In this document: positions 1-21,565 of the stretch, piece after piece
How the letters are laid out: every line of letters begins with the position of its first letter
Position numbering within the stretch: position 1 is the first letter of the stretch
Source: a virus
DNA: 21,565 nucleotides
Direction: 5' to 3' (one strand)
Virus genome (UHGV): UHGV-0142951
The notes under the pieces: generated by a model
The model's input: the letters and a program-made list of their open reading frames with translations, nothing else
Told to the model about the DNA's origin: nothing
Database searches by the model: none
Made by a program: the position numbers and the translations under genes

Positions 1-72
1 GGATTTGTTCTATCAGTAATCGACCTTATTCCTAATTAAATAGAGCAAATCCCCTCAATGAAGGGGTAGAGC

Positions 73-276
73 ATGTACCGTATGGACAAAATCAGAGAAT
101 GGTTCAGTTACAGCTTCGGAGGACTGACTGCGATGGGTGGCATTCTCTCCCTGAATGACTGGGCTGTCATCATTGGTATTCTTTGTACTGTCGGCACATT
201 TGGCATCAACTGGTACTACAAGCGCAAAGAGCGCGAGGACAGATTGAATGGCAATGTCACCGGCACTACGAAATAG
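73..276 (+). CDS. Class II holin (pinholin-like), 67 aa, with dual-start motif
   Basis: ORF track 73..276. Two hydrophobic segments ([17 protein letters not shown]; [20 protein letters not shown]) and a charged C-terminus. Met1-Tyr-Arg-Met4 resembles the recalled phage 21 S21 dual start (MKSMDK). SD-like AAGGGG at 61-66. Lies directly upstream of the endolysin gene. Confidence 0.7.
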
Positions 277-751
277 CGTAATAGCGGCGATAAGTGGCGG
301 GGCTATTGCTATAGCATCTGTCTTAATCACTGGACCAAGTGGTAACGATGGTCTGGAAGGTGTTAGCTACATACCATACAAAGATATTGTTGGTGTATGG
401 ACTGTATGTCATGGACACACCGGAAAAGACATCATGCTCGGTAAAACGTATACCGAAGCAGAATGCAAAGCCCTCCTGAATAAAGACCTTGCCACGGTCG
501 CCAGACAAATTAACCCGTACATCAAAGTCGATATACCGGAAACAACGCGCGGCGCTCTTTACTCGTTCGTCTACAACGTGGGTGCTGGCAATTTCAGAAC
601 ATCGACGCTTCTTCGCAAAATCAACCAGGGCGATATCAAAGGCGCATGTGACCAGCTACGTCGCTGGACATACGCTGGCGGTAAGCAATGGAAAGGGCTG
701 ATGACTCGCCGTGAGATTGAGCGTGAAGTCTGTTTGTGGGGGCAGCAATGA
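248..751 (+). CDS. SAR endolysin (T4-type lysozyme with N-terminal signal-anchor-release domain), 167 aa
   Basis: ORF track 248..751. N-terminal Gly/Ala-rich weakly hydrophobic segment ([19 protein letters not shown]) followed by the lysozyme catalytic spacing Glu37-x8-Asp46-x5-Thr52 ([17 protein letters not shown]). Start overlaps the holin 3' end; GAGGA 8 nt upstream. Confidence 0.85.
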
Positions 752-1185
752 GCAGGTTAACCGCGATTATCTCCGCTCTGGTTATCTGCATCATCGTCTG
801 TCTGTCATGGGCTGTTAATCATTACCGTGATAACGCCATTACCTATAAAGAACAGCGCGATAAAGCCACGTACATCATCGCTGACATGCAGAAGCGTCAA
901 CGTGACGTAGCAGAACTCGATGCCAGATATACAAAGGAGCTTGCTGATGCTAACGCGACTATCGAAAGTCTCCGTGCTGATGTTTCTGCTGGGCGTAAGC
1001 GCCTGCAAGTCGCCGCCACCTGTGCAAAGTCAACGACCGGAGCCAGCGGCATGGGCGATGGAGAAAGCCCAGGACTTACAGCAGATGCTGAACTCAATTA
1101 TTACCGTCTCCGAAGTGGAATCGACAAGATAACCGCGCAGGTTAACTACCTGCAGGAATACATCAGGACGCAATGCCTGAAATAA
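748..1185 (+). CDS. Rz-like i-spanin (inner-membrane spanin subunit)
   Basis: ORF track 736..1185 starts at a GTG; I prefer ATG 748, which overlaps the endolysin stop (ATGA) with GGGGG upstream. N-terminal TM segment ([16 protein letters not shown]) then a charged coiled-coil-like periplasmic domain. Contains the embedded +1-frame lipoprotein ORF expected for Rz/Rz1. Confidence 0.75.
947..1132 (+). CDS. Rz1-like o-spanin (outer-membrane lipoprotein), embedded in the +1 frame of Rz
   Basis: ORF track 920..1132; preferred start ATG 947 with AGGAG at 935-939 (7 nt spacing). Lipoprotein signal peptide [20 protein letters not shown] with lipobox-like GVSAC, followed by a Pro-rich mature region ([13 protein letters not shown]). 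Wholly contained within Rz. Confidence 0.65.
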
Positions 1186-1216
1186 TTTTTTTGCAAATCA
1201 CAAAGTCCATTTAATG

Positions 1217-1240
1217 AGCCTCGCGATGCGGGGCTTTTTT
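1217..1240 (+). terminator. Rho-independent terminator downstream of the lysis cassette
   Basis: Stem AGCCTCGC (1217-1224) / GCGGGGCT (1228-1235) with one G-U wobble, 3-nt loop, then a T6 run ending at 1240. Confidence 0.5.
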
Positions 1241-1383
1241 ATGTCCGCAGTAAACGCGCATCTCACGCGCATATTAACGAGAGCCTTTCAGTAAGCGAGC
1301 CTGAGAAATGCCGTTATAGGTGGCGACCTCTCTCGGGCGGCTTTTCTGTGAGACAGGCTCACTTTCTAAAAGGTAAAGACGCA

Positions 1384-1926
1384 ATGAACTACCCAACCGT
1401 TGTTAACGATATAGATTTCAGAGACCTAATTTTTGTAGCAAACAACGATCCGGTTACAGATTCTTTTATGGTGGCAAAAGCATTTGGAAAGCTGCCGAAG
1501 AACGTAGTCCGTGACATTGAGCGAACCATAGAAGCTTGCCCTCCTGAGTTTGATACAAAGCTCAACTTTGAGCTTTGCTATAAAAACAATGAGTTACAGA
1601 ATGGTAAGCCGCAAAAATTCTACCGTCTCCGTAAGGATGGGTTGATGCTTTTGGTTATGTCCTACACCAAAAAAGAAGCAATGCGTATCAAAATTGCTTA
1701 CATCAACGCATTTAACTGGATGTACGCCATGCTTCAGGTTGGTCATCGTCAATTTGAAGAAGAGAGAAATGCCGTAATGCTGGAGTACATGAAAGAGAAG
1801 GATGTTGCCAGCATGTCAGGTCGTCTGCTCAATCGCTGGGGAAAAATTAAGAAGCCTCAGCTACTGGCGAGAATTGAACGCCTTGAACAGCACGGGCAAA
1901 CCGTAATCCCCGGACTCACCAATTAA
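1384..1926 (+). CDS. rha: Rha-family phage regulatory protein (pRha domain)
   Basis: ORF track 1348..1926; preferred start ATG 1384 (AAAGG upstream), protein begins MNYPTVVND. Recalled Rha-family features: N-terminal VTDSFMVAKAFGK...NVVRDIE and core RLRKDGLMLLVMSYTKKEAMRIKIAYINAFNWM. Confidence 0.6.
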   Translation: MNYPTVVNDIDFRDLIFVANNDPVTDSFMVAKAFGKLPKNVVRDIERTIEACPPEFDTKLNFELCYKNNELQNGKPQKFYRLRKDGLMLLVMSYTKKEAMRIKIAYINAFNWMYAMLQVGHRQFEEERNAVMLEYMKEKDVASMSGRLLNRWGKIKKPQLLARIERLEQHGQTVIPGLTN

Positions 1927-2084
1927 CGGCAGCACCGCGAAACAACCCAAGCCAGTAAGTGGGGAAATAACACTGGCAGCCACTGAAAGATGAACCTCCT
2001 GCCTTATGGCAAAAAAGATTCTTTGTGGTGGCGGACTGATGGAAAGACATCCTAATCAAGCAACCACTCTACAGGGTCATAATT

Positions 2085-2465
2085 ATGAACGACCAGCAAA
2101 TCGAAAAAGAAATCGTTGAGAAAGGCAAAACCGCTCCGCGAGTTACCCCGCAGCACATCGAAGACGTGATTAAAAGCGAGCATTACTTTACTGCTTATGA
2201 TGGACGTAATGGTGCCATTTCCAGCAACGAATATTGTGGCAGAGAAAAACCAGAAGAAGGCGATCGTGATTTATCACCATTGAAGTTGCTCACTTTCTGC
2301 GTACTGGTGCTGAAGAATGGCTTCACCGTTACCGGAGAGAGTGCCTGTGCAAGTCCGGAAAACTTTGATGCAGAAATTGGTCGGAAGATTGCCCGGCAAA
2401 ATGCTGTAAACAAAATCTGGATGCTCGAAGGTTACTTGCTGAAGCAGAAGCTAAGCGAACAGTAG
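2085..2465 (+). CDS. Conserved phage protein of unknown function, likely the Sf6 gene 66 / N4 gp49-like family
   Basis: ORF track 2085..2465, 126 aa. Sits between the lysis genes and the terminase genes, as gene 66 does in Sf6. Family assignment is from recall of that family, not a search. Confidence 0.45.
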   Translation: MNDQQIEKEIVEKGKTAPRVTPQHIEDVIKSEHYFTAYDGRNGAISSNEYCGREKPEEGDRDLSPLKLLTFCVLVLKNGFTVTGESACASPENFDAEIGRKIARQNAVNKIWMLEGYLLKQKLSEQ

Positions 2466-2568
2466 TTATTACAAAAGCCATTCCCTACAGAGTGGCTTTG
2501 ATAATGGCTTATACCCTACACGGGATAACTTAACTGATATCCCTTTTAACGGATAAACGGAGCCAACA

Positions 2569-2811
2569 ATGGCAGAGATTATTCCCATGACTGAAGAACA
2601 GAAATTCCAGCTAGAGATTTACAAACTGGTCATGAACCAGAACGCAGCCGCAGAGGAAGCATTTCAGTTCATTGGCACTGACGAGCTGAAGCTTGAGCTA
2701 TTCAAAATTCACTTCCAGTCAGGCGGCGCTAATTCAGATATCACGACCCGCACAATCGAAGCGGTACGTAAATCGAAGGAAGCGTTAGACCTGTTCACTA
2801 CGGGAGCGTAA
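2569..2811 (+). CDS. Hypothetical small acidic protein, 80 aa
   Basis: ORF track 2569..2811; ACGGAG upstream of ATG 2569; same strand and tight spacing with neighbours. No recognisable motif. Confidence 0.45.
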   Translation: MAEIIPMTEEQKFQLEIYKLVMNQNAAAEEAFQFIGTDELKLELFKIHFQSGGANSDITTRTIEAVRKSKEALDLFTTGA

Positions 2812-2890
2812 ACATGGCAACTCAAGGTTTCGACAACCCATCCAAATTCCGCGATGAATGGGATAAGCAAGCAGAAGGGAAATAATCAAT

Positions 2891-3316
2891 ATGGCGACTG
2901 AGAAAAAGAAAGGTGGTCGCCCCTCTGATTATATGCCGGAGGTGGCTAATGACATTTGCGCATTGCTTTCCTCCGGTGAGAGTCTGCGCAAAGTTTGCGA
3001 ACGCCCAGGAATGCCGAGCAAAACATCAGTTTTTCGCTGGCTGGCTGAACATCAGGAGTTTCGTGACCAGTACGCGAAGGCAACAGAGACTCGGGCCGAC
3101 TCTATTTTCGAAGAGATATTCGAAATTGCTGACGACGTAATCCCTGATGCCGCAGAGGTGGCAAAGGCAAGACTTCGCGTTGATACCCGCAAATGGGCGC
3201 TGGCCAGAATGAATCCCCGTAAGTATGGCGACAAGGTAACTAATGAGCTTGTCGGCAAAGACGGCGGCGCAATCCAGATTGAAACATCACCGATGAGCAC
3301 TCTATTCGGAAAATGA
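2891..3316 (+). CDS. Terminase small subunit (Sf6 gp1-like / P22 gp3 equivalent)
   Basis: ORF track 2891..3316, 141 aa. Near-identity to my recalled Sf6 gp1 sequence (GRPSDYMPEV...RLRVDTRKWALARMNPRKYGDKV...IQIETSPMSTLFGK). Stop overlaps the next start (ATGA at 3313-3316). Confidence 0.85.
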   Translation: MATEKKKGGRPSDYMPEVANDICALLSSGESLRKVCERPGMPSKTSVFRWLAEHQEFRDQYAKATETRADSIFEEIFEIADDVIPDAAEVAKARLRVDTRKWALARMNPRKYGDKVTNELVGKDGGAIQIETSPMSTLFGK

Positions 3317-4728
3317 CCTCGATTAATCCTATCTTTGAACCGTTCATTGAGGCGCATCGCTACAAAGTCGCCAAAGGCGGTCGAGGTAGCGGTAAGTCAT
3401 GGGCAATTGCTAGGCTGCTTGTTGAGGCGGCGCGTCGGCAGCCTGTGCGTATTCTCTGCGCTCGTGAACTGCAAAACAGTATCAGCGATTCGGTAATCCG
3501 GTTGCTTGAAGACACCATAGAGCGGGAAGGGTATTCGGCTGAGTTTGAAATTCAGCGTTCAATGATCCGTCATCTCGGAACGAATGCTGAATTCATGTTC
3601 TACGGCATAAAAAACAACCCTACGAAGATTAAATCGCTCGAAGGCATTGATATCTGCTGGGTGGAAGAAGCGGAAGCGGTAACAAAGGAATCGTGGGATA
3701 TCCTGATACCAACCATCCGCAAGCCGTTTTCCGAAATATGGGTGAGCTTTAACCCGAAGAACATACTCGACGATACCTATCAGCGATTCGTTGTAAATCC
3801 TCCCGATGATATTTGTCTGCTGACGGTGAACTACACCGACAATCCGCATTTTCCTGAAGTTCTCCGTCTGGAGATGGAAGAGTGTAAACGCAGAAACCCG
3901 ACACTGTATCGTCACATCTGGCTTGGTGAGCCAGTAAGCGCAAGTGATATGGCAATCATCAAACGTGAATGGCTTGAAGCCGCAACCGATGCGCACAAGA
4001 AACTCGGATGGAAAGCGAAAGGCGCTGTTGTCTCTGCGCATGACCCATCAGATACAGGGCCAGATGCTAAAGGTTATGCATCGCGTCACGGTTCGGTAGT
4101 TAAGCGCATTGCCGAAGGTCTGCTGATGGATATCAACGAGGGTGCTGACTGGGCAACTTCGCTGGCGATTGAAGACGGCGCTGACCACTACCTGTGGGAT
4201 GGTGATGGTGTTGGTGCTGGGCTACGCAGACAGACAACGGAAGCGTTCTCCGGCAAGAAAATCACCGCCACGATGTTCAAGGGCAGCGAATCGCCATTCG
4301 ATGAAGATGCACCATATCAGGCCGGAGCATGGGCCGATGAAGTCGTACAGGGCGACAACGTTCGCACTATTGGTGATGTGTTCCGCAATAAGCGAGCACA
4401 ATTCTATTACGCGCTGGCTGACAGGCTGTATCTGACATATCGGGCGGTTGTTCACGGTGAGTATGCAGACCCCGACGACATGCTGAGTTTCGACAAAGAA
4501 GCGATAGGCGAGAAGATGCTGGAGAAGCTGTTTGCAGAACTGACGCAGATTCAGCGCAAATTCAATAACAACGGGAAGCTTGAGCTAATGACTAAGGTCG
4601 AAATGAAGCAGAAGCTCGGTATTCCATCTCCTAACCTGGCTGATGCGCTGATGATGTGTATGCATTGCCCGGAGTCGGCTGCGCAACCCGACTATTCCAG
4701 TTACTCAATTCCTTGTGGTGTAGGTTGA
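3313..4728 (+). CDS. Terminase large subunit (ATPase/nuclease)
   Basis: ORF track 3313..4728, 471 aa. Walker A GGRGSGKS near the N-terminus; N-terminal sequence MTSINPIFEPFIEAHRYKVAKGGRGSGKSWA matches recalled Sf6 gp2. Directly follows and overlaps terS. Confidence 0.95.
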   Translation: MTSINPIFEPFIEAHRYKVAKGGRGSGKSWAIARLLVEAARRQPVRILCARELQNSISDSVIRLLEDTIEREGYSAEFEIQRSMIRHLGTNAEFMFYGIKNNPTKIKSLEGIDICWVEEAEAVTKESWDILIPTIRKPFSEIWVSFNPKNILDDTYQRFVVNPPDDICLLTVNYTDNPHFPEVLRLEMEECKRRNPTLYRHIWLGEPVSASDMAIIKREWLEAATDAHKKLGWKAKGAVVSAHDPSDTGPDAKGYASRHGSVVKRIAEGLLMDINEGADWATSLAIEDGADHYLWDGDGVGAGLRRQTTEAFSGKKITATMFKGSESPFDEDAPYQAGAWADEVVQGDNVRTIGDVFRNKRAQFYYALADRLYLTYRAVVHGEYADPDDMLSFDKEAIGEKMLEKLFAELTQIQRKFNNNGKLELMTKVEMKQKLGIPSPNLADALMMCMHCPESAAQPDYSSYSIPCGVG

Positions 4729-4729
4729 T

Positions 4730-6928
4730 ATGGCAGAAAAAAAGATGACTGACTGGCATCGCAAGGTGCTGTGCAACTTTGATAATGCCTGGTCAGCAAC
4801 GCAGGATATGCGTGAGCAGATTATTGAGGCTCAACGTTTCGTCCGGGTGTCCGGCGCACAGTGGGAAGGCAGCACAAACGCTGGTTACTCATTTGATGAA
4901 GGCAGGTTTGAGCATTACCCGCGCTTTGAACTGAATAAGATTGCCCGTGAATGTGATCGCATCATTGGCGAGTATCGACAGAATCGCATCAGCGTTAAAT
5001 TCAGGCCGAAGGATGACAAGGCATCGGAAGCGTTAGCCGAAAAGATGAACGGCAAATTCCGCGCTGATTATCAGGAAACATCCGGTGGCGAAGCGTGTGA
5101 TAACGCATTTGATGATGCTGTAACGGGCGGATTCGGTTGTTTCCGCATGTGTGCTGATTACGAAGATGAAATGGATCCGAGTAACGAGCAACGCCGTATA
5201 AGCCTTCTCCCTGTTTACGACCCAGCGACATGCGTCTTCTTTGATCAGGACAGCAAGCAATATGACCGCTCTGATGCTATGTGGGCTATGGAAATGTTCT
5301 CCATGACGCCTAAAGCGTTCGAGGCTGAATACCCTGATTCCATCGCGGCAAGCCTTTCTCGTGATGACACTGGTACTCAATATGACTGGTCAACTCCTGA
5401 TGCTATCTATGTTGGTCGCTACTACGAAGTTCGCGTAGAGAAGGTGAAGCTCACAGCATGGCGTAACCCTGTTAGCGGAGAAACGGCAATCTATGATGAA
5501 GATCAAATCAAAGATATTGTCGACGAGCTGACCGATGGCGCATTCGAACTGATTGGTGAGCGGACAGTGAAGAAACGCCGAGTTTATTGCGGTCTTCTGT
5601 CTGGCGCTGAATGGCTGGAAGAACCGAAGCGTATTCCGGGCGAACATATTCCTCTCATCCCGGTATATGGGCGTCGTTCATTTGTTGATAATCAGGAGCG
5701 AATCGAAGGCCACGCTGCAAAAGCGATGGATGCACAGCGTCTTGAGAACCTGATGGTTTCCATGATTGCAGATAACGCTACTCAGGCTGGCGGTGATGGC
5801 ATTCCTATCGTGGATGTTGATTTCATTCCCGGTCCATTAATGAATCACTGGGCAGAGAGGAATAAGAAAAGACCTGCAGTTCTTCCCATGACCAGCAAGA
5901 AGGACAAAAACGGAACGGTCATTTCAGAGGCTCAGGTTGCTGGCTGGACACCTCCGACACAAATGCCTCCAGCTCTTGCCGGGCTATTGCAGTACACCGG
6001 AACGGCTATTCAGCAAATTACAGGTGCGTCGCAGCTTGAGAACATGCCGAGCAACGTCGCTACCGATACCGTTGATAGCATCTTTAACCGGATGGACACG
6101 CAGTCCTATATCTACATGGACAACATGGCTAAATCCATGCGCCGTGCTGGCGTCGTGTGGCTTTCTATGGCTCGTGAAGTCTATGGCAGCGATACGCCAA
6201 TGCGCATCGTTAATGAGGATGACAGCGATGACGTGGCGCTGATGACTGGTGAAGTGGTTGACCGTCAGACAGGGCAGGTTATCGCGCTTAACGACCTTTC
6301 GCAGGGTAACTATGAAGTGACTGTCGATGTCGGTCAGTCGTTCGCTACTCGCCGTGATGCAACGGTTAAGTCGTTACTTTCCATGCTGGCACTTATCCCG
6401 CCAGGAACGCCGAAGCATGACCTTGTATCGTCGATGATTCTCGACAATATGGACGGCGAAGGGATGGACGACCTGAAAGAATACAACCGCAATCAGTTGC
6501 TTCTGTCTGGCGTTATCAAGCCGAGAACGCCTGAAGAACAGCAAATGGTTGAGCAGGCGAAACAACAACAGGCCAGTCAGCCAGATCCGGCTATGGTTGC
6601 AGCGCAAGGTCAGCTTCTTGCAGGTCAGGCTGAATTGCAGAAAGCGCAGAACGAACAGGCAGCCATTCAGGTTAAAGCATTCCAGGCACAGACTGATGCT
6701 CAGGTTGCAGCGGCAAACGTTGTGAAAATCCTCGCATCTGCCGATAGCCAGCAGAAATCTGATATCCGCGAGGCTCTGAAACTGCTCGGACAGTTCCAGC
6801 AACAGCAAGGAGACAATGCCCGTGCTGATGCAGAGCTTGTCCTGAAAAGTCAGGCACAGGGTCATGCGCAGCGCATGGACATCAGCAGCATCCTGCAAAA
6901 ATCAACTCAGCAACAACCACAGCAGTAA
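4730..6928 (+). CDS. Portal protein (P22 gp1-like) with C-terminal Gln-rich helical barrel
   Basis: ORF track 4730..6928, 732 aa. Position immediately after terL; length close to P22 portal (about 725 aa); long Q/A-rich helical C-terminus as in the P22 portal barrel. Confidence 0.9.
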   Translation: MAEKKMTDWHRKVLCNFDNAWSATQDMREQIIEAQRFVRVSGAQWEGSTNAGYSFDEGRFEHYPRFELNKIARECDRIIGEYRQNRISVKFRPKDDKASEALAEKMNGKFRADYQETSGGEACDNAFDDAVTGGFGCFRMCADYEDEMDPSNEQRRISLLPVYDPATCVFFDQDSKQYDRSDAMWAMEMFSMTPKAFEAEYPDSIAASLSRDDTGTQYDWSTPDAIYVGRYYEVRVEKVKLTAWRNPVSGETAIYDEDQIKDIVDELTDGAFELIGERTVKKRRVYCGLLSGAEWLEEPKRIPGEHIPLIPVYGRRSFVDNQERIEGHAAKAMDAQRLENLMVSMIADNATQAGGDGIPIVDVDFIPGPLMNHWAERNKKRPAVLPMTSKKDKNGTVISEAQVAGWTPPTQMPPALAGLLQYTGTAIQQITGASQLENMPSNVATDTVDSIFNRMDTQSYIYMDNMAKSMRRAGVVWLSMAREVYGSDTPMRIVNEDDSDDVALMTGEVVDRQTGQVIALNDLSQGNYEVTVDVGQSFATRRDATVKSLLSMLALIPPGTPKHDLVSSMILDNMDGEGMDDLKEYNRNQLLLSGVIKPRTPEEQQMVEQAKQQQASQPDPAMVAAQGQLLAGQAELQKAQNEQAAIQVKAFQAQTDAQVAAANVVKILASADSQQKSDIREALKLLGQFQQQQGDNARADAELVLKSQAQGHAQRMDISSILQKSTQQQPQQ

Positions 6929-7018
6929 TTAACCCATAACGTGCAATGGCTGTCTTTATGAGGCCTGGCACCCTATTGCCTTCCGATGGGCTGAACATCG
7001 AGTAAACAGGGGTAACAA

Positions 7019-7915
7019 ATGGACCAGATGGCAGAAAACACACCAGAAGTTGAAATCGAAACCGACGCGTCAGAGCAGATTCCTGATGATGTCGAACTGG
7101 CTGAAGAAGTCGAAACAGCAGATGGCAGTGAGTCCTCAGGAAATGATGCAGAGGAAGCTACTGACACTGATGACGACGAATCAGAACAGGAATTCTACTT
7201 TGGTGACGAAAAGCTGGATTCGCCAACCAGCGAAGATGGCGCAGAGCATGGACTGGTAAAACACTTGCGCAAGACGATTAAAGAGAAAGACCGTGAGCTG
7301 AAAGAGCTGATGCGTCAGTCTCAGAAACCCGTCGAGCAGCAGCCGGTAATCACTCAACCACCGCGAATGCCAAAACTGGATGATGAGGACATCGGTTTCG
7401 ATGAAGAAATCTATCAGCAACGCATGGCTAAGTGGGCAGAGGATAACGGCAAATACCAGGAGCAAGTACGAGAGCGGAAACGAGAGGAAGAGGCGCGTAC
7501 CGCAACGCTTCAGCAGAAAGCAGCCAATTACATGCATAGAGTAAAAGCACTGAAAGTGGCTGGTTACCAGGATGCAGAGCAGGCTGTACGCGAAGATGTT
7601 CCTGTTCACATTCAGGACATGATCCTTCTTGAGTCAGAGAAGCCGGAAATCGTTGTTCTGGCACTCGGTCGCAACGCTGAACTGCGCAAGCAACTGGCAG
7701 AAGCTACCAACCCCGTAGCAATTGGTCGTCTGCTGGAACGTATCGAATCGAAGGCCAGAATCATGCCAAAAGCAAAAACCACGGCAGCCACAACCCCGAC
7801 AGTTAAGGGGAGCAACGGCGCAGTAATCAATAACCTCGACAAACTTCTCGAAAAAGCGCGCGACACCGGTGATTACACCGAATACCGGGCGGCGAAGAAC
7901 AAAGCTAAAAAATAA
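7019..7915 (+). CDS. Scaffolding protein (P22 gp8-like)
   Basis: ORF track 7019..7915, 298 aa. Highly acidic N-terminus, charged helical middle, basic C-terminal tail (YRAAKNKAKK). Sits between portal and coat; size close to P22 gp8. Confidence 0.8.
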   Translation: MDQMAENTPEVEIETDASEQIPDDVELAEEVETADGSESSGNDAEEATDTDDDESEQEFYFGDEKLDSPTSEDGAEHGLVKHLRKTIKEKDRELKELMRQSQKPVEQQPVITQPPRMPKLDDEDIGFDEEIYQQRMAKWAEDNGKYQEQVRERKREEEARTATLQQKAANYMHRVKALKVAGYQDAEQAVREDVPVHIQDMILLESEKPEIVVLALGRNAELRKQLAEATNPVAIGRLLERIESKARIMPKAKTTAATTPTVKGSNGAVINNLDKLLEKARDTGDYTEYRAAKNKAKK

Positions 7916-7935
7916 TCCATCGGAGCTAAATACCT

Positions 7936-9195
7936 ATGTCTAACCAGTTAACAAAAGACCTCGAAATCCTCTTTGAGAGCGTCATTGATAGTTTTGAGGC
8001 GTCCAATGTCGTTTCCCGCGAGTGCAGCAAGTTCCGACCGGGCGACATTGAAATGCAGCGCGCTGGCGACGTTGTTTATCGCCCTCAGGGCTACCACCTG
8101 AAAACCGTGAGCGGACTTGATCTGACTTCGGCCACTGCAAACTCACTCGTTCAGCGTCAGGTGCCTGCTCGCTTCCGCGAGCCAGAGAACGTCATCTACG
8201 AACTGGACGCAAAAGAAATGCGCGATCCGTGGCACAAAGAGCAGGCTGGCAAGGCGGCGGGTCGCCAGTTGGCGGCGTGGGTTGATAACATGATCGTCGA
8301 TGAGGTGGTCGCTCGCTCCACCAACGTGGTCACCATTAAATCGGCGTCCACCGGTAGCACTCTCGGCGAAGAACTCTGGAACGCATCGGCTGACGTTGAT
8401 GCAATGATGCTGTCCATTGGTGTGCCTCAGGGTGGTCAGCGCAAGGCGTTCTACAACCCGTTCAACTACAAAGACCTGGCTAAGGAGCTTGGCTCTCGCG
8501 CATATGCGGTCGGTGCAACTCTGACAGCCTATGAGAAAGCTCAGATTCCACCTGTGGCATCCTTCGACAGTTTCCGCGTTGATTATGCTGGCGCAATGAA
8601 GGCTGGTTCAGCTACCGCTGTAACTCTCGGCGGCGCAGTAAAACACAAAGTTACCGCGATGGATTCCAACGGCGCGCCTACCGATAACCGCCAGGGTGAC
8701 ATCACCGTATCCACTGCTGGCGTACTGGCTGTCGGCGATGCATTCACTATCGCAGGCGTTAACAGTGTCCACATGATCAAGAAGGTGGATACAGGTAAGC
8801 CGCAGGTATTCCGCGTCCTGGCAGTAAATGGCACTACCGTTACCATCAGCCCGAAAATTCTGCCACCAGACAACGCGGATAAGGCGTCTATTCCTTACCA
8901 GAACGTTACCGCCAATCCGGTGGCAAACGCGGCGATCACCATCCTCAACAAGAAGGCTGCGGCTTCCAACATCTTCTTCGCTGAGGGTTCTGTTGAGCTG
9001 ATGTATGGCAAGTTGGCATTCCCTACCGGCCAGGGTCCGCAGGTTATGACCGCAAGGACCGAGCAGGGTGCGACCATCATCATGGCTTACCAGTTCGACG
9101 CTAAATCTGGCAAAACGTGGACTCGCTTCACCACGCTGGCTGGCGCAAGCGTACTGGTCCCGGAATTCACCGGCCTGGTACTGGCTAACCAGTAA
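7936..9195 (+). CDS. Major capsid (coat) protein (P22 gp5 / Sf6 gp5-like)
   Basis: ORF track 7936..9195, 419 aa. Position after scaffold; size as for P22-like coat proteins; followed by a strong terminator as in P22. Confidence 0.85.
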   Translation: MSNQLTKDLEILFESVIDSFEASNVVSRECSKFRPGDIEMQRAGDVVYRPQGYHLKTVSGLDLTSATANSLVQRQVPARFREPENVIYELDAKEMRDPWHKEQAGKAAGRQLAAWVDNMIVDEVVARSTNVVTIKSASTGSTLGEELWNASADVDAMMLSIGVPQGGQRKAFYNPFNYKDLAKELGSRAYAVGATLTAYEKAQIPPVASFDSFRVDYAGAMKAGSATAVTLGGAVKHKVTAMDSNGAPTDNRQGDITVSTAGVLAVGDAFTIAGVNSVHMIKKVDTGKPQVFRVLAVNGTTVTISPKILPPDNADKASIPYQNVTANPVANAAITILNKKAAASNIFFAEGSVELMYGKLAFPTGQGPQVMTARTEQGATIIMAYQFDAKSGKTWTRFTTLAGASVLVPEFTGLVLANQ

Positions 9196-9198
9196 TCC

Positions 9199-9225
9199 AA
9201 GGGGCTTCGGCCCCTCTTTTTTTTT
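9199..9225 (+). terminator. Strong rho-independent terminator immediately after the coat gene
   Basis: Stem AAGGGGC (9199-9205) / GCCCCT(T) with TTCG tetraloop (9206-9209), followed by a T9 run (9217-9225). Confidence 0.8.
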
Positions 9226-9235
9226 GGAGATCGAA

Positions 9236-9424
9236 ATGTCTCAAATCATGCTTTATAAGCCGGGATCGATGATCACCTGCGGCCCCCACTCGCTGGATTA
9301 CATCATCGTTGATGACGAAGAAGTTAAATCTCACCTGAAAAAAGGCTGGGTAAAAACTCCTGAAGAAACCGCAACGAAGCAAAAAGTGGCTAAGGCGGAA
9401 GAAGATGGCGAAAACGAAGGGTGA
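9236..9424 (+). CDS. Small hypothetical protein, 62 aa, between coat and gp4-like genes
   Basis: Internal ATG 9236 of track ORF 9068..9424 with GGAGA at 9226-9230, located right after the terminator. Protein MSQIMLYKPGSMITCGPHSLDYIIVDDEE... with acidic C-terminus. 3' end overlaps the gp4-like start. Confidence 0.45.
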   Translation: MSQIMLYKPGSMITCGPHSLDYIIVDDEEVKSHLKKGWVKTPEETATKQKVAKAEEDGENEG

Positions 9425-9866
9425 TCTCGTTCTAAAGGCTTTACGAAAAGCCGGGCTGTATTCCAATGCCACGTTGACAGATGCTGACCCTCAGGCAATT
9501 GAAGATGCCATTAATGACCTCGAAGACATGATGGCAGCATGGCAGGCTAAAGGTATCGAGCTTGGATATCAGTTTGCTGATACAGAAAACGGCATCATGC
9601 CGTTACCTGACGATGATTCAGGTATCCCTGCATGGGCAAATGATGGCGTCGCTTTGAAACTCGCTGTGCAAGTGTGCATGGATAACGTCATTCAGCCGTC
9701 AGACGCTCTCCTTACCGCTGCTGACAGTGCATATCAAACAATCTGTATCGCTTTAACCAAAATACCACCACTTGAGCGACGAAATGACATGCCTCGCGGG
9801 GCGGGGTTAAAAAGCGCGTTTACGTGGAATCGGTTTTACATCGAGAAAGATGATCCGAGTACGTGA
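9405..9866 (+). CDS. Tail adaptor / head completion protein (P22 gp4-like)
   Basis: ORF track 9405..9866, 153 aa. N-terminus KTKGDLVLKALRKAGLYSNATLTDADPQAIEDAINDLEDMMAAW resembles recalled P22 gp4; conserved gene order. Confidence 0.8.
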   Translation: MAKTKGDLVLKALRKAGLYSNATLTDADPQAIEDAINDLEDMMAAWQAKGIELGYQFADTENGIMPLPDDDSGIPAWANDGVALKLAVQVCMDNVIQPSDALLTAADSAYQTICIALTKIPPLERRNDMPRGAGLKSAFTWNRFYIEKDDPST

Positions 9867-9875
9867 GGTGAATAA

Positions 9876-11294
9876 ATGCCGATTCAGCAACTTCCGCTTA
9901 TGAAAGGTGTCGGCAAAGACTTTCGAAACGCCGACTATATCGACTATCTGCCAGTGAATATGCTGGCTACGCCCAAAGAAATACTCAACAGCAGCGGATA
10001 TCTTCGCTCATTCCCGGGCATTGCCAAACGTTCTGATGTGAACGGCGTATCGCGGGGCGTCGAGTACAACATGGCGCAGAATGCTGTTTATCGCGTATGT
10101 GGTGGTAAGCTGTACAAAGGAGAAAGTGAAGTCGGTGACGTCGCCGGAAGTGGTCGCGTATCAATGGCGCATGGTCGAACATCACAGGCGGTAGGCGTTA
10201 ATGGTCAACTGGTCGAATACCGCTATGATGGCACGGTTAAAACCGTCTCAAACTGGCCTACAGACAGCGGATTCACGCAGTATGAGTTAGGCTCAGTCCG
10301 CGACATTACGCGCTTGCGTGGGCGTTATGCGTGGTCAAAAGACGGCACTGATTCATGGTTTATCACTGACCCTGAAGACGAATCGCATCCTGACCGTTAC
10401 AGCGCACAATATCGCGCAGAATCTCAGCCGGACGGCATCATCGGCATCGGAACATGGCGAGACTTCATCGTCTGCTTTGGCTCATCGACGATTGAATATT
10501 TCTCCCTGACGGGCGCAACCACTGTTGGTGCCGCTTTGTATGTCGCCCAGCCATCGTTGATGGTGCAAAAAGGAATCGCCGGAACCTACTGCAAAACGCC
10601 GTTTGCTGATTCGTATGCGTTCATCAGCAATCCGGCAACAGGTGCGCCGTCTGTGTACATCATCGGCTCCGGTCAGGTGTCACCAATCGCCAGCGCGAGC
10701 ATTGAGAAAATCCTCCGCTCCTACACTGCTGATGAACTGGCTGATGGCGTGATGGAGTCTCTGCGCTTTGATGCTCATGAGTTGCTGATTATCCACCTTC
10801 CGCGCCATGTTCTCGTGTACGACGCATCTTCAAGCGCCAATGGTCCGCAATGGTGTGTGCTGAAAACAGGCTTGTATGACGATGTGTACCGCGCTATCGA
10901 CTTCATTTACGAAGGCAATCAGATAACGTGCGGAGATAAGCTGGAATCGGTTATCGGCAAATTGCAGTTCGATATCAGCAGCCAGTATGGGCTACAGCAA
11001 GAACACCTGTTGTTTACACCACTCTTCAAAGCTGAGAACGCCAGATGTTTTGATCTGGAAGTTGAATCATCGACTGGTGTCGCTCAGTACGCTGACCGCC
11101 TGTTCCTCTCTGCAACCACTGACGGCATCAATTACGGACGTGAGCAGATGATTGAGCAGAATGAACCGTTCGTTTACGACAAACGCGTTTTGTGGAAGCG
11201 AGTAGGGCGCATCAGGAAAAATGTCGGCTTCAAATTGCGCGTTATCACGAAGTCACCTGTCACTCTGTCTGGCGCTCAGATAAGGATCGAGTAA
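9876..11294 (+). CDS. Tail hub protein (P22 gp10-like)
   Basis: ORF track 9876..11294, 472 aa (same length as P22 gp10). GAGGTG upstream; position between gp4-like and needle genes. Confidence 0.8.
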
Positions 11295-11995
11295 TGGCTG
11301 ATTCGAATCTCAACACCCCTGTTATTGTGCAGGCGACGCGGCTCGATACATCAATCCTTCCACGCAATATATTCAGCCAGTCTTACCTGCTGTATGTCAT
11401 TAATCAGGGGGCTGATGTCGGCGCAATTGCCGGGAAGGCAAATCAGGCTGGTCAGGGCGCTTACGATGCTCAGGTGAAAAACGATGAACAGGACGTCGAA
11501 CTGGCAGATCACGATTCAAGAATCACCGCAAACACAAAAGCGATAAATCTCCTTGAGGTCAGGTTAACAACCGCCGAAGGGAAGATAGTCGTACTGCGTA
11601 GCGATGTTGATTACTTGCTGGATGAGGTTATCGATATTCAGGCGCATCTGGTCACTGTTGACAAAAGACTGGATGACGTAGAAAACGATGTCTCTGGCAT
11701 TAAGAGTGATTACGTATCGAAAACCGTAACAGAATCGCAGTCTCTTGCGTCACCGCTGGATGTAAAAACATCATATTCAGTTGATGGAATTCAGGTTGTT
11801 GGAGCAAGAAATACCGGATGGACTGCAGCCACAGGTACGCCACTTCTTGGCTCATTCAACGCTAACCAGTCATACACTGTCGGCACTACGTACACACAAT
11901 CCGAAGTCGCAGCTCTCGCTACAGGTTTGCAGCAGGCGCGGCAGCGTATTCTGGCGCTTGAAACAGCACTTAGATTACATGGGCTGATTGACTGA
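11294..11995 (+). CDS. Tail needle / cell-puncturing protein (P22 gp26-like), 233 aa
   Basis: Internal ATG 11294 of track ORF 11192..11995 (TAATG overlap with the gp10-like stop). N-terminus [35 protein letters not shown] and C-terminus ALRLHGLID match recalled P22 gp26. Confidence 0.85.
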
Positions 11996-12450
11996 TGATT
12001 ACATTCAAACCAACGCGAAACATCGACCTGATAGAAGCAGTAGGAAATCACCCTGACATTATTGCTGGAAGCAACAACGGTGATGGATACGACTACAAGC
12101 CTGAATGCCGTTACTTTGAGGTTAACGTGCACGGTCAGTTTGGCGGCATTGTTTACTACCAGGAGATTCAGCCGCTTACATTCGATTGCCACGCCATGTA
12201 CCTGCCAGAGGTTCGCGGATTCAGCAAGGAAATCGGGCTGGCGTTCTGGCGATACATTCTGACTAACACCACCGTTCAGTGCGTCACATCGTTCGCTGCA
12301 CGCAAATTCCGCCACGGGCAGATGTACTGCGCAATTATTGGCCTTAAGCGTGTAGGAACCATCAAGAAATACTTCAAAGGCGTGGATGACGTGACTTTTT
12401 ACAGCGCCACACGCGAAGAACTAATCGACTTCCTGAATCACGGGAGATAG
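11995..12450 (+). CDS. P22 gp14-like protein
   Basis: ORF track 11995..12450, 151 aa. TGATG overlap with the needle gene; conserved position before the ejection proteins. Assignment is mainly by synteny. Confidence 0.55.
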   Translation: MITFKPTRNIDLIEAVGNHPDIIAGSNNGDGYDYKPECRYFEVNVHGQFGGIVYYQEIQPLTFDCHAMYLPEVRGFSKEIGLAFWRYILTNTTVQCVTSFAARKFRHGQMYCAIIGLKRVGTIKKYFKGVDDVTFYSATREELIDFLNHGR

Positions 12451-12452
12451 CC

Positions 12453-13145
12453 ATGTTATATGCATTTAAGCTGGGCAGAAAACTGCGCGGCGAGGAACCT
12501 TATCACCCTGAAAAAGGCGGGAAGGGTGGCTCCGATAAAAGCGCAAAGTATGCAGCAGAAGCTCAGAAGTATGCCGCAGACCTGCAACATCAGCAGTGGC
12601 AGACGATCATGAAAAACCTTGCTCCGTTCACGCCTCTTGCGGAGCAGTATGTTAACCAGCTTCAGAACCTTTCCAGTTTAGAAGGTCAGGGGCAGGCACT
12701 TAACCAGTATTACAACTCTCAGCAGTACAAAGATCTTGCTGGTCAGGCTCGCTATCAGAGTCTGGCGGCAGCGGAAGCAACAGGTGGATTGGGTTCCACT
12801 GCAACCGGTAATCAGTTAGCAACAATCGCACCAACGCTTGGTCAGCAGTGGCTGTCTGGTCAGATGAACAACTACAACAACCTGGCAAACATTGGCCTTG
12901 GTGCGCTGCAAGGTCAGGCAAACGCCGGGCAGACATATGCCAACAACATGAGTCAGATTTCGCAGCAAAGTGCGGCTCTTGCCGCTGCTAATGCCAATAA
13001 ACCATCAGGCCTTCAGACAGCAATTAGCGGCGGAGCTTCAGGGGCTATGACTGGCGCTGCTCTTGGCTCTATTGTTCCAGGACTTGGCACTGGATTAGGT
13101 GCGGCAATTGGCGGCGGACTTGGCCTGCTTGGCTCGTTGTTTTAA
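12453..13145 (+). CDS. Ejection (internal virion) protein, P22 gp7-like
   Basis: ORF track 12453..13145, 230 aa (P22 gp7 is about 229 aa). Q-rich middle and Gly-rich hydrophobic C-terminus (GLGTGLGAAIGGGLGLLGSLF). Synteny. Confidence 0.7.
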   Translation: MLYAFKLGRKLRGEEPYHPEKGGKGGSDKSAKYAAEAQKYAADLQHQQWQTIMKNLAPFTPLAEQYVNQLQNLSSLEGQGQALNQYYNSQQYKDLAGQARYQSLAAAEATGGLGSTATGNQLATIAPTLGQQWLSGQMNNYNNLANIGLGALQGQANAGQTYANNMSQISQQSAALAAANANKPSGLQTAISGGASGAMTGAALGSIVPGLGTGLGAAIGGGLGLLGSLF

Positions 13146-13154
13146 GGGGTAATC

Positions 13155-14621
13155 ATGGCTACTTGGCAAGGAACAAATGGCGGATTGTTGGCTGGTATCG
13201 GTGGTGTCAACTCAAACGCTCCGAGCGTAAATGACATCGGCAATACGCTTCAGCTTATCAGGCAGAACAATGATATTGAGCGTTCAGGCGCTAACAATGT
13301 TGGGCTGACTGCTTTGCAAGGCCTTTCAGGTATTGCAGGGGTGTTTCAGCAGGAAAAGCAGGCTCAGCGGCAGAAAGAATTTCAGCAGGCGTACGCTAAT
13401 GCTTATGCGTCTGGTGATCGCGGTGCTTTGCGTCAGTTGGCTACTCAATATCCAGACCAGATTGAATCTGTTCGCAAAGGCATGGGATTCATTGATGAAG
13501 ACCAGCGCAATTCTATCGGCACCTTAGCGGCTGGCGCACGCCTTGCGGCCTCGTCTCCAGAAGCAATGCAATCATGGCTGCAAAACAACGCCAAGGAACT
13601 GACTCGCGTCGGTGTTGACCCTAATAACGTTGCTCAGATGTATCAGCAGAATCCTTCAGGATTTGGTGAGTTTGTTGATCACCTTGGGATGGCTGCTCTT
13701 GGTCCGATTGATTACTTCAATGTTCAGGACAAGATGGCTGGTCGTGAGATTGACCGAGGCAGACTGGCAGAGACAATCCGCAGCAATCAGGCTGGTGAAG
13801 CACTTCAGGCGAGAGGGCAGGATATTAGCCGAGCAAATGCGTTAACGTCAGCATATGCACCAACAGCCGCAATGCAGAATTACAATCAGTACGCGCAAAT
13901 GTTAAAGGTAGATCCAGATGGTGCAGCGGCATTTGCGGCAGCGGCGGGAATTAATCCCAATGCTAAGAAATTACTTAAGGTTGAAACCAATCCTGATGGC
14001 TCGGTAACTAAGTATTACACCGATGGCAGCGAGGAAGCCGGAAAACTAAACCAACCTATATCTGGTGATGGCATTAAACCAATTAGCTTGCCACAAGCGC
14101 AAAGCATCATAGATAAGGCTAATGAGGGTTCCAAGAAGGCGGCGGGATTTGCTTTGCGATTAAAAGATTCAATGGACTCAATGAATCAGCTTAGTAAAAG
14201 CATTGACCCTAAGCGAGTTGCATTAATAAATCGCTCTCTTGGTGATGGAACTATTGCAAATTTAAGCCTATCACCAGCGGAGCAGCAATATATGGTAAAT
14301 GCGAGAGACGCCTTGTATGCAATTTTGCGCCCAGAAACAGGTGCAGCAATTACTCTGCCAGAGATGCAGGAGTATTCCAAAATGTACCTCCCTCAGCCCG
14401 GTGATTCCAAGGCTGCTACTGAAACAAAAATGCGAAAAATGCAGGGCCAATATAACTCATTACGTGGTCAGTCTGGTCGCGTTTATGATGCTTTGGTGGT
14501 TTCAAGTGCTGCAAATAGTCAACAACAGAGCAATAGCCAACAACCGACAAATACCCAACAGCAGCAGAGTCAATCCGGATCATATACCTCAAAATCAGGC
14601 ATTCAATTTACGGTGGAATGA
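13155..14621 (+). CDS. Ejection protein, P22 gp20-like
   Basis: ORF track 13155..14621, 488 aa. AAGGGG upstream; synteny between the gp7-like and gp16-like genes. Confidence 0.7.
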
Positions 14622-16849
14622 TGAAAGTAACTGCAAACGGTAAGACATTTACCTTTCCTGATGGTACGAGCACCGAAGATATTGGCACCGCCATTGATGA
14701 GTATTTTGCTGGTCAGGCTGTTCAGCAACAAACAGTTAATCAGGCCAATAATGCACCAACACGGGAAGAACCATCATTGATGCAACAAGCTGGCGATTGG
14801 CTCACTGGTGGTCAAAGTGCAGAGCAAATTGCAGAACAGGCTGGTCGTGGTCTGGTAAACATACCATTTGACGTATTGCAGGGTGGCGCAAGTCTGATTA
14901 ATGCAATCAGTCAGGGGCTTGGGGGGCCAAAAGTATTGGATGATGTTTATCGTCCAGTAGACAGACCGACAGACCCCTACGCGCAAGCTGGAGAGTCAAT
15001 AGGCGGTTATCTTGTTCCTGGAGCAGGTGTAGCTGGAAACATGGTCATTGGTTCTCTCGCTGACGCGGCGAATCAACGGGGTGATTTTGCCGAAAATGCC
15101 GCTATTAATGCCGGACTTAACATTGCTACGCATGGCCTGATAAATGGCGTTACCCGTGGTGTTCGTGGTGCATCAAATATAATTAGTGGCAATAAAATAT
15201 CTGCACAGAGAGCGACCACTGCGCCAACAGAAACATCACCATTCTCCGGTGATGCCGCTGCAGCAACAAATCCTGCGGTTCATGCCGCAGAGGCAAGAGT
15301 AGCACAAGGTGTACCAATGACGCCTGCGACGAGGAACCCAGAGGAAGTCGTTCGCACAGTAGCAGCACAAAAAAGGCCAAATCTCGCTTCATCGCTTGAT
15401 GAACTAGATATCAATCCTCAGGCTGAAGTTCTGGAGTCTGCTGAAAGGCTTAATGTTGATTCATTACTCCCTTCACACTTTTCCGGGAACGAGCAATACA
15501 AGGCAGTTGAGCAAGCAATCAAGTCCCGTGCGGGTTCTGCTCTACAGGTGCAGGAAAATGAAGCAATCAGGCAGCTAGCACAGGGCGCGGGGGAGATAAT
15601 TGATCGCGTTTCCGGTGCAAAAGATGCTCTTGGTATGAGCGACAAGTTTATTGATACGGTCAATGGAAGAATGTCTGCGCTGATGAAACGAAGCGACCAG
15701 CTTTATCGCAATGTTGAAAAGGCGATGCCTGCAGGTGCAAAAATTGATGCGCCATCAACAAGGTCAATGCTCAAACAGGTGGCAGAAGATCTTGGCGGGA
15801 TGAAAAACCTTGACCCTATTGAAAAGAGAGTCTTTCGGGCAGTTAATCCAGGCAAGAACGGCGCATTAACTTATGCAAATCTCAATAAGCAACGACGACT
15901 TGTTGGTGATGCACTTCATAGGAATTCTGGACCATATAAAGATACTGATCGCGCTGCTTTATCGAGGCTTTACGGTTCGCTCGCCGATGATCAAAAGGCG
16001 GCGCTGTCAGAGACAAATGCATTACGTGATTTTGAAGTTGCTCAGAGGCTTGTTCAGATGCGAAAAAGCATGGAAGAGCAAATGATTAATCTAACTGGCA
16101 GAACGCTGAACGGTGATGTTTCTCGCAAAGCAACTACAGCACTACAGGCAATGTCGAAAGGCGATGCCAAAGGATTTCGTGAATTGATGCAAAACACGCC
16201 GTCCAGGAAGCTAAGAACCGAGCTACTGGGAACAGGTCTTCGGGATATGCTTTCGAACGGAAAACGTGGCGCTGATTTTAATCCTGCAGGGTTTGCTGAC
16301 TGGTATCAAAACATGTTAGCAAACGGGCAGATGCGCAATCTTGCCCGACATTTACCAAAAGAGACTATGTCAGGTCTGAACGATGTATATAAGGTCGCAA
16401 AGGCTATCAAAGACGCAAAATCTTACGAGATAACCACAGGAAGACTAAACGAGTTCGTCAAACGGTTTAATCGCGTCACTGCGGCAAATGAATTTGTTGC
16501 TAACCATGCCCAACGCATTGGCACTGCGGTTGGTTCAACTGTGTCAGGACCGTTCAGTGCAGTAGGTGCTGTTGCTGGGTCAGAAATTGGGGCAAAAGTC
16601 GCCAGCAAAATCAGGGCGATGGGCGGCGCTGCATCAATGGAATCTGCAGAAAAGCTAATTAGCTCACCAGAATTCCAGAAAGCAGCAAGGCTGGCAGTAA
16701 AACAAGCACCAGAAAGCATCGTTGATACAACTGTAAGACGCTCTTCTGCTTGGCGCTCGTTTTACAACTCACTTCCAGAATCAGATAAGAAAACCATATC
16801 AAGGCTAGGCATCATGTACTGGATGAACAGTGATGATAACCAGAAGTAA
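14618..16849 (+). CDS. Ejection protein, P22 gp16-like
   Basis: ORF track 14618..16849, 743 aa. Overlapping start (ATGATGA) with the gp20-like stop; last gene of the virion module. Confidence 0.7.
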
Positions 16850-16866
16850 CGGAAAGCCACGGATGG

Positions 16867-17037
16867 TTAGTTGCTGTCTTTTTTATATAAATCTCTGAGC
16901 GTATCAAAGACAATTTTCTTTACCATATCGGATTGTTGGTCTGCAATACGCGATGCTATTGGTAGCGATGAATTCAATCGCTTGTCGAGAGCTGGTATTG
17001 TCGCCTCGTTAAGCGGTATGAATGAATATGAATAGCT
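16867..17037 (-). pseudogene. 3' remnant of an mnt-type repressor gene (C-terminal about 56 codons, no start codon or RBS)
   Basis: Minus-strand frame continuing directly after the lipoprotein stop codon translates to ...LPIASRIADQQSDMVKKIVFDTLRDLYKKDSN*. This closely matches the recalled C-terminus of P22 Mnt (...RLADEQSELVKKMVFDTLKDLYKKTT). The N-terminal RHH part is absent. Confidence 0.55.
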
Positions 17038-17523
17038 TTATCTAATGTTGCTGCTACTGTTGCATGTGACGGTGTTTCCAAATCCTGAATTGCAGTTTGT
17101 ATATGTGTCAACGCGTGTTGGGTAAGGTTGAGTTATAACAGGCTGGCGCGCTTTTTGCTCGATCGCTTGCATTGTGTTTACAGCCTGATAATTCAATAAA
17201 GCCTGCTGGAATGCTTGGCTTTGCGCTATTTGTTGGGCTTGTTCTTGGCTTTGTAATTGAACATAAAGATTCTGAAGTTCAAGTCTTGCCTGTGTGTCAC
17301 TTATCTTGCCTTCATCGACACCTTGCCCGAGCATCTTCGCAGCAAGGACATACAGCTTAGGTGTTGGTGCTGATGCCATGCGAGAGTCGTTCTTCAAGCT
17401 GGCATCAAGGCAATTAGCCATATCGCTAAGCTTTGGATAGCGTTGCTCGCAACTTGCCTGATAGTCGCTTACTTTTGCGCACCCAGCCAGCAGAAGCGGG
17501 ATAATTAACAGTGATTTTTTCAT
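17038..17523 (-). CDS. Predicted lipoprotein of unknown function, 161 aa (accessory gene)
   Basis: Internal ATG (17521-17523) of track ORF 17038..17574 with AAGGAGAG upstream. Signal peptide MKKSLLIIPLLLAGC with lipobox LLAGC; Gln-rich helical middle; Cys-containing C-terminus. Lower GC than the structural genes (by eye). Confidence 0.7.
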   Translation of the reverse strand: MKKSLLIIPLLLAGCAKVSDYQASCEQRYPKLSDMANCLDASLKNDSRMASAPTPKLYVLAAKMLGQGVDEGKISDTQARLELQNLYVQLQSQEQAQQIAQSQAFQQALLNYQAVNTMQAIEQKARQPVITQPYPTRVDTYTNCNSGFGNTVTCNSSSNIR

Positions 17524-17557
17524 ATAATTAACTCTCCTTAGTTTTGCGCAGGATACC

Positions 17558-17923
17558 ATGAAAAAAGTTAACATTGGAAATGTACCAAAGATGCTAGTAC
17601 CGCTCTTTGAGAGCGGTACAATTGTGTTTTGTAGAGACTTTCCAGAATGGCAACGCCTGCATCAAAAACTTGGCGTTGACGTGCATGACTCGGACGCCAA
17701 CGGAGCGTCTCATACAATGAGTAGCGAGAATGGTGTTTTGCATGTGATAGGCGTGTTCAATGGCAAACTATCTACTATTGCCCATGAGTGCGCTCACATG
17801 GCATTCGATATCTGCTCAAGGGTAGGTGTTGATGTTGAACCAGGAAGAGCCAACGAGACTTACTGCTACTTAATGAGCAGGCTTGTTGAGTTCTGCGAGC
17901 GACATATCAAAAAGCCGGAGTGA
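17558..17923 (+). CDS. Small HExxH zinc-metallopeptidase-like protein, 121 aa (possibly ImmA/IrrE-like)
   Basis: ORF track 17558..17923. Motif STIAHECAHMAF (His76-Glu77-x-x-His80) with candidate third ligand in VEPGRANETY (Glu94/Glu100); the context resembles the recalled ImmA/IrrE signature (..LAHELGH.. / ..E.EAN..). Divergent from the lipoprotein gene, start codons 34 bp apart. Confidence 0.55.
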   Translation: MKKVNIGNVPKMLVPLFESGTIVFCRDFPEWQRLHQKLGVDVHDSDANGASHTMSSENGVLHVIGVFNGKLSTIAHECAHMAFDICSRVGVDVEPGRANETYCYLMSRLVEFCERHIKKPE

Positions 17924-17931
17924 CCCGGCTT
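17907..17931 (-). terminator. Candidate rho-independent terminator for the minus-strand small gene
   Basis: 7-bp stem AAGCCGG (17912-17918) / CCGGCTT (17925-17931), loop AGTGAC. On the minus strand it is followed by a U-run (plus-strand A-run 17909-13), 5 nt past the stop of gene 17937..18116. Confidence 0.45.
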
Positions 17932-17936
17932 GAGTA

Positions 17937-18116
17937 TTACTTTTTGCTGTCTGGAGTTCGCTTATCCAATACCCAGCCATGACCTGGCTTTGTTGTTGGT
18001 GGAAGCCTTTCGTTGTCCTTGACGGTTGCAAAATTGTCTTTCTTACCGCCGCGTGGGCCAACTTCTTGGTATATTCCGCCGTTTTTTCCTGTGTTTTCAC
18101 CTGGTTTTTTCGCCAT
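17937..18116 (-). CDS. Small basic Gly/Pro-rich protein, 59 aa (YjzC-like pattern, tentative)
   Basis: Internal ATG (18114-18116) of track ORF 17937..18131 with GAGG 6 nt upstream. Protein MAKKPGENTGKNGGIYQEVGPRGGKKDNFATVKDNERLPPTTKPGHGWVLDKRTPDSKK, no hydrophobic segment. Has its own candidate promoter and terminator. Confidence 0.5.
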   Translation of the reverse strand: MAKKPGENTGKNGGIYQEVGPRGGKKDNFATVKDNERLPPTTKPGHGWVLDKRTPDSKK

Positions 18117-18152
18117 GATATACCTCAACATATACCCGTTATTGGGCGATTA

Positions 18153-18181
18153 AATATTGATCTCATTTTATAAGTAGTCAA
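18153..18181 (-). promoter_or_regulatory. Candidate sigma70 promoter for the minus-strand small basic protein gene
   Basis: Minus strand reads TTGACT (plus 18176-18181), 17-nt spacer, AATATT (plus 18153-18158), about 35 nt upstream of the RBS. Confidence 0.3.
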
Positions 18182-18206
18182 TATGGCCCAGGTAAATGCA
18201 AAAATT

Positions 18207-18231
18207 AACCCACCGTCAGGTGGGTTTTTTT
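18207..18231 (+). terminator. Rho-independent terminator (strong on the + strand, A/T-flanked on both sides)
   Basis: Perfect 8-bp stem AACCCACC (18207-18214) / GGTGGGTT (18219-18226), loop GTCA, then a T7 run (18225-18231). Confidence 0.7.
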
Positions 18232-18263
18232 ATCTTCTCTACTTTAAAGATTAAGGAAATACC

Positions 18264-18449
18264 ATGACCATAGAAGAACGTCTGAACAACATTGAGTTGA
18301 ATCAAACCCTGCTTGACCAGCGACTTTCAGATCTTGAGCTTAAAGATCTAGATGTGCAAATATCAGAAGCAGAAGCCAAGCTCTCCAGCTTAAACCACCG
18401 CAGGAAGCAAATCCGCGACAGAATTACTCGTGGACGCGGAGGCTGTTAA
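18264..18449 (+). CDS. Small coiled-coil protein with basic C-terminus, 61 aa, hypothetical
   Basis: ORF track 18264..18449. AAGGA RBS 7 nt upstream. Heptad-like Leu/Ile pattern (IEERLNNIELNQTLLDQRLSDLELKDLDV) then RRKQIRDRITRGRGGC. Confidence 0.45.
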   Translation: MTIEERLNNIELNQTLLDQRLSDLELKDLDVQISEAEAKLSSLNHRRKQIRDRITRGRGGC

Positions 18450-18526
18450 GGTGTGATGGTAATCCTTGCTCACTAAATTTAAGGATGCGAATCTTTCCGG
18501 CCATAGGAGTAATCATGATTTACCCA

Positions 18527-19063
18527 TCAAACAACCCACCAGTTTGCCTGATTGGATACCAGCCTTGCAGTTTTTATGGAATTAATTATGCCATGCTCAA
18601 GAGCCTTGTTAGCATCCAAAATGGTCGAGTCTGCTATCAGGGATGCCCACCTAATATGGGTTCCGATGTCGATATTGAACGTCTCAACGAAGCGATCAAG
18701 ATCGTTATCGAGGCATTTCCCGTACTCTCTCAATCTGGCATGGTCGGCGGCTGGGGAGGCAAAGCACCATAATAGAGGATGTAACAGGAATCTTGATAAT
18801 GGGTTTGCGAAACGTTCTGAGCCAGCCAGGAAAACGATATTAGCTATGGATTCAACATTGCTTATGTTGTGAGTTCTAACGGTAACAGGGAGTGACTTAA
18901 GAAAGTTATACGCAGTAAAGCCAGCGGCAGTTTCCCCTCCCTGACTTGATATATGGATATTTAATTCAGTTGCGCCTTGAGATAATGCGGTGAGACAGTG
19001 GTTCTGAAGTTGCCCAACAGTGGCAGTGTTAACGGGGCATAAGAAATGAATTGTGTGCAGCAT
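18527..19063 (-). CDS. ClpP-fold (S14-like) serine peptidase, 178 aa, translationally coupled to the upstream Mnt-like gene
   Basis: ORF track 18527..19063. Hand alignment to recalled E. coli ClpP: ISSQGGETAAG vs INSPGGVITAG; Ser72 (VESIA) aligns with the ClpP catalytic Ser (GQAASMG); RFANPLSRFLLHP vs RFCLPNSRVMIHQP places His95 at the catalytic His; C-terminal ALEHGIINSI vs AVEYGLVDSI with Asp145/Asp150 nearby. Start ATG overlaps the upstream stop by 1 nt (TAATG). AAGGA RBS lies inside the upstream gene. Confidence 0.65.
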   Translation of the reverse strand: MLHTIHFLCPVNTATVGQLQNHCLTALSQGATELNIHISSQGGETAAGFTAYNFLKSLPVTVRTHNISNVESIANIVFLAGSERFANPLSRFLLHPLLWCFASPAADHARLREYGKCLDNDLDRFVETFNIDIGTHIRWASLIADSTILDANKALEHGIINSIKTARLVSNQANWWVV

Positions 19064-19314
19064 TATTTTTCATCCTTAGCATACATGGTCTTTAGCGTCT
19101 CAACATCGTGTTCAAGATCTATCAATCGTGATGCTATAGTTGCAAGGTCTAGTGCTTGAATGTGTTTATTTTTTTCTGTCCACGCTTCAAGTGCCGCGAC
19201 CATCTCAGCATTTAATGAACGAGAATTAGCCTCAGCCAGTTCAATAAGACGTTCCTTTATCTCTACAGGAAGCCTCAGATTCACTTGAGGGTTTTTGTAC
19301 TTACGATCAGACAT
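19063..19314 (-). CDS. mnt: Mnt-like ribbon-helix-helix repressor, 83 aa
   Basis: Track ORF 19063..19320 begins at a GTG; preferred ATG 19312-19314 with AGGA 7 nt upstream. NPQVNLRLPVEIKERLIELAEANSRSLNAEMV resembles recalled P22 Mnt (DPHFNFRMPMEVREKLKFRAEANGRSMNSELL). C-terminal helix ...VETLKTMYAKDEK. Confidence 0.7.
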   Translation of the reverse strand: MSDRKYKNPQVNLRLPVEIKERLIELAEANSRSLNAEMVAALEAWTEKNKHIQALDLATIASRLIDLEHDVETLKTMYAKDEK

Positions 19315-19331
19315 CGGCACATCCTGAATAA

Positions 19332-19571
19332 TTATTTACCATACATGGTCTTTAGCGTCTCAAGTAGCGCCTCTTTGAATTTATCAGCTTCTTGGTTAGC
19401 GAATCCTTCAAGTGAGCGAGAGCCATCAAGATTATCAACATGTTTTTGAAGGATAAGCACGATCTCTGAGTTCATTGATCTGCCGTTTTTATCCGCTTCT
19501 TGCTGAATGCGTTTCTTTAAATAGTCTGGAATCCTAATCCCCAATGGACTGATATCTCTTGCACCTTTCAT
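19332..19571 (-). CDS. Second RHH repressor paralog, 79 aa (Arc-like N-terminus MKG..., Mnt-like C-terminal extension)
   Basis: Internal ATG (19569-19571) of track ORF 19332..19613 with GGAGGAGAA directly upstream. ISPLGIRIPDYLKKRIQQEADKNGRSMNSEIV is an RHH fold; C-terminus ...LLETLKTMYGK. Occupies the mnt position beside the divergent promoter region. Confidence 0.7.
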   Translation of the reverse strand: MKGARDISPLGIRIPDYLKKRIQQEADKNGRSMNSEIVLILQKHVDNLDGSRSLEGFANQEADKFKEALLETLKTMYGK

Positions 19572-19596
19572 TTCTCCTCCTGCACGCTGTGCATAG

Positions 19597-19666
19597 CTAC
19601 ACAGTGTAGGCAAAAAAATTTTGACTTTAAATAAACACGGTGTAGTATTTAGTTATCACGGTGTAG
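19597..19666. promoter_or_regulatory. Candidate operator cluster in the divergent mnt/arc control region
   Basis: Near-perfect palindrome CTACACAGTGTAG (19597-19609) plus two direct copies of CACGGTGTAG (19636-19645 and 19657-19666) spaced 21 bp apart. Four TGTAG/CTACA half-sites within about 70 bp between divergent RHH genes. Confidence 0.45.
19621..19648 (+). promoter_or_regulatory. Candidate Pant-like sigma70 promoter driving the arc-like and ant genes
   Basis: TTGACT (19621-19626), 16-nt spacer, TAGTAT (19643-19648). Overlapped by the CACGGTGTAG repeats. About 30 nt upstream of the arc-like RBS AAGGGGA. Confidence 0.4.
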
Positions 19667-19679
19667 CAAGCAAGGGGAA

Positions 19680-19820
19680 ATGAAAGTTAGAGACATCGCT
19701 CCATTAGGGATTCGTATCCCGCCAGAGATTAAAGAAAAATTGAAGGAAAAGGCTAAGGAGGAGGGCAGGTCTTTAAATTCAGAAATAGTGCAGCGTCTTA
19801 TTCGCAGCCTAAAAAGTTGA
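19680..19820 (+). CDS. arc: Arc-like ribbon-helix-helix repressor, 46 aa (below the ORF-track size cutoff)
   Basis: ATG 19680 with AAGGGGA upstream; stop TGA 19818-19820. My translation: MKVRDIAPLGIRIPPEIKEKLKEKAKEEGRSLNSEIVQRLIRSLKS, an RHH fold (beta strand then ..GRSLNSEI.. helix) as in recalled P22 Arc. Position immediately upstream of ant as in P22 immI. Confidence 0.7.
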   Translation: MKVRDIAPLGIRIPPEIKEKLKEKAKEEGRSLNSEIVQRLIRSLKS

Positions 19821-19884
19821 AGCCCCAACTGCGGGAACAGTCAGGGCTTCGGTATCGTAAAACCACGCATAGGAATTAACGACA
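19811..19884 (-). ncRNA. Candidate sar-like antisense RNA covering the ant ribosome-binding site
   Basis: Minus-strand promoter-like TTGATT (plus 19913-19918), 17 nt, TACACT (plus 19890-19895) inside the first ant codons. Minus-strand hairpin (7-bp stem 19819-19825 / 19844-19850 with inner 4-bp stem) followed by AAC then a U5 run (plus A-run 19811-19815). Predicted RNA of about 70 nt, complementary to the ant SD and start, analogous to P22 sar. Confidence 0.3.
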
Positions 19885-20807
19885 TGACGAGTGTAGCAAT
19901 TGCAGAACATACAATCAACGTTCCATTCCACGGAACAAATCTCTTTTTGGTCAGCATTAACAATGAACCTTACGTTCCTATGAAACCCGTTGTAGAAGGC
20001 ATGGGTATGGTTTGGGCTGCTCAATTTGTTAAATTAAAACAGAGATTTGTCAAAGGTATTTCGGAAATCGAAATACCTTCTGCTGGCGGTAAACAGTTAA
20101 TGATATGCCTTGCCTTTCGTAAGTTTGCGGCTTGGCTTTCAAGCATTCAGCCAAACAAAGTCCGCCCTGAAATCCGCGACAAGGTAATCCAGTATCAGGA
20201 AGAGTGTGACGATGTGCTCTACGAATACTGGACTAAAGGCCATGTAGTTAACCCGCGCAAAGCTAAAAAGGCATTGCCGGGGAAAATCACCACTGAACAG
20301 CAGGAAGCCATTAAACAACTCGTCATGAGTCGCGGTCAGTCTCTTCCAAAAGAAAAACAGGCTAAGGCGATGATCACCATGTGGTCGTCACTGAAATCCC
20401 ATTTTGGATGTTCGTACAAAGAGATCAGTGAGGAGCAGTTTACCGAAGCACTATCACTTGCAGCTCGAGTTCCACTTGAAGGTGAGTTCATTGGCAAACA
20501 AGAGAAGAAAGCAAACGAGCTTTCTGCAAAAGAAGCAAACAGCCTTGTATGGTTATGGGATTATGCCAACCGCTCACAGGCATTATTCCGCGAACTGTAT
20601 CCGGCGCTAAAACAAATTCAATCGAACTATTCCGGCAGATGTCATGACTGCGGTTATGAGTTCTCCCGTATTATCGATATGGCGAGAGATGTTTTAATCA
20701 ACCATACACGAGATGTTGATATTAATGAGCCAGACGGACCAACGAATCTTTCCGCATGGATGAGACTTAAGAATAAAGAATTACCTCCTTCAGTACATAA
20801 CTACTGA
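19884..20807 (+). CDS. ant: Antirepressor (P22 Ant-like)
   Basis: ORF track 19884..20807, 307 aa. AGGA 8 nt upstream; directly downstream of the arc-like gene and followed by a terminator, as in P22 immI. N-terminal region (VPFHGTNLFLVSINNEPYVPMKPVVEGMGMVWAAQ) is consistent with the P22 antirepressor N-terminal domain as recalled. Confidence 0.65.
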   Translation: MTSVAIAEHTINVPFHGTNLFLVSINNEPYVPMKPVVEGMGMVWAAQFVKLKQRFVKGISEIEIPSAGGKQLMICLAFRKFAAWLSSIQPNKVRPEIRDKVIQYQEECDDVLYEYWTKGHVVNPRKAKKALPGKITTEQQEAIKQLVMSRGQSLPKEKQAKAMITMWSSLKSHFGCSYKEISEEQFTEALSLAARVPLEGEFIGKQEKKANELSAKEANSLVWLWDYANRSQALFRELYPALKQIQSNYSGRCHDCGYEFSRIIDMARDVLINHTRDVDINEPDGPTNLSAWMRLKNKELPPSVHNY

Positions 20808-20825
20808 CAGATAACCAACGCAACG

Positions 20826-20849
20826 ACCCAGCTTCGGCTGGGTTTTTTT
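20826..20849 (+). terminator. Rho-independent terminator after ant
   Basis: Stem ACCCAGC (20826-20832) / GCTGGGT (20837-20843) with TTCG tetraloop, then a T7 run (20843-20849). Confidence 0.8.
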
Positions 20850-20907
20850 ATGCCCAAAATTCACCGTAGCCATGCTGCGGCGATTCCTTGTATCTGGAGC
20901 AAATTAA

Positions 20908-21565
20908 ATGACAGATATCACCGCAAATGTTGTGGTAAGCATGCCTTCGCAACTCTTCACTATGGCGCGTTCTTTTAAAGCTGTAGCCAATGGCAAAATT
21001 TATATCGGTAAAATTGACACTGACCCGGTAAATCCTGAAAACCAGATTCAGGCTTATGTGGAGAACGAAGACGGCTCTCACGTTCCTGTTTCGCAACCAA
21101 TCATCATTAACGCTGCTGGATATCCGGTATATAACGGACAGATTGCCAAGTTCGTTACCGTGCAAGGCCATTCTATGGCTGTTTATGATGCGTATGGTGC
21201 GCAGCAGTTCTATTTTCCTAATGTGCTGAAGTATGACCCTGATCAACTACGGCAGCAATTAGAAGACCCAGATGGAGCGAATAAATACCCAAAACTTCAG
21301 ATAGCAAGATGGAGAGACAGTTATGATGTAAGAGGTTGGGGGGCTATTGGTGATGGTGTTCATGATGATACATCAGCTCTATCAGAATTACTTTCTGTTG
21401 CAACAGGTGGTGAAAAGATAGATGGGCGAGGGCTTACTTTTAAAGTATCAACTCTTCCAGATGTCAGTCGATTTAAAAATGCTCGTTTTTTATTTGAGAG
21501 AATACCGGGTCAGCCTCTTTTTTATGCTTCTGAAGATTTTATCCAGGGAGAGTTATTTAAAATTA
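20908..21565 (+). CDS. Tailspike protein, N-terminal part (conserved P22-type head-binding domain, then the start of a divergent receptor-binding domain); truncated by the window end
   Basis: ATG 20908 with GGAG 8 nt upstream. My translation [59 protein letters not shown]...[31 protein letters not shown] matches the recalled P22 gp9 head-binding domain. Downstream sequence ([24 protein letters not shown]) resembles the start of a pectate-lyase-type beta helix. Not in the ORF track because it has no stop within the window. Confidence 0.9.

Follow-up and report, generated by a model that had tools for sequence, protein, structure and literature searches.

The DNA separating the last virion gene from the tailspike gene in this viral genome is very probably the 'ant moron' or immI region of a P22-like temperate phage, in a copy assembled by several recombination events. 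The window, that is, the whole stretch of DNA that we analysed, comprises 21,565 nucleotides of UHGV virus genome UHGV-0142951. A fast-changing, hypervariable 'ant moron' locus in P22-like phages has already been published (Villafane et al. 2008, PMC2629481; PMC8022706). Here, the last virion gene of the left backbone encodes a gene-16-type DNA ejection protein of 743 aa (14618-16849, plus strand, from the ORF list), and the interval from its end to Pant contains two hairpin terminators and small genes whose orientation alternates. A sequence-only reading had described such an arrangement for a block at 16867-19330, and the genes, ribosome-binding sites and terminators are all present where it had placed them; a Shine-Dalgarno-like sequence, read directly from the sequence, precedes every listed gene of the block. 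The same reading had ascribed to the block a lower GC content than that of the flanking structural genes. This holds (43.7% versus 49.6% in 1-16849, where the lowest value of any 2464-bp window is 46.6%), but the right flank of mntB, arc and ant is equally GC-poor (42.9%), so low GC characterises the entire interval between genes 16 and 9 and not 16867-19330 alone. The terminator scan detected 11 terminator-like sites in the region, against 3.8 +/- 2.0 in shuffled sequence. Comparative evidence supports reading the block as an accessory mosaic: of 50,697 phage records and 5,426 complete E. coli genomes, none covers at least 80% of 16600-19900, and the gene order is not conserved in either collection. 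The exact order is seen in the source contig alone; the identical IMG/VR contig (L040) is that source and not independent support.

At the left edge lies the 3' relic of an Sf101/UMNF18-type mnt gene (16867-16951, minus strand), comprising approximately the last 27 codons and the stop, with neither start codon nor promoter. The 36-codon ORF at this position (16867-16977, minus strand) matches Pfam Repressor_Mnt (PF11423; E = 3.4e-13), and the intact mnt genes that adjoin gene 16 in E. coli UMNF18 and in Sf101 have 3' ends 91-94% identical to the relic DNA. These intact genes align to the window no further than 16951; the Pfam match and the alignment bear out the earlier identification of an mnt 3' fragment. 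Joined to it is the 3' relic of a different gene-16 allele (16943-17035, plus strand), recognised by translation and nucleotide match and consisting of the last 30 codons and the stop. Its translation, AIRDAIGSDEFNRLSRAGIVASLSGMNEYE followed by a stop, is exactly how the gene-16 protein of E. coli EC23HZZ201 ends, and its DNA shows 100% nucleotide identity to 'DNA transfer protein' genes. The two relics have 9 bp in common (16943-16951; microhomology GC[C/A]ATACGC), which is the sole overlap when the two parental forms are aligned separately, at query positions 1-62 and 54-147. As judged from these alignments, mnt was joined illegitimately at the left junction, through this 9-bp microhomology, to the terminal 93 nt of a foreign gene-16 allele. 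The gene-16 relic arrived together with the lipoprotein gene that follows it. The same junction is found in 10 of 5,426 E. coli genomes, among which strain M172-1 carries other cargo beyond 17020.

This junction bears directly on the proposal that homologous recombination between mnt alleles delivered foreign cargo into an ancestral mnt gene, with the relic and the right-hand mnt genes as the two ends. The left edge does hold an mnt 3' relic and the right part intact mnt genes, and mnt tails have been reused as crossover sites elsewhere in the region, as witnessed by a 28-bp repeat and by hybrid Mnt proteins. Nevertheless, the relic is joined to the 3' terminus of a gene-16 allele and not to an mnt gene, which already contradicts the proposal for the left junction. 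Furthermore, the window lacks the 5' part of the Sf101-type mnt, the replacement reaches as far as the tailspike gene, and mntA and mntB, the intact Mnt-like genes correctly anticipated at the right, have their full length and a ..ETLKTMY(A/G)K.. tail instead of the ..DTLRDLYKKDSN tail of the relic. We thus consider the proposal unlikely as a whole, while its idea of mnt 3' ends as recurrent crossover points stands. The intact genes were also considered as the missing 5' half of the relic, and were rejected as such on account of their full length and different C-terminal tail.

Comparison with Sf101 and UMNF18 defines the extent of the exchange. In both, the gene16-mnt-tailspike arrangement is intact, with an 86-aa mnt and nothing else there, and both match the window up to 16951 at 98-99% identity (UMNF18 99%, Sf101 98%) through gene 16, a 17-nt spacer and the last ~85 nt of mnt. 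UMNF18-like homology picks up again at 20893. Identity is 90-96% in the stretch preceding the tailspike gene, and the start of that gene (20908-21565, plus strand, recognised by translation), which runs off the window end, is 96% identical to UMNF18; hence both flanks are UMNF18-like (left 99%, right 96%). Relative to a backbone of this type, 283 bp have been replaced by 3.9 kb (16952-20892) that include arc, sar and ant, and the end at 19330 previously assigned to the block falls well inside the replaced segment.

We propose that the backbone was originally minimal (gene 16 -> mnt <- tailspike), like that of Sf101 and UMNF18. One illegitimate crossover would have joined mnt, ~85 nt before its stop, to the gene 16 of another phage, 93 nt before its stop, and a second crossover, a homologous one close to where the tailspike gene starts, would have finished the exchange, turning 283 bp into a 3.9-kb composite region. 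The position of this right-hand crossover is approximate, because it is located in sequence conserved among all P22-like phages. The composite region would itself have been built previously from modules breaking at recurring points, namely the Shine-Dalgarno sequence of the sieA slot, a hairpin holding the last mnt codons, the conserved 28-bp mnt tail and the terminator after ant.

Part of the composite is shared with the P22 immI region (Sauer et al. 1983). Both regions occupy the same position, between genes 16 and 9, and both contain an mnt gene divergent from arc-ant, the sar RNA, a PsieA-driven slot, hkcC, orf59a and t_mnt. Some 700 bp spanning hkcC, orf59a and the PsieA region (17534-18230) are 97% identical to P22, in which PsieA, t_mnt, orf59a and the mnt stop are annotated. 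The present region differs from P22 in carrying a lipoprotein gene in place of sieA, two tandem mnt genes of different specificity instead of one, a ClpP-like gene and a 61-aa ORF within the mnt transcription unit, CACRGTGTAG repeats where P22 has its Omnt and Oarc sequences, and relics of an older mnt and a foreign gene 16 at the left edge. The hkcC homologue (17558-17923, plus strand; PHROG 1365; 121 aa), in late-operon orientation, has an HExxH motif followed after 19 residues by a glutamate; H76, E77, H80, N99 and E100 are invariant in 18 homologues, and the AlphaFold2 model has a mean pLDDT of 89. Convergent with it is the orf59a homologue (17937-18116, minus strand; PHROG 3202, E = 1.3e-31; annotated in P22), which encodes a small, basic, Gly-rich protein of 59 aa and whose transcript is ended by an intrinsic terminator equivalent to P22 t_mnt (17931-17912, minus strand; terminator scan and P22 annotation). 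The two genes move as a convergent pair in unrelated prophages. Being 97% identical to P22, they and PsieA are therefore ordinary immI content, and not the foreign cargo for which the HExxH and small basic proteins had been taken.

The pair is bounded by a bidirectional hairpin terminator (18207-18230, both strands; 18207-18226 in the scan), which alignment identifies as a second mnt relic and a module boundary. Embedded in the hairpin are the last four codons and stop (15 nt, 18216-18230) of a P22/Ecol_881-type mnt ending ..KKPT, and homology to P22, L005, L006 and L007 stops at 18230-18232. These 15 nt inside the hairpin and the gene-16 relic at 16943-17035 are two features absent from the sequence-only reading. 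Beyond the hairpin, in late-operon orientation, lies a coiled-coil ORF of 61 aa (18264-18449, plus strand; PHROG 7586, E = 1.1e-43), which resembles XhlA weakly (E = 0.02, beneath the Pfam cut-off). It also gave the sole match of the cargo, for which a defence or anti-defence role had been suggested, to the PADLOC models, to PbeC at a level that is not convincing (E = 0.001, 15.7 bits); these models returned no match for the ClpP-like protein, the lipoprotein, hkcC or orf59a.

As stated in the earlier reading, the P22 annotation places sieA and mnt at the corresponding position. In the sieA slot of the window lies a gene for a 161-aa lipoprotein (17038-17523, minus strand; PHROG 6067, E = 3.8e-109), with a signal peptide, the lipobox LLAGC, Ala at position +2 and a helical domain with a Gln-rich helix. 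The lipobox residues G14 and C15 are invariant in 24 homologues, and the P22-like prophages of Morganella and Serratia invariably have the gene in convergent orientation to gene 16. The Shine-Dalgarno sequence and PsieA promoter region that drive the gene in this slot (17524-17612, minus strand; sequence comparison and P22 annotation of PsieA) are shared: the lipoprotein gene of the window, sieA of P22 and a 109-aa gene of SW070919 are all preceded by one and the same sequence, from the Shine-Dalgarno sequence outwards. For exclusion in P22, a stretch of 85 bp upstream of sieA is enough (PMC10883804). The lipoprotein gene is like P22 sieA (Leavitt et al. 2024, PMC10883804) in slot, orientation, Shine-Dalgarno sequence and promoter region, and in being tightly linked to gene 16 across genera; the proteins, however, have no sequence similarity, SieA being a multi-pass inner-membrane protein (PMC10883804) and its counterpart here a lipoprotein with a signal peptide. 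By this analogy, the lipoprotein is most likely an envelope protein that excludes superinfecting phage.

To the right, mntB (19332-19571, minus strand; Pfam Arc; PHROG 2685; 79 aa) is the mnt gene adjoining the promoters, and its product has the beta-strand motif PLGIRIP common to Arc. The control region (19597-19666, both strands), delineated by motif search and promoter scan, holds three CACRGTGTAG operator-like repeats (19600-19609, 19636-19645 and 19657-19666; 0.03 expected by chance) and Pant (-35 at 19621-19626, -10 at 19643-19648, plus strand; promoter scan). A weak candidate Pmnt was read by eye on the minus strand (-35 at 19631-19626, -10 at 19608-19603) and matches 8 of 12 consensus positions, below the scan threshold. 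There follow arc (19680-19820, plus strand; 46 aa; Pfam Arc, E = 5.2e-13), the sar antisense RNA (19815-19882, minus strand; Rfam RF00262, 84.6 bits against a gathering score of 43, E = 2e-17) with its terminator (19850-19819, minus strand; terminator scan), and the gene for the 307-aa antirepressor Ant (19884-20807, plus strand; Pfam P22_AR_N E = 7e-40, P22_AR_C E = 1.3e-27). Most likely, by analogy, MntB and Arc would repress Pant via the three repeats and sar would act as antisense regulator.

To the left of mntB, mntA (19063-19314, minus strand; 83 aa) encodes a protein with a ribbon-helix-helix N-terminus (Pfam Arc, E = 3.2e-10), and the 28-bp repeat lies at the tails of the two genes (19076-19103 and 19336-19363). 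MntA shares its N-terminus with the primary Mnt found in another immI type, the protein being the same as the primary Mnt of strain 203740 to approximately residue 65, bar one residue (A/V at position 44), and its C-terminus is the conserved tail ..ETLKTMYAKDEK, which is linked to clpP. A motif search found no cognate operator of MntA's Mnt type in the window, and MntA is most likely a second repressor specificity without an operator in cis. Terminator scanning places a terminator after ant (20825-20844, plus strand); as the boundary in strain MS 196-1 indicates, it is the right end of a mobile clpP-mnt-arc-ant module (18505-20848), of which a 99% identical copy lies between lambda-like tail genes L and K in that strain.

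The same module encodes a PpClpP1-type ClpP-like serine peptidase of 178 aa (18527-19063, minus strand; Pfam CLP_protease, 44.4 bits with a cut-off of 20.2) that is truncated at the N-terminus. The mntA stop and the start of this gene overlap (TAATG), and the terminator scan found no terminator directly after the gene. An Mnt homologue stands directly upstream in all 44 full-length IMG/VR loci with at least 79% identity to the protein, with the conserved tail ..LK(T/K)(M/I)Y(G/A)KD(E/D/N)K in 42 of the 42 where the ORF parser resolved Mnt, and in none of the 33 loci at or below 74% identity. In all six look-ups (13 places) the gene was prophage-located and antisense to flanking lytic genes. 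It is a prophage moron. One might instead suppose that the cargo serves the lytic cycle as part of the core genome, the ClpP-like protein as head-maturation protease and hkcC as morphogenesis or lysis factor. The block does sit inside the late operon, and the nearest PHROG and NCBIfam families are ClpP-related head-maturation proteases, albeit far under their cut-offs (49 versus 120 bits). Against this, the gene runs antisense to the late operon in the window, as it does to lytic genes in every other prophage context examined, P22, Sf101, UMNF18 and most relatives lack it, the gene order is not conserved, and P22-type capsids are known to mature without a prohead protease; we regard a lytic role as highly improbable. 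It is also unlikely that the block is decaying recombination debris, its ORFs functionless passengers in a transient dead end. Three gene relics in the block, an arrangement confined to the source contig and an MntA without cognate operator in the window would fit such decay. Every cargo ORF is nevertheless intact with a ribosome-binding site, each cargo family is kept across genera, the lipobox G14/C15, hkcC H76/E77/H80/E100 and ClpP-like S72/H95 are invariant among homologues, and translational coupling links the start of clpP to mnt in the 45 related loci with an upstream mnt.

A functional immI region of composite origin, our preferred reading, carries expectations for the lysogen. Going by orientation and by P22, the lysogen probably expresses the genes that run antisense to the late operon: the lipoprotein gene from PsieA, orf59a, and the operon mntB-mntA-clpP-like from Pmnt. 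Those in late-operon orientation (hkcC, the 61-aa ORF, arc and ant) are, on the same grounds, probably expressed lytically or upon derepression. Over its full length, the ClpP-like protein shows 40% identity to PpClpP1 of Pseudomonas plecoglossicida, an atypical ClpP with a solved structure (PDB 9UXT). Both are truncated at the N-terminus, both keep the catalytic Ser and His (S72/H95 here, S73/H96 in PpClpP1), and the third triad position, not Asp in either protein, is Ser146 here and Pro151 in PpClpP1. The gene here is phage-borne and fused to the mnt operon, whereas PpClpP1 is treated as a chromosomal paralogue in PMC12900304, where prophages are unmentioned. PpClpP1 forms a homotetradecamer without ClpX binding and, with canonical ClpP, a heterotetradecamer of higher activity (PMC12900304). 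By analogy, the ClpP-like protein is most likely a low-activity tetradecamer unable to dock ClpX, and it may, like PpClpP1, co-assemble with host ClpP and so alter Clp proteolysis in the lysogen.

The window covers the late region of a temperate E. coli phage that is P22-like (Lederbergvirus-type), and the block of small genes within it belongs to a known kind of region. The block is positioned inside the late operon, between the end of the gene-16-type ejection protein gene (14618-16849, plus strand, from the ORF list) and the tailspike ATG at 20908 (plus strand), as immI is. The encoded Ant (19884-20807, plus strand) matches Pfam P22_AR_N and P22_AR_C, and sar RNA (19815-19882, minus strand) was detected at full length by Rfam with 84.6 bits against a gathering score of 43. 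RHH domains are present, mnt is divergent from arc-ant, and three operator-like repeats are predicted over the -10 and +1 of Pant, itself a predicted promoter (19621-19648, plus strand). Both mnt products, MntA (19063-19314, minus strand) and MntB (19332-19571, minus strand), match the Arc domain of Pfam alone, without a match to the Mnt C-terminal model. In P22-like phages this insert has been termed the ant moron, a fast-changing and independently expressed element of the late operon between genes 16 and 9, which in P22 contains sieA, hkcC, orf59a, mnt, arc, sar and ant and which exists in ten versions among sixteen genomes (PMC2629481); the region is also treated in PMC8022706 and PMC10883804.

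The sequence-only reading described small genes in alternating orientation with their own ribosome-binding sites and terminators, low GC content and pieces of mnt, and this description holds in every particular in the map drawn from the ORF list, Pfam, PHROGs and Rfam. GC content is 43.7% in the block compared with 49.6% in the structural genes, the lowest value for any 2464-bp upstream window being at least 46.6%. The region contains 11 terminator-like sites, against 3.8 +/- 2.0 in shuffled sequences; mapped terminators lie at 17931-17912 (minus strand), 18207-18226 (bidirectional) and 20825-20844 (plus strand). In P22, sieA and mnt are expressed in the lysogen. The minus-strand lipoprotein gene, orf59a, clpP-like gene, mntA and mntB are therefore predicted by analogy to be lysogen-expressed. 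The plus strand is the direction of the late operon, and hkcC, the 61-aa ORF, arc and ant may be reached by late or derepressed transcription. This division would account for the alternating orientation of the genes.

The feature is real and accessory; what varies at the locus is the combination of its parts. P22 is 97% identical to 17534-18230 of the window, over a P22 stretch that spans the annotated PsieA, t_mnt, orf59a and mnt stop, and hkcC and orf59a are consequently standard content as opposed to foreign cargo. At least 80% coverage of 16600-19900 was found in none of 50,697 phage records and none of 5,426 complete E. coli genomes; some piece of this interval occurs in 742 of the latter. 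Among 46 close ClpP-carrying IMG/VR loci, megablast found all segments together in the source contig only (IMGVR_UViG_3300045988_119584), which matches 14530-21565 at 100.000% over 7,036 nt and is not independent support. Hypervariability of the locus has already been described, and the known picture of a hypervariable moron is unchanged. The earlier proposal of foreign cargo inserted into an ancestral mnt gene thus survives in outline, but not in its left-edge mechanism, its extent of exchange or its assignment of hkcC and orf59a as foreign.

The left edge preserves a junction for which both parents can be recognized. Sf101 and the UMNF18 prophage possess between genes 16 and 9 one intact mnt (86 aa), convergent with gene 16. 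The window follows this arrangement with 98-99% identity through gene 16, a 17-nt spacer and the last ~85 nt of mnt, ending at 16951; this mnt 3' relic (16867-16951, minus strand) was identified from the ORF list and Pfam. From 16943, the sequence matches the final 93 nt of another gene-16 allele at 100% identity; in EC23HZZ201 and others, this allele directly precedes the same lipoprotein gene. The peptide encoded by this second relic (16943-17035, plus strand), AIRDAIGSDEFNRLSRAGIVASLSGMNEYE followed by the stop, is identical in the window and the EC23HZZ201-type allele. When a junction-spanning query was used, intact mnt genes aligned to positions 1-62 and intact gene-16 genes to 54-147, and the sole overlap between the two parental matches is a 9-bp microhomology, GC[C/A]ATACGC, at 16943-16951. 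Recombination between mnt alleles had been suggested for this edge; instead, the relic is joined through the microhomology to a gene-16 3' end, and the left junction is an illegitimate join of mnt to a foreign gene 16. The window lacks the 5' part of the Sf101-type mnt, and mntA and mntB, being complete and having a different C-terminal tail, are not the other half of the relic. The joined mnt/gene-16 form is present in 10 of the 5,426 E. coli genomes. One of these, M172-1, possesses the same junction up to 17020 followed by wholly different cargo, indicating that later exchanges followed the junction.

On the right side, the exchange does not end at 19330 as previously supposed: UMNF18-like sequence resumes only at 20893, 15 nt before the tailspike ATG, with 96% identity. 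Measured against the UMNF18-type backbone, 3.9 kb including arc (19680-19820, plus strand) and ant stand in place of 283 bp that comprised mnt codons 1-58 with the mnt promoter. Gene-16 alleles themselves vary greatly in length (743 aa here, 911 aa in Sf101, where a transglycosylase is annotated, and 609 aa in P22); their C-termini are unrelated, despite the preserved junction being situated at the 3' end (window 14618-16849 compared with 1270-4005 of locus L009, a retrieved comparison locus). In EC23HZZ201 (1374-2081 of the retrieved locus), an IS1A abuts the start of the gene-16 homologue, where the prophage is apparently truncated, and its ant moron lacks mnt through ant with deletion endpoints at boundaries used in the window (18232, 20791).

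Further boundaries recur within the block. At 17524-17534, sieA in P22, the lipoprotein gene in the window and a 109-aa gene in SW070919 all start behind an identical Shine-Dalgarno sequence and upstream region, and this boundary works as a cassette slot. At 18230, homology to P22, Ecol_881, EC23HZZ201 and M172-1 stops 15 nt into a P22-type mnt 3' end (encoding a terminal KKPT); this mnt end, inside the 18207-18226 hairpin, is a second mnt relic. A module (18505-20848) has its left boundary at ~18500-18505; MS 196-1 (NZ_CP146681, 4001-6344 of the retrieved locus) carries it with 99% identity in a lambda-like siphovirus prophage, where clpP-mntA-mntB-arc-sar-ant is flanked by tail genes L and K. 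Hence, the immI module has moved between phage morphotypes. Tail gene K of MS 196-1 encodes a C40 peptidase. Lastly, a 28-bp repeat at 19076-19103 and 19336-19363 corresponds to the ETLKTMY-containing tail of both mnt genes.

This tail links mnt to the clpP-like gene. A ClpP-like relative is encoded by 127 IMG/VR contigs, from which 80 loci were retrieved for neighbourhood counts. A Mnt homologue lies directly upstream of clpP in all 44 full-length loci with ClpP-like identity of at least 79%, and in none of the 33 loci with identity of 74% or lower; a 5'-truncated clpP copy (locus L088) lacks an upstream Mnt. In 42 of the 44, those resolved by the ORF parser, Mnt ends in the conserved tail LK(T/K)(M/I)Y(G/A)KD(E/D/N)K, which overlaps the ribosome-binding site and start of clpP. 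At least six N-terminal DNA-binding strands are found on this tail (LGIRIP, QVNLRLP, HFNFRMP, QFKLRLP, SPTTVRIP and QINIRIS), from which it follows that clpP travels with the mnt 3' end and recombines within mnt. The idea that mnt alleles serve as recombination sites is therefore borne out for the clpP-linked tail, though not for the left junction with its gene-16 partner.

Tandem mnt arrays are rare, with two genes in the window and in MS 196-1, and three in L046 (IMGVR_UViG_2541047931_000005). In the window, a 7-bp overlap, TTTACCA, connects mntA to the mntB stop that precedes it; mntA has kept its own 5' UTR there, without its promoter or operator. MntA is the primary Mnt of 203740 through approximately residue 65, bar one substitution (A/V at residue 44); the 203740-type operator candidate GTATGCGTACCACATAC has no match in the window at up to 3 mismatches. 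203740 (NZ_CP025913, 4623-8067 of the retrieved locus) itself carries two tandem ant-moron modules, with mnt/arc present twice and a truncated Bro-N antirepressor between them, and the second mnt and a 104-aa gene are followed downstream by its lipoprotein gene. In L046 (3209-4001), three tandem mnt genes with strands LGIRIP, QVNLRLP and the P22-type HFNFRMP lie upstream of clpP, which points to a stacking of repressor specificities.

Against 0.03 occurrences expected by chance, the window contains three copies of the motif CACRGTGTAG, all of them within 19600-19666. One copy is the perfect palindrome CTACACAGTGTAG, overlapping a weak minus-strand candidate mnt promoter (read by eye, 8/12 consensus positions), and the other two cover the Pant -10 and start. 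The three repeats share one common half-site. MntB and Arc have in common the N-terminal strand PLGIRIP, within nearly identical N-termini (DISPLGIRIP and DIAPLGIRIP, respectively), and we infer that both would bind the CACRGTGTAG repeats. In P22, Arc and Mnt recognize different operators, unlike the situation implied by the nearly common strand here.

The ClpP-like protein (178 aa; 18527-19063, minus strand) scores 44.4 bits against a threshold of 20.2 for Pfam CLP_protease, and its family, comprising ~180-aa proteins of Enterobacterales and a few other genera, gives a profile that matches many solved ClpP structures (E = 1e-10 to 1e-6). PpClpP1 of Pseudomonas plecoglossicida, an atypical ClpP whose structure was solved recently (PDB 9UXT), shows 40% full-length pairwise identity and a family profile E of 2.6e-48. 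S72 and H95 are invariant in 20 homologues and align to S73 and H96 of 9UXT, the residues essential in PpClpP1 (PMC12900304). An Asp was not found at the third triad position, which is S146 here, varying between Ala, Ser and Thr across the family, whereas PpClpP1 has a Pro (PMC12900304). The protein begins at Pfam profile position 37 of 182 and so lacks the N-terminal axial loops for ClpX/ClpA docking, a truncation shared with PpClpP1. The PpClpP1 homotetradecamer has a wide pore, low peptidase activity and no ClpX binding; with canonical ClpP it forms a heterotetradecamer that is more active with ClpX (PMC12900304). By analogy, this suggests that the phage protein may modulate host Clp proteolysis. 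The original description treats PpClpP1 as a chromosomal paralogue of ClpP that has diverged (PMC12900304); E. coli phage proteins, with 39.8% identity, are its nearest phage matches in GenBank, and identities of 42-49% are seen in four IMG/VR contigs.

All contexts examined place the clpP-like gene in a prophage, on the strand opposite to the neighbouring lytic genes. In Klebsiella, Citrobacter and Leclercia it lies between the genes for lysis and terminase, in Proteus beside the N gene, in Chromobacterium between the genes for lysis and tail fibres, and in Pectobacterium and the E. coli P22-likes after mnt. This placement is characteristic of a prophage-expressed moron, and in the E. coli/Pectobacterium clade the gene has been captured by the mnt operon. 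A head-maturation protease was considered as an alternative identity and was rejected on the basis of orientation, distribution and sub-threshold scores in PHROGs and NCBIfam, the latter returning ClpP/head-protease matches below threshold only.

The lipoprotein (161 aa; 17038-17523, minus strand) possesses a signal peptide and lipobox, MKKSLLIIPLLLAGC, in which none of 24 homologues departs from G14 and C15. Members of the family occur across the Enterobacterales, and in P22-like prophages the lipoprotein gene is always convergent with gene 16. In Serratia it follows mnt, and in Morganella no other gene separates gene 16 from the tailspike gene. It shares with SieA only position, promoter region and gene-16 linkage: P22 identity ends at the Shine-Dalgarno sequence, and the protein has no Pfam match and is neither homologous to SieA types A-C nor of the multi-pass inner-membrane type. 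Searching solved structures by sequence gave no match. For P22, 85 bp of sequence ahead of sieA are enough for exclusion (PMC10883804). The most economical guess for this lipoprotein, which is not a SieA homologue, is that it might perform an analogous exclusion role.

The hkcC product (121 aa; 17558-17923, plus strand) contains HExxH with a downstream Glu, as in gluzincins, and H76, E77, H80, N99 and E100 are invariant in 18 homologues (43-78% identity). The motif spacing is that of thermolysin; the sequence match in a solved-structure search is weak (E = 0.09 or worse). The confident predicted structure has a small sheet in front of the two helices that carry the motif, and fold searches did not identify a peptidase. 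With the convergent 59-aa gene, the orf59a homologue (17937-18116, minus strand), hkcC also forms a pair within siphovirus prophage tail-gene clusters of Klebsiella oxytoca and Rosenbergiella, indicating a mobile two-gene unit. In the three retrieved loci from these hosts (L037-L039), the pair lies beside the tape-measure gene at ~4001-4563, independent of immI. The 61-aa coiled-coil ORF (18264-18449, plus strand) encodes a conserved phage protein (PHROG 7586); its assignment as an XhlA haemolysin was rejected, since the match (E = 0.02) does not reach the cut-off and the protein lacks a transmembrane segment. NCBIfam returned no match for the lipoprotein, hkcC, orf59a or the 61-aa ORF. Among the nine proteins searched with PADLOC 2.0, the lipoprotein, hkcC, orf59a, ClpP-like, Mnt, Arc and Ant proteins had no match, and the 61-aa ORF gave a marginal coiled-coil match only (E = 0.001, 15.7 bits).

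More far-reaching roles can be proposed, although we consider this reading improbable. The conserved mnt tail together with the ClpP1-like gene may be a lysogen-expressed device: a phage-borne paralogue of ClpP, blind to ClpX, would assemble jointly with host ClpP and retune Clp proteolysis, protecting lysogeny or hindering a superinfecting phage; stacked heterologous Mnt repressors (two here, three in L046) would widen immunity to antirepressors of other immI types; and hkcC (late sense, metallopeptidase-like) with orf59a (antisense) would form a two-part module, the product of one gene acting against that of its partner.

Taken together, the locus provides an unusually clear record of how a phage mosaic forms: the junction is preserved, both parental forms still circulate, and later exchanges fell at a few recurring boundaries. 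The points that stand out are a phage-borne PpClpP1-like protease fused to a conserved mnt tail, stacked Mnt repressors, a conserved, gene-16-linked lipoprotein that is a candidate non-SieA exclusion factor, and the hkcC/orf59a pair. Enterobacterial members of the PpClpP1 clade, wherever examined, reside in prophages antisense to lytic operons, and this setting offers a lead, open to testing, as to the reason for a ClpP paralogue in temperate phages.

Follow-up and report, generated by a model that had tools for sequence, protein, structure and literature searches.

The window, by which we mean the whole 21,565-nucleotide stretch of viral DNA analyzed here (UHGV virus genome UHGV-0142951), carries a gene 16 and a lipoprotein gene that converge on a short interval at 16867-17037. 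The following features lie at this locus (window coordinates, strand, and basis of the assignment in parentheses).

14618-16849, plus strand: gene 16, intact A-type allele, ejection or DNA transfer protein (ORF of 743 amino acids)
16850-16866, no strand: 17-nt spacer that belongs to the A-type arrangement, where gene 16 and mnt converge (the same in Sf101 and CUPF06)
16867-16951, minus strand: 3' stub of mnt, with its stop at 16867-16869 and 27 codons at 16870-16950 (1QEY, PF11423)
16943-16951, no strand: crossover microhomology GC(A/C)ATACGC, with a perfect ATACGC at 16946-16951 (alignment of parents A and B)
16943-17035, plus strand: 3' stub of a B-type gene 16, 30 codons and a TAG at 17033-17035 (30/30 amino acids of PEC301 gp16)
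17036-17037, no strand: 2-nt spacer that belongs to the B-type arrangement and separates the gene-16 stop from that of the lipoprotein gene (PEC301)
17038-17523, minus strand: lipoprotein gene, 161 amino acids, with lipobox LLAGC and Shine-Dalgarno sequence GGAG (ORF; phrog_6067)

The functional gene 16 of the window is the A-type open reading frame at 14618-16849. Its 3' end is ~96% identical to that of Shigella phage Sf101 and 98% identical to that of E. coli CUPF06, and the C terminus of the A-type gp16 is unrelated to the tail of the B-type gp16. The TAA that ends this gp16-like frame (16847-16849) is separated by the 17 nt CGGAAAGCCACGGATGG from the stop codon of the mnt fragment, the distance given in the original prediction.

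Read on the minus strand from 17040 to 16867, in the frame of the lipoprotein stop codon (TAA at 17040-17038), the interval translates into 56 sense codons, SYSYSFIPLNEATIPALDKRLNSSLPIASRIADQQSDMVKKIVFDTLRDLYKKDSN, bounded by a stop on each side, exactly as had been predicted. The original prediction also held that the end of this translation resembles the C terminus of P22 Mnt, and the likeness proved to be beyond chance. When the 56-residue fragment was compared with all PDB chains by phmmer, only two entries matched, and both were Mnt: 1QEY, the C-terminal tetramerization domain, over fragment residues 28 to 54 (E = 3.2e-8; 19/27 residues identical, counted by hand), and 1MNT, with an alignment reaching residue 49 (E = 3.7e-4). 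The Pfam family PF11423 (Repressor_Mnt) matched with E = 9.4e-13 and 48.1 bits (cutoff, 20.9), aligning fragment residues 28 to 52 to profile positions 4 to 28 of 28; nearly the whole tetramerization helix is kept. The 27 codons of the stub itself translate as RIADQQSDMVKKIVFDTLRDLYKKDSN, agreeing at 25/27 positions with the C terminus of an 86-amino-acid Arc-family protein of CUPF06, and the stub DNA is ~96 to 98% identical to the 3' end of the intact Mnt-like gene in Sf101 and CUPF06.

A Pfam scan of the 56-residue translation found no match to the Arc-like RHH domain PF03869, bearing out the predicted loss of the N-terminal domain; the same domain is present in the intact relatives, Sf101 gp14 (E = 5.7e-14) and the CUPF06 protein (E = 7.3e-15). 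The only in-frame starts within the 56 codons are TTG at 16977 and ATG at 16926, and no Shine-Dalgarno-like sequence lies within 20 nt upstream of either, so the prediction that there is no start codon with a ribosome-binding site also holds. Measured against the P22 Mnt family, the fragment has the PF11423 helix and neither the RHH domain nor a start codon with a ribosome-binding site. The mnt stub is therefore a pseudogene fragment rather than a repressor, lying beside a gene-16 pseudogene fragment, and from its sequence it is very probably untranslated, as first proposed.

How much of the 56-codon frame comes from mnt was decided by its homologs. A blastn search with 16700-17200 as the query against ~50,000 phage genomes divided the region into three blocks with sharp edges. 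Positions 16700-16951 match Shigella phage Sf101 (96.4% identity), 16943-17055 match Bas106, Dewey, Huey, and Louie within the "DNA transfer protein," or gene 16 (94.7%), and 17038-17200 match Gally, VSe13, and vB_EcoP-720R6 within a hypothetical protein that corresponds to the lipoprotein (94 to 95%). The locus is a three-way mosaic of an Sf101-like left part, a Bas106-type gene-16 3' end, and a Gally/VSe13/720R6-type lipoprotein gene.

The middle block is not mnt. On the plus strand from 16943 it encodes AIRDAIGSDEFNRLSRAGIVASLSGMNEYE followed by a stop, identical at 30/30 residues to the C terminus of the 829-amino-acid gp16 of E. coli PEC301, and the first ~29 codons of the minus-strand frame are its antisense. 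At the nucleotide level, this gene-16B stub is ~95% identical to its counterpart in CurroJimenez_Bas106, Dewey, Huey, and Louie and 80 to 82% identical to CUS-3, HK620, and epsilon34; in Bas106, the counterpart segment comprises the last ~87 nt of the plus-strand gene 16 and ~20 nt downstream. Of a full-length B-type gp16 (~830 amino acids), the window holds the last 30 codons and the stop only. The remnant predicted across 16867-17037 thus stands for 16867-16951, the only part of the 56-codon frame derived from mnt; at 16943-17035 the sequence is instead the 3' end of gene 16(B), read on the plus strand.

The original prediction, in which all of 16867-17037 is an mnt remnant and a lipoprotein-led cargo was inserted into mnt with its left junction at 17037/17038, could point to a frame that stays open for 56 codons and runs on continuously from the lipoprotein stop, and to Gally-type lipoprotein homology that begins exactly at 17038. 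Four observations run against it: 16943-17055 are colinear, at ~95 to 100% identity, with an intact B-type gene 16 and the sequence downstream of it; PEC301 uses these bases as the final 30 codons of gp16, with the stop of the lipoprotein gene 2 nt away; to the right of 16951, the mnt genes of parent A no longer resemble the window at all; and the matches to the Mnt profile and 1QEY are confined to fragment residues 28 to 54. We consider this account almost certainly wrong. An IASR motif in the fragment had also been taken to recur in the intact 83-amino-acid Mnt-like protein of the window, and this turned out to be a coincidence. The "IAS" codons lie antisense to GATGCTATTGG, a sequence that does not vary among intact copies of gene 16(B), so the likeness to the ATIASRL of the window's 83/85-amino-acid RHH protein is accidental.

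Both unrecombined arrangements exist in sequenced genomes. In Sf101, gene 16 is followed by 17 nt and then by a convergent Mnt-like gene of 97 amino acids (gp14, YP_009153088), whose product matches PF11423 (E = 3.3e-14) and ends in AERMAEQQSDMVKKIVFDTLKELYKKDSS. CUPF06, our parent A, has gene 16, the identical 17-nt spacer, and an intact 86-amino-acid "Arc family DNA-binding protein" (WP_094313062) that carries both PF03869 and PF11423 and ends in AERIAEQQSEMVKKIVFDTLRDLYKKDSN. In PEC301, our parent B, gene 16 ends at position 4093 of the locus examined (L006) and the opposite-strand lipoprotein coding sequence starts at 4096, so that 2 nt lie between them; beyond the lipoprotein come a small ORF and then mnt, arc, ant, and the tailspike gene. 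When a 131-nt query spanning the junction was compared with 5,426 complete E. coli genomes, at least 14 matched from exactly 16943 rightward, within a "DNA transfer protein," and 8 matched leftward, ending at 16950-16951, within an "Arc family DNA-binding protein." At least 14 of the complete E. coli genomes, together with 19 IMG/VR contigs, have an intact gene 16 with the B-type 3' end.

Alignment of the parents brings the breakpoint into focus. At the junction, parent A reads TTGTTCTGC(C/T)ATACG(C/T)TCTGC, with the core TCTGC(C/T)ATACG(C/T)TCTGC at the microhomology; parent B reads GTAAAAGCAATACGCGATGC, with the core AAAGCAATACGCGATGC; and the window reads TTGGTCTGCAATACGCGATGC. The parents share the hexamer ATACGC perfectly and 8/9 positions over GC.ATACGC, and their flanks are unrelated. 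Because the A-type C at 16945 is kept in several carriers (ETEC1730, PK8217, AHM8C212RI, and IMG/VR loci L023 and L034), the exchange itself falls within ATACGC at 16946-16951. The true crossover is this microhomology of 6 to 9 nt at 16943-16951, ~90 nt to the left of 17037/17038, and alignment with mnt genes, which had been suggested as the way to define the breakpoint, places it here instead. These are the marks of a microhomology scar: two unrecombined parents exist, homology to each stops at the junction, and a short sequence is shared at the crossover without extended homology.

The position first taken for the edge of an insertion has a simpler explanation. Since in parent B only 2 nt separate the stops of gene 16 and the lipoprotein gene, 17037/17038 is a native gene junction and not a breakpoint. 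It reads intact in PEC301 and in ~14/19 parent-B IMG/VR contigs; among the ~5 remaining contigs, two are Bas106-like and three have another sequence after the stop or end early. The lipoprotein gene is contiguous with B-type gene 16 in PEC301, FORC_041, EC23HZZ201, and LR-31, and 16943-18230 are 98.7% identical to the parent-B genome EC23HZZ201. By these comparisons, the lipoprotein gene and the gene-16B stub arrived together as a single block. The lipoprotein belongs to phrog_6067 (E = 2.9e-109), a PHROG family of unknown function, and a Pfam scan returned no family match for it. P22 carries sieA where the window has its lipoprotein gene, convergent with gene 16, and by this analogy the lipoprotein is a plausible candidate for superinfection exclusion.

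Two small sequence features were seen at the gene-16 boundary. B-type gene 16 varies at its extreme end (17016-17035) by a tandem indel of 6 nt (ATGAAT), so that its products end in GMNE* or GMNEYE* (the asterisk denotes the stop), and each form is found both in intact genes and in stubs. Separately, the decamer CCACGGATGG occurs in the A-type 17-nt spacer (16857-16866) and directly 3' of the gene-16 tail variant of the M172-1 class, where it lies to the right of the gene-16 stub (loci L005, L009, and L036). It may be a short boundary sequence common to the two places.

The original prediction had attached meaning to the frame that the mnt fragment shares with the lipoprotein stop. This did not survive comparison among carriers, one of which has an internal stop and others of which have no lipoprotein gene. 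By a rough estimate, (1/3) x (61/64)^29, the chance that the segment is both in frame and open is ~0.08, which makes the shared open frame unremarkable. As a gene product, a read-through extension of the lipoprotein was rejected: the stop is TAA, WCHEC050613 has an in-frame stop (IPLN*ATIP), and M172-1 and AHM8C212RI carry the scar without the lipoprotein gene. Also rejected was a plus-strand ORF of 54 amino acids (16871-17035), in which antisense of mnt runs on into the tail of gp16B; its sole Pfam match, RodZ_C (E = 0.0094, 16.3 bits), falls below the family cutoff.

Of the 5,426 complete E. coli genomes, 10 have the window-type junction, as do 5 of the 24 IMG/VR contigs with a 23-mer from the stub. 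One of the IMG/VR loci, L013, is identical to the window across the ~200 nt compared. To the right of the junction, the cargo varies among carriers.

ETEC1730: a PEC301-like immI block
PK8217: lipoprotein, 104-amino-acid ORF, mnt, arc, and ant
WCHEC050613: lipoprotein, XhlA-like, and Rap1a/Tai-like genes
M172-1 and AHM8C212RI: a different gene-16 tail variant, with a 140-amino-acid gene replacing the lipoprotein
CFSAN064035: lipoprotein, then a further 900-nt gene-16-like partial sequence
The window: lipoprotein, 121-amino-acid ORF, YjzC-like 64-amino-acid ORF, 61-amino-acid ORF, ClpP-like 178-amino-acid ORF, and then two RHH genes, arc, sar, and ant

The gene-16-like partial coding sequence of CFSAN064035 (L004 4877-5776) lies downstream of the lipoprotein gene, contains a lytic transglycosylase domain, and is missing its N terminus; it is one more scar within the same moron in a genome that has the window-type junction. 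No identical copy of the whole window was found among phages, the best match being CUS-3 at 60% coverage, and no complete E. coli genome matched the cargo region 16850-19900 at ≥80% coverage (best, 61%).

RefSeq annotation of the mnt stub in these carriers is inconsistent. In two genomes, PGAP labels the equivalent 90 nt (window 16867-16956) [quoted passage not shown] (C6669_RS29810 in CFSAN064035 and DBA32_RS06855 in WCHEC050613), and in M172-1 and ETEC1730 it calls a 19-amino-acid "hypothetical protein" within the stub (WP_235766825.1, MVKKIVFDTLRDLYKKDSN; L005 4268-4327 and L011 3483-3542). The 19-amino-acid call would fit a stub that is expressed, as a peptide of 36 (TTG at 16977) or 19 (ATG at 16926) amino acids acting as a dominant-negative anti-repressor, in which the Mnt tetramerization helix would poison the A-type Mnt tetramers of competing phages. 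Coverage of PF11423 positions 4 to 28 of 28 fits such a peptide, as does the mnt stub frame, which is open in all carriers examined. Yet most stub variants match alleles of the intact gene, so gene conversion explains the open frame as well as selection does. Neither start is preceded by a Shine-Dalgarno-like sequence, and PGAP itself calls the same DNA a pseudogene in other genomes. In addition, the stub has two changes (E to D and S to C) unseen in the two intact alleles examined, and the window's own Mnt-like proteins differ at their C termini, leaving such a peptide no resident target. We regard its expression as very improbable.

Searches for nucleic acid signals were likewise negative. 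A consensus scan of 16850-17040 found no terminator-like or promoter-like site; Rfam, at E ≤ 1 across 16000-21565, returned only sar and a weak overlapping ctRNA match near 19.8 kb, with none in the scar; and the RNA fold of the minus strand from 17045 to 16845 was not significant (z = -1.64), with 12/200 shuffles folding at least as well. From these missing signals we infer that the interval has no function. The same results weigh against its being kept as an RNA or DNA element, be it a 3' untranslated region or terminator serving the lipoprotein transcript, a barrier where late and moron transcription converge, or a recombination hot spot that captures morons. That possibility draws on a second junction of independent origin, which in E. 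coli 203740 lies no more than 6 nt from the site used in the window, and on an imperfect hairpin ~12 nt to the right of the junction. Against it, there are two junction types only, with no third type among the 24 IMG/VR contigs found with the stub 23-mer, and parent B has no such spacer, so a dedicated element is not needed there. A retained element of this kind seems to us very improbable.

In E. coli 203740 (L008 3240-3600), a truncated Bro-N/Ant gene is fused to the same gene-16(B) tail at the microhomology CGCGATGC(T); its counterpart in the window is 16949-16957, 3 nt of which fall within the window-type crossover; beyond the junction come the same lipoprotein gene and then a second immI copy. 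Two events within 6 nt of each other in a ~2.5-kb gene are suggestive of a preferred site, but with n = 2 and no additional junction type in IMG/VR they are no more than a curiosity. The hairpin itself, AGCGAT-GAATTCA-ATCGCT at 16963-16981, includes an EcoRI site, lies within the gene-16B stub, and is ~12 nt to the right of both junctions. An unlikely but broader proposal is that the gene-16B tail at 16943-16957 is a preferred point of illegitimate capture, possibly promoted by the hairpin, that repeatedly grafts a lipoprotein-led cassette; a dominant-negative helix peptide is the less likely of such functional roles. If capture at this point is real, its left-hand partners were unrelated, being mnt in the lineage of the window and, in E. 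coli 203740, a gene for a Bro-N antirepressor.

We return to the crossover between parents A and B as the origin of the window's junction. In our reconstruction, 16867-17037 is, with high probability, a nonfunctional scar of a microhomology crossover between two P22-like (Lederbergvirus) genomes, and the recombination scar with an mnt C-terminal remnant foreseen in the original prediction is borne out, with two parents and their junction now reconstructed. The parents differed in the region from gene 16 to the "ant moron" (immI). Parent A carried gene 16(A), the 17-nt spacer, and a convergent intact mnt-like gene, and parent B carried gene 16(B), the 2-nt spacer, a convergent lipoprotein gene, more moron genes, and its own mnt/arc/sar/ant. 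One illegitimate exchange at ATACGC, a site that falls in codon ~59 of mnt(A) and, in gene 16(B), 30 codons ahead of the stop, would yield a product in which gene 16(A) is complete and the B-type moron is kept whole. Between them lie two dead stubs arranged tail to tail, the minus-strand one comprising 84 nt of mnt and the plus-strand one 93 nt of gene 16(B). Later the junction spread, and its right-hand cargo was reshuffled by ordinary homologous recombination. The alignments are read most simply as a single old crossover whose flanks were afterward exchanged by homologous recombination, and a single origin is what we infer; carriers vary at 16945 (A or C) and at nearby polymorphisms, and repeated formation at the same microhomology is a conceivable alternative.

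The scar lies at the edge of a region that has the composition of immI, or the "ant moron," namely mnt, arc, sar, and ant between gene 16 and the tailspike gene. Farther to the right, the window carries the following features.

Within 18527-19320, minus strand: ClpP-like protease gene, 178 amino acids (PF00574, E = 2e-11)
19063-19320, minus strand: Arc-domain RHH gene (Pfam scan)
19332-19613, minus strand: Mnt-like RHH gene (Arc domain)
19621-19648, plus strand: Pant-like promoter
19680-19820, plus strand: Arc-like ORF, 46 amino acids (assigned by eye from the sequence)
19815-19882, minus strand: sar antisense RNA (RF00262, 84.6 bits)
19884-20807, plus strand: Ant (P22_AR_N and P22_AR_C domains)

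Judged by these features, a complete immI core occupies 19332-20807. The Arc-domain RHH gene at 19063-19320 overlaps the start of the ClpP-like gene by one base, and this pair is a moron apart from the canonical mnt next to Pant.

Taken alone, the scar has little importance, as gene stubs in the ant moron are a documented by-product of mosaic evolution. It does require a correction of annotation, in that two stubs are present rather than one, and the spurious ORFs of 19 and 54 amino acids should not be called. It also offers a clean example of a reconstructed crossover by which a gene-16 allele, or a whole moron block, was swapped, with both parents extant. According to one report (PMC10883804), the C-terminal regions of gene 16 influence sensitivity to SieA-type superinfection exclusion, and on that ground exchanges placed exactly at the gene-16 boundary could be selectively relevant.

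Compared with known systems, the last 27 residues of the stub share 19/27 positions with P22 Mnt, and the intact mnt-like genes of Sf101 and CUPF06 occupy the same position in the same orientation, convergent with gene 16 over an identical 17-nt spacer. Unlike P22 Mnt and the Sf101 and CUPF06 genes, the stub has no N-terminal Arc-like RHH domain, start codon, or promoter. The pseudogene in RefSeq is the same 90-nt feature at the same junction, whereas the adjoining gene-16B stub is left unannotated by PGAP. The scar is thus of an ordinary and already annotated kind, and what is new here is its corrected anatomy and breakpoint. In P22-like phages, the "ant moron" that separates gene 16 from the tailspike gene is hypervariable, with degraded arc and ant in HK620 and Scho1 (Villafane et al. 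2008, PMC2629481). Those remnants lie at the same locus and represent the same phenomenon, nonfunctional leftovers of horizontal exchange. In contrast to HK620 and Scho1, both parents and the exact microhomology crossover can be reconstructed here, and the scar consists of two stubs, one of them a piece of the structural gene 16.

What the first reader, a model, noticed from the sequence alone, without database searches (positions are those of the whole stretch)
17558..17923. Minimal HExxH metallopeptidase-like protein (ImmA/IrrE-like?) with no adjacent HTH partner
Seen: a 121-aa protein with a single HExxH motif (AHECAHMAF, His76/Glu77/His80) and downstream Glu residues (VEPGRANETY) that could supply the third zinc ligand. 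ImmA/IrrE/CapP-type peptidases normally sit beside an HTH repressor that they cleave on a DNA-damage signal (ICE and phage induction, CBASS regulation). Here no HTH gene is adjacent; the nearest regulators are RHH proteins about 1.1 kb away. It could be a signal-responsive protease acting on the RHH repressors, an anti-defence protease, or a toxin. It is unusually short for the family.
Basis: partly seen in the sequence, partly recalled or inferred. Interest (0 to 1): 0.6.

Follow-up and report, generated by a model that had tools for sequence, protein, structure and literature searches.

The report
Small phage zinc-protease-like gene hkcC
The 121-residue protein is real, conserved and has the fold and invariant residues of a very small zinc protease, but it is the long-known, never-characterised "hkcC" gene of P22/HK620-type phages and belongs to a large orphan phage family, not to the repressor-cleaving ImmA/IrrE proteases.

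Summary
The ORF at 17558-17923 (+) exists as described. It is the ortholog (99% identical) of HK620 hkcC. That ORF also exists in P22 between sieA and orf59a/mnt and is unannotated in several P22 records. It is under strong purifying selection (dN/dS 0.03 against P22).

It belongs to a large family of standalone proteins of about 120 aa: 514 clusters at 50% identity, all sampled members in PHROG 1365 ("unknown function"). Across 116 diverse members the only invariant residues are H76, E77, H80 and E100, a gluzincin-type HExxH...E signature. AlphaFold2 (pLDDT 89) gives the order β-β-α-β-β-α(HExxH)-α(E100), as in a zincin core. Matches to solved zincins are weak.

Nothing supports ImmA/IrrE (M78) or SprT membership, and there is no HTH partner. 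A true member sits in a virulent N4-like phage.

The gene is co-oriented with the late operon, and I found no promoter of its own. It forms a sharply bounded mosaic unit, usually with a convergent YjzC-like gene (orf59a). That pairing recurs in unrelated siphovirus prophages but is facultative.

Best reading: an accessory, late-transcribed cytoplasmic zinc metallopeptidase with an unknown substrate.

The parts
17558..17923 (+). hkcC-type CDS (121 aa plus stop): standalone minimal zincin-like protein, PHROG 1365
   Evidence: ORF list and sequence. 99.2% identical to HK620 hkcC and the P22 ORF. phrog_1365 E=1.7e-39. dN/dS 0.03 against P22. AF2 pLDDT 89.3.
17783..17797 (+). Codons for H76-E77-C78-A79-H80 (HExxH) on helix 71-88
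   Evidence: Invariant in 19 close and 116 diverse homologs. Helix assignment.
17855..17857 (+). Codon for E100, the candidate third zinc ligand, 20 residues after H80 at the start of helix 100-116; followed by Y104 (95% conserved)
   Evidence: E100 is invariant in A2; N99 is 75% and Y104 95% conserved. Metal geometry was not measured.
17550..17553 (+). AGGA Shine-Dalgarno, 4 nt before the ATG
   Evidence: Read directly from the sequence. Conserved in P22 and HK620.
17558..17588 (-). Region equivalent to the annotated P22 PsieA promoter, which drives the leftward moron gene. It lies inside the first 31 nt of the hkcC ORF.
   Evidence: P22-pbi annotation: promoter at 13861-13891, the same start as the ORF at 13861-14223. 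Assigned here by homology only; the consensus scan did not call it.
17534..18230 (.). Conserved mosaic unit (hkcC, terminator, orf59a and its promoter-like site, terminator) shared with P22/HK620-like phages
   Evidence: blastn boundaries over 83 loci: left edge at 17534 in 61, right edge near 18230 in about 69 and at 17945 in 10.
17912..17931 (-). Intrinsic-terminator-like hairpin with T-run for leftward transcription (orf59a/mnt), overlapping the hkcC stop codon. Annotated as t-mnt in P22 and as a bidirectional terminator in HK620.
   Evidence: Scan; annotations.
17937..18116 (-). orf59a homolog (59 aa; an upstream in-frame ATG at 18131 would give 64 aa): YjzC-family small basic beta protein, convergent to hkcC
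   Evidence: ORF. PF14168 E=0.0016, below cutoff. phrog_3202 E=7e-31. Homologs named YjzC family. AF2 pLDDT 86.5 with three strands. pI 9.9.
18153..18181 (-). Sigma-70-like promoter candidate for orf59a (TTGACT-17-AATATT)
   Evidence: Consensus scan only.
18207..18226 (.). Bidirectional terminator-like hairpin at the right edge of the conserved unit
   Evidence: Called on both strands by the scan. Coincides with the homology boundary.
17038..17523 (-). Divergent neighbour: predicted lipoprotein (lipobox LLAGC; start at the internal ATG with an AAGGAG SD) in the slot that holds sieA in P22 and hkcB in HK620
   Evidence: ORF and sequence. phrog_6067 E=2.5e-108, unknown function. Slot comparison.

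Best explanation
The ORF is the hkcC gene of P22/HK620-type phages. It encodes a soluble, cytoplasmic, standalone protein of about 13.6 kDa with the core of a gluzincin-type zinc metallopeptidase. H76 and H80 on the active-site helix, together with E100 at the start of the next helix, would bind zinc. E77 would be the catalytic base, and a small beta-sheet would bind the substrate. It is an accessory ('moron') gene. It is co-oriented with the late operon and I found no recognisable promoter of its own, so it is most likely made by antiterminated late transcription reading on from gene 16 towards the tailspike gene. Shown here: the gene is real, the motif is conserved, the fold is confidently predicted, and the genomic layout is as described. 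Inferred: zinc binding, catalysis, timing of expression, and the idea that it cuts one or a few specific proteins during lytic growth. The substrate is unknown.
Confidence: 0.6

Rival explanations
1. HkcC works with the convergent YjzC-like Orf59a as a two-gene module. Orf59a is made leftward in the lysogen (downstream of mnt in P22). HkcC is made rightward late in lytic growth and cleaves, inactivates or is inhibited by Orf59a, for example as self-immunity against a prophage-expressed protein.
For: An orf59a homolog lies convergently about 20 bp downstream in 79 of 93 loci. These include siphovirus-type prophages of Rosenbergiella, Klebsiella oxytoca and Xenorhabdus and a JGI metagenome contig, where both genes have diverged (HkcC 60-63%, Orf59a 72-81% identity) and the pair sits between the tail chaperone and tape measure genes. 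The pair is also kept in Morganella and Proteus prophages. The phage collection holds 52 records with each gene at >=95% identity, though I did not check that they are the same records. Orf59a is a folded, very basic small protein.
Against: The pairing is facultative both ways. In 10 P22-like loci orf59a is replaced by an unrelated 74-aa membrane protein while hkcC stays 99-100% identical. Orf59a homologs stand alone in S. bongori and metagenome contigs. Distant HkcC relatives lack it. The two genes share a 700-bp recombination unit and a terminator, so linkage may be purely physical. No interaction prediction could be run.
Confidence: 0.15
2. HkcC is a counter-defence or host-takeover protease. 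It is co-expressed with structural and packaging proteins and cleaves a host immunity protein or another host factor.
For: The family is phage-specific, small, standalone and accessory, and occurs in both temperate and virulent phages. In N4-like phCDa it heads a cluster of small genes. In P22-like and lambdoid phages it sits beside terminase or within structural operons. It lies in a region that otherwise holds exclusion and conversion morons.
Against: This rests on context alone. There is no similarity to any known anti-defence protein, no PADLOC hit, and no experimental report in the searched literature.
Confidence: 0.2
3. One reading: an ImmA/IrrE-like signal-responsive protease that cleaves the immI ribbon-helix-helix repressors (Mnt/Arc) or another repressor.
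For: It has the same motif class as M78 (HExxH plus a downstream Glu). In P22-like phages, and in Proteus and Klebsiella prophages, the gene travels near Arc-domain genes and an antirepressor.
Against: No M78 profile match for the query or for 116 relatives. Only weak structural similarity to CapP and IrrE-labelled models. No HTH partner anywhere. HK620 keeps hkcC although mnt and ant are only remnants there. The Rosenbergiella and JGI prophages show no Arc gene within 6 kb. Paralogs lie in lysis-terminase regions, and a member sits in a virulent N4-like phage.
Confidence: 0.07
4. The zincin-like site does something other than proteolysis (another metal-dependent hydrolysis, or a purely structural or binding role).
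For: No curated peptidase family claims it, and fold matches to proteases are weak and mixed with nucleosidases, macro domains and other folds.
Against: The general-base Glu (E77) is as invariant as the metal ligands over 116 sequences at 23-45% identity. That pattern is what a catalytic zincin site would show.
Confidence: 0.13
5. The ORF is not a gene. The DNA is conserved because it carries the PsieA promoter, terminators and recombination anchors.
For: It is unannotated in several P22 records. A promoter and a terminator are annotated within its ends. The unit has sharp mosaic boundaries.
Against: dN/dS is 0.03. Homologs at 57-63% protein identity have saturated synonymous sites. 514 protein clusters share invariant catalytic-type residues. 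The fold is confident.
Confidence: 0.02

Closest known systems
HK620 hkcC / the equivalent P22 ORF between sieA and orf59a (PHROG 1365)
   Same: 99.2% protein identity, same position and orientation in the 'ant moron' after gene 16, same convergent orf59a/HkcD gene and terminator. The literature lists it as a gene of unknown function.
   Different: Here the divergent neighbour is a lipoprotein rather than sieA or hkcB. The immI region downstream carries extra genes: a ClpP-like protein and a second RHH gene.
Gluzincin metallopeptidases (thermolysin M4, oligopeptidase M3, collagenase M9) and the minimal gluzincin scaffold
ImmA/IrrE/CapP (Peptidase_M78, PF06114)
   Same: Same motif class (HExxH plus a downstream Glu), small size, and occurrence on mobile elements.
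SprT-like / SPRTN / Wss1 (PF10263)
   Same: Three of 116 family members give sub-threshold SprT-like Pfam hits (best E 1e-4). Some structurally similar viral models are labelled SprT-like. SPRTN is a weak Foldseek hit (probability 0.51).
   Different: In SprT-type enzymes the third zinc ligand is a His (my own knowledge); here the only other invariant residue is Glu100. hhalign against E. coli SprT gives 6% probability and does not align the motif. The query itself has no Pfam hit.

Membership tests
PHROG 1365 / HK620 hkcC orthologs | Significant full-length profile match and orthologous position | tested here: met
   phrog_1365 E=1.7e-39 over residues 1-121. All 116 sampled relatives match it. 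99.2% identical to hkcC at the same locus.
Zincin / gluzincin metallopeptidases (superfamily level) | HExxH motif on an alpha-helix, conserved across homologs | tested here: met
   H76, E77 and H80 are invariant in 116 sequences. The motif lies within predicted helix 71-88.
Zincin / gluzincin metallopeptidases (superfamily level) | Third metal ligand is a Glu on the helix that follows the active-site helix | tested here: inconclusive
   E100 is invariant and begins helix 100-116, 20 residues after H80.
Zincin / gluzincin metallopeptidases (superfamily level) | Upper-subdomain topology: mixed beta-sheet plus backing helix before the active-site helix; structural match to solved zincins | tested here: inconclusive
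Zincin / gluzincin metallopeptidases (superfamily level) | Zinc binding and peptide-bond hydrolysis | not testable with these tools
   Needs purified protein, metal analysis and activity assays with an E77A control.
Peptidase_M78 (ImmA/IrrE/CapP) | Significant match to the PF06114 (DUF955) profile | tested here: not met
   No hit for the query at E<=10. None for 116 relatives at E<=0.01. No NCBIfam ImmA/IrrE hit.
Peptidase_M78 (ImmA/IrrE/CapP) | Adjacent cognate HTH (Xre/CapH-type) regulator gene | tested here: not met
   Neighbours are a lipoprotein gene and a YjzC-like gene; the nearest regulators are RHH proteins 1.1 kb away. No HTH neighbour in P22, HK620, ST64T, mEp044, phCDa or the prophage contexts.
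Peptidase_M78 (ImmA/IrrE/CapP) | Structural similarity to the IrrE/ImmA/CapP protease domain | tested here: inconclusive
SprT-like (PF10263) | Significant profile match or profile-sequence relationship to SprT | tested here: not met
   No hit for the query. Three of 116 relatives have sub-threshold hits. hhalign against E. coli SprT (YggI) gives probability 6% with the motif not aligned.
SprT-like (PF10263) | Third zinc ligand is a conserved His after HExxH (my own knowledge of SPRTN/Wss1) | tested here: not met
   No third invariant His. The only invariant residues are H76, E77, H80 and E100.
Known anti-phage defence proteins (PADLOC-DB) | Match to a defence-system profile | tested here: not met
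   No hit at E<=0.1 for HkcC, Orf59a, the lipoprotein or the ClpP-like protein.

The most novel reading that the evidence does not exclude
PHROG 1365 is an undescribed, widespread family of roughly 120-residue phage zinc proteases, about the smallest self-contained zincins. They would be expressed with late genes to cleave a specific target: either a host immunity or host factor protein, or the co-inherited prophage-expressed YjzC-like protein Orf59a. In the second case hkcC-orf59a would be a new convergent two-gene lysogeny/lysis switch module that inserts into late operons of unrelated phages.
Probability: 0.2. Interest if true: 0.7.

Novelty: new variant of a known kind. Interest (0 to 1): 0.42.

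Why it matters
P22 and HK620 are model phages, yet this conserved gene in the well-studied immI/sieA region is unannotated in several P22 records and has no assigned function. If it is an active protease, it would define a minimal zincin scaffold of about 120 aa with more than 500 sequence clusters and no Pfam or NCBIfam model. It would also point to an unrecognised proteolytic step in lytic growth of many phages, possibly counter-defence or removal of a prophage-expressed protein. The gene is easy to test in P22 genetics. More practically, the result corrects a tempting misannotation: this is not ImmA/IrrE and not SprT.

Tried and rejected
1. I suspected the ORF might be the P22 ORFan pid. 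Rejected: pid is 86 aa and lies between orf25 and orf80 at P22 nt 40357-40998.
2. I looked for a second copy in the window's lysis-terminase region, where the paralog sits in ST64T. None found.
3. A tblastn hit in Klebsiella phage K60PH164C1 under a 'tape measure' gene is antisense to that gene at E=5e-4, so I treated it as spurious.
4. Domain fusions in the 10 longest relatives gave no informative Pfam domain.
5. hhalign against E. coli SprT was negative.
6. PDB sequence searches with both profiles gave only marginal metalloprotease hits centred on the motif.
7. The afdb50 fold library was unavailable.
8. The search for related loci failed with the broad alignment A2. With A1 it returned only near-identical viral loci and 3 genome loci.
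9. Literature searches for hkcC, SprT-like anti-defence, YjzC and minigluzincin found no functional study. The YjzC hit was a yeast strain name.
10. The BTP1 transcriptome paper does not cover this gene.
11. tblastn with distant members added no new cultured-phage contexts.

Full report
**1. Observation**

An AGGA Shine-Dalgarno lies 4 nt before the ATG. No HTH gene is adjacent. The flanking genes are a divergent predicted lipoprotein (17038..17523, -) and a convergent 59-aa gene (17937..18116, -). The nearest regulators are Arc-domain RHH genes starting 1.1 kb downstream.

**2. Where the window comes from and what the ORF is called**

The window is the late-operon end plus the immI region of a P22-like podovirus. 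It runs through lysis genes, terminase, portal, ejection proteins, Mnt/Arc/Ant and onward.

The ORF is 99.2% identical to HK620 hkcC ('unknown'). It is equally close to an ORF at P22 nt 13861-14223, between sieA and orf59a/mnt. Several P22 records do not annotate that ORF. Instead they annotate the sieA promoter inside its first 31 nt and the mnt terminator at its 3' end. The epsilon34 genome paper lists hkcC and 59a as two P22 genes of unknown function in the 'ant moron'. I found no functional study. The P22 ORFan pid is a different locus.

**3. Is it a real gene?**

Yes.
- Against the P22 copy, dN=0.003 and dS=0.113, so omega is about 0.03.
- Homologs at 57-63% protein identity have saturated synonymous sites.
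- A word-indexed search found 32 relatives.
- An exhaustive profile search found 514 clusters (at 50% identity) with E<=1e-3. Nearly all are standalone proteins of 110-140 aa.

**4. The motif**

In 19 close homologs H76, E77 and H80 are invariant and N99-E100-T101 nearly so. In 116 diverse members (23-45% identical to the query, one at 73%) the only invariant residues are H76, E77, H80 and E100. G49 is 99% conserved and Y104 95%. HExxH followed by a Glu 20 residues after the second His is the gluzincin arrangement. Thermolysin has the same spacing, H146 to E166 (my own knowledge).

**5. Structure**

AlphaFold2 with the family alignment gives pLDDT 89.3 and pTM 0.83. The element order is strand 11-13, strand 21-25, helix 28-37, strands 49-56 and 59-66, helix 71-88 (carrying HExxH), and helix 100-116 (starting at E100). 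That is the order of a zincin upper subdomain: sheet, backing helix, active-site helix, glutamate helix.

Matches to solved structures are weak.
- Foldseek against PDB has nothing below E=0.1; SPRTN appears at probability 0.51.
- Against predicted viral structures there are 26 hits at E<=1e-3 (TM up to 0.82). Almost all are uncharacterised phage proteins and two are labelled SprT-like. One labelled 'Metalloprotease' follows just above that threshold (E 1.5e-3). IrrE-labelled models appear only at E>0.03.

I could not inspect coordinates, so the metal-site geometry is inferred, not shown.

**6. Family assignment**

- Pfam: no hit for the query, even at E<=10, apart from a spurious lantibiotic match.
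- Pfam on 116 relatives: 3 sub-threshold SprT-like hits, 1 DUF5700 hit, no M78 hit.
- NCBIfam and PADLOC: nothing.
- PHROGs: all 116 fall in phrog_1365, 'unknown function'.
- hhalign of the family profile against E. coli SprT: 6% probability, and the motif is not aligned.
- PDB sequence searches: only marginal hits, all zinc metalloproteases, aligned around the motif.

The protein is therefore zincin-like at the superfamily level. It is not a member of M78 or SprT-like by any test I could run.

**7. Genomic anatomy**

Comparison with 83 related loci shows a sharply bounded unit. The left edge is at 17534, 24 bp before the ATG, in 61 loci. The right edge is near 18230 in about 69 loci and at 17945 in 10.

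Left of the unit the leftward gene varies: this lipoprotein, sieA in P22, hkcB in HK620, and others. By the P22 annotation, its promoter lies inside the hkcC 5' end.

Right of hkcC, a leftward terminator (17931-17912) overlaps the stop codon. Beyond it lie orf59a, a promoter-like site (18181-18153) and a bidirectional terminator (18207-18226).

I found no sigma-70-like promoter upstream of hkcC. The gene is on the same strand as genes 20/16 and the tailspike gene. In P22, late transcripts are known to read through immI to gene 9 under gp23 antitermination (my own knowledge). Late expression is therefore the most economical inference, but it is not shown.

**8. The orf59a partner question**

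An orf59a homolog sits convergently about 20 bp downstream of hkcC in 79 of 93 loci. The pair also recurs, with both genes diverged, in other prophages:
- In siphovirus-type prophages of Rosenbergiella, Klebsiella oxytoca and Xenorhabdus and in a JGI metagenome contig, it is inserted between the tail chaperone and tape measure genes.
- In a Proteus prophage it travels with Arc-like and antirepressor-like genes.
- In Morganella P22-like prophages it keeps the mnt-orf59a arrangement.

Orf59a belongs to the YjzC family (PF14168 below cutoff; phrog_3202). It has pI 9.9 and is predicted to be a folded three-stranded beta protein with pLDDT 86.5.

The pairing is facultative.
- Ten loci replace orf59a with a 74-aa membrane protein.
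- Orf59a homologs stand alone in S. bongori and metagenome contigs.
- Distant HkcC relatives lack it.

Because the two genes share one 700-bp recombination unit, physical linkage alone could explain their co-inheritance.

**9. Wider family contexts**

A paralog about 38% identical (ST64T/L orf129, epsilon34 gene 70) lies in the late operon between the lysis genes and small terminase. Some phage records show two matching places for the query, which may be both copies. In lambdoid mEp044 the homolog lies after the lysozyme gene and ahead of large unannotated ORFs, a position like that of the P22-like paralogs.

In N4-like Pseudomonas phage phCDa (Schitoviridae; virulent by my own knowledge of the group), gene 24 is a true member (E=4.4e-23, HECFH...ANETY). 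It heads a run of small genes. The family-wide function therefore cannot be cleavage of a lysogeny repressor.

**10. Mechanism**

Best supported (confidence about 0.6): a soluble, late-transcribed accessory zinc metallopeptidase with a minimal gluzincin core, acting on a specific protein. The target is open. Candidate targets and alternatives, with my estimates:
- A host immunity or host factor protein: about 0.2.
- Orf59a: about 0.15.
- A non-proteolytic role: about 0.13.
- Not a gene at all: about 0.02, effectively excluded.

**11. Novelty and verdict**

The ORF itself is already known by name (hkcC) but has no function, and its family has no curated model. What this analysis adds is that it is a large orphan family of minimal HExxH...E proteins with a confident zincin-like fold.

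It is a new variant of a known kind, not a new kind. It is of moderate interest, raised by being in model phages where it can be tested directly. The ImmA/IrrE label should not be used.

Noticed in passing
window 18527-19063 (-), with 19063-19320 (-): A 178-aa ClpP-related protein lies directly downstream of the Mnt-like RHH gene, with its start codon overlapping the end of that gene, as if the two were co-transcribed. Evidence: PF00574 E=2e-11; NCBIfam Clp_rel_HeadMat and PHROG 'head maturation protease' hits, all far below the full-length cutoffs. P22 itself has no such gene here, but the gene recurs in other IMG/VR loci (e.g. L048). A serine-protease-like moron inside immI is unexplained. 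There was no PADLOC hit.
   Followed up: partly
window 17038-17523 (-): A predicted lipoprotein (MKKSLLIIPLLLAGC lipobox, strong AAGGAG SD; phrog_6067, unknown function) fills the slot that holds the superinfection-exclusion gene sieA in P22 and hkcB in HK620. It is presumably driven by the same promoter embedded in the hkcC 5' end. It is present in 19 of 84 loci. It is a candidate exclusion or conversion function.
   Followed up: partly
window 19063-19320 (-), 19332-19613 (-), 19680-19820 (+), 19884-20807 (+): The immI region has two tandem leftward Arc-domain RHH genes (one Mnt-like of 85 aa, one of 93 aa), plus a rightward Arc homolog and a P22-type antirepressor (P22_AR_N/C). That is one more RHH gene than the P22 layout.
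   Followed up: no
window 18264-18449 (+): A 61-aa coiled-coil-like ORF (phrog_7586, E=1e-43, unknown function) sits on the + strand between the bidirectional terminator at 18207-18226 and the ClpP-like gene. It is conserved in other loci (L008, L048).
   Followed up: no
window 17597-17619 (+): A perfect 10-bp hairpin (GTACCGCTCT...AGAGCGGTAC) followed by a T-rich run lies inside the hkcC coding region, over the conserved VPLFESGT codons. The P22 and HK620 copies have one mismatch in the stem. It could be a chance by-product of the coding sequence or a regulatory or termination element near PsieA.
   Followed up: no
loci L008, L010, L048 and 7 others, about 14 bp after the hkcC stop: In 10 P22-like viral contigs the convergent slot after hkcC holds a 74-aa predicted two-helix membrane protein instead of orf59a, while hkcC stays 99-100% identical. 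Both flanks of hkcC therefore behave as swappable leftward moron slots.
   Followed up: partly
L003 3501-3890 (ST64T orf-129); also epsilon34 gene 70, phage L Orf129: A paralog about 38% identical with the same HExxH...NETY signature lies between the lysis cassette/orf-118 and the small terminase gene in other P22-like phages. Some records (UAB_Phi20, ST160, Phi75) show two matching places for the query, which may be both copies. This window has only the immI copy.
   Followed up: yes
L089 10241-11854 (-) (Klebsiella oxytoca prophage): Near the hkcC-orf59a pair, after the tape measure gene, this prophage carries a 537-aa SNIPE/T5orf172/MUG113-domain protein next to Arc-domain genes. This is another accessory, defence-like insertion within a tail operon.
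   Followed up: no

Follow-up and report, generated by a model that had tools for sequence, protein, structure and literature searches.

Escherichia coli is the reference organism for the ClpXP and ClpAP proteases, and is treated as having a single ClpP. Second ClpP paralogues – P. aeruginosa ClpP2, Listeria ClpP1, Mycobacterium ClpP1P2 – work in mixed rings, a weak or inactive accessory ClpP gaining function when stacked on a canonical ring. The closest described relative of the protein considered here is PpClpP1 of Pseudomonas plecoglossicida (PLoS Pathog 2026; PDB 9UXT; PMC12900304), a tetradecamer with a pore 42.7 Å wide, for whose weak peptidase activity the serine and histidine are essential and the third residue dispensable. 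Alone, PpClpP1 cleaves peptides and not proteins, and it does not bind ClpX; with canonical ClpP it forms a hetero-14-mer that is more active, and its deletion in Pseudomonas affects growth and motility (PMC12900304). A further point of reference is the immI region of phage P22, in which orf59a and sieA lie downstream of mnt, in a slot that carries cargo expressed from the prophage (PMC10883804).

Here we consider a gene for a ClpP-like protein that lies downstream of mnt in the viral genome UHGV-0142951, of which the whole stretch of 21,565 nucleotides (the window) was analysed. The window is P22-like: portal, scaffold, coat, gp7 and gp20 are present. The original prediction was of a ClpP-fold peptidase that, paired with a Mnt-like repressor, comprised an undescribed two-component system. 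The fold and the coupling to an RHH gene within immI are upheld by our data; the claim of an undescribed system is not, the protein being of the PpClpP1 type.

A truncated ClpP paralogue

The clpP-like gene (18527..19063, minus strand) encodes an intact protein of 178 amino acids that is a genuine ClpP-fold protein and that belongs, as a ClpP paralogue with a truncated N-terminus, to the PpClpP1 type. Against the Pfam profile CLP_protease (PF00574) it scores 44.4 bits (E=2.2e-11), above the cutoff of 20.2, residues 24-165 being matched to positions 37-180 of a profile of 182. An AF2 monomer model (pLDDT 92.1) resembles many solved ClpPs in Foldseek comparisons (TM 0.80-0.83), as befits a ClpP fold, and the top match is PpClpP1 itself (TM 0.93, Foldseek E 8e-22, 38% identity), to which there is also a profile match of E 8.6e-52 over residues 3-179. 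The second-ClpP paralogues 4RYF and 4U0G are among the fold matches, with similarity at the level of the fold only (~20-24% identity); these paralogues differ from the phage protein in being cellular and full-length, and most have Asp or Asn as third residue. A library of viral structures gave distant ClpP-like matches only (TM ~0.8, identity at most 25%), and a search for fusions that might hint at function found almost all of the top 150 representatives to be single-domain proteins of 180-200 amino acids.

Comparison with canonical ClpP (MEROPS S14; E. coli ClpP, PDB 1YG6) reveals the same fold (TM ~0.8) and common positions of the catalytic Ser and His, whereas identity is ~20% and the loops that dock ClpX or ClpA, together with the catalytic Asp, are lacking. 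The NCBIfam ClpP models all fall far under their cutoffs (19-40 bits versus 228-361): TIGR00493 scores 19.2 against 308.6, and the PRK models 24-40 against 228-361. Because the Pfam match begins only at profile position 37, the N-terminal axial part is missing, as was originally claimed: the protein starts at the first core beta-strand, and the axial loops and helix for unfoldase docking are absent.

A critical issue is the constitution of the active site. Ser72 and His95 occupy the catalytic ClpP positions and, like P96, W99, D107 and E113, do not vary among the 88 relatives that have a residue in those columns, out of a conservation set of 89 distinct family sequences; D121 is invariant in 89 of 89, and H108 and D119 are nearly so (87 each). 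The earlier identification of Ser72 and His95 is thereby sustained, but that of an Asp near 145-150 is not. Ser146 is the residue at the position of canonical ClpP Asp171, as placed by an ungapped count back from the conserved Gly158, and across the 89 family sequences this column holds P in 57, E in 12, A in 11 and S in eight, and Asp never; D145 is not conserved across the family. Of the Ser-His-Asp triad of canonical ClpP the first two members are thus present and the position of the third is filled by Ser146. These features support a ClpP-fold Ser/His peptidase without an axial N-terminus, the activity of which is predicted.

The likeness to PpClpP1 is extensive. Similarity is full-length; both proteins are ~180 amino acids long, lack the N-terminal axial region and have a residue other than Asp at the third position; S73 and H96 of PpClpP1 correspond to S72 and H95; and the family-specific P96, W99, D107-H108, E113 and D121 are common to both. 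The phage protein thus belongs to a large family of PpClpP1-like truncated paralogues. The two differ in that the third position is Pro in PpClpP1 and Ser146 in the phage protein, and in setting: PpClpP1 is chromosomal, with a conserved neighbourhood in Pseudomonas, whereas the present gene is prophage-borne, is probably co-transcribed with a phage repressor, and resides in a host, E. coli, whose only ClpP is canonical and which lacks a ClpP1-type partner of its own. Given an identity of 38%, and Ser rather than Pro as third residue, the oligomeric state, the activity and any co-assembly with E. coli ClpP are extrapolations.

The immI region and a probable recombination boundary

The clpP-like gene is the third and last of a leftward operon. 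Where one Mnt-like gene had been predicted there are in fact two in tandem, giving the order mnt1, mnt2, clpP-like. The first, mnt1 (19332..19571, minus strand), encodes a Mnt-like RHH protein of 79 amino acids that aligns with P22 Mnt over its full length (E 4.6e-5) and is 34% identical to mnt2. A gap of 17 nt, with AGGA inside, separates it from mnt2 (19063..19314, minus strand), which encodes a Mnt-like RHH repressor of 83 amino acids matching Pfam Arc (E=3e-10), its best solved relative being P22 Mnt (1MNT, E 3e-5); the start is an ATG at 19314, and an alternative GTG at 19320 would give 85 amino acids. The ATG of the clpP-like gene (19063..19061) and the TAA stop of mnt2 overlap by one base (TAATG: ...GAAAAATAATGCTG), and an AAGGA 10-14 nt upstream of that ATG, within the last codons of mnt2, is the RBS. 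Coordinates, overlap and RBS all agree with the original description. The overlap would couple translation of the clpP-like gene to that of mnt2, and with such coupling production of the ClpP-like protein would accompany that of Mnt and so fall in the lysogenic state, an expectation that we infer from the position of the gene and by analogy with P22 Pmnt. The first terminator-like site past the clpP-like gene on the minus strand is a bidirectional hairpin (18207..18226), recognised by pattern match.

Between mnt1 and arc lies a divergent control region (19572..19679) whose elements are pattern matches: a 13-bp palindrome, CTACACAGTGTAG, at 19597-19609; two copies of CACGGTGTAG, at 19636-19645 and 19657-19666; and a rightward promoter-like site, TTGACT at 19621-19626 with TAGTAT at 19643-19648. 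Promoter scans of the region found no consensus leftward promoter upstream of mnt1. The function that the region would have is presumed from P22 Pant/Pmnt. On its rightward side are an arc-like gene of 46 amino acids (19680..19820, plus strand; Pfam Arc, E 5e-13), the sar antisense RNA (19815..19882, minus strand; Rfam RF00262, 84.6 bits against a gathering score of 43) and the antirepressor gene ant, of 307 amino acids (19884..20807, plus strand; P22_AR_N, E 7e-40; P22_AR_C, E 1e-27). The arrangement resembles P22 immI – mnt leftward, arc-ant with sar rightward, operator-like repeats over the rightward promoter – but differs in possessing two tandem mnt genes, and in its cargo: where P22 has SieA, a protein of the inner membrane, there is here a cytoplasmic ClpP-type peptidase, which appears to be translationally coupled to mnt.

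The route by which the gene reached this position is suggested by a 28-nt repeat, one copy of which lies at the 3′ end of mnt2 (19076..19103) and the other at the 3′ end of mnt1 (19336..19363), the two being identical at 27 of 28 positions. In most E. coli copies homology to the clpP-like region ends at query position 577, which is window position 19103, which points to the repeat at the end of mnt2 as the likely boundary of a recombination event; a 'boundary sequence' is annotated at mnt in the record of CUS-3. The 3′ remnant of a gene for 69 amino acids (18424..18516, minus strand) marks where the insert ends on its left, and is recognised by a shared C-terminal peptide: the remnant ends ...SHLNSLRVHE and the intact gene ...SHLNSFRVPE. 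In other E. coli prophages the intact gene fills the slot downstream of mnt, following a near-identical mnt (~98% nucleotide identity over the matched part). Base composition gave no sign of an atypical island in the region. One clpP-like gene is found behind different Mnt alleles – mnt2 of the window, the S88 type, L142 (a mosaic with a P22-type Mnt N-terminus), the Pectobacterium type and the Providencia type – and lambdoid prophages have the identical five-gene cassette, clpP through ant, between their tail genes L and K.

Distribution and the case for cargo

Of 5426 complete E. coli genomes, 126 (2.3%) carry the clpP-like gene, always on the chromosome and within a prophage in every context inspected; S88 and other ExPEC and APEC strains are among them. 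Some 2% of complete E. coli genomes, that is, carry a prophage-borne paralogue of the ClpP1 type, which public records label 'ATP-dependent Clp protease proteolytic subunit' or 'head maturation protease'. A search of the literature on phage-borne ClpP paired with mnt, or on WP_000903306, found nothing relevant.

Beyond immI the gene keeps varied company. Relatives at 72-74% identity are lone genes on the opposite strand, lying between the lysis cassette and the terminase genes (terS); other lone opposite-strand copies are flanked by N and the early-left genes in one setting and by tail-fibre and lysis genes in another. In a neighbour-joining tree the immI-linked copies are not monophyletic, and the lone relatives at 72-74% fall in the same clade, distant from any immI. 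Like a moron, the gene turns up between modules in prophages that are not related to one another, at sites that vary and frequently on the opposite strand, and other cargo can take its place. Most members of the family are chromosomal in Pseudomonas, in a conserved neighbourhood that is not of phage origin and in which the neighbours, read from their sequences without profile search, are ClsB-like, EEP-family, DUF72-like, permease-like and small KGG-repeat proteins on mixed strands. We considered an operon partner in Pseudomonas as a clue to function and rejected it, the neighbours being on mixed strands and suggesting no mechanism; nor did phmmer find any match between the gene for 64 amino acids at 17937..18131 and the KGG proteins adjoining the Pseudomonas genes.

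The existence of equally close relatives as lone genes, combined with the mostly chromosomal nature of the family, argues against an obligate pairing of RHH protein and protease, against a toxin-antitoxin module and against a head protease. The clpP-like gene is most likely a portable and exchangeable cargo, and not a new repressor-protease system. As a whole, the explanation that we favour, and hold to be on balance probable, is that a PpClpP1-type paralogue has become prophage cargo, expressed in the lysogen as an accessory ClpP subunit. The gene would have entered the slot of P22 orf59a/sieA by recombination at a short conserved stretch in the 3′-terminal part of mnt, and its product would be a subunit of a ClpP-fold barrel with Ser72 and His95 as catalytic pair, lacking both the canonical Asp and the axial loops that dock ClpX or ClpA. 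By analogy with PpClpP1 it may form a wide-pore 14-mer, mixed 14-mers with the host's single ClpP, or both, and such an accessory peptidase could alter Clp-dependent proteolysis in the lysogen, with steadier lysogeny, interference with incoming phage and host fitness as conceivable benefits.

Assuming that mixed rings with host ClpP do form, as they do for the Pseudomonas relative, lysogens and non-lysogens would not have the same core proteolytic machine, with possible effects on phage regulators, stress responses and drugs that target ClpP. The present result is mainly a correction of annotation – the protein is neither a head protease nor a canonical ClpP – and it assigns the gene to the sieA slot of immI, as a piece of exchangeable cargo.

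Alternatives to cargo

An alternative, to which we attach a low probability, is that the peptidase is a dedicated component of immI, working within the mnt/arc/ant circuit as a backup at the protein level by clearing leaky Ant or by trimming Mnt, Arc or the prophage repressor. In E. coli, Pectobacterium and Providencia alike, P22-like immI regions have clpP after mnt, at 62-79% identity and behind several Mnt alleles; a Mnt-like gene lies directly upstream in 46 of 46 full-length IMG/VR copies at ≥94% identity and in one at 79%; and the 1-nt overlap of mnt2 and the clpP-like gene is found in 43 IMG/VR loci by automated count and in L142 by inspection, while in L147 it is a read-through mnt2-like ORF that overlaps the clpP-like start. 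That this order is kept across three genera, down to 62% identity, and that the cassette from clpP through ant moves intact as a block, could mean a tie to immI closer than that of cargo. However, the same-clade relatives at 72-74% identity have no immI near them, and the survey of neighbourhoods for RHH pairing, which the original prediction had proposed as a check, went against a dedicated component: a narrow HMM built from three Arc/Mnt sequences found no Arc/Mnt-like neighbour among 80 species-representative genome loci, nor among 33 IMG/VR loci at ≤74% identity. Moreover, physical linkage through the likely recombination boundary in the 3′ part of mnt would account for the co-occurrence without any functional tie, and the characterised homologue, left to itself, neither degrades proteins nor docks ClpX (PMC12900304). 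A variant that we likewise think improbable combines the two views: a second subunit of the ClpP1 type would co-assemble with host ClpP in lysogens and retune ClpXP and ClpAP as part of the maintenance circuit of immI, so that leaked antirepressor might be cleared or proteins of superinfecting phage destabilised. In that case the phage would encode a modifier of the chief compartmentalised protease of its host.

It is also rather unlikely, in our estimation, that the gene is an effector of superinfection exclusion or anti-phage defence, acting from the prophage in the same niche as sieA. The position, equal to that of P22 orf59a/sieA downstream of mnt (PMC10883804), is what such a role would predict, as are the lone copies at moron sites and the presence in prophages of a small fraction of E. 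coli chromosomes. Yet neither the peptidase nor either Mnt-like protein has a match in PADLOC-DB v2 at E ≤ 1, no sensor or partner gene travels with the clpP-like gene, and the family is for the most part one of Pseudomonas chromosomes, where deletion has consequences for growth and motility (PMC12900304).

A toxin-antitoxin-like pair, in which mnt2 would be an RHH antitoxin neutralising a protease toxin, was among the earlier suggestions, and is favoured by the order of the genes here, a small RHH gene lying directly before, and overlapping, a larger enzyme gene; weak RHH matches of the FitA, RelB and HicB types were also seen. But the RHH proteins are Mnt homologues opposite arc/sar/ant, the upstream Mnt allele is exchangeable, and in Providencia phages the mnt-like and clpP-like genes stand 30-36 nt apart. 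In most contexts surveyed with the narrow Arc/Mnt HMM the peptidase has no RHH neighbour: the partner is dispensable for the family, and the reading is therefore very unlikely.

P22-type heads use a scaffold and need no prohead protease. The annotation of the gene as a head-maturation protease, as in the record of phage phiv205-1, is favoured by a best PHROG of phrog_94 ('head maturation protease', E 7e-21), and on the ClpP fold and Ser/His residues that the NF045542/PHROG 94 proteases have in common with our protein (profile matches being weak to moderate), but we reject it, as did the original prediction, and give it almost no credence, since the score against NCBIfam Clp_rel_HeadMat (NF045542) is 49.3 bits, where the cutoff is 120, and the gene lies in immI, on the strand opposite to the head genes and neither fused nor adjacent to scaffold or capsid genes, outside a head module (4730..9195) that consists of portal, P22-type scaffold and coat only, while its closest relative is a chromosomal ClpP paralogue of Pseudomonas.

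A minor observation concerns the lone copies. Simple scans for promoters and terminators gave nothing convincing for those of Leclercia and Proteus; the Klebsiella copy has a promoter-like site upstream (10/12) and a terminator-like hairpin directly downstream.

A truncated ClpP of the PpClpP1 type

The 178-aa protein encoded at 18527..19063 (-) had been assigned a ClpP fold by hand alignment, and both profile search and structure prediction confirm it. Pfam CLP_protease scores 44.4 bits (cutoff 20.2), with residues 24-165 placed on profile positions 37-180 of 182; because the alignment begins at position 37, the protein lacks the N-terminal part of ClpP, as the original prediction held. The AlphaFold2 model – built with 26 homologues as input – is confident (pLDDT 92.1, pTM 0.87), and its top match in the PDB, by a wide margin, is 9UXT (E 8e-22, TM 0.93, 38% identity), the structure of PpClpP1 from Pseudomonas plecoglossicida; ordinary ClpPs rank behind (TM about 0.8, about 20% identity). 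The family sequence profile likewise matches 9UXT at E 8.6e-52 versus 4e-13 for the best canonical ClpP, and the protein falls far below every cutoff of the NCBIfam ClpP equivalogs. The protein is a truncated ClpP of the PpClpP1 type. Its family numbers 519 clusters (E <= 1e-10) in a set of 1.84 billion representatives, nearly all members being single-domain proteins of 180-200 aa.

Among 89 distinct family sequences from the fetched loci (38-100% identity), Ser72, His95, Pro96, Trp99, Asp107 and Glu113 do not vary in any of the 88 that have a residue there, Asp121 is invariant in 89 of 89, and His108 and Asp119 are each found in 87. The gene is real and intact, and its catalytic pair is conserved. 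The predicted serine and histidine stand; the third residue, an Asp placed near 145-150, does not, Asp145 not being conserved. Reading back ungapped from conserved Gly158, the column equivalent to ClpP Asp171 holds Ser146 in the window protein and Pro (57), Glu (12), Ala (11) or Ser (8) in the family; Asp occurs there in none of the 89 sequences. The family is best described as relying on a Ser-His pair, in agreement with mutagenesis of PpClpP1, whose activity requires Ser and His and tolerates changes at the third position (PMC12900304). The 'triad' of that protein is Ser73-His96-Pro151 (PMC12900304), its Pro151 differing from Ser146 here.

PpClpP1, a type described in February 2026, is a divergent paralogue missing >15 N-terminal residues; it forms a homotetradecamer with an axial pore of 42.7 A, has peptidase activity about 13-fold below that of the canonical paralogue and does not bind ClpX, but with canonical ClpP it forms a more active hetero-tetradecamer that does (PMC12900304). 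By analogy, the phage protein would form a barrel of ClpP type and might also co-assemble with the ClpP of its host.

The gene in its immI region

The locus was correctly described: the ATG of the 178-aa ORF overlaps the TAA stop of the preceding Mnt-like gene by a single base (junction GAAAAATAATGCTG), AAGGA lies 10-14 nt 5' of the start within that gene, and the setting is P22-like. What requires amendment is the number of Mnt-like genes, which is two in tandem rather than one: mnt2 (19063..19314 (-), 83 aa; Pfam Arc E 3e-10) and, 17 nt upstream on the same strand with its own AGGA, mnt1 (19332..19571 (-), 79 aa; Pfam Arc E 6e-8). They are 34% identical, and the best solved relative of each is P22 Mnt (1MNT). 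Most related prophages have a single mnt. Beyond lie an arc-like gene (19680..19820 (+)) and ant (19884..20807 (+)), their junction spanned by an antisense RNA, sar (19815..19882 (-)), which matches Rfam RF00262 at 84.6 bits (gathering score 43); the immI region is therefore of full P22 type. A strong hairpin with a T-run lies in the sar region (19850-19819). What remains of the window makes up a virion module of P22-like kind, comprising terminase, P22 portal, scaffold, P22 coat, gp10, gp7 and gp20.

Judged by this layout, the ClpP-like gene is the distal gene of a predicted leftward mnt transcription unit. Control signals were assigned at the level of pattern only. A rightward, ant-type promoter-like site (TTGACT 19621-19626, TAGTAT 19643-19648) is overlapped at its -10 and start region by two CACGGTGTAG repeats spaced 21 nt (19636-19645 and 19657-19666), one of which overlaps the promoter-like site itself; these, and a perfect 13-bp palindrome, CTACACAGTGTAG, just upstream of mnt1 (19597-19609), are putative operator-like elements. 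Scanning the control region for patterns detected no leftward promoter of consensus type. Going 3' from the ClpP-like gene along the minus strand, the first terminator-like hairpin comes at 18226-18207. By analogy with P22, which has the order mnt, orf59a, sieA (PMC10883804), the protein would be made in the lysogen together with Mnt.

Each mnt gene carries, at its 3' end, a copy of a 28-nt sequence (19076-19103 and 19336-19363; 27/28 identical). The copy in mnt2 ends at 19103, where most E. coli matches stop, and a 'boundary sequence' is annotated at the same place in the CUS-3 record. The mnt duplication looks like the product of recombination at this sequence.

Distribution and linkage to mnt

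The gene is present at a coverage of at least 80% in 126 of 5426 complete E. coli genomes, always on the chromosome, and in 22 of 23 sampled rows containing it the match continues into an Arc-family gene. Different Mnt alleles precede it: window mnt2, an 82-aa S88 type, and a mosaic (locus L142) with the N-terminus of P22 Mnt, adjoining a P22-type Arc. In other E. coli prophages its place is taken by a 69-aa gene (2797..3006 in locus L094) that sits behind a near-identical mnt (about 98% of nucleotides identical where the two match), its start again overlapping the mnt stop; the window retains a 3' remnant of this 69-aa gene as a 30-aa ORF (18424..18516 (-), ending ...SHLNSLRVHE) close behind the ClpP-like gene. 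Sequence comparison marks the ClpP-like gene as portable cargo, its junction with mnt being a short conserved sequence.

The full five-gene cassette (clpP-like, mnt2, mnt1, arc, ant) recurs at 99.7% identity in a lambdoid prophage, where tail genes L and K flank it, and a one-mnt cassette occupies the same site in phages PhiR12_1, PhiR12_4 and PhiR12_5; such immI-type cassettes span 3501-5781 in E. coli MS 196-1 (L093) and 4023-6035 in PhiR12_1 (L001). The L/K gap is an unusual site for an immunity or antirepressor module.

Among 80 IMG/VR loci examined, a Mnt-like gene lies directly upstream of all 46 full-length copies of at least 94% identity and of one at 79%; the 33 copies at <=74% all lack such a neighbour. 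The 1-nt overlap was counted automatically in 43 loci and found by inspection in L142; in L147 the start is overlapped by a read-through mnt2-like ORF, and two copies are truncated. The mnt-to-clpP order, placed between gene 16 and arc/ant, recurs in other P22-like prophages. In Pectobacterium the identity is 79% and the start overlaps; in Providencia-type hosts the identities are 66% and 62% and a gap of 30-36 nt separates the two genes. Lone copies, opposite in strand to their neighbours, occur in Leclercia (74%), Serratia (72%), Citrobacter/Klebsiella (56-57%), Proteus (54%) and Chromobacterium (58%), placed between the lysis cassette and the small terminase gene, between N and early-left genes, or between tail-fibre and lysis genes. 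In two Klebsiella prophages (L004, L006; 4100-4735) the lone gene is divergent from an adjoining PF18894 'PhageMetallopep' gene. Copies linked to immI do not form a single clade in a neighbour-joining tree. Species-representative genomes yielded 142 loci; the best 80, mostly from Pseudomonas at about 40% identity, include none with an Arc/Mnt-like neighbour. In Pseudomonas the chromosomal surroundings of the gene are conserved but point to no mechanism.

The protein belongs to a known type, its genomic setting is new, and the two do not amount to a novel kind of system. The original prediction recognised no described system in the pairing, and neither phage-borne members nor a position behind mnt were found in the literature searched. 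A dedicated role for the peptidase in the immI circuit is a possible minority reading: the repeated association with mnt in P22-like phages speaks somewhat in its favour, and the lone members of the same clade speak against it. Exclusion or defence is another such reading; the protein matches no PADLOC defence model. A toxin/antitoxin-like pair, proposed earlier, is contradicted by the context survey, and a head-maturation protease, already doubted, by context (a P22-like module with scaffold) and scores (49.3 against a cutoff of 120 for the ClpP-related NCBIfam model). Public annotations of the gene are corrected accordingly, and whether E. coli lysogens have a second ClpP subunit becomes a testable question.

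Neighbouring genes

Two small conserved phage ORFs lie nearby: 17937..18131 (-) (64 aa, phrog_3202, weak YjzC-like match), for which no similarity was detected to the KGG stress proteins flanking Pseudomonas clpP1-like genes, and 18264..18449 (+) (61 aa, phrog_7586), whose homologue at the same position in another prophage is named 'hemolysin XhlA family' in RefSeq. The 121-aa product of 17558..17923 (+) (phrog_1365, unknown function) has no Pfam match; with its HExxH motif (HECAH) it is possibly a small protein resembling metallopeptidases. The gene at 17038..17526 (-), which lies between gene 16 and immI and runs opposite to the virion genes, encodes a predicted lipoprotein of 162 aa (phrog_6067, E 3e-109, unknown function) whose signal peptide ends in LLAGC; it is a candidate for another lysogenic-conversion gene.

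Follow-up and report, generated by a model that had tools for sequence, protein, structure and literature searches.

Organization of the locus

The window, i.e., the whole 21,565-nucleotide stretch of viral DNA analyzed here (UHGV-0142951), contains three Arc-family RHH open reading frames, Arc46, Mnt79 and RHH83, all present at the coordinates given earlier (Table 1). All three score above the Pfam Arc (PF03869) gathering score of 20.4 bits, in agreement with an earlier note on this DNA that had described three RHH paralogs in one locus. Their N-termini read MKVRDIAPLGIRIPPEIK... in Arc46, MKGARDISPLGIRIPDYLK... in Mnt79 and MSDRKYKNPQVNLRLPVEIK... in RHH83. The mnt and arc-ant units are divergent, a layout also seen in the surveyed immI loci having a detected arc, and ORF and Pfam analyses identify ant as a P22-type antirepressor gene. 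The sar RNA is placed opposite the arc-ant junction, near a terminator-like hairpin at 19850-19819. Since the three Arc-family genes, sar and ant are accompanied by a P22-like virion module upstream and a tailspike downstream, the locus is, judged by its gene content, the immunity-I (immI) antirepressor-control region of a P22-like E. coli phage, a P22-type “ant moron” (mnt divergent from arc-sar-ant). We refer to the distinct immI allele class of the window as type A.

Arc46 aligns with the solved Arc and Mnt structures, and Mnt79 is 3 aa shorter than its relatives, which end in YGKDEK. A protein identical to Arc46 is labelled “YlcI/YnfO family protein” by PGAP, and the Arc of CUS-3 is unannotated; such labelling hides immI regions in prophage annotation.

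The ClpP-like start codon and the RHH83 stop codon share 1 nt (TAATG). The encoded protein scores far below every NCBIfam ClpP cut-off; among solved structures it comes closest to PpClpP1 of Pseudomonas plecoglossicida (PDB 9UXT, E = 1.8e-35, residues 3-175), a ClpP subunit of low activity known to mix with the canonical one (PMC12900304). The two have a short N-terminus in common, and the triad Ser (VES) and His (LHP) align, whereas the third triad residue is ambiguous (not Pro; local ADST); unlike PpClpP1, the protein of the window is phage-borne and encoded in a Mnt operon. On these alignments, it is probably a ClpP paralogue with a short N-terminus. We rejected the “head maturation protease” labels of PHROGs and NCBIfam, whose scores fall far short of cut-off and whose function is implausible for this location. 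PADLOC returned no match for the ClpP-like or the RHH proteins.

Table 1. Genes, repeats and candidate control elements of the type-A immI locus (positions in the window).
Feature	Position	Strand	Evidence or remarks
ClpP-like gene, 178 aa, last of leftward mnt operon	18527..19063	-	Pfam CLP_protease, 44.4 bits (cut-off 20.2)
RHH83, orphan type-B Mnt, 83 aa	19063..19314	-	Pfam Arc, 40.2 bits; strand QVNLRLP, helical Mnt-like C-terminus
28-nt direct repeat, copy 1	19076..19103		3' end of RHH83; repeat family D3
Mnt79, resident (cognate) Mnt	19332..19571	-	Pfam Arc, 32.9 bits; arm + strand ARDISPLGIRIP
Recombination junction	19335..19341		7-nt microhomology TTTACCA; left, type-B mnt leader; right, type-A mnt 3' end
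28-nt direct repeat, copy 2	19336..19363		3' end of mnt79; repeat family D3
Candidate operator site 1	19597..19609		Perfect 13-bp palindrome CTACAC-A-GTGTAG; 5' of Pant -35
Pant-like promoter	19621..19648	+	TTGACT-16 nt-TAGTAT; consensus scan, 9/12 matches
Candidate operator site 2	19635..19645		ACAC-G-GTGTAG; overlaps Pant spacer and -10; centre 36 bp from site 1
Candidate operator site 3	19657..19666		CAC-G-GTGTAG; 21 bp beyond site 2, near +1 of Pant; repeat family D5
Arc46, first gene of rightward arc-ant operon	19680..19820	+	Pfam Arc, 49.1 bits; arm + strand VRDIAPLGIRIP
sar antisense RNA	19815..19882	-	Rfam RF00262, 84.6 bits (gathering score 43), E = 1.8e-17, full length
ant antirepressor, 307 aa	19884..20807	+	Pfam P22_AR_N, 136 bits; P22_AR_C, 96 bits

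Arc46 and Mnt79 share one predicted DNA-contacting arm and strand

In RHH proteins the ribbon is the main specificity determinant, and when N-terminal residues are exchanged between Arc and Mnt, the specificity of binding is altered (PMC3413123, citing Knight & Sauer 1989). Arc46 and Mnt79 are identical at 7/7 positions of the segment PLGIRIP and at 10/11 positions of the arm plus strand, and at 11/26 positions of the two helices, bearing out the earlier observation of a shared N-terminal strand in the 46-aa and 79-aa proteins. Arm and strand identity in four other Arc/Mnt pairs (P22 type, B, C and L055) is 3-7 of 9-11 positions. Alignment with phmmer places PLGIRIP on Gln9-Pro15 of Arc (1BAZ/1ARR) and on His6-Pro12 of Mnt (1MNT), i.e., on the DNA-contacting beta-strand, where the earlier note had assumed it to be.

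Base-contacting residues are Q9, N11 and R13 in Arc, and R2, H6, N8 and R10 in Mnt. At the base-facing positions (Arc Q9/N11/R13, Mnt H6/N8/R10), both Arc46 and Mnt79 have Pro, Gly and Arg. Going by this alignment, classical base contacts can come only from the strand Arg and from the arm Arg that is aligned with Mnt Arg2; recognition may proceed mostly via the arm and the single Arg, or partly via DNA shape. For a ribbon that reads bases, having Pro and Gly at two of its three base-facing positions is unusual.

Residues 4-74 of Mnt79 align with residues 1-75 of the 76-residue 1MNT chain. In the AF2 monomer of Mnt79 (mean pLDDT 81.7), an extended segment (1-15) is followed by helices 16-29, 33-51 and 54-77; no E state is assigned since the partner strand is absent, the intermolecular ribbon being outside what a monomer giving helices can show. 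As modelled, Mnt79 appears to keep the long C-terminal helix (54-77) that tetramerises P22 Mnt, so that Mnt79 is predicted to form tetramers; Arc46 has no such helix.

One motif is repeated between arc and mnt and is co-conserved with the strand

The 108-bp arc/mnt intergenic region contains three copies of CAC-N-GTGTAG (sites 1-3, Table 1), and neither a second operator type nor a second conserved palindrome was found within these 108 bp or in their alignment with related regions (alignment A2). CACRGTGTAG with at most 1 mismatch has 5 matches in the window, 4 of them within 19597-19666, and five were reached in 0/100 shuffles. Site 1 is invariant at 13/13 positions in six diverged intergenic regions, and its 9-bp core CACAGTGTA is found at the same position in four more. 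The CACGGTG that forms the core of site 3 is also found, in P22-type loci, at the centre of the P22 Omnt sequence. TTGACTT of the Pant-like promoter is invariant in alignment A2, and the promoter lies at a position equivalent to P22 Pant in P22-type loci. In P22, the Pmnt -10 overlaps the Pant -35; a search here for a leftward -35/-10 pair by consensus scan, P22 analogy and conservation in alignment A2 gave no convincing Pmnt. The subsite spacing of P22 Arc and Mnt is ~11 bp, from which the 21-bp spacing here differs. By analogy, each palindrome may take one dimer, the MetJ mode, or two, the mode of omega-repressor heptads. On its own, a repeated word does not prove shared specificity, since the type-B intergenic region repeats the word ATGCGTACC at two Pant-proximal positions though the type-B Arc and Mnt strands differ.

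Loci of Mnt79 homologues were traced in Tatumella, Pluralibacter, Salmonella, Serratia and four metagenome contigs (n = 8). P-x-G-x-R is present in the Mnt of 7/8 of them and likewise in the partner Arc (7/7), and in those 7/7 loci the site-1 core is 36 bp from site 2. Site 3 follows 21 bp after site 2 in 5/7, being degenerate in Serratia and lost in metagenome L127. The eighth locus, L128, combines a P-x-S-x-R Mnt with a K-x-L-x-R Arc and the palindrome TGATATCA. A two-site pattern scan of the collection returned 13 immI loci, among them that of the diverged phage L091, with Mnt ..NIGPTGVRIP, Arc ..EIPPTGVRLP and the same three sites in unrelated flanks. Nine further lineages (Salmonella, Serratia, Pluralibacter, Tatumella and metagenomes) have base-facing Pro-x-Gly-x-Arg in both Arc and Mnt, and across them site sequences and the 36-/21-bp spacing are largely kept, with exceptions at site 3, while the flanks have diverged. 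Within the proteins, conservation is confined to the base-facing P, G and R and the arm R-[DNE]-I, core-facing positions being variable; in Enterobacterales, Mnt79 homologues keep R5, I7, P9 and R13. The P22-type, B-type and C-type immI alleles have different Arc/Mnt strands and lack the CAC-N-GTGTAG motif.

A scan of genome contigs (one genome per species) for CACGGTGTAG-N11-CACGGTGTAG yielded 24 matches, with an RHH gene near 0/24. These matches lie mostly in G+C-rich DNA (local G+C 0.33-0.74, most at least 0.57), and given this setting and the lack of RHH neighbours we attribute them to chance; the one-genome-per-species set apparently contains no type-A prophages. Taken together, the three motif copies, the lack of a second operator type and the co-conservation of strand and motif in nine further lineages argue that Arc46 and Mnt79 very probably read the same DNA element, which gives sequence-level support to the earlier prediction for the 46-aa protein and its divergent neighbour.

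RHH83 is a type-B Mnt joined to the resident mnt

RHH83 combines an Arc-pattern strand with a Mnt-like C-terminus, as noted earlier. The strand, QVNLRLP, aligns with QFNLRWP of Arc (Arc 9-15, Mnt 6-12; 1MNT and Arc) and, up to the Trp, shows no difference from that of the FV10 variant of Arc (1BAZ). The assignment of the 83-aa protein to a different specificity class also holds, as it carries a type-B Mnt strand. An identical protein is the sole Mnt of the type-B locus of E. coli MBT-5, a locus with an Arc of its own (MKVKTLRMP) and an unlike intergenic region.

The window tracks type B (MBT-5) in alignment A1 up to AATAATTATTTACCA and type-A mnt sequence thereafter. The two D3 repeat copies are 96% identical with a spacing of 260 nt, copy 1 encoding the common C-terminus ETLKTMY[A/G]K, and 16 complete E. 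coli genomes match the locus except for ~260 bp (83% of the query covered). The same A/B junction occurs in the four-RHH contig L097, in which the order is A Mnt, B Mnt, P22-type Mnt and ClpP-like gene; of 5,426 complete E. coli genomes only one has the junction, and two contigs of IMG/VR carry it. There is precedent for such stacking in CUS-3 and four IMG/VR contigs, where a type-B Mnt is followed by a P22-type Mnt, and no P22 Omnt was found in the locus of CUS-3 or of these four contigs. Stacked Mnt arrays so far comprise A-B, B-P22 and A-B-P22.

Only 17 nt separate the mnt79 stop from the RHH83 start, and a consensus scan detected no promoter-like site between the two genes. Type-B operator words (searched as ATGCGTACC and as every 12-mer from the intergenic region of type B) are absent from the window beyond the retained leader, 19315-19341; matches elsewhere are at shuffled-sequence level. 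Conservation did not narrow the type-B operator down, type-B intergenic regions being nearly identical. On this evidence, the RHH83 gene is a foreign type-B Mnt joined to the resident mnt 3' end by recombination, and very probably not a separately regulated module. What the earlier note took for “rewired immI circuitry” is therefore better read as a foreign Mnt that recombination has stacked behind the resident one in the putative Pmnt operon: the block is flanked by the 28-nt repeats, ends in a 7-nt microhomology junction and showed neither a promoter-like site before it nor type-B operator words in the window.

Comparison with known systems

Arc and Mnt are the textbook pair for ribbon residues setting RHH specificity, and the P22 immI circuit is explained by two operators. 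The type-A locus has in common with P22 immI the divergent mnt and arc-ant units, a full-length sar, an Ant with P22_AR_N and P22_AR_C, the location between ejection-protein genes and tailspike, and a Pant-like promoter with candidate repressor sites over -10 and +1. However, whereas P22-type loci combine two operators, ATGATAGAAGCACTCTACTAT and GGTCCACGGTGGACC, with the strands QFNLRWP and HFNFRMP, the type-A locus combines one arm and strand with a single motif present three times, which at the level of sequence contradicts a two-operator arrangement. In addition, the palindrome 5' of the -35 is lacking in P22, the intergenic region is 108 bp rather than 90 bp, and the orphan Mnt and the ClpP-like gene are extra to the mnt operon of P22.

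CUS-3, which with related “ant morons” has two annotated mnt genes (CP000711; Villafane et al. 2008, PMC2629481), likewise has tandem Mnt paralogues, the distal one being of a foreign class with a short leader and, as for RHH83, having no cognate operator in the locus. In the literature, its region has been treated as mosaic, specificity not being discussed. The proximal Mnt of CUS-3 is of the same type (QVNLRLP) as RHH83, yet the arrangement differs: in CUS-3 the resident is a type-B Mnt beside its own operators and the orphan is P22-type, whereas here the orphan is type B behind a type-A resident, and CUS-3 has no ClpP-like gene at that place.

Engineered Arc/Mnt N-terminal swaps (Knight & Sauer 1989; Raumann et al. 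1995; cited in PMC3413123) put the same recognition segment on two RHH scaffolds, one dimeric and Arc-like, the other with the Mnt C-terminal domain, and Arc46/Mnt79 would be their natural counterpart. In contrast to the hybrids, type A is natural and conserved in at least ten lineages with matching candidate operators, and its P, G and R are unlike either parent. MetJ met-boxes, omega heptads and ParG also apply one ribbon specificity to arrays of short, regularly spaced repeats, direct or inverted (PMC3413123). In type A, however, two proteins with different oligomerisation modules would use one array, spaced at 36 and 21 bp instead of 7-8 bp. Its CAC/GTG core is reminiscent of the heptad read by omega, (A/T)ATCAC(A/T).

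Proposed explanation and alternatives

The best explanation overall, to which we give a probability of about 0.65, is a type-A Arc/Mnt switch of one specificity plus a captured orphan type-B Mnt, with DNA binding and an operon transcript as putative elements. Arc46 and Mnt79 would carry one DNA-contacting arm and strand, R-D-I-x-P-x-G-x-R-x-P, and both would bind CAC-N-GTGTAG at its three positions, before the Pant -35, over the spacer and -10, and at ~+1. What distinguishes Arc from Mnt would then be timing (Mnt being made by the prophage, Arc off the ant transcript) and oligomeric state. One crossover at TTTACCA would have joined the type-B mnt 5' leader to the type-A mnt 3' end, bringing in RHH83, which, captured into the mnt operon, is expected to share a Pmnt transcript with mnt79 and the ClpP1-like gene. 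RHH83 would have no operator of its own in the window; if it has a role, this would most likely be cross-immunity, through repression of the antirepressor promoter in type-B phages that enter the cell or already reside in it, and otherwise it would be a recent passenger.

That RHH83 is indeed a functionless passenger of recent illegitimate recombination, which will decay or be lost and leaves the three-paralogue state without consequence, is a real contender, at somewhat below even odds. The junction lies at a 7-nt microhomology, the window contains no target site, and the junction is so rare (one of 5,426 complete genomes of E. coli, plus two contigs of IMG/VR) that a recent neutral event fits as well as a selected one. 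However, the RHH83 ORF is intact, has its own Shine-Dalgarno and is placed in a presumed operon, and two independent junctions, A/B here and B/P22-type in CUS-3, both keep the leader bearing the RBS (~27 nt and ~19 nt) and drop the promoter and operators. Moreover, the A/B junction is found in two downstream contexts, in podovirus and siphovirus backgrounds, and the stacked specificities, B and P22, are among the commonest immI types in a survey of 80 loci. Antirepressors can act in trans on the repressors of other prophages (PMC3121763), which provides a plausible selective value for RHH83.

The common strand itself could be a by-product without functional meaning, left by recent duplication or by gene conversion that involved the 5' ends of arc and mnt, with different operators discriminated via other residues. 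The geometry would permit conversion, as the two 5' ends are inverted repeats ~110 bp apart; the shared codons of L091 differ less than those of the window, and published Arc/Mnt swaps also exchanged residues outside the ribbon (PMC3413123). Yet in the window the 10 shared residues show 6 synonymous nucleotide differences over 5 codons (e.g., Arg CGT versus AGG), indicating that the identity is held at the protein level and is no recent DNA copy; recent arc/mnt gene conversion was therefore rejected. Over ten lineages, furthermore, only base-facing and arm residues are conserved while core-facing residues drift independently in Arc and Mnt, a signature of selection on DNA contacts rather than of copying, and the intergenic region offers no second conserved palindrome as a distinct operator. 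We consider this explanation improbable.

The earlier note had instead suggested that the 83-aa Mnt-like protein and the ClpP-like protein may form a separately regulated pair, a module under its own control. The different strand of RHH83 and the 1-nt overlap with the ClpP-like gene, suggestive of translational coupling, speak for it. However, the ClpP-like gene is no dedicated partner of RHH83, as it directly follows a PLGIRIP Mnt in phage PhiR12_1 and in a Salmonella prophage, coupled alike, and a type-C Mnt in phiv205-1, whereas in other lineages the gene after Mnt is Rap1a-like, P63C or SieA-like. With RHH83 being a 260-bp recombinational insertion missing from 16 otherwise matching E. coli genomes, preceded by a 17-nt gap devoid of promoter-like sites and accompanied by no type-B operator words in the window, a separate module is very improbable.

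Least probable of all is a toxin-antitoxin-like or defence pair in which the RHH C-terminus would bind or neutralise the peptidase: although type II TA operons typically have an RHH gene that overlaps the gene behind it, weak FitA-like_RHH matches exist (29.5 bits versus 27) and the C-terminal FAQQEADKFKEALLETLKTMYGKDEK is conserved over Mnt alleles with different N-domains, that C-terminus aligns with the P22 Mnt tetramerisation region, the near-identical Mnt 3' DNA resembles a mosaic boundary, other phages have unrelated genes behind Mnts of this family, neither a promoter-like site nor an operator was found 5' of RHH83, and the downstream gene is a PADLOC-negative, putative ClpP paralogue whose closest characterised relative is a low-activity ClpP subunit (PMC12900304).

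Implications

Returning to the one-specificity switch with a captured Mnt, a broader proposal is possible but doubtful. Type-A immI might be a two-repressor switch of single specificity, divided between maintenance by tetrameric Mnt and shut-off by dimeric Arc only through oligomeric state, site arrangement and timing, and temperate phages might stack promoterless heterotypic Mnts behind their own mnt as an “anti-antirepressor shield” that would silence the Ant of competitors and so guard the prophage from induction in trans.

The P22 immI system is known, and the new element would be a single-specificity variant of it. If this is true, an immI circuit can run on one specificity, and type A would offer a clean system for separating the contributions of oligomerisation and site geometry. 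The Pro-x-Gly-x-Arg ribbon with its 13-bp palindrome would add a data point to the rules of ribbon-DNA recognition, and the recurrent stacking of orphan Mnts suggests a testable form of inter-phage competition, the silencing of a rival's antirepressor.

Organization of the immI region

At its 3′ end the window carries the ant moron (immunity I region, immI) of a P22-like phage, with the gene content, the sar antisense RNA and the position that define immI. Upstream terminase, portal, coat and ejection-protein genes share ~92–93% identity with those of Sf101, CUS-3 and phiv205-1, and a tailspike gene starts downstream. All three small proteins, Arc46, Mnt79 and RHH83, whose sequences in the earlier note proved correct on checking, exceed the Pfam Arc gathering score. 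PGAP names both the Arc46 gene and its equivalent at 5176–5316 of the E. coli MS 196-1 locus (L004) “YlcI/YnfO family protein” (NF041551, 33.2 bits vs 30), which ties YlcI and YnfO, proteins of K-12 cryptic prophages, to RHH repressors of the Arc type. The hairpin ~300 bp past the ClpP-like gene probably ends the leftward mnt operon, and a convergent 61-aa ORF lies between the two. The phrog_6067 ORF, in which an internal start yields MKKSLLIIPLLLAGCAK, a typical lipoprotein signal with lipobox, occupies the position of P22 sieA and is thus a candidate prophage-expressed surface/exclusion protein.

Features of the immI region and its left flank in the window
Feature	Position	Strand	Remarks
ORF, 178 aa	17038–17574	−	phrog_6067 (unknown function)
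G+C-rich hairpin	18207–18226		T-runs flanking on both strands; bidirectional terminator-like
ORF, 61 aa	18264–18449		phrog_7586
ClpP-like gene, 178 aa	18527–19063	−	start overlaps RHH83 stop by 1 nt
RHH83, 83 aa	19063–19314	−	Pfam Arc; begins 17 nt past mnt79 stop
Mnt79, 79 aa	19332–19571	−	Pfam Arc
Candidate operator site 1	19597–19609		CTACAC-A-GTGTAG; perfect 13-bp palindrome
Pant-like promoter	19621–19648		TTGACT-16 nt-TAGTAT
Candidate operator site 2	19635–19645		ACAC-G-GTGTAG
Candidate operator site 3	19657–19666		CAC-G-GTGTAG
Arc46, 46 aa	19680–19820	+	Pfam Arc
sar antisense RNA	19815–19882	−	full-length; Rfam 84.6 bits
ant	19884–20807	+	P22_AR_N and P22_AR_C

Arc46 and Mnt79 share their arm and DNA-contacting strand

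In arm and strand, Arc46 (..VRDIAPLGIRIP..) and Mnt79 (..ARDISPLGIRIP..) agree at 10 of 11 residues, yet over the two helices at only 11 of 26; other Arc/Mnt pairs from related loci (n = 4) have only 3–7 of 9–11 arm and strand residues in common. Codons differ at five of the ten shared residues, arguing that the identity has been kept at the protein level and does not reflect a recent DNA copy. A phmmer search against solved Arc and Mnt structures places PLGIRIP on Arc Gln9–Pro15 and Mnt His6–Pro12, so that the segment does lie in the DNA-contacting strand, as the earlier note had supposed. The AF2 model of Mnt79 is extended over residues 1–15, followed by helices 16–29 and 33–51 and a long C-terminal helix (54–77). 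At the base-facing positions, which we take from Sauer-lab work to be Q9/N11/R13 in Arc and H6/N8/R10 in Mnt, both proteins have Pro, Gly and Arg, an unusual ribbon, and their arm Arg aligns to Mnt Arg2.

Strand and operators co-vary

The three candidate operators lie within the 108-bp intergenic region, with center spacings of 36 bp (sites 1 and 2) and 21 bp (sites 2 and 3). The word CACRGTGTAG, with at most one mismatch, has five matches in the window, four of them in this intergenic stretch, a count reached in none of 100 shuffles. Given the placement of the Pant-like promoter, site 2 lies over its spacer and −10 element, site 3 at ~+1 and site 1 upstream of the −35 element; for Pmnt, no convincing leftward −35/−10 pair was found. 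The P22-type loci compared have two different operators, ATGATAGAAGCACTCTACTAT and GGTCCACGGTGGACC, at the Pant-proximal positions. The classic immI feature of two repressors with two operators is, at the sequence level, not found in the window locus.

We classed immI by strand in 80 ant-containing viral contigs. The Mnt and Arc strands are HFNFRMP and QFNLRWP in the P22 type, QVNLRLP and KTLRMP in type B, SPTTVRIP and KILVRMP in type C, and PLGIRIP in both proteins of type A, the class of the window, which differs from the others in that the two strands are the same; in Stx-phage types the Mnt strand is present and Arc has no match to the search pattern. A two-site pattern scan of IMG/VR returned 13 immI loci, including that of a diverged phage (L091; Mnt MRGMRNIGPTGVRIP, Arc MEKIREIPPTGVRLP) with the same three sites in flanking DNA otherwise unrelated to the window. 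Mnt79 homologs of 61–82% identity were traced to eight loci, in Tatumella, Pluralibacter, Salmonella, Serratia and four metagenome contigs. Seven have P-x-G-x-R in Mnt, and all seven have it in the partner Arc and place site 2 at 36 bp from the site-1 core; site 3 follows another 21 bp on in five, being degenerate in Serratia and lost in metagenome contig L127. The full 13-bp site-1 palindrome is invariant in a six-sequence alignment. Only base-facing and arm residues are conserved, while core-facing ones (L/M/Y/T/V, I/V/L) drift independently. L128, the eighth locus, combines P-x-S-x-R in Mnt with K-x-L-x-R in Arc, and its site-1 position holds the palindrome TGATATCA, also seen in type C.

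With the window and L091 included, protein and operator co-vary in ten lineages. In RHH proteins, specificity is set principally by the ribbon, and Arc–Mnt N-terminal swaps alter what the two proteins bind (PMC3413123). Taken together, the predicted recognition of one common operator by Arc46 and Mnt79 is the best-supported reading, in line with the same half-site that the earlier note proposed from the shared strand.

Related arrangements were seen elsewhere. L055 (IMGVR_UViG_2731957948_000005) has a second kind of pair with common base-facing residues, both Q-N-R (Mnt ..DPQFNVRMP, Arc ..MPQFNLRWP), and the word GTAGTAGTACG at both Pant-proximal operator positions (intergenic region ~2015–2109). 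Five type-B variants (L042, L045, L063, L075 and L081) keep the Arc N-terminus MKVKTLRMPE and the intergenic region while the Arc helices are strongly diverged (..WLEKALEQSAKKDDRSFSNEVL..), another sign that strand and operators are conserved as a unit on a scaffold that drifts or is exchanged. Type-C alleles (L003/L006, with L128 at the site-1 position) have the central GCAAAAAAATTTTGACT in common with type A and the palindrome TTTGATATCAAAG in place of the type-A one at the site-1 position, suggesting that operator cassettes can be exchanged on a promoter chassis that is itself conserved.

RHH83 is a putative orphan Mnt

The ancestral type-A locus lacks RHH83. In sixteen complete E. coli genomes, all but ~260 bp of the locus is matched; in PhiR12_1 (L002), which lacks this block, a PLGIRIP Mnt ending ..YGKDEK is followed directly by the ClpP-like gene. 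A 28-nt direct repeat stands on either side of the inserted block. In the type-B locus of E. coli MBT-5, the sole Mnt is this same 83-aa protein, opposite an Arc and operators of its own. Aligned with that locus, the window matches type B over the ClpP-like gene, RHH83 and the RHH83 leader as far as AATAATTATTTACCA, past which it switches to the type-A mnt 3′ end. One crossover at a 7-nt microhomology accounts for this switch, and it also took three residues off Mnt79. No promoter-like site was found upstream of RHH83, and no type-B operator-region words occur in the 21.5-kb window, which together with the insertion argues that RHH83 is an orphan Mnt whose transcription presumably starts at Pmnt.

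The ClpP-like protein is a short ClpP paralog (Pfam 44.4 bits, yet below every NCBIfam ClpP cut-off), closest to PpClpP1 (PDB 9UXT, E 1.8e-35) with catalytic Ser and His aligned. In Pseudomonas plecoglossicida, PpClpP1 was published as a chromosomal “ClpP1”, a subunit with a truncated N-terminus and low activity that assembles with canonical ClpP into mixed tetradecamers and fails to bind ClpX (PMC12900304). The phage protein might mix with host ClpP in the lysogen, and the PpClpP1 paralog family may be of phage origin. The gene comes after whichever Mnt ends the operon and is replaced by unrelated genes in other lineages, so its link to RHH83 is incidental. Of the interpretation in the earlier note, the common reading by Arc46 and Mnt79 is supported and the separate Mnt/peptidase module is not.

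The join of the type-A mnt 3′ end to the type-B leader is rare: among 5,426 complete E. coli genomes a single one has it, between tail genes L and K in a prophage of the lambda-like siphovirus kind. An identical junction is present in L097 (IMGVR_UViG_2541047931_000005), in the order mnt-A, mnt-B, P22-type mnt, ClpP-like gene; its immI (~5436–6764, orientation as analyzed) thus holds four RHH genes, Arc46 and three tandem Mnts. In CUS-3 (L001) and four other contigs, a type-B Mnt is followed by a P22-type Mnt with only ~19 nt of leader kept, and no P22 Omnt was found in these loci. RHH83 may be a neutral passenger; two independent junctions of the same anatomy hint at selection. Antirepressors are able to act in trans on repressors of other prophages (PMC3121763), making it plausible that an orphan Mnt silences Ant of competing immI types. 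The whole module (ClpP-like gene, mnt, arc and ant) also occurs as a moron in lambda-like siphoviruses, where it lies between tail genes L and K (L004, 99.8% identical to the window, and L002), and so it moves between podovirus and siphovirus late operons.

A proposed switch and its place among known systems

In the lysogen, Mnt79 from Pmnt would occupy sites 2 and 3 and shut Pant; after infection, Arc46 from the ant transcript would build up on the same sites and limit Ant. Site 1, adjoining the mnt leader, may serve mnt auto-control or cooperative/looped binding. The two proteins would prefer the same sequence and be set apart by valency: the Mnt79 C-terminal helix aligns to the P22 Mnt tetramerization region, and Arc46 stops after helix B.

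Villafane et al. (2008, PMC2629481) found the ant moron to be highly mosaic, counting ten types among sixteen genomes, and described CUS-3 as apparently without arc. We observe in CUS-3 (CP000711) an unannotated 46-aa Arc-like ORF (MKVKTLRMPEKLEKILEEKAKEECRSFSAEVIKRVLDSLKREGVMV, locus coordinates 2823–2963) at the normal arc position, within the feature labeled “bsq2; boundary sequence”; E. coli MBT-5 has this Arc as an annotated gene. In the searchable literature we found neither a single-specificity Arc/Mnt pair nor the stacking of orphan Mnts described as a phenomenon of its own. The window locus stays within a well-understood system, its common Arc46/Mnt79 reading being predicted from sequence. 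The type-A pair would be a naturally occurring parallel to the classic specificity-swap experiments on Arc and Mnt, and the stacked Mnts offer a testable idea on inter-phage competition.

Follow-up and report, generated by a model that had tools for sequence, protein, structure and literature searches.

The window analysed here, a stretch of 21,565 nucleotides from virus genome UHGV-0142951, is derived from a P22-like E. coli prophage and carries a complete P22-type immI module, arranged in the order mnt-like genes, control region, arc-like gene, sar antisense RNA and ant. mnt-like gene 1 (19332-19571, minus strand) encodes a 79-aa protein with a ribbon-helix-helix (RHH) domain and a Mnt-like C-terminal tail (Pfam Arc, E=5.6e-8), and it is probably co-transcribed with mnt-like gene 2 (19063-19314, minus strand), whose 83-aa product has the ribbon NPQVNLRLP and also matches Pfam Arc. 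The arc-like gene (19680-19820, plus strand) specifies a minimal RHH protein of 46 aa (Pfam Arc, E=5.2e-13) and diverges from mnt-like gene 1, leaving 108 bp between two reading frames that both belong to PF03869. Opposite the arc-ant junction lies the sar antisense RNA (19815-19882, minus strand), which matches Rfam RF00262 over its full length with 84.6 bits (gathering score 43, E=4.8e-18) and is accompanied by a terminator-like hairpin detected in the scan (19819-19850, minus strand). Its Psar-like promoter (19890-19918, minus strand; TTGATT-17-TACACT) lies within the opening codons of ant, is the positional homologue of the annotated P22 Psar, and has a predicted start that agrees with the 5′ end of the Rfam match. 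The antirepressor gene itself (ant, 19884-20807, plus strand) encodes 307 aa with both P22_AR_N (E=7e-40) and P22_AR_C (E=1.3e-27) Pfam domains, and its DNA is ~90-92% identical to annotated ant genes.

A homologue of the gp16-like DNA transfer protein is encoded upstream of the module, and synteny with phage CUS-3 continues through to the tailspike, which itself lies past the end of the window. Such a position, with the gene 16 homologue on one side and the tailspike gene on the other within a P22-like late operon, is that of the "ant moron". This moron has been described in P22-like phages as highly variable, and only its P22 version has been studied (PMC2629481). Positions 19300-19900 are 99.7% identical to a prophage of E. 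coli MS 196-1, and identity to CUS-3 is ~90% over the locus. The control region is rare, being present in 19 of 5426 complete E. coli genomes.

Between the divergent RHH genes, a 70-bp stretch contains three related elements. O1 (19597-19609, centre 19603) has the sequence CTACACAGTGTAG and reads CTACAC-A-GTGTAG, an odd palindrome of 13 bp that is perfect in its 6+1+6 symmetry; a first-pass annotation of this DNA placed it correctly but called it near-perfect. O2 (19633-19645, centre 19639; AAACAC-G-GTGTAG) and O3 (19654-19666, centre 19660; TATCAC-G-GTGTAG) are half-symmetric 13-bp dyad sites, and they contain the 10-bp direct repeat that the annotation had also pointed out, CACGGTGTAG, which we find at 19636-19645 and 19657-19666, exactly 21 bp apart. 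All three are best read as 13-bp dyad sites of a single type, with the consensus yTACAC-n-GTGTAr. The annotation's description of a dense array of half-sites stands in every position given, and the counts go beyond randomised sequence: CACRGTGTAG occurs three times in the 21.5-kb window, each time in the 70-bp stretch, against 0.03 expected from shuffles, none of 100 of which reached three; and the four TGTAG/CTACA pentamers within 70 bp are the maximum for the window, a density of four being attained in 2 of 1000 first-order Markov randomisations. The centres of O1 and O2 are 36 bp apart and those of O2 and O3 21 bp, so the proposal that the sites occupy one face of the helix applies to O2 and O3 but fails for O1 and O2, which are separated by ~3.4 turns.

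Two further elements deserve mention. Immediately left of O1 is a second small palindrome, TGCAC-GCT-GTGCA (19583-19595), and relatives have one more half-site resembling GTGTA/TGTAG, whose distance varies (GTGTAT in Tatumella, TGTAGCATTGCTACA in PhiR12_1); either may represent a fourth site of low strength or form a hairpin in the leader RNA. A candidate fourth site in the first ant codons, GTGTAG at 19891-19896, was rejected as a chance occurrence: it coincides with the -10 element of Psar (TACACT) and is not kept in other loci that encode the same repressors.

The rightward promoter is clear. A Pant-like sigma-70 promoter (19621-19648, plus strand) consists of TTGACT (19621-19626), a 16-nt spacer and TAGTAT (19643-19648), with 9 of 12 consensus matches and a predicted start at ~19655; it is the sole promoter-class site in a scan of 18900-20000, and its hexamers are conserved in relatives. 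O2 lies over the spacer and -10 and O3 over the predicted start, as the first-pass annotation had it in noting that the repeats overlap this element. For the leftward direction, the standard scan of 18900-20000 returned no promoter above threshold. The best leftward candidate in a relaxed scan, below that threshold and with a weak consensus (8 of 12), is TTTAAA-17-TACACT (19603-19631, minus strand; -35 from 19631 to 19626, -10 from 19608 to 19603), with a predicted start at ~19596; weaker alternatives are present. It stands back-to-back with the rightward promoter, and its -10 falls inside O1. We favour this candidate because relatives retain AGTGTA even when their operators are of other types, and because the central A of O1, which would be T6 of that -10, is invariant while the centres of O2 and O3 vary. 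The weaker alternatives lie at the P22-homologous position, with starts expected at 19611-19617, and from them O1 would be found ~2-20 nt past the start (roughly +3 to +21). We thus infer the position of the leftward promoter from a weak-consensus candidate; since O1 would overlie either its -10 or the early transcribed region, occupancy of O1 should limit mnt transcription under either start. The annotation's view that the array controls two divergent promoters is supported as a prediction, with a clear promoter on the Pant-like side and this weak candidate on the Pmnt-like side. A conserved palindromic A/T tract, CAAAAAAATTTTG (19611-19623), lies between O1 and the -35 hexamer. It can be dismissed as a type-specific operator: its conservation in loci with three different ribbon/operator types makes it a scaffold or promoter element and not one that confers specificity.

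The Arc and Mnt repressors of P22 are textbook models of DNA recognition by a β-sheet, and the small RHH proteins encoded here carry an N-terminal domain of the same family (Arc/Mnt, Pfam PF03869) with a G-R-S-x-N-S-E turn. Mnt-like 1, the product of mnt-like gene 1, aligns to the solved Mnt structure 1mnt over about residues 4-75 (E=4.6e-5), is 32.5% identical to P22 Mnt, and ends in a tail, ETLKTMY, that resembles DTLKDLY of Mnt; the Arc-like protein aligns to solved Arc and Mnt structures. The two proteins have nearly the same DNA-reading ribbon, RDISPLGIRIP in Mnt-like 1 and RDIAPLGIRIP in Arc-like. Across the N-terminal arm and ribbon, 12 of 14 residues and 33 of 42 nucleotides are identical; across the helices, which are Arc-class in one and Mnt-class in the other, the figures are 11 of 31 residues and 43 of 93 nucleotides. 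The ribbon codons differ synonymously, so identity has been held at the level of protein. An origin of Arc-like as a recent copy of Mnt-like 1 was rejected, as the two have only the arm and ribbon in common and the helices of Arc-like are Arc-class; compared with Mnt-like 1 (50%), the Arc-like proteins of Edno5 (65%) and ES2 (57%) are nearer relatives of Arc-like.

Mnt contacts DNA through Arg2, His6, Asn8 and Arg10. In our alignments these positions are occupied by Arg, Pro, Gly and Arg, and Gln9, Asn11 and Arg13 of Arc correspond to Pro, Gly and Arg. The proline at the position of Mnt His6 resembles the substitution in a reportedly altered-specificity mutant of Mnt, His6 to Pro; a literature search for that mutant gave nothing usable. 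Pro and Gly can make few contacts to bases from DNA-facing positions, so the N-terminal arm or the shape of the DNA would have to supply part of the specificity. Arm and ribbon being common to Mnt-like 1 and Arc-like, both are predicted to bind all three sites, and one type of operator probably serves both. As an aside on nomenclature, many RefSeq phage records, and PHROGs 2685 and 795, name Mnt homologues "partition protein ATPase", apparently an annotation error that has spread.

Comparison among relatives gives these predictions an evolutionary context. Scans with the Mnt-like protein recovered 4 genomic loci (2 of them useful), 80 viral loci and several annotated phages, from which we aligned 13 distinct control regions in which the Mnt-like and Arc-like proteins both have an xPxGxRxP ribbon. 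They represent five lineages: E. coli prophages (including phage PhiR12_1), locus L031, Tatumella terrea, Erwinia phage Midgardsormr38 and Edwardsiella phage Edno5. Most of the 13 are close E. coli relatives, and the effective number of independent lineages is therefore about five. In O1, TACACA-TGTA is invariant throughout and the central A never changes. In O2, the CAC..T.TA columns are invariant, the left outer triplet varies, and the central G is replaced by C in L031, Tatumella and Midgardsormr38. The sequence left of O1 and around the ribosome-binding sites varies. O1 and O2 are spaced by 36 bp in all five lineages, and O2 and O3 by 21 bp in E. coli, L031 and Tatumella and by 27 bp in Edno5; the control region of Midgardsormr38 has no clear counterpart of O3. 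Locus L019 (IMGVR_UViG_2675903606_000016) has Arg12 of Arc-like changed to His, an altered -35 (TTCGAC), an interrupted A-tract and a mutated O2 (GGTATAG), and appears to be a copy of this module in decay.

The repeats might be by-products, O2 and O3 of a neutral 21-bp duplication and O1 of nothing beyond a -10 element or mnt leader hairpin. O2 and O3, taken with their left flanks, do form a 21-bp tandem, a 19-nt direct repeat (19627-45 versus 19648-66) that is 79% identical, and the conservation of the O1 sequence AGTGTA in loci with other ribbons fits a -10 element. We nevertheless hold this explanation to be very unlikely. Loci whose ribbon matches are the only ones in which O1 has a left arm, CTACAC, that makes the dyad complete; in the phages of Tatumella, Erwinia and Edwardsiella the flanks have changed but the CAC-N-GTGTA cores have not; and the bases at the centres of O2 and O3 are G in some lineages and C in others, an exchange expected of a dyad site that preserves the dyad and not a direct repeat.

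Loci that encode other ribbons are also informative. Among the loci compared, CACNGTGTA was found only where an RDIxPxG/S-R ribbon is encoded, and other-ribbon loci keep the backbone AGTGTA-n-CAAAAAAATTTTGAC but carry different motifs at the same places. Loci L004 and L008, with the ribbons SPTT[IV]RIP and SK[IT]L[IV]RMP, have TTTGATATCAAA motifs (the GATAT type) and a GTATTC..GAATAC palindrome, and CUS-3, with NPQVNLRLP and KVKTLRMP, has ATGCGTACC twice, 21 bp apart; the P22 and CUS-3 types each have control-region motifs of their own. In L009, which is Escherichia phage vB_EcoP-611R6, a Mnt ribbon related to that of the window (RDIAPYSVRMP) is combined with an Arc of the L008 type, and CAC-N-GTGATA and GATAT motifs overlap in its control region, so that this natural hybrid would help in deciding which motif belongs to which protein. 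Of the computational evidence for the predicted operator role of the repeats, this covariation of motif and ribbon, with the scaffold unchanged, is the strongest. Sister loci, built on one scaffold with different ribbon/operator pairs, also constitute a natural series for studying the RHH recognition code, in which the Pro-Gly-Arg ribbon type is now paired with a clear predicted operator, yTACAC-n-GTGTAr, for which we found no study in the literature searched.

It could still be argued that the Mnt-like protein is the only user of the sites, as of an Omnt set in P22, that Arc-like binds elsewhere or nowhere, and that the common ribbon is a functionless remnant of gene conversion. The 5′ ends of the two genes form an inverted repeat (19528-59 versus 19689-720, 78%; 19565-78 versus 19673-86, 93%), an arrangement compatible with segmental gene conversion. 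Yet the twin ribbon recurs in the E. coli, Tatumella, L031, Edno5 and Midgardsormr38 lineages, five diverged lineages in which it has been kept at the protein level; its differences are synonymous or conservative, the core-facing residues varying conservatively and the DNA-facing P, G and R being fixed; and the control region has no second motif type, unlike loci with two differing ribbons. We therefore judge exclusive use by the Mnt-like protein to be improbable, and prefer the reading in which both proteins use one set of sites.

The likeness to P22 immI is extensive, comprising gene order, divergent RHH genes, Ant domains, the sar RNA, and a strong rightward promoter with operators over its -10 and start. 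In the annotated P22-pbi record, Omnt lies on AGGTCCACGGTGGACCT at the Pant start, Oarc (ATGATAGAAGCACTCTACTAT) lies between the Pant -35 and -10, and Pmnt (TTGAGA-17-TATCAT) is on the opposite strand, overlapping Pant almost fully. That record bears out the remark in the first-pass annotation that a CACGGTG core resembles that of the P22 mnt operator: the core reads CCACGGTGG, and O2 and O3 share CACGGTG with it. In position O3 corresponds to Omnt, with a centre 12 nt after the -10 where that of Omnt is 15 nt after, and O2 has the position of the right part of Oarc. Identity of O2 and O3 with P22 Omnt was nonetheless ruled out, since they share the CACGGTG core only, are 13 and not 17 bp long, and have outer arms of TA/TA instead of GGTC/GACC; the proteins also speak against it, Mnt His6 and Asn8 being replaced by Pro and Gly, with Arg2 and Arg10 unchanged. 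P22 pairs a 17-bp Omnt and a 21-bp Oarc, which differ in specificity, with the ribbons H-N-R and Q-N-R, whereas three 13-bp sites of one type are accompanied here by twin P-G-R ribbons; separate Mnt and Arc operators of the P22 kind are absent, a single motif type occurring three times. O1 has no counterpart in P22, where only 28 bp lie between Oarc and the mnt start, and Pmnt, which overlaps Pant in P22, has its best candidate here back-to-back with the rightward promoter. Our search of the literature found no paper on immI operators other than those of P22. The locus is most likely a natural variant of the textbook P22 immI switch, known in kind but of a type not described in the literature searched.

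Other RHH systems offer partial parallels. In arrays of the CopG, MetJ and omega type, adjacent RHH dimers bind dyad or repeated elements of ~7-13 bp, and CopG recognises a 13-bp pseudosymmetric element; O1-O3 are likewise short dyad elements, whereas those proteins are plasmid copy-control or metabolic regulators without a divergent paralogue pair or an antirepressor target. Engineered Arc/Mnt hybrid repressors have reportedly been made by Knight and Sauer in 1989 and by Raumann et al. in 1995. These resemble the present pair in placing the same N-terminal reading segment on Mnt-class and Arc-class scaffolds; the difference is that the head found here is natural, has been kept in five lineages and comes with a matching set of operators. 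The locus thus presents a natural case in which to ask how repressors that share operators divide their roles.

Taken together, the repeats are most likely three binding sites, predicted from sequence comparison, for two related repressors that have the same DNA-reading tip and control the antirepressor gene. More specifically, we consider it probable that the 70-bp stretch is an immI-type operator/promoter region whose three operators of one type are read by both RHH repressors with Pro-Gly-Arg ribbons. The sequences themselves show the anatomy of the region, the identities of its genes, their conservation and the covariation of motif with ribbon; we infer the binding itself, the preferences of the proteins for particular sites and their oligomeric states. 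In the scheme we propose, Mnt-like 1, expressed leftward, and Arc-like, expressed rightward with ant, would both read O1, O2 and O3. Occupation of O2 and O3 would silence arc-ant. In a lysogen, Mnt-like 1, presumably a tetramer by virtue of its Mnt-like tail, would hold ant off, and O1 would provide autoregulation. After infection the rightward promoter would fire, and Arc-like would accumulate on the same sites, capping Ant synthesis and also shutting the leftward promoter, with sar RNA adding antisense control as a third layer. This logic follows that of P22 immI as summarised previously (PMC11016777). O1 is the best dyad of the three, and were Mnt-like 1 to bind it most tightly, the repressor would turn off its own transcription earlier than that of ant; the model accordingly calls for cooperative binding at O2 and O3. 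For maintenance, Mnt-like 1 would have to fill O2 and O3 at least as readily as O1, perhaps through tetramer cooperativity across the in-phase 21 bp. If the scheme is right, the sites would predict which prophages are cross-immune at the level of the antirepressor.

The right operator of phage lambda provides a working analogy. There, the three operators that separate the divergent PRM and PR serve both CI and Cro; here, two repressors expressed in opposite directions are predicted to read the same three sites, with one site on the maintenance promoter and two on the lytic-side promoter. The analogy has limits, in that the folds are unrelated, helix-turn-helix in the lambda proteins and RHH in those encoded here, and the present module controls an antirepressor and not the primary immunity switch. 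A more far-reaching version, which we regard as speculative and rather unlikely, is a lambda OR-like RHH switch in which nothing but oligomeric architecture and the geometry of the sites would distinguish paralogues that have one reading head. The Mnt-like tetramer would then bridge the half-symmetric, in-phase O2 and O3, silencing ant, while the 46-aa Arc-like protein, as a dimer, would prefer O1 as the perfect dyad and shut mnt first in the manner of Cro; the two proteins might also form mixed dimers.

The other RHH protein of the module, Mnt-like 2, appears to stand outside this scheme. An alternative in which O1-O3 are bound by a host factor or by Mnt-like 2 has in its favour that the latter is encoded in the same leftward string of genes. 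Its ribbon, NPQVNLRLP, is different, however, and where this ribbon type occurs elsewhere, in CUS-3 and in loci L073-L096, its usual partner is an adjoining pair of ATGCGTACC repeats 21 bp apart. Loci with the same array and no Mnt-like 2, such as PhiR12_1, are common, and we know of no host-factor consensus that matches O1-O3. Binding by either candidate strikes us as highly improbable, and we retain Mnt-like 1 and Arc-like as the predicted binders. In the window, ATGCGTACC has five one-mismatch matches where 3.7 are expected, which is not beyond chance, and there is thus no cognate repeat for Mnt-like 2; this absence and the differing ribbon led us to reject Mnt-like 2 as a binder of O1-O3.

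Heterotypic mnt genes stacked downstream of the cognate one are seen in several loci, with two mnt genes in the window, two in CUS-3 and three in L018 (of this, CUS-3 and P22 types), and no operator-like repeat that matches the additional repressors is present in the control region of the locus encoding them. Such genes might extend immI immunity to the antirepressor modules of other incoming phages, a role that they would also have under the lambda OR-like switch. A 28-nt direct repeat (19076-19103 versus 19336-19363, 96%) corresponds to the conserved 3′ ends of the mnt genes, encoding ETLKTMY, and homology with CUS-3 upstream of mnt-like gene 2 ends at TTACCA, at the beginning of the Mnt-like 1 tail; repeat and homology break have the look of a joint at which recombination inserted the second mnt gene. 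Here, as in PhiR12_1, a Clp-protease-like reading frame (18527-19063, minus strand; 178 aa, Pfam PF00574, E=2.2e-11, PHROG head maturation protease) directly adjoins the stop codon of the final mnt gene; the frame gave no match in PADLOC, and a lysogen would express it together with its maintenance repressor.

CUS-3 has been noted as apparently lacking arc (PMC2629481). In the CUS-3 sequence (our locus L001) we find an unannotated 46-aa Arc-like reading frame within "bsq2", at 2824-2963 on the plus strand and beginning MKVKTLRMPEKL. It is preceded by a TTGACT-17-TACTAT promoter that carries the ATGCGTACC pair, and the same gene occurs in L073-L096 as well.

Follow-up and report, generated by a model that had tools for sequence, protein, structure and literature searches.

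Organization of the Locus

The DNA analyzed here, referred to as the window, is a 21,565-nucleotide stretch of viral sequence (UHGV-0142951) that ends inside a tailspike gene. Apart from this gene, the window consists of a P22-like late region encoding a lysozyme, Rz, a Rha-family protein, a Sf6-type small terminase, the large terminase, the portal, scaffold and coat proteins, tail-hub proteins of the gp4/gp10/gp26 type and ejection proteins, followed by an immI-like block with two Arc/Mnt-like genes and Ant. The tailspike gene sits at the end of the P22-like late operon and after the immI (arc/mnt/ant) region. Its reading frame starts with the ATG at 20908 on the plus strand and is still open at the window end after 219 codons, with a GGAG sequence at 20895-20898, nine bases 5′ of the start codon.

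The ant gene occupies 19884-20807, with the tailspike ATG 100 nt downstream. The intergenic sequence (20808-20907) is 98% identical to that of CUS-3, M15, 611R6, EC.P3 and HK620 in a global gapped DNA alignment, whose identities are reliable before the tailspike junction described below and inflated past it; breakpoints were mapped by ungapped, codon-registered comparison. The equivalent 101 bp of the CUS-3 record are annotated as bsq1, a boundary sequence, and within this conserved interval lies, at 20825-20844, a hairpin with an 8-bp stem including five GC pairs, followed by TTTTTAT. The features of the region are as follows, all on the plus strand:

20825..20852, plus strand: terminator-like hairpin and T-run (t_ant equivalent) between ant and the tailspike gene, within the conserved boundary sequence
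20908..21246, plus strand: P22-type head-binding (particle-docking) domain, codons 1-113, from PF09008 and the P22 and Sf6 structures
21238..21267, plus strand: breakpoint 1, codons about 111-120, where homology to all other P22-like tailspike types stops, from identity bins and megablast
21247..21357, plus strand: neck/linker, codons 114-150, portable between anchors and enzymatic domains, from a cluster search and the Gally/683R2 comparison
21343..21543, plus strand: endosialidase N-terminal extension (End_N_terminal), codons 146-212, with extreme third-position AT bias, from PF12218
21429..21565, plus strand: breakpoint 3 and the epsilon15-like (Uetakevirus) cassette match beyond it, from codon 175 (between GGEKIDG and RGLTFKV), from the ZX5 comparison
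21544..21565, plus strand: first residues of the catalytic beta-propeller, codons 213-219, cut by the window end, from the PF12217 start in CUS-3

An antisense reading frame of 132 aa (20848-21246), whose end coincides with the junction, was treated as a chance occurrence; it is interrupted in Sf6.

Head-Binding Domain and Junction

The initial annotation assigned the N-terminus of the protein to a P22-type head-binding domain and placed a modular exchange point right after the residues KYDPDQ, and both proposals are borne out. In Pfam, residues 1-113 align to positions 1-113 of the 113-position PF09008 (Head_binding) profile with an E-value of 2.9e-67 and a score of 224.5 bits (cutoff 24), and in the PDB the N-termini of the solved P22 and Sf6 tailspikes match the same residues with E-values of 1e-46 to 1e-66. 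Over this domain, 86 of 113 residues (76%) are identical to P22 gp9 and 104 of 113 (92%) to Sf6. Against close relatives, the 339 nt of the head-binding segment show 12-23 mismatches, distributed in patches, and the 319 nt behind the junction show 0-3 (Fisher p 8e-5 to 0.013). The patchy substitutions are consistent with ongoing recombination in the head-binding segment.

Immediately behind residue 113 the homology collapses. In ungapped comparison with the non-endosialidase tailspike genes of HK620, Sf6, 611R6 and EC.P3, nucleotide identity stays at 0.9-1.0 as far as nt 21237 and is at the random level of about 0.1-0.5 in the 21238-21267 bin and those that follow, megablast alignments stop at 21236-21264, and no similarity to the P22, Sf6 or HK620 proteins was detected after residues 113-119. 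The local alignment of SiaK1, the CUS-3 tailspike, with K1F gp17 approaches the same point from the other side, starting exactly at L114 (K1F residue 214). The head-binding segment is present in 1,166 of 5,426 complete E. coli genomes. A sample of 60 records spread over the ranking showed most partial alignments ending at gene nt 332-346, corresponding to window positions 21239-21253, with smaller groups ending at gene nt 354-371 and 434-470. As judged from these comparisons, the junction is far beyond chance.

One identical Ant sequence precedes the endosialidase spike, an 895-residue spike or a 799-residue spike, depending on the public contig, and the latter two types show the same identity collapse at the junction. 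Three tailspike types behind one identical Ant attest directly to cassette exchange at this position.

The Endosialidase Module

The sequence behind the junction belongs to the endosialidases. PF12218 aligns to residues 146-212 over its complete length (profile positions 1-67 of 67) with an E-value of 1.7e-37 and 127.4 bits (cutoff 26.3), and the solved structures of endoNF (1V0E, 3GVL) and endoN92 (4HIZ) align to residues 145-219 with E-values of 1e-22 to 1e-26. A tblastn search with residues 114-219 gave matches over the full query length in the endosialidases of K1F, phi92, the K1G/63D-type phages and many other K1 phages. Phage endosialidase tailspikes (endoN) are placed in family GH58 of CAZy. 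The fragment aligns gap-free to CUS-3 SiaK1, in which the PF12217 End_beta_propel domain starts at residue 213, so that the window holds seven propeller residues; the catalytic residues, propeller, barrel, stalk and S74 domain were read from contigs that are identical or near-identical over the overlap. Beyond the window, the module is expected to continue with a six-bladed sialidase beta-propeller into which a beta-barrel is inserted, followed by a stalk and a C-terminal chaperone capable of self-cleavage.

In a separate homologue search, residues 114-219 recovered only nine short fragments, and the full 219 residues only partial proteins of less than 400 aa; these hits displayed the variety of modules but did not suffice for a deep alignment.

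The fragment can thus be divided into a head-binding domain (residues 1-113), a neck with a GWGAxGDG cap (residues 114-150) and an endosialidase module from residue 146. With a probability of roughly 0.93, the segment 20908-21565 represents the opening 657 nt of a tailspike gene that belongs to a CUS-3-like, P22-type (Lederbergvirus) prophage and encodes a chimera of these three parts.

The initial annotation held that the receptor could not be deduced from so short a fragment. This judgment is wrong, given that the 319 nt after the junction are 99-100% identical to siaK1 and its close relatives and that the activity of SiaK1 is experimentally supported. Because of this near-identity and the homology to K1F, the predicted receptor is alpha-2,8-polysialic acid, the K1 capsule of E. 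coli.

Neck, Cap and Further Breakpoints

The neck that joins the two modules is widespread. Of 1.84 billion cluster representatives searched exhaustively, 77 contain it at E ≤ 1e-3, and the solved tailspike 9vvr_A carries the same neck at residues 214-258 (E = 1.2e-13). Domain scanning of 64 neck proteins identified Tail_spike_N (30), Head_binding (11), Phage_tail_fib (3) and T7_tail (2) as anchors on the upstream side; among the downstream domains were pectate-lyase-like PF12708 (21), End_N_terminal (5), the propeller of endosialidases (3) and, in one case, a GDSL esterase.

A second breakpoint, at about nt 21357, coincides with the end of the neck and cap shared by many tailspikes, true beta-helix ones included. 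Gally and 683R2, which are P22-like and carry an unrelated 799-residue spike, retain 77-89% nucleotide identity to the window up to 21356 and are random beyond. A third, at 21429, is marked by vB_EcoP_ZX5, Phi05_1999B and Phi05_2388B, which are 98.5% identical to the window over 21429-21565. Nucleotides 522-2914 of CUS-3 siaK1 are 99.4% identical to the ZX5 tailspike gene, and some E. coli genomes carry only this part of the gene (nt 522-2914). The 99.4% identity of the cassette between a Lederbergvirus and a Uetakevirus points to a recent cross-genus transfer.

Nucleotide Composition

A shift toward AT-richer sequence from about 21240 had also been proposed. Total GC does fall, from 0.442 (20908-21246) to 0.392 (21247-21565), but a drop this large between adjacent segments occurs at 9% of window positions (16% when either direction is counted), and the third-position signal begins later and is confined to codons 146-212. 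Third-position GC (GC3) is 0.43 in the head-binding domain (codons 1-113), 0.31 in codons 114-145, 0.07 in codons 146-174 and 0.16 in codons 175-212. In the intact, near-identical genes of CUS-3, L013 and L017, the remaining 2.3 kb of the module have a GC of 0.43-0.47 and a GC3 of 0.36-0.44, matching the head-binding domain. Because the rest of the module equals the head-binding domain in GC, the AT-rich trough is a patch of about 200 nt and does not represent the whole receptor-binding module.

It is possible, though doubtful, that this patch (codons about 146-212) is a third piece of the gene, acquired separately from a lower-GC donor distinct from the donor of the propeller and stalk. Its GC3 of 0.07-0.16 stands out against the 0.36-0.44 of the rest of the gene, and the homologous segment of K1F has a GC3 of 0.39 (versus 0.12). 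Nowhere else in the gene does GC3 fall nearly as low: the lowest 67-codon stretch of the CUS-3 gene starts at codon 145 with a GC3 of 0.119, while the lowest value elsewhere is 0.269 (stretches starting at codons 81-216 excluded), and the breakpoints at about 21357 and 21429 flank or cut it. However, no lower-GC donor was found, the nearest non-identical DNA relatives being 66-68% identical, and the patch spans the 21429 breakpoint and so does not match a single exchange unit. Its amino acid identity to K1F (0.60) lies inside the 0.53-0.77 of the other domains, and only 67 codons are involved.

Integrity of the Gene

The CUS-3-like tailspike gene of the window can be followed beyond the window end in two public contigs. 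CP164296.1 (L015) has no mismatch to window positions 11884-21565, and GCA_900707035.1 (L012/L022) has two mismatches over the whole 21.5 kb window. Both carry a 1331-bp IS2 element, 100% identical to E. coli IS2 copies, at gene nt 1498-1502, after codon 500, flanked by a 5-bp CTGAC duplication. The left end of the element, following gene nt 1502, reads TAGACTGGCCCC and is also given as TAGACTGGCCCCCTGAATC. Excision of IS2 in silico restores a 981-codon reading frame with 13 differences from CUS-3 SiaK1 in 981 residues, which retains H250, R456, E488, R503 and R554 (H350, R549, E581, R596 and R647 in K1F) as well as the cleavage serine S818. The insertion separates E488 from R503, R554, the stalk and the chaperone, and the stalk and S74 chaperone are present downstream of IS2 in L015/L012, as they are in CUS-3.

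Although the IS2 site lies beyond the window and was read from these matching contigs, the window's own copy is probably disrupted by IS2 and would then be a pseudogene. It appears improbable that the copy is instead intact and encodes a functional K1-specific tailspike of an inducible prophage, like its counterparts in CUS-3, L013 and L017. Intact 981-codon genes with an identical post-junction sequence do exist in L013, L017, CUS-3 and 720R6, all eight of the eight sampled full-length E. coli matches are in a single piece, and the 657 visible nucleotides show no damage. Yet IS2 is present in both CP164296.1 and GCA_900707035.1, the sole public contigs that match the window with 0-2 mismatches over 9.7-21.5 kb, while the intact relatives L013 and L017 each have 14 mismatches in the last 1.7 kb, from ant to the window end, and differ in upstream gene content.

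The Cap Motif and the Beta-Helix Alternative

The protein carries the cap motif h-x-D/W-F/W-G-A-x-G-D-G-x-x-D-D-T-x-A, and its residues there can be aligned with NVKDYGAVGDGVTDDTAAI of 5m5z as well as with comparable motifs of other beta-helix enzymes. The motif string reported by the initial annotation is indeed present, at residues 139-162, and was taken there as the start of a pectate-lyase-like right-handed beta-helix depolymerase. This link is correct in general, including the sibling tailspikes P0134, P0143, P0150 and P0154, which enter PF12708 from the same residues, and wrong for the present gene. Since the same motif starts PF12708 in siblings and an endosialidase here, the motif alone does not decide the fold.

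The chance that the module is nevertheless a pectate-lyase-like right-handed parallel beta-helix (PF12708/PF13229) with an unspecified O-antigen or capsule specificity is negligible, and at the level of sequence families this alternative is refuted. The similarities that speak for it are weak: residues 139-163 match about the first 25 positions of PF12708 (13.3 bits, E = 0.072), solved beta-helix enzymes give cap matches with E-values of 3e-4 (5m5z) and 0.02-1 (3eqn, PfbA, AlgE4 and CBA120 TSP), and sibling head-binding tailspikes with the same neck enter PF12708 from residues 139-141. However, the PF12708 score is below the curated cutoff of 27 and the alignment covers 23 residues only (141-163; profile positions 4-26 of 213), far from the 1.7e-37 of PF12218, and the resemblance to beta-helix enzymes does not extend beyond the cap motif. 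Every full-length gene with the same post-junction DNA encodes End_beta_propel, End_beta_barrel and End_tail_spike, that is, a sialidase propeller, barrel and stalk, together with S74, and a Pfam search found beta-helix families to be absent from these full-length relatives. A vestigial beta-helix coil after the cap motif was likewise not detected when the 70 post-motif residues of the endosialidase group were compared with 29 non-endosialidase siblings by hhalign (probability 2%), a comparison of low power (Neff 1.4). An AlphaFold2 model of residues 114-219, built from an 11-sequence alignment, had a mean pLDDT of 42.5 and a pTM of 0.25, too poor for a fold search, and a usable textual description of the endoNF N-terminal extension was not found in the open-access literature.

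Relationship to Known Tailspikes

The endosialidase chimera encoded at the window end is a close relative of a published, experimentally characterized tailspike, and the module swap that it embodies is a textbook case of host-range exchange that is already known. The nearest system is SiaK1 of CUS-3 (ABQ88383.1), a prophage of E. coli K1 RS218. This 981-residue protein shares 214 of 219 residues (98%) with the fragment, its gene is 99.4% identical over the 319 nt after the junction, and ant, boundary sequence and tailspike follow each other in the same order as in the window. Its Pfam domains are arranged as Head_binding, End_N_terminal, End_beta_propel with an inserted End_beta_barrel, End_tail_spike and Peptidase_S74, and the CUS-3 GenBank record lists experimental evidence for endo-alpha-sialidase activity of SiaK1 (IDA, PMID 16689790; Stummeyer et al. 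2006). The two differ by 23 nt in the head-binding segment, in patches, and CUS-3 covers 60% of the prophage backbone. The contigs that match the window differ from CUS-3 in further respects: their prophage borders on a lambda-type att core beside ybhB/bioA, lacks both the heptanucleotide-repeat region of neuO and the neighbouring integrase that CUS-3 possesses, and carries IS2 in its tailspike gene.

The tailspike endoNF of K1F (gp17; 1V0E, 3GVL) is homologous from residue 114 (K1F residue 214) to the C-terminus, with 53-77% identity per domain across the neck, N-terminal extension, propeller, barrel, stalk and chaperone, and the catalytic residues and the cleavage serine are kept in the full-length relative. 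In contrast, its anchor (residues 1-213) is of the T7 gp17 type, the phage is a lytic Kayfunavirus, and the GC3 of its N-terminal extension is normal. The reverse combination is seen in P22 gp9, Sf6 gp14 and HK620 gp9, which have the same head-binding domain and the same gene position after immI, whereas their bodies are right-handed parallel beta-helix O-antigen hydrolases. Both relationships appear in a review (PMC5380687, citing Stummeyer 2006), which describes the N-terminus as common to CUS-3, HK620, Sf6 and P22 and the endosialidase body as common to CUS-3 and K1F, with K1F having a T7-type N-terminus; the review uses this joining of a P22-type anchor with an endosialidase to illustrate how tailspikes exchange modules.

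The tail protein of ZX5 (Uetakevirus) carries the same cassette, with 99.4% nucleotide identity from codon 175 to about codon 971, but has its own N-terminal anchor of about 230 residues and a GAVGDGINDDS cap, and its joint lies inside the N-terminal extension instead of at the head-binding boundary. Its authors annotated the endosialidase and chaperone domains and did not mention the cassette relationship (PMC9782041).

Proposed Function and Implications

By analogy with P22 gp9, endoNF and CUS-3, an intact trimeric spike of this type would dock to the tail hub via its head-binding domain, and its endosialidase body would bind and cleave polysialic acid, letting the virion cross the capsule. 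The C-terminal chaperone would, on the same analogy, drive trimer folding and then be cleaved at the conserved serine. At the DNA level, the 5′ homology for swapping the receptor-binding cassette comes from the head-binding domain together with the conserved sequence between ant and the tailspike gene, and the neck and cap motif offer extra crossover points.

A further, tentative and rather unlikely proposal is that the 37-residue neck and cap form a portable recombination adaptor that is part of neither flanking domain, with the N-terminal extension starting with a former beta-helix cap and its third-position AT patch being a relic of a separate donor. The neck is common to at least 64 protein clusters, four or five particle anchors and several enzymatic folds. 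If the proposal is true, this adaptor and the nested breakpoints at about 21250, 21357 and 21429 would allow one endosialidase cassette to move among P22-like and epsilon15-like phages, which are temperate, and lytic phages of the T7-like kind.

The present analysis adds modestly to the known exchange of this module, namely breakpoints at nucleotide resolution, evidence for the neck and cap as an exchange unit, a recent cross-genus transfer and the IS2 knock-out in a lysogen. It also carries a warning for the annotation of tailspikes, as a GDGxxDDT cap motif and a local GC dip poorly predict the downstream fold or the extent of a foreign module. The capsule or O-antigen type open to attack by a P22-like phage is set by its tailspike, and the target predicted here, the K1 polysialic-acid capsule, is a key virulence factor in E. 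coli pathogens of the neonatal-meningitis, urinary and avian types.

Interruption of the tailspike gene by insertion sequences

In both public contigs that match the window with 0-2 mismatches (CP164296.1, L015; GCA_900707035.1, L012), the endosialidase tailspike is cut after codon 500 by an IS2 copy, which on the scale of the window lies about 850 nt past its end. The element is flanked by a 5-bp target duplication, CTGAC, at nt 1498-1502 of the gene, and its removal restores an intact 981-codon reading frame. Together with three cases in different lysogens, this brings the separate insertions in this tailspike gene to four.

Insertions in the tailspike gene
L015 10527-11857 (same in L012): IS2 of 1331 bp, matching E. 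coli IS2 copies at 100% identity
L005 7850-8905: IS903B after codon 251, E. coli M15
L003 1559-3986: transposase genes within the head-binding domain, phiv205-1
NZ_CM132301.1: IS3-family element, strain 2022E04-002

The M15, phiv205-1, and 2022E04-002 interruptions are independent events, caused by insertion sequences other than IS2. These losses may stem either from selection in K1 lysogens against an enzyme that degrades the capsule or from ordinary prophage decay.

Divergence of the head-binding domain

Mismatches to the closest relatives within the head-binding domain (20908-21246) are grouped in patches, with the 3′ end of ant on one side and the endosialidase part on the other being near-identical to these relatives.

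Mismatch patches (window coordinates)
20916-20940: versus CUS-3, 720R6, and M15
20982-21150: versus the intact-gene relative L017
21156-21247: versus the intact-gene relative L013

Such a pattern suggests that the patches are short gene-conversion tracts exchanged among co-resident P22-like prophages. Nearly all proteins retrieved with this N-terminus in a protein database search are labelled "partial" and end within 150-380 residues; since the head-binding domain is repeated among prophages, assemblies probably often end within it or shortly past it.

Neighboring genes and probable attachment site

Additional features of the window
1348-1926: gene for a Rha-family regulatory protein whose C-terminal domain is ORF11CD3
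18527-19063, minus strand: ClpP-like protease gene, 178 residues (PF00574, E 2e-11)
19063-19320 and 19332-19613, minus strand: two Arc/Mnt-like repressor genes
20848-21246, minus strand: antisense reading frame of 132 codons spanning the head-binding domain

The ClpP-like gene, located within the immI region and adjoining the two repressor genes, is found again in many related prophages (L012-L019). The Rha-family gene occupies a typical moron position, flanked by lysis genes and the small terminase. The antisense frame ends exactly at the tailspike junction; since Sf6 carries a stop in this frame, it most likely arose by chance.

About 600 nt 3′ of the tailspike stop lies a 15-bp sequence, GCTTTTTTATACTAA (L015 13924; L012 13924; L014 12052; L011 7113), which is the lambda att core. 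Next to it come ybhB-like and bioA/bioB genes; the lineage to which this prophage belongs thus seems to reside at the lambda attachment site. Beside the tailspike, this lineage has neither an integrase nor a neuO heptanucleotide-repeat region, in contrast to CUS-3, which has an attL core, int, and neuO repeats.

Origin of the endosialidase cassette

Extreme third-position AT bias is confined to the N-terminal extension of the endosialidase (21343-21543), with a GC3 of 0.07-0.16 compared to 0.36-0.44 elsewhere in the gene, as read from intact relatives, and in the homologous K1F segment. A search for a donor of this extension found none.

The same endosialidase cassette (regions concerned: window 21429-21565; ZX5, L020, 2542-5661) is carried by vB_EcoP_ZX5, a temperate, epsilon15-like Uetakevirus, but behind a different anchor. 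This implies that the crossover fell inside the N-terminal extension. The 99.4% nucleotide identity to nt 522-2914 of the CUS-3 gene behind a different anchor points to a recent transfer of the cassette between two podophage genera.
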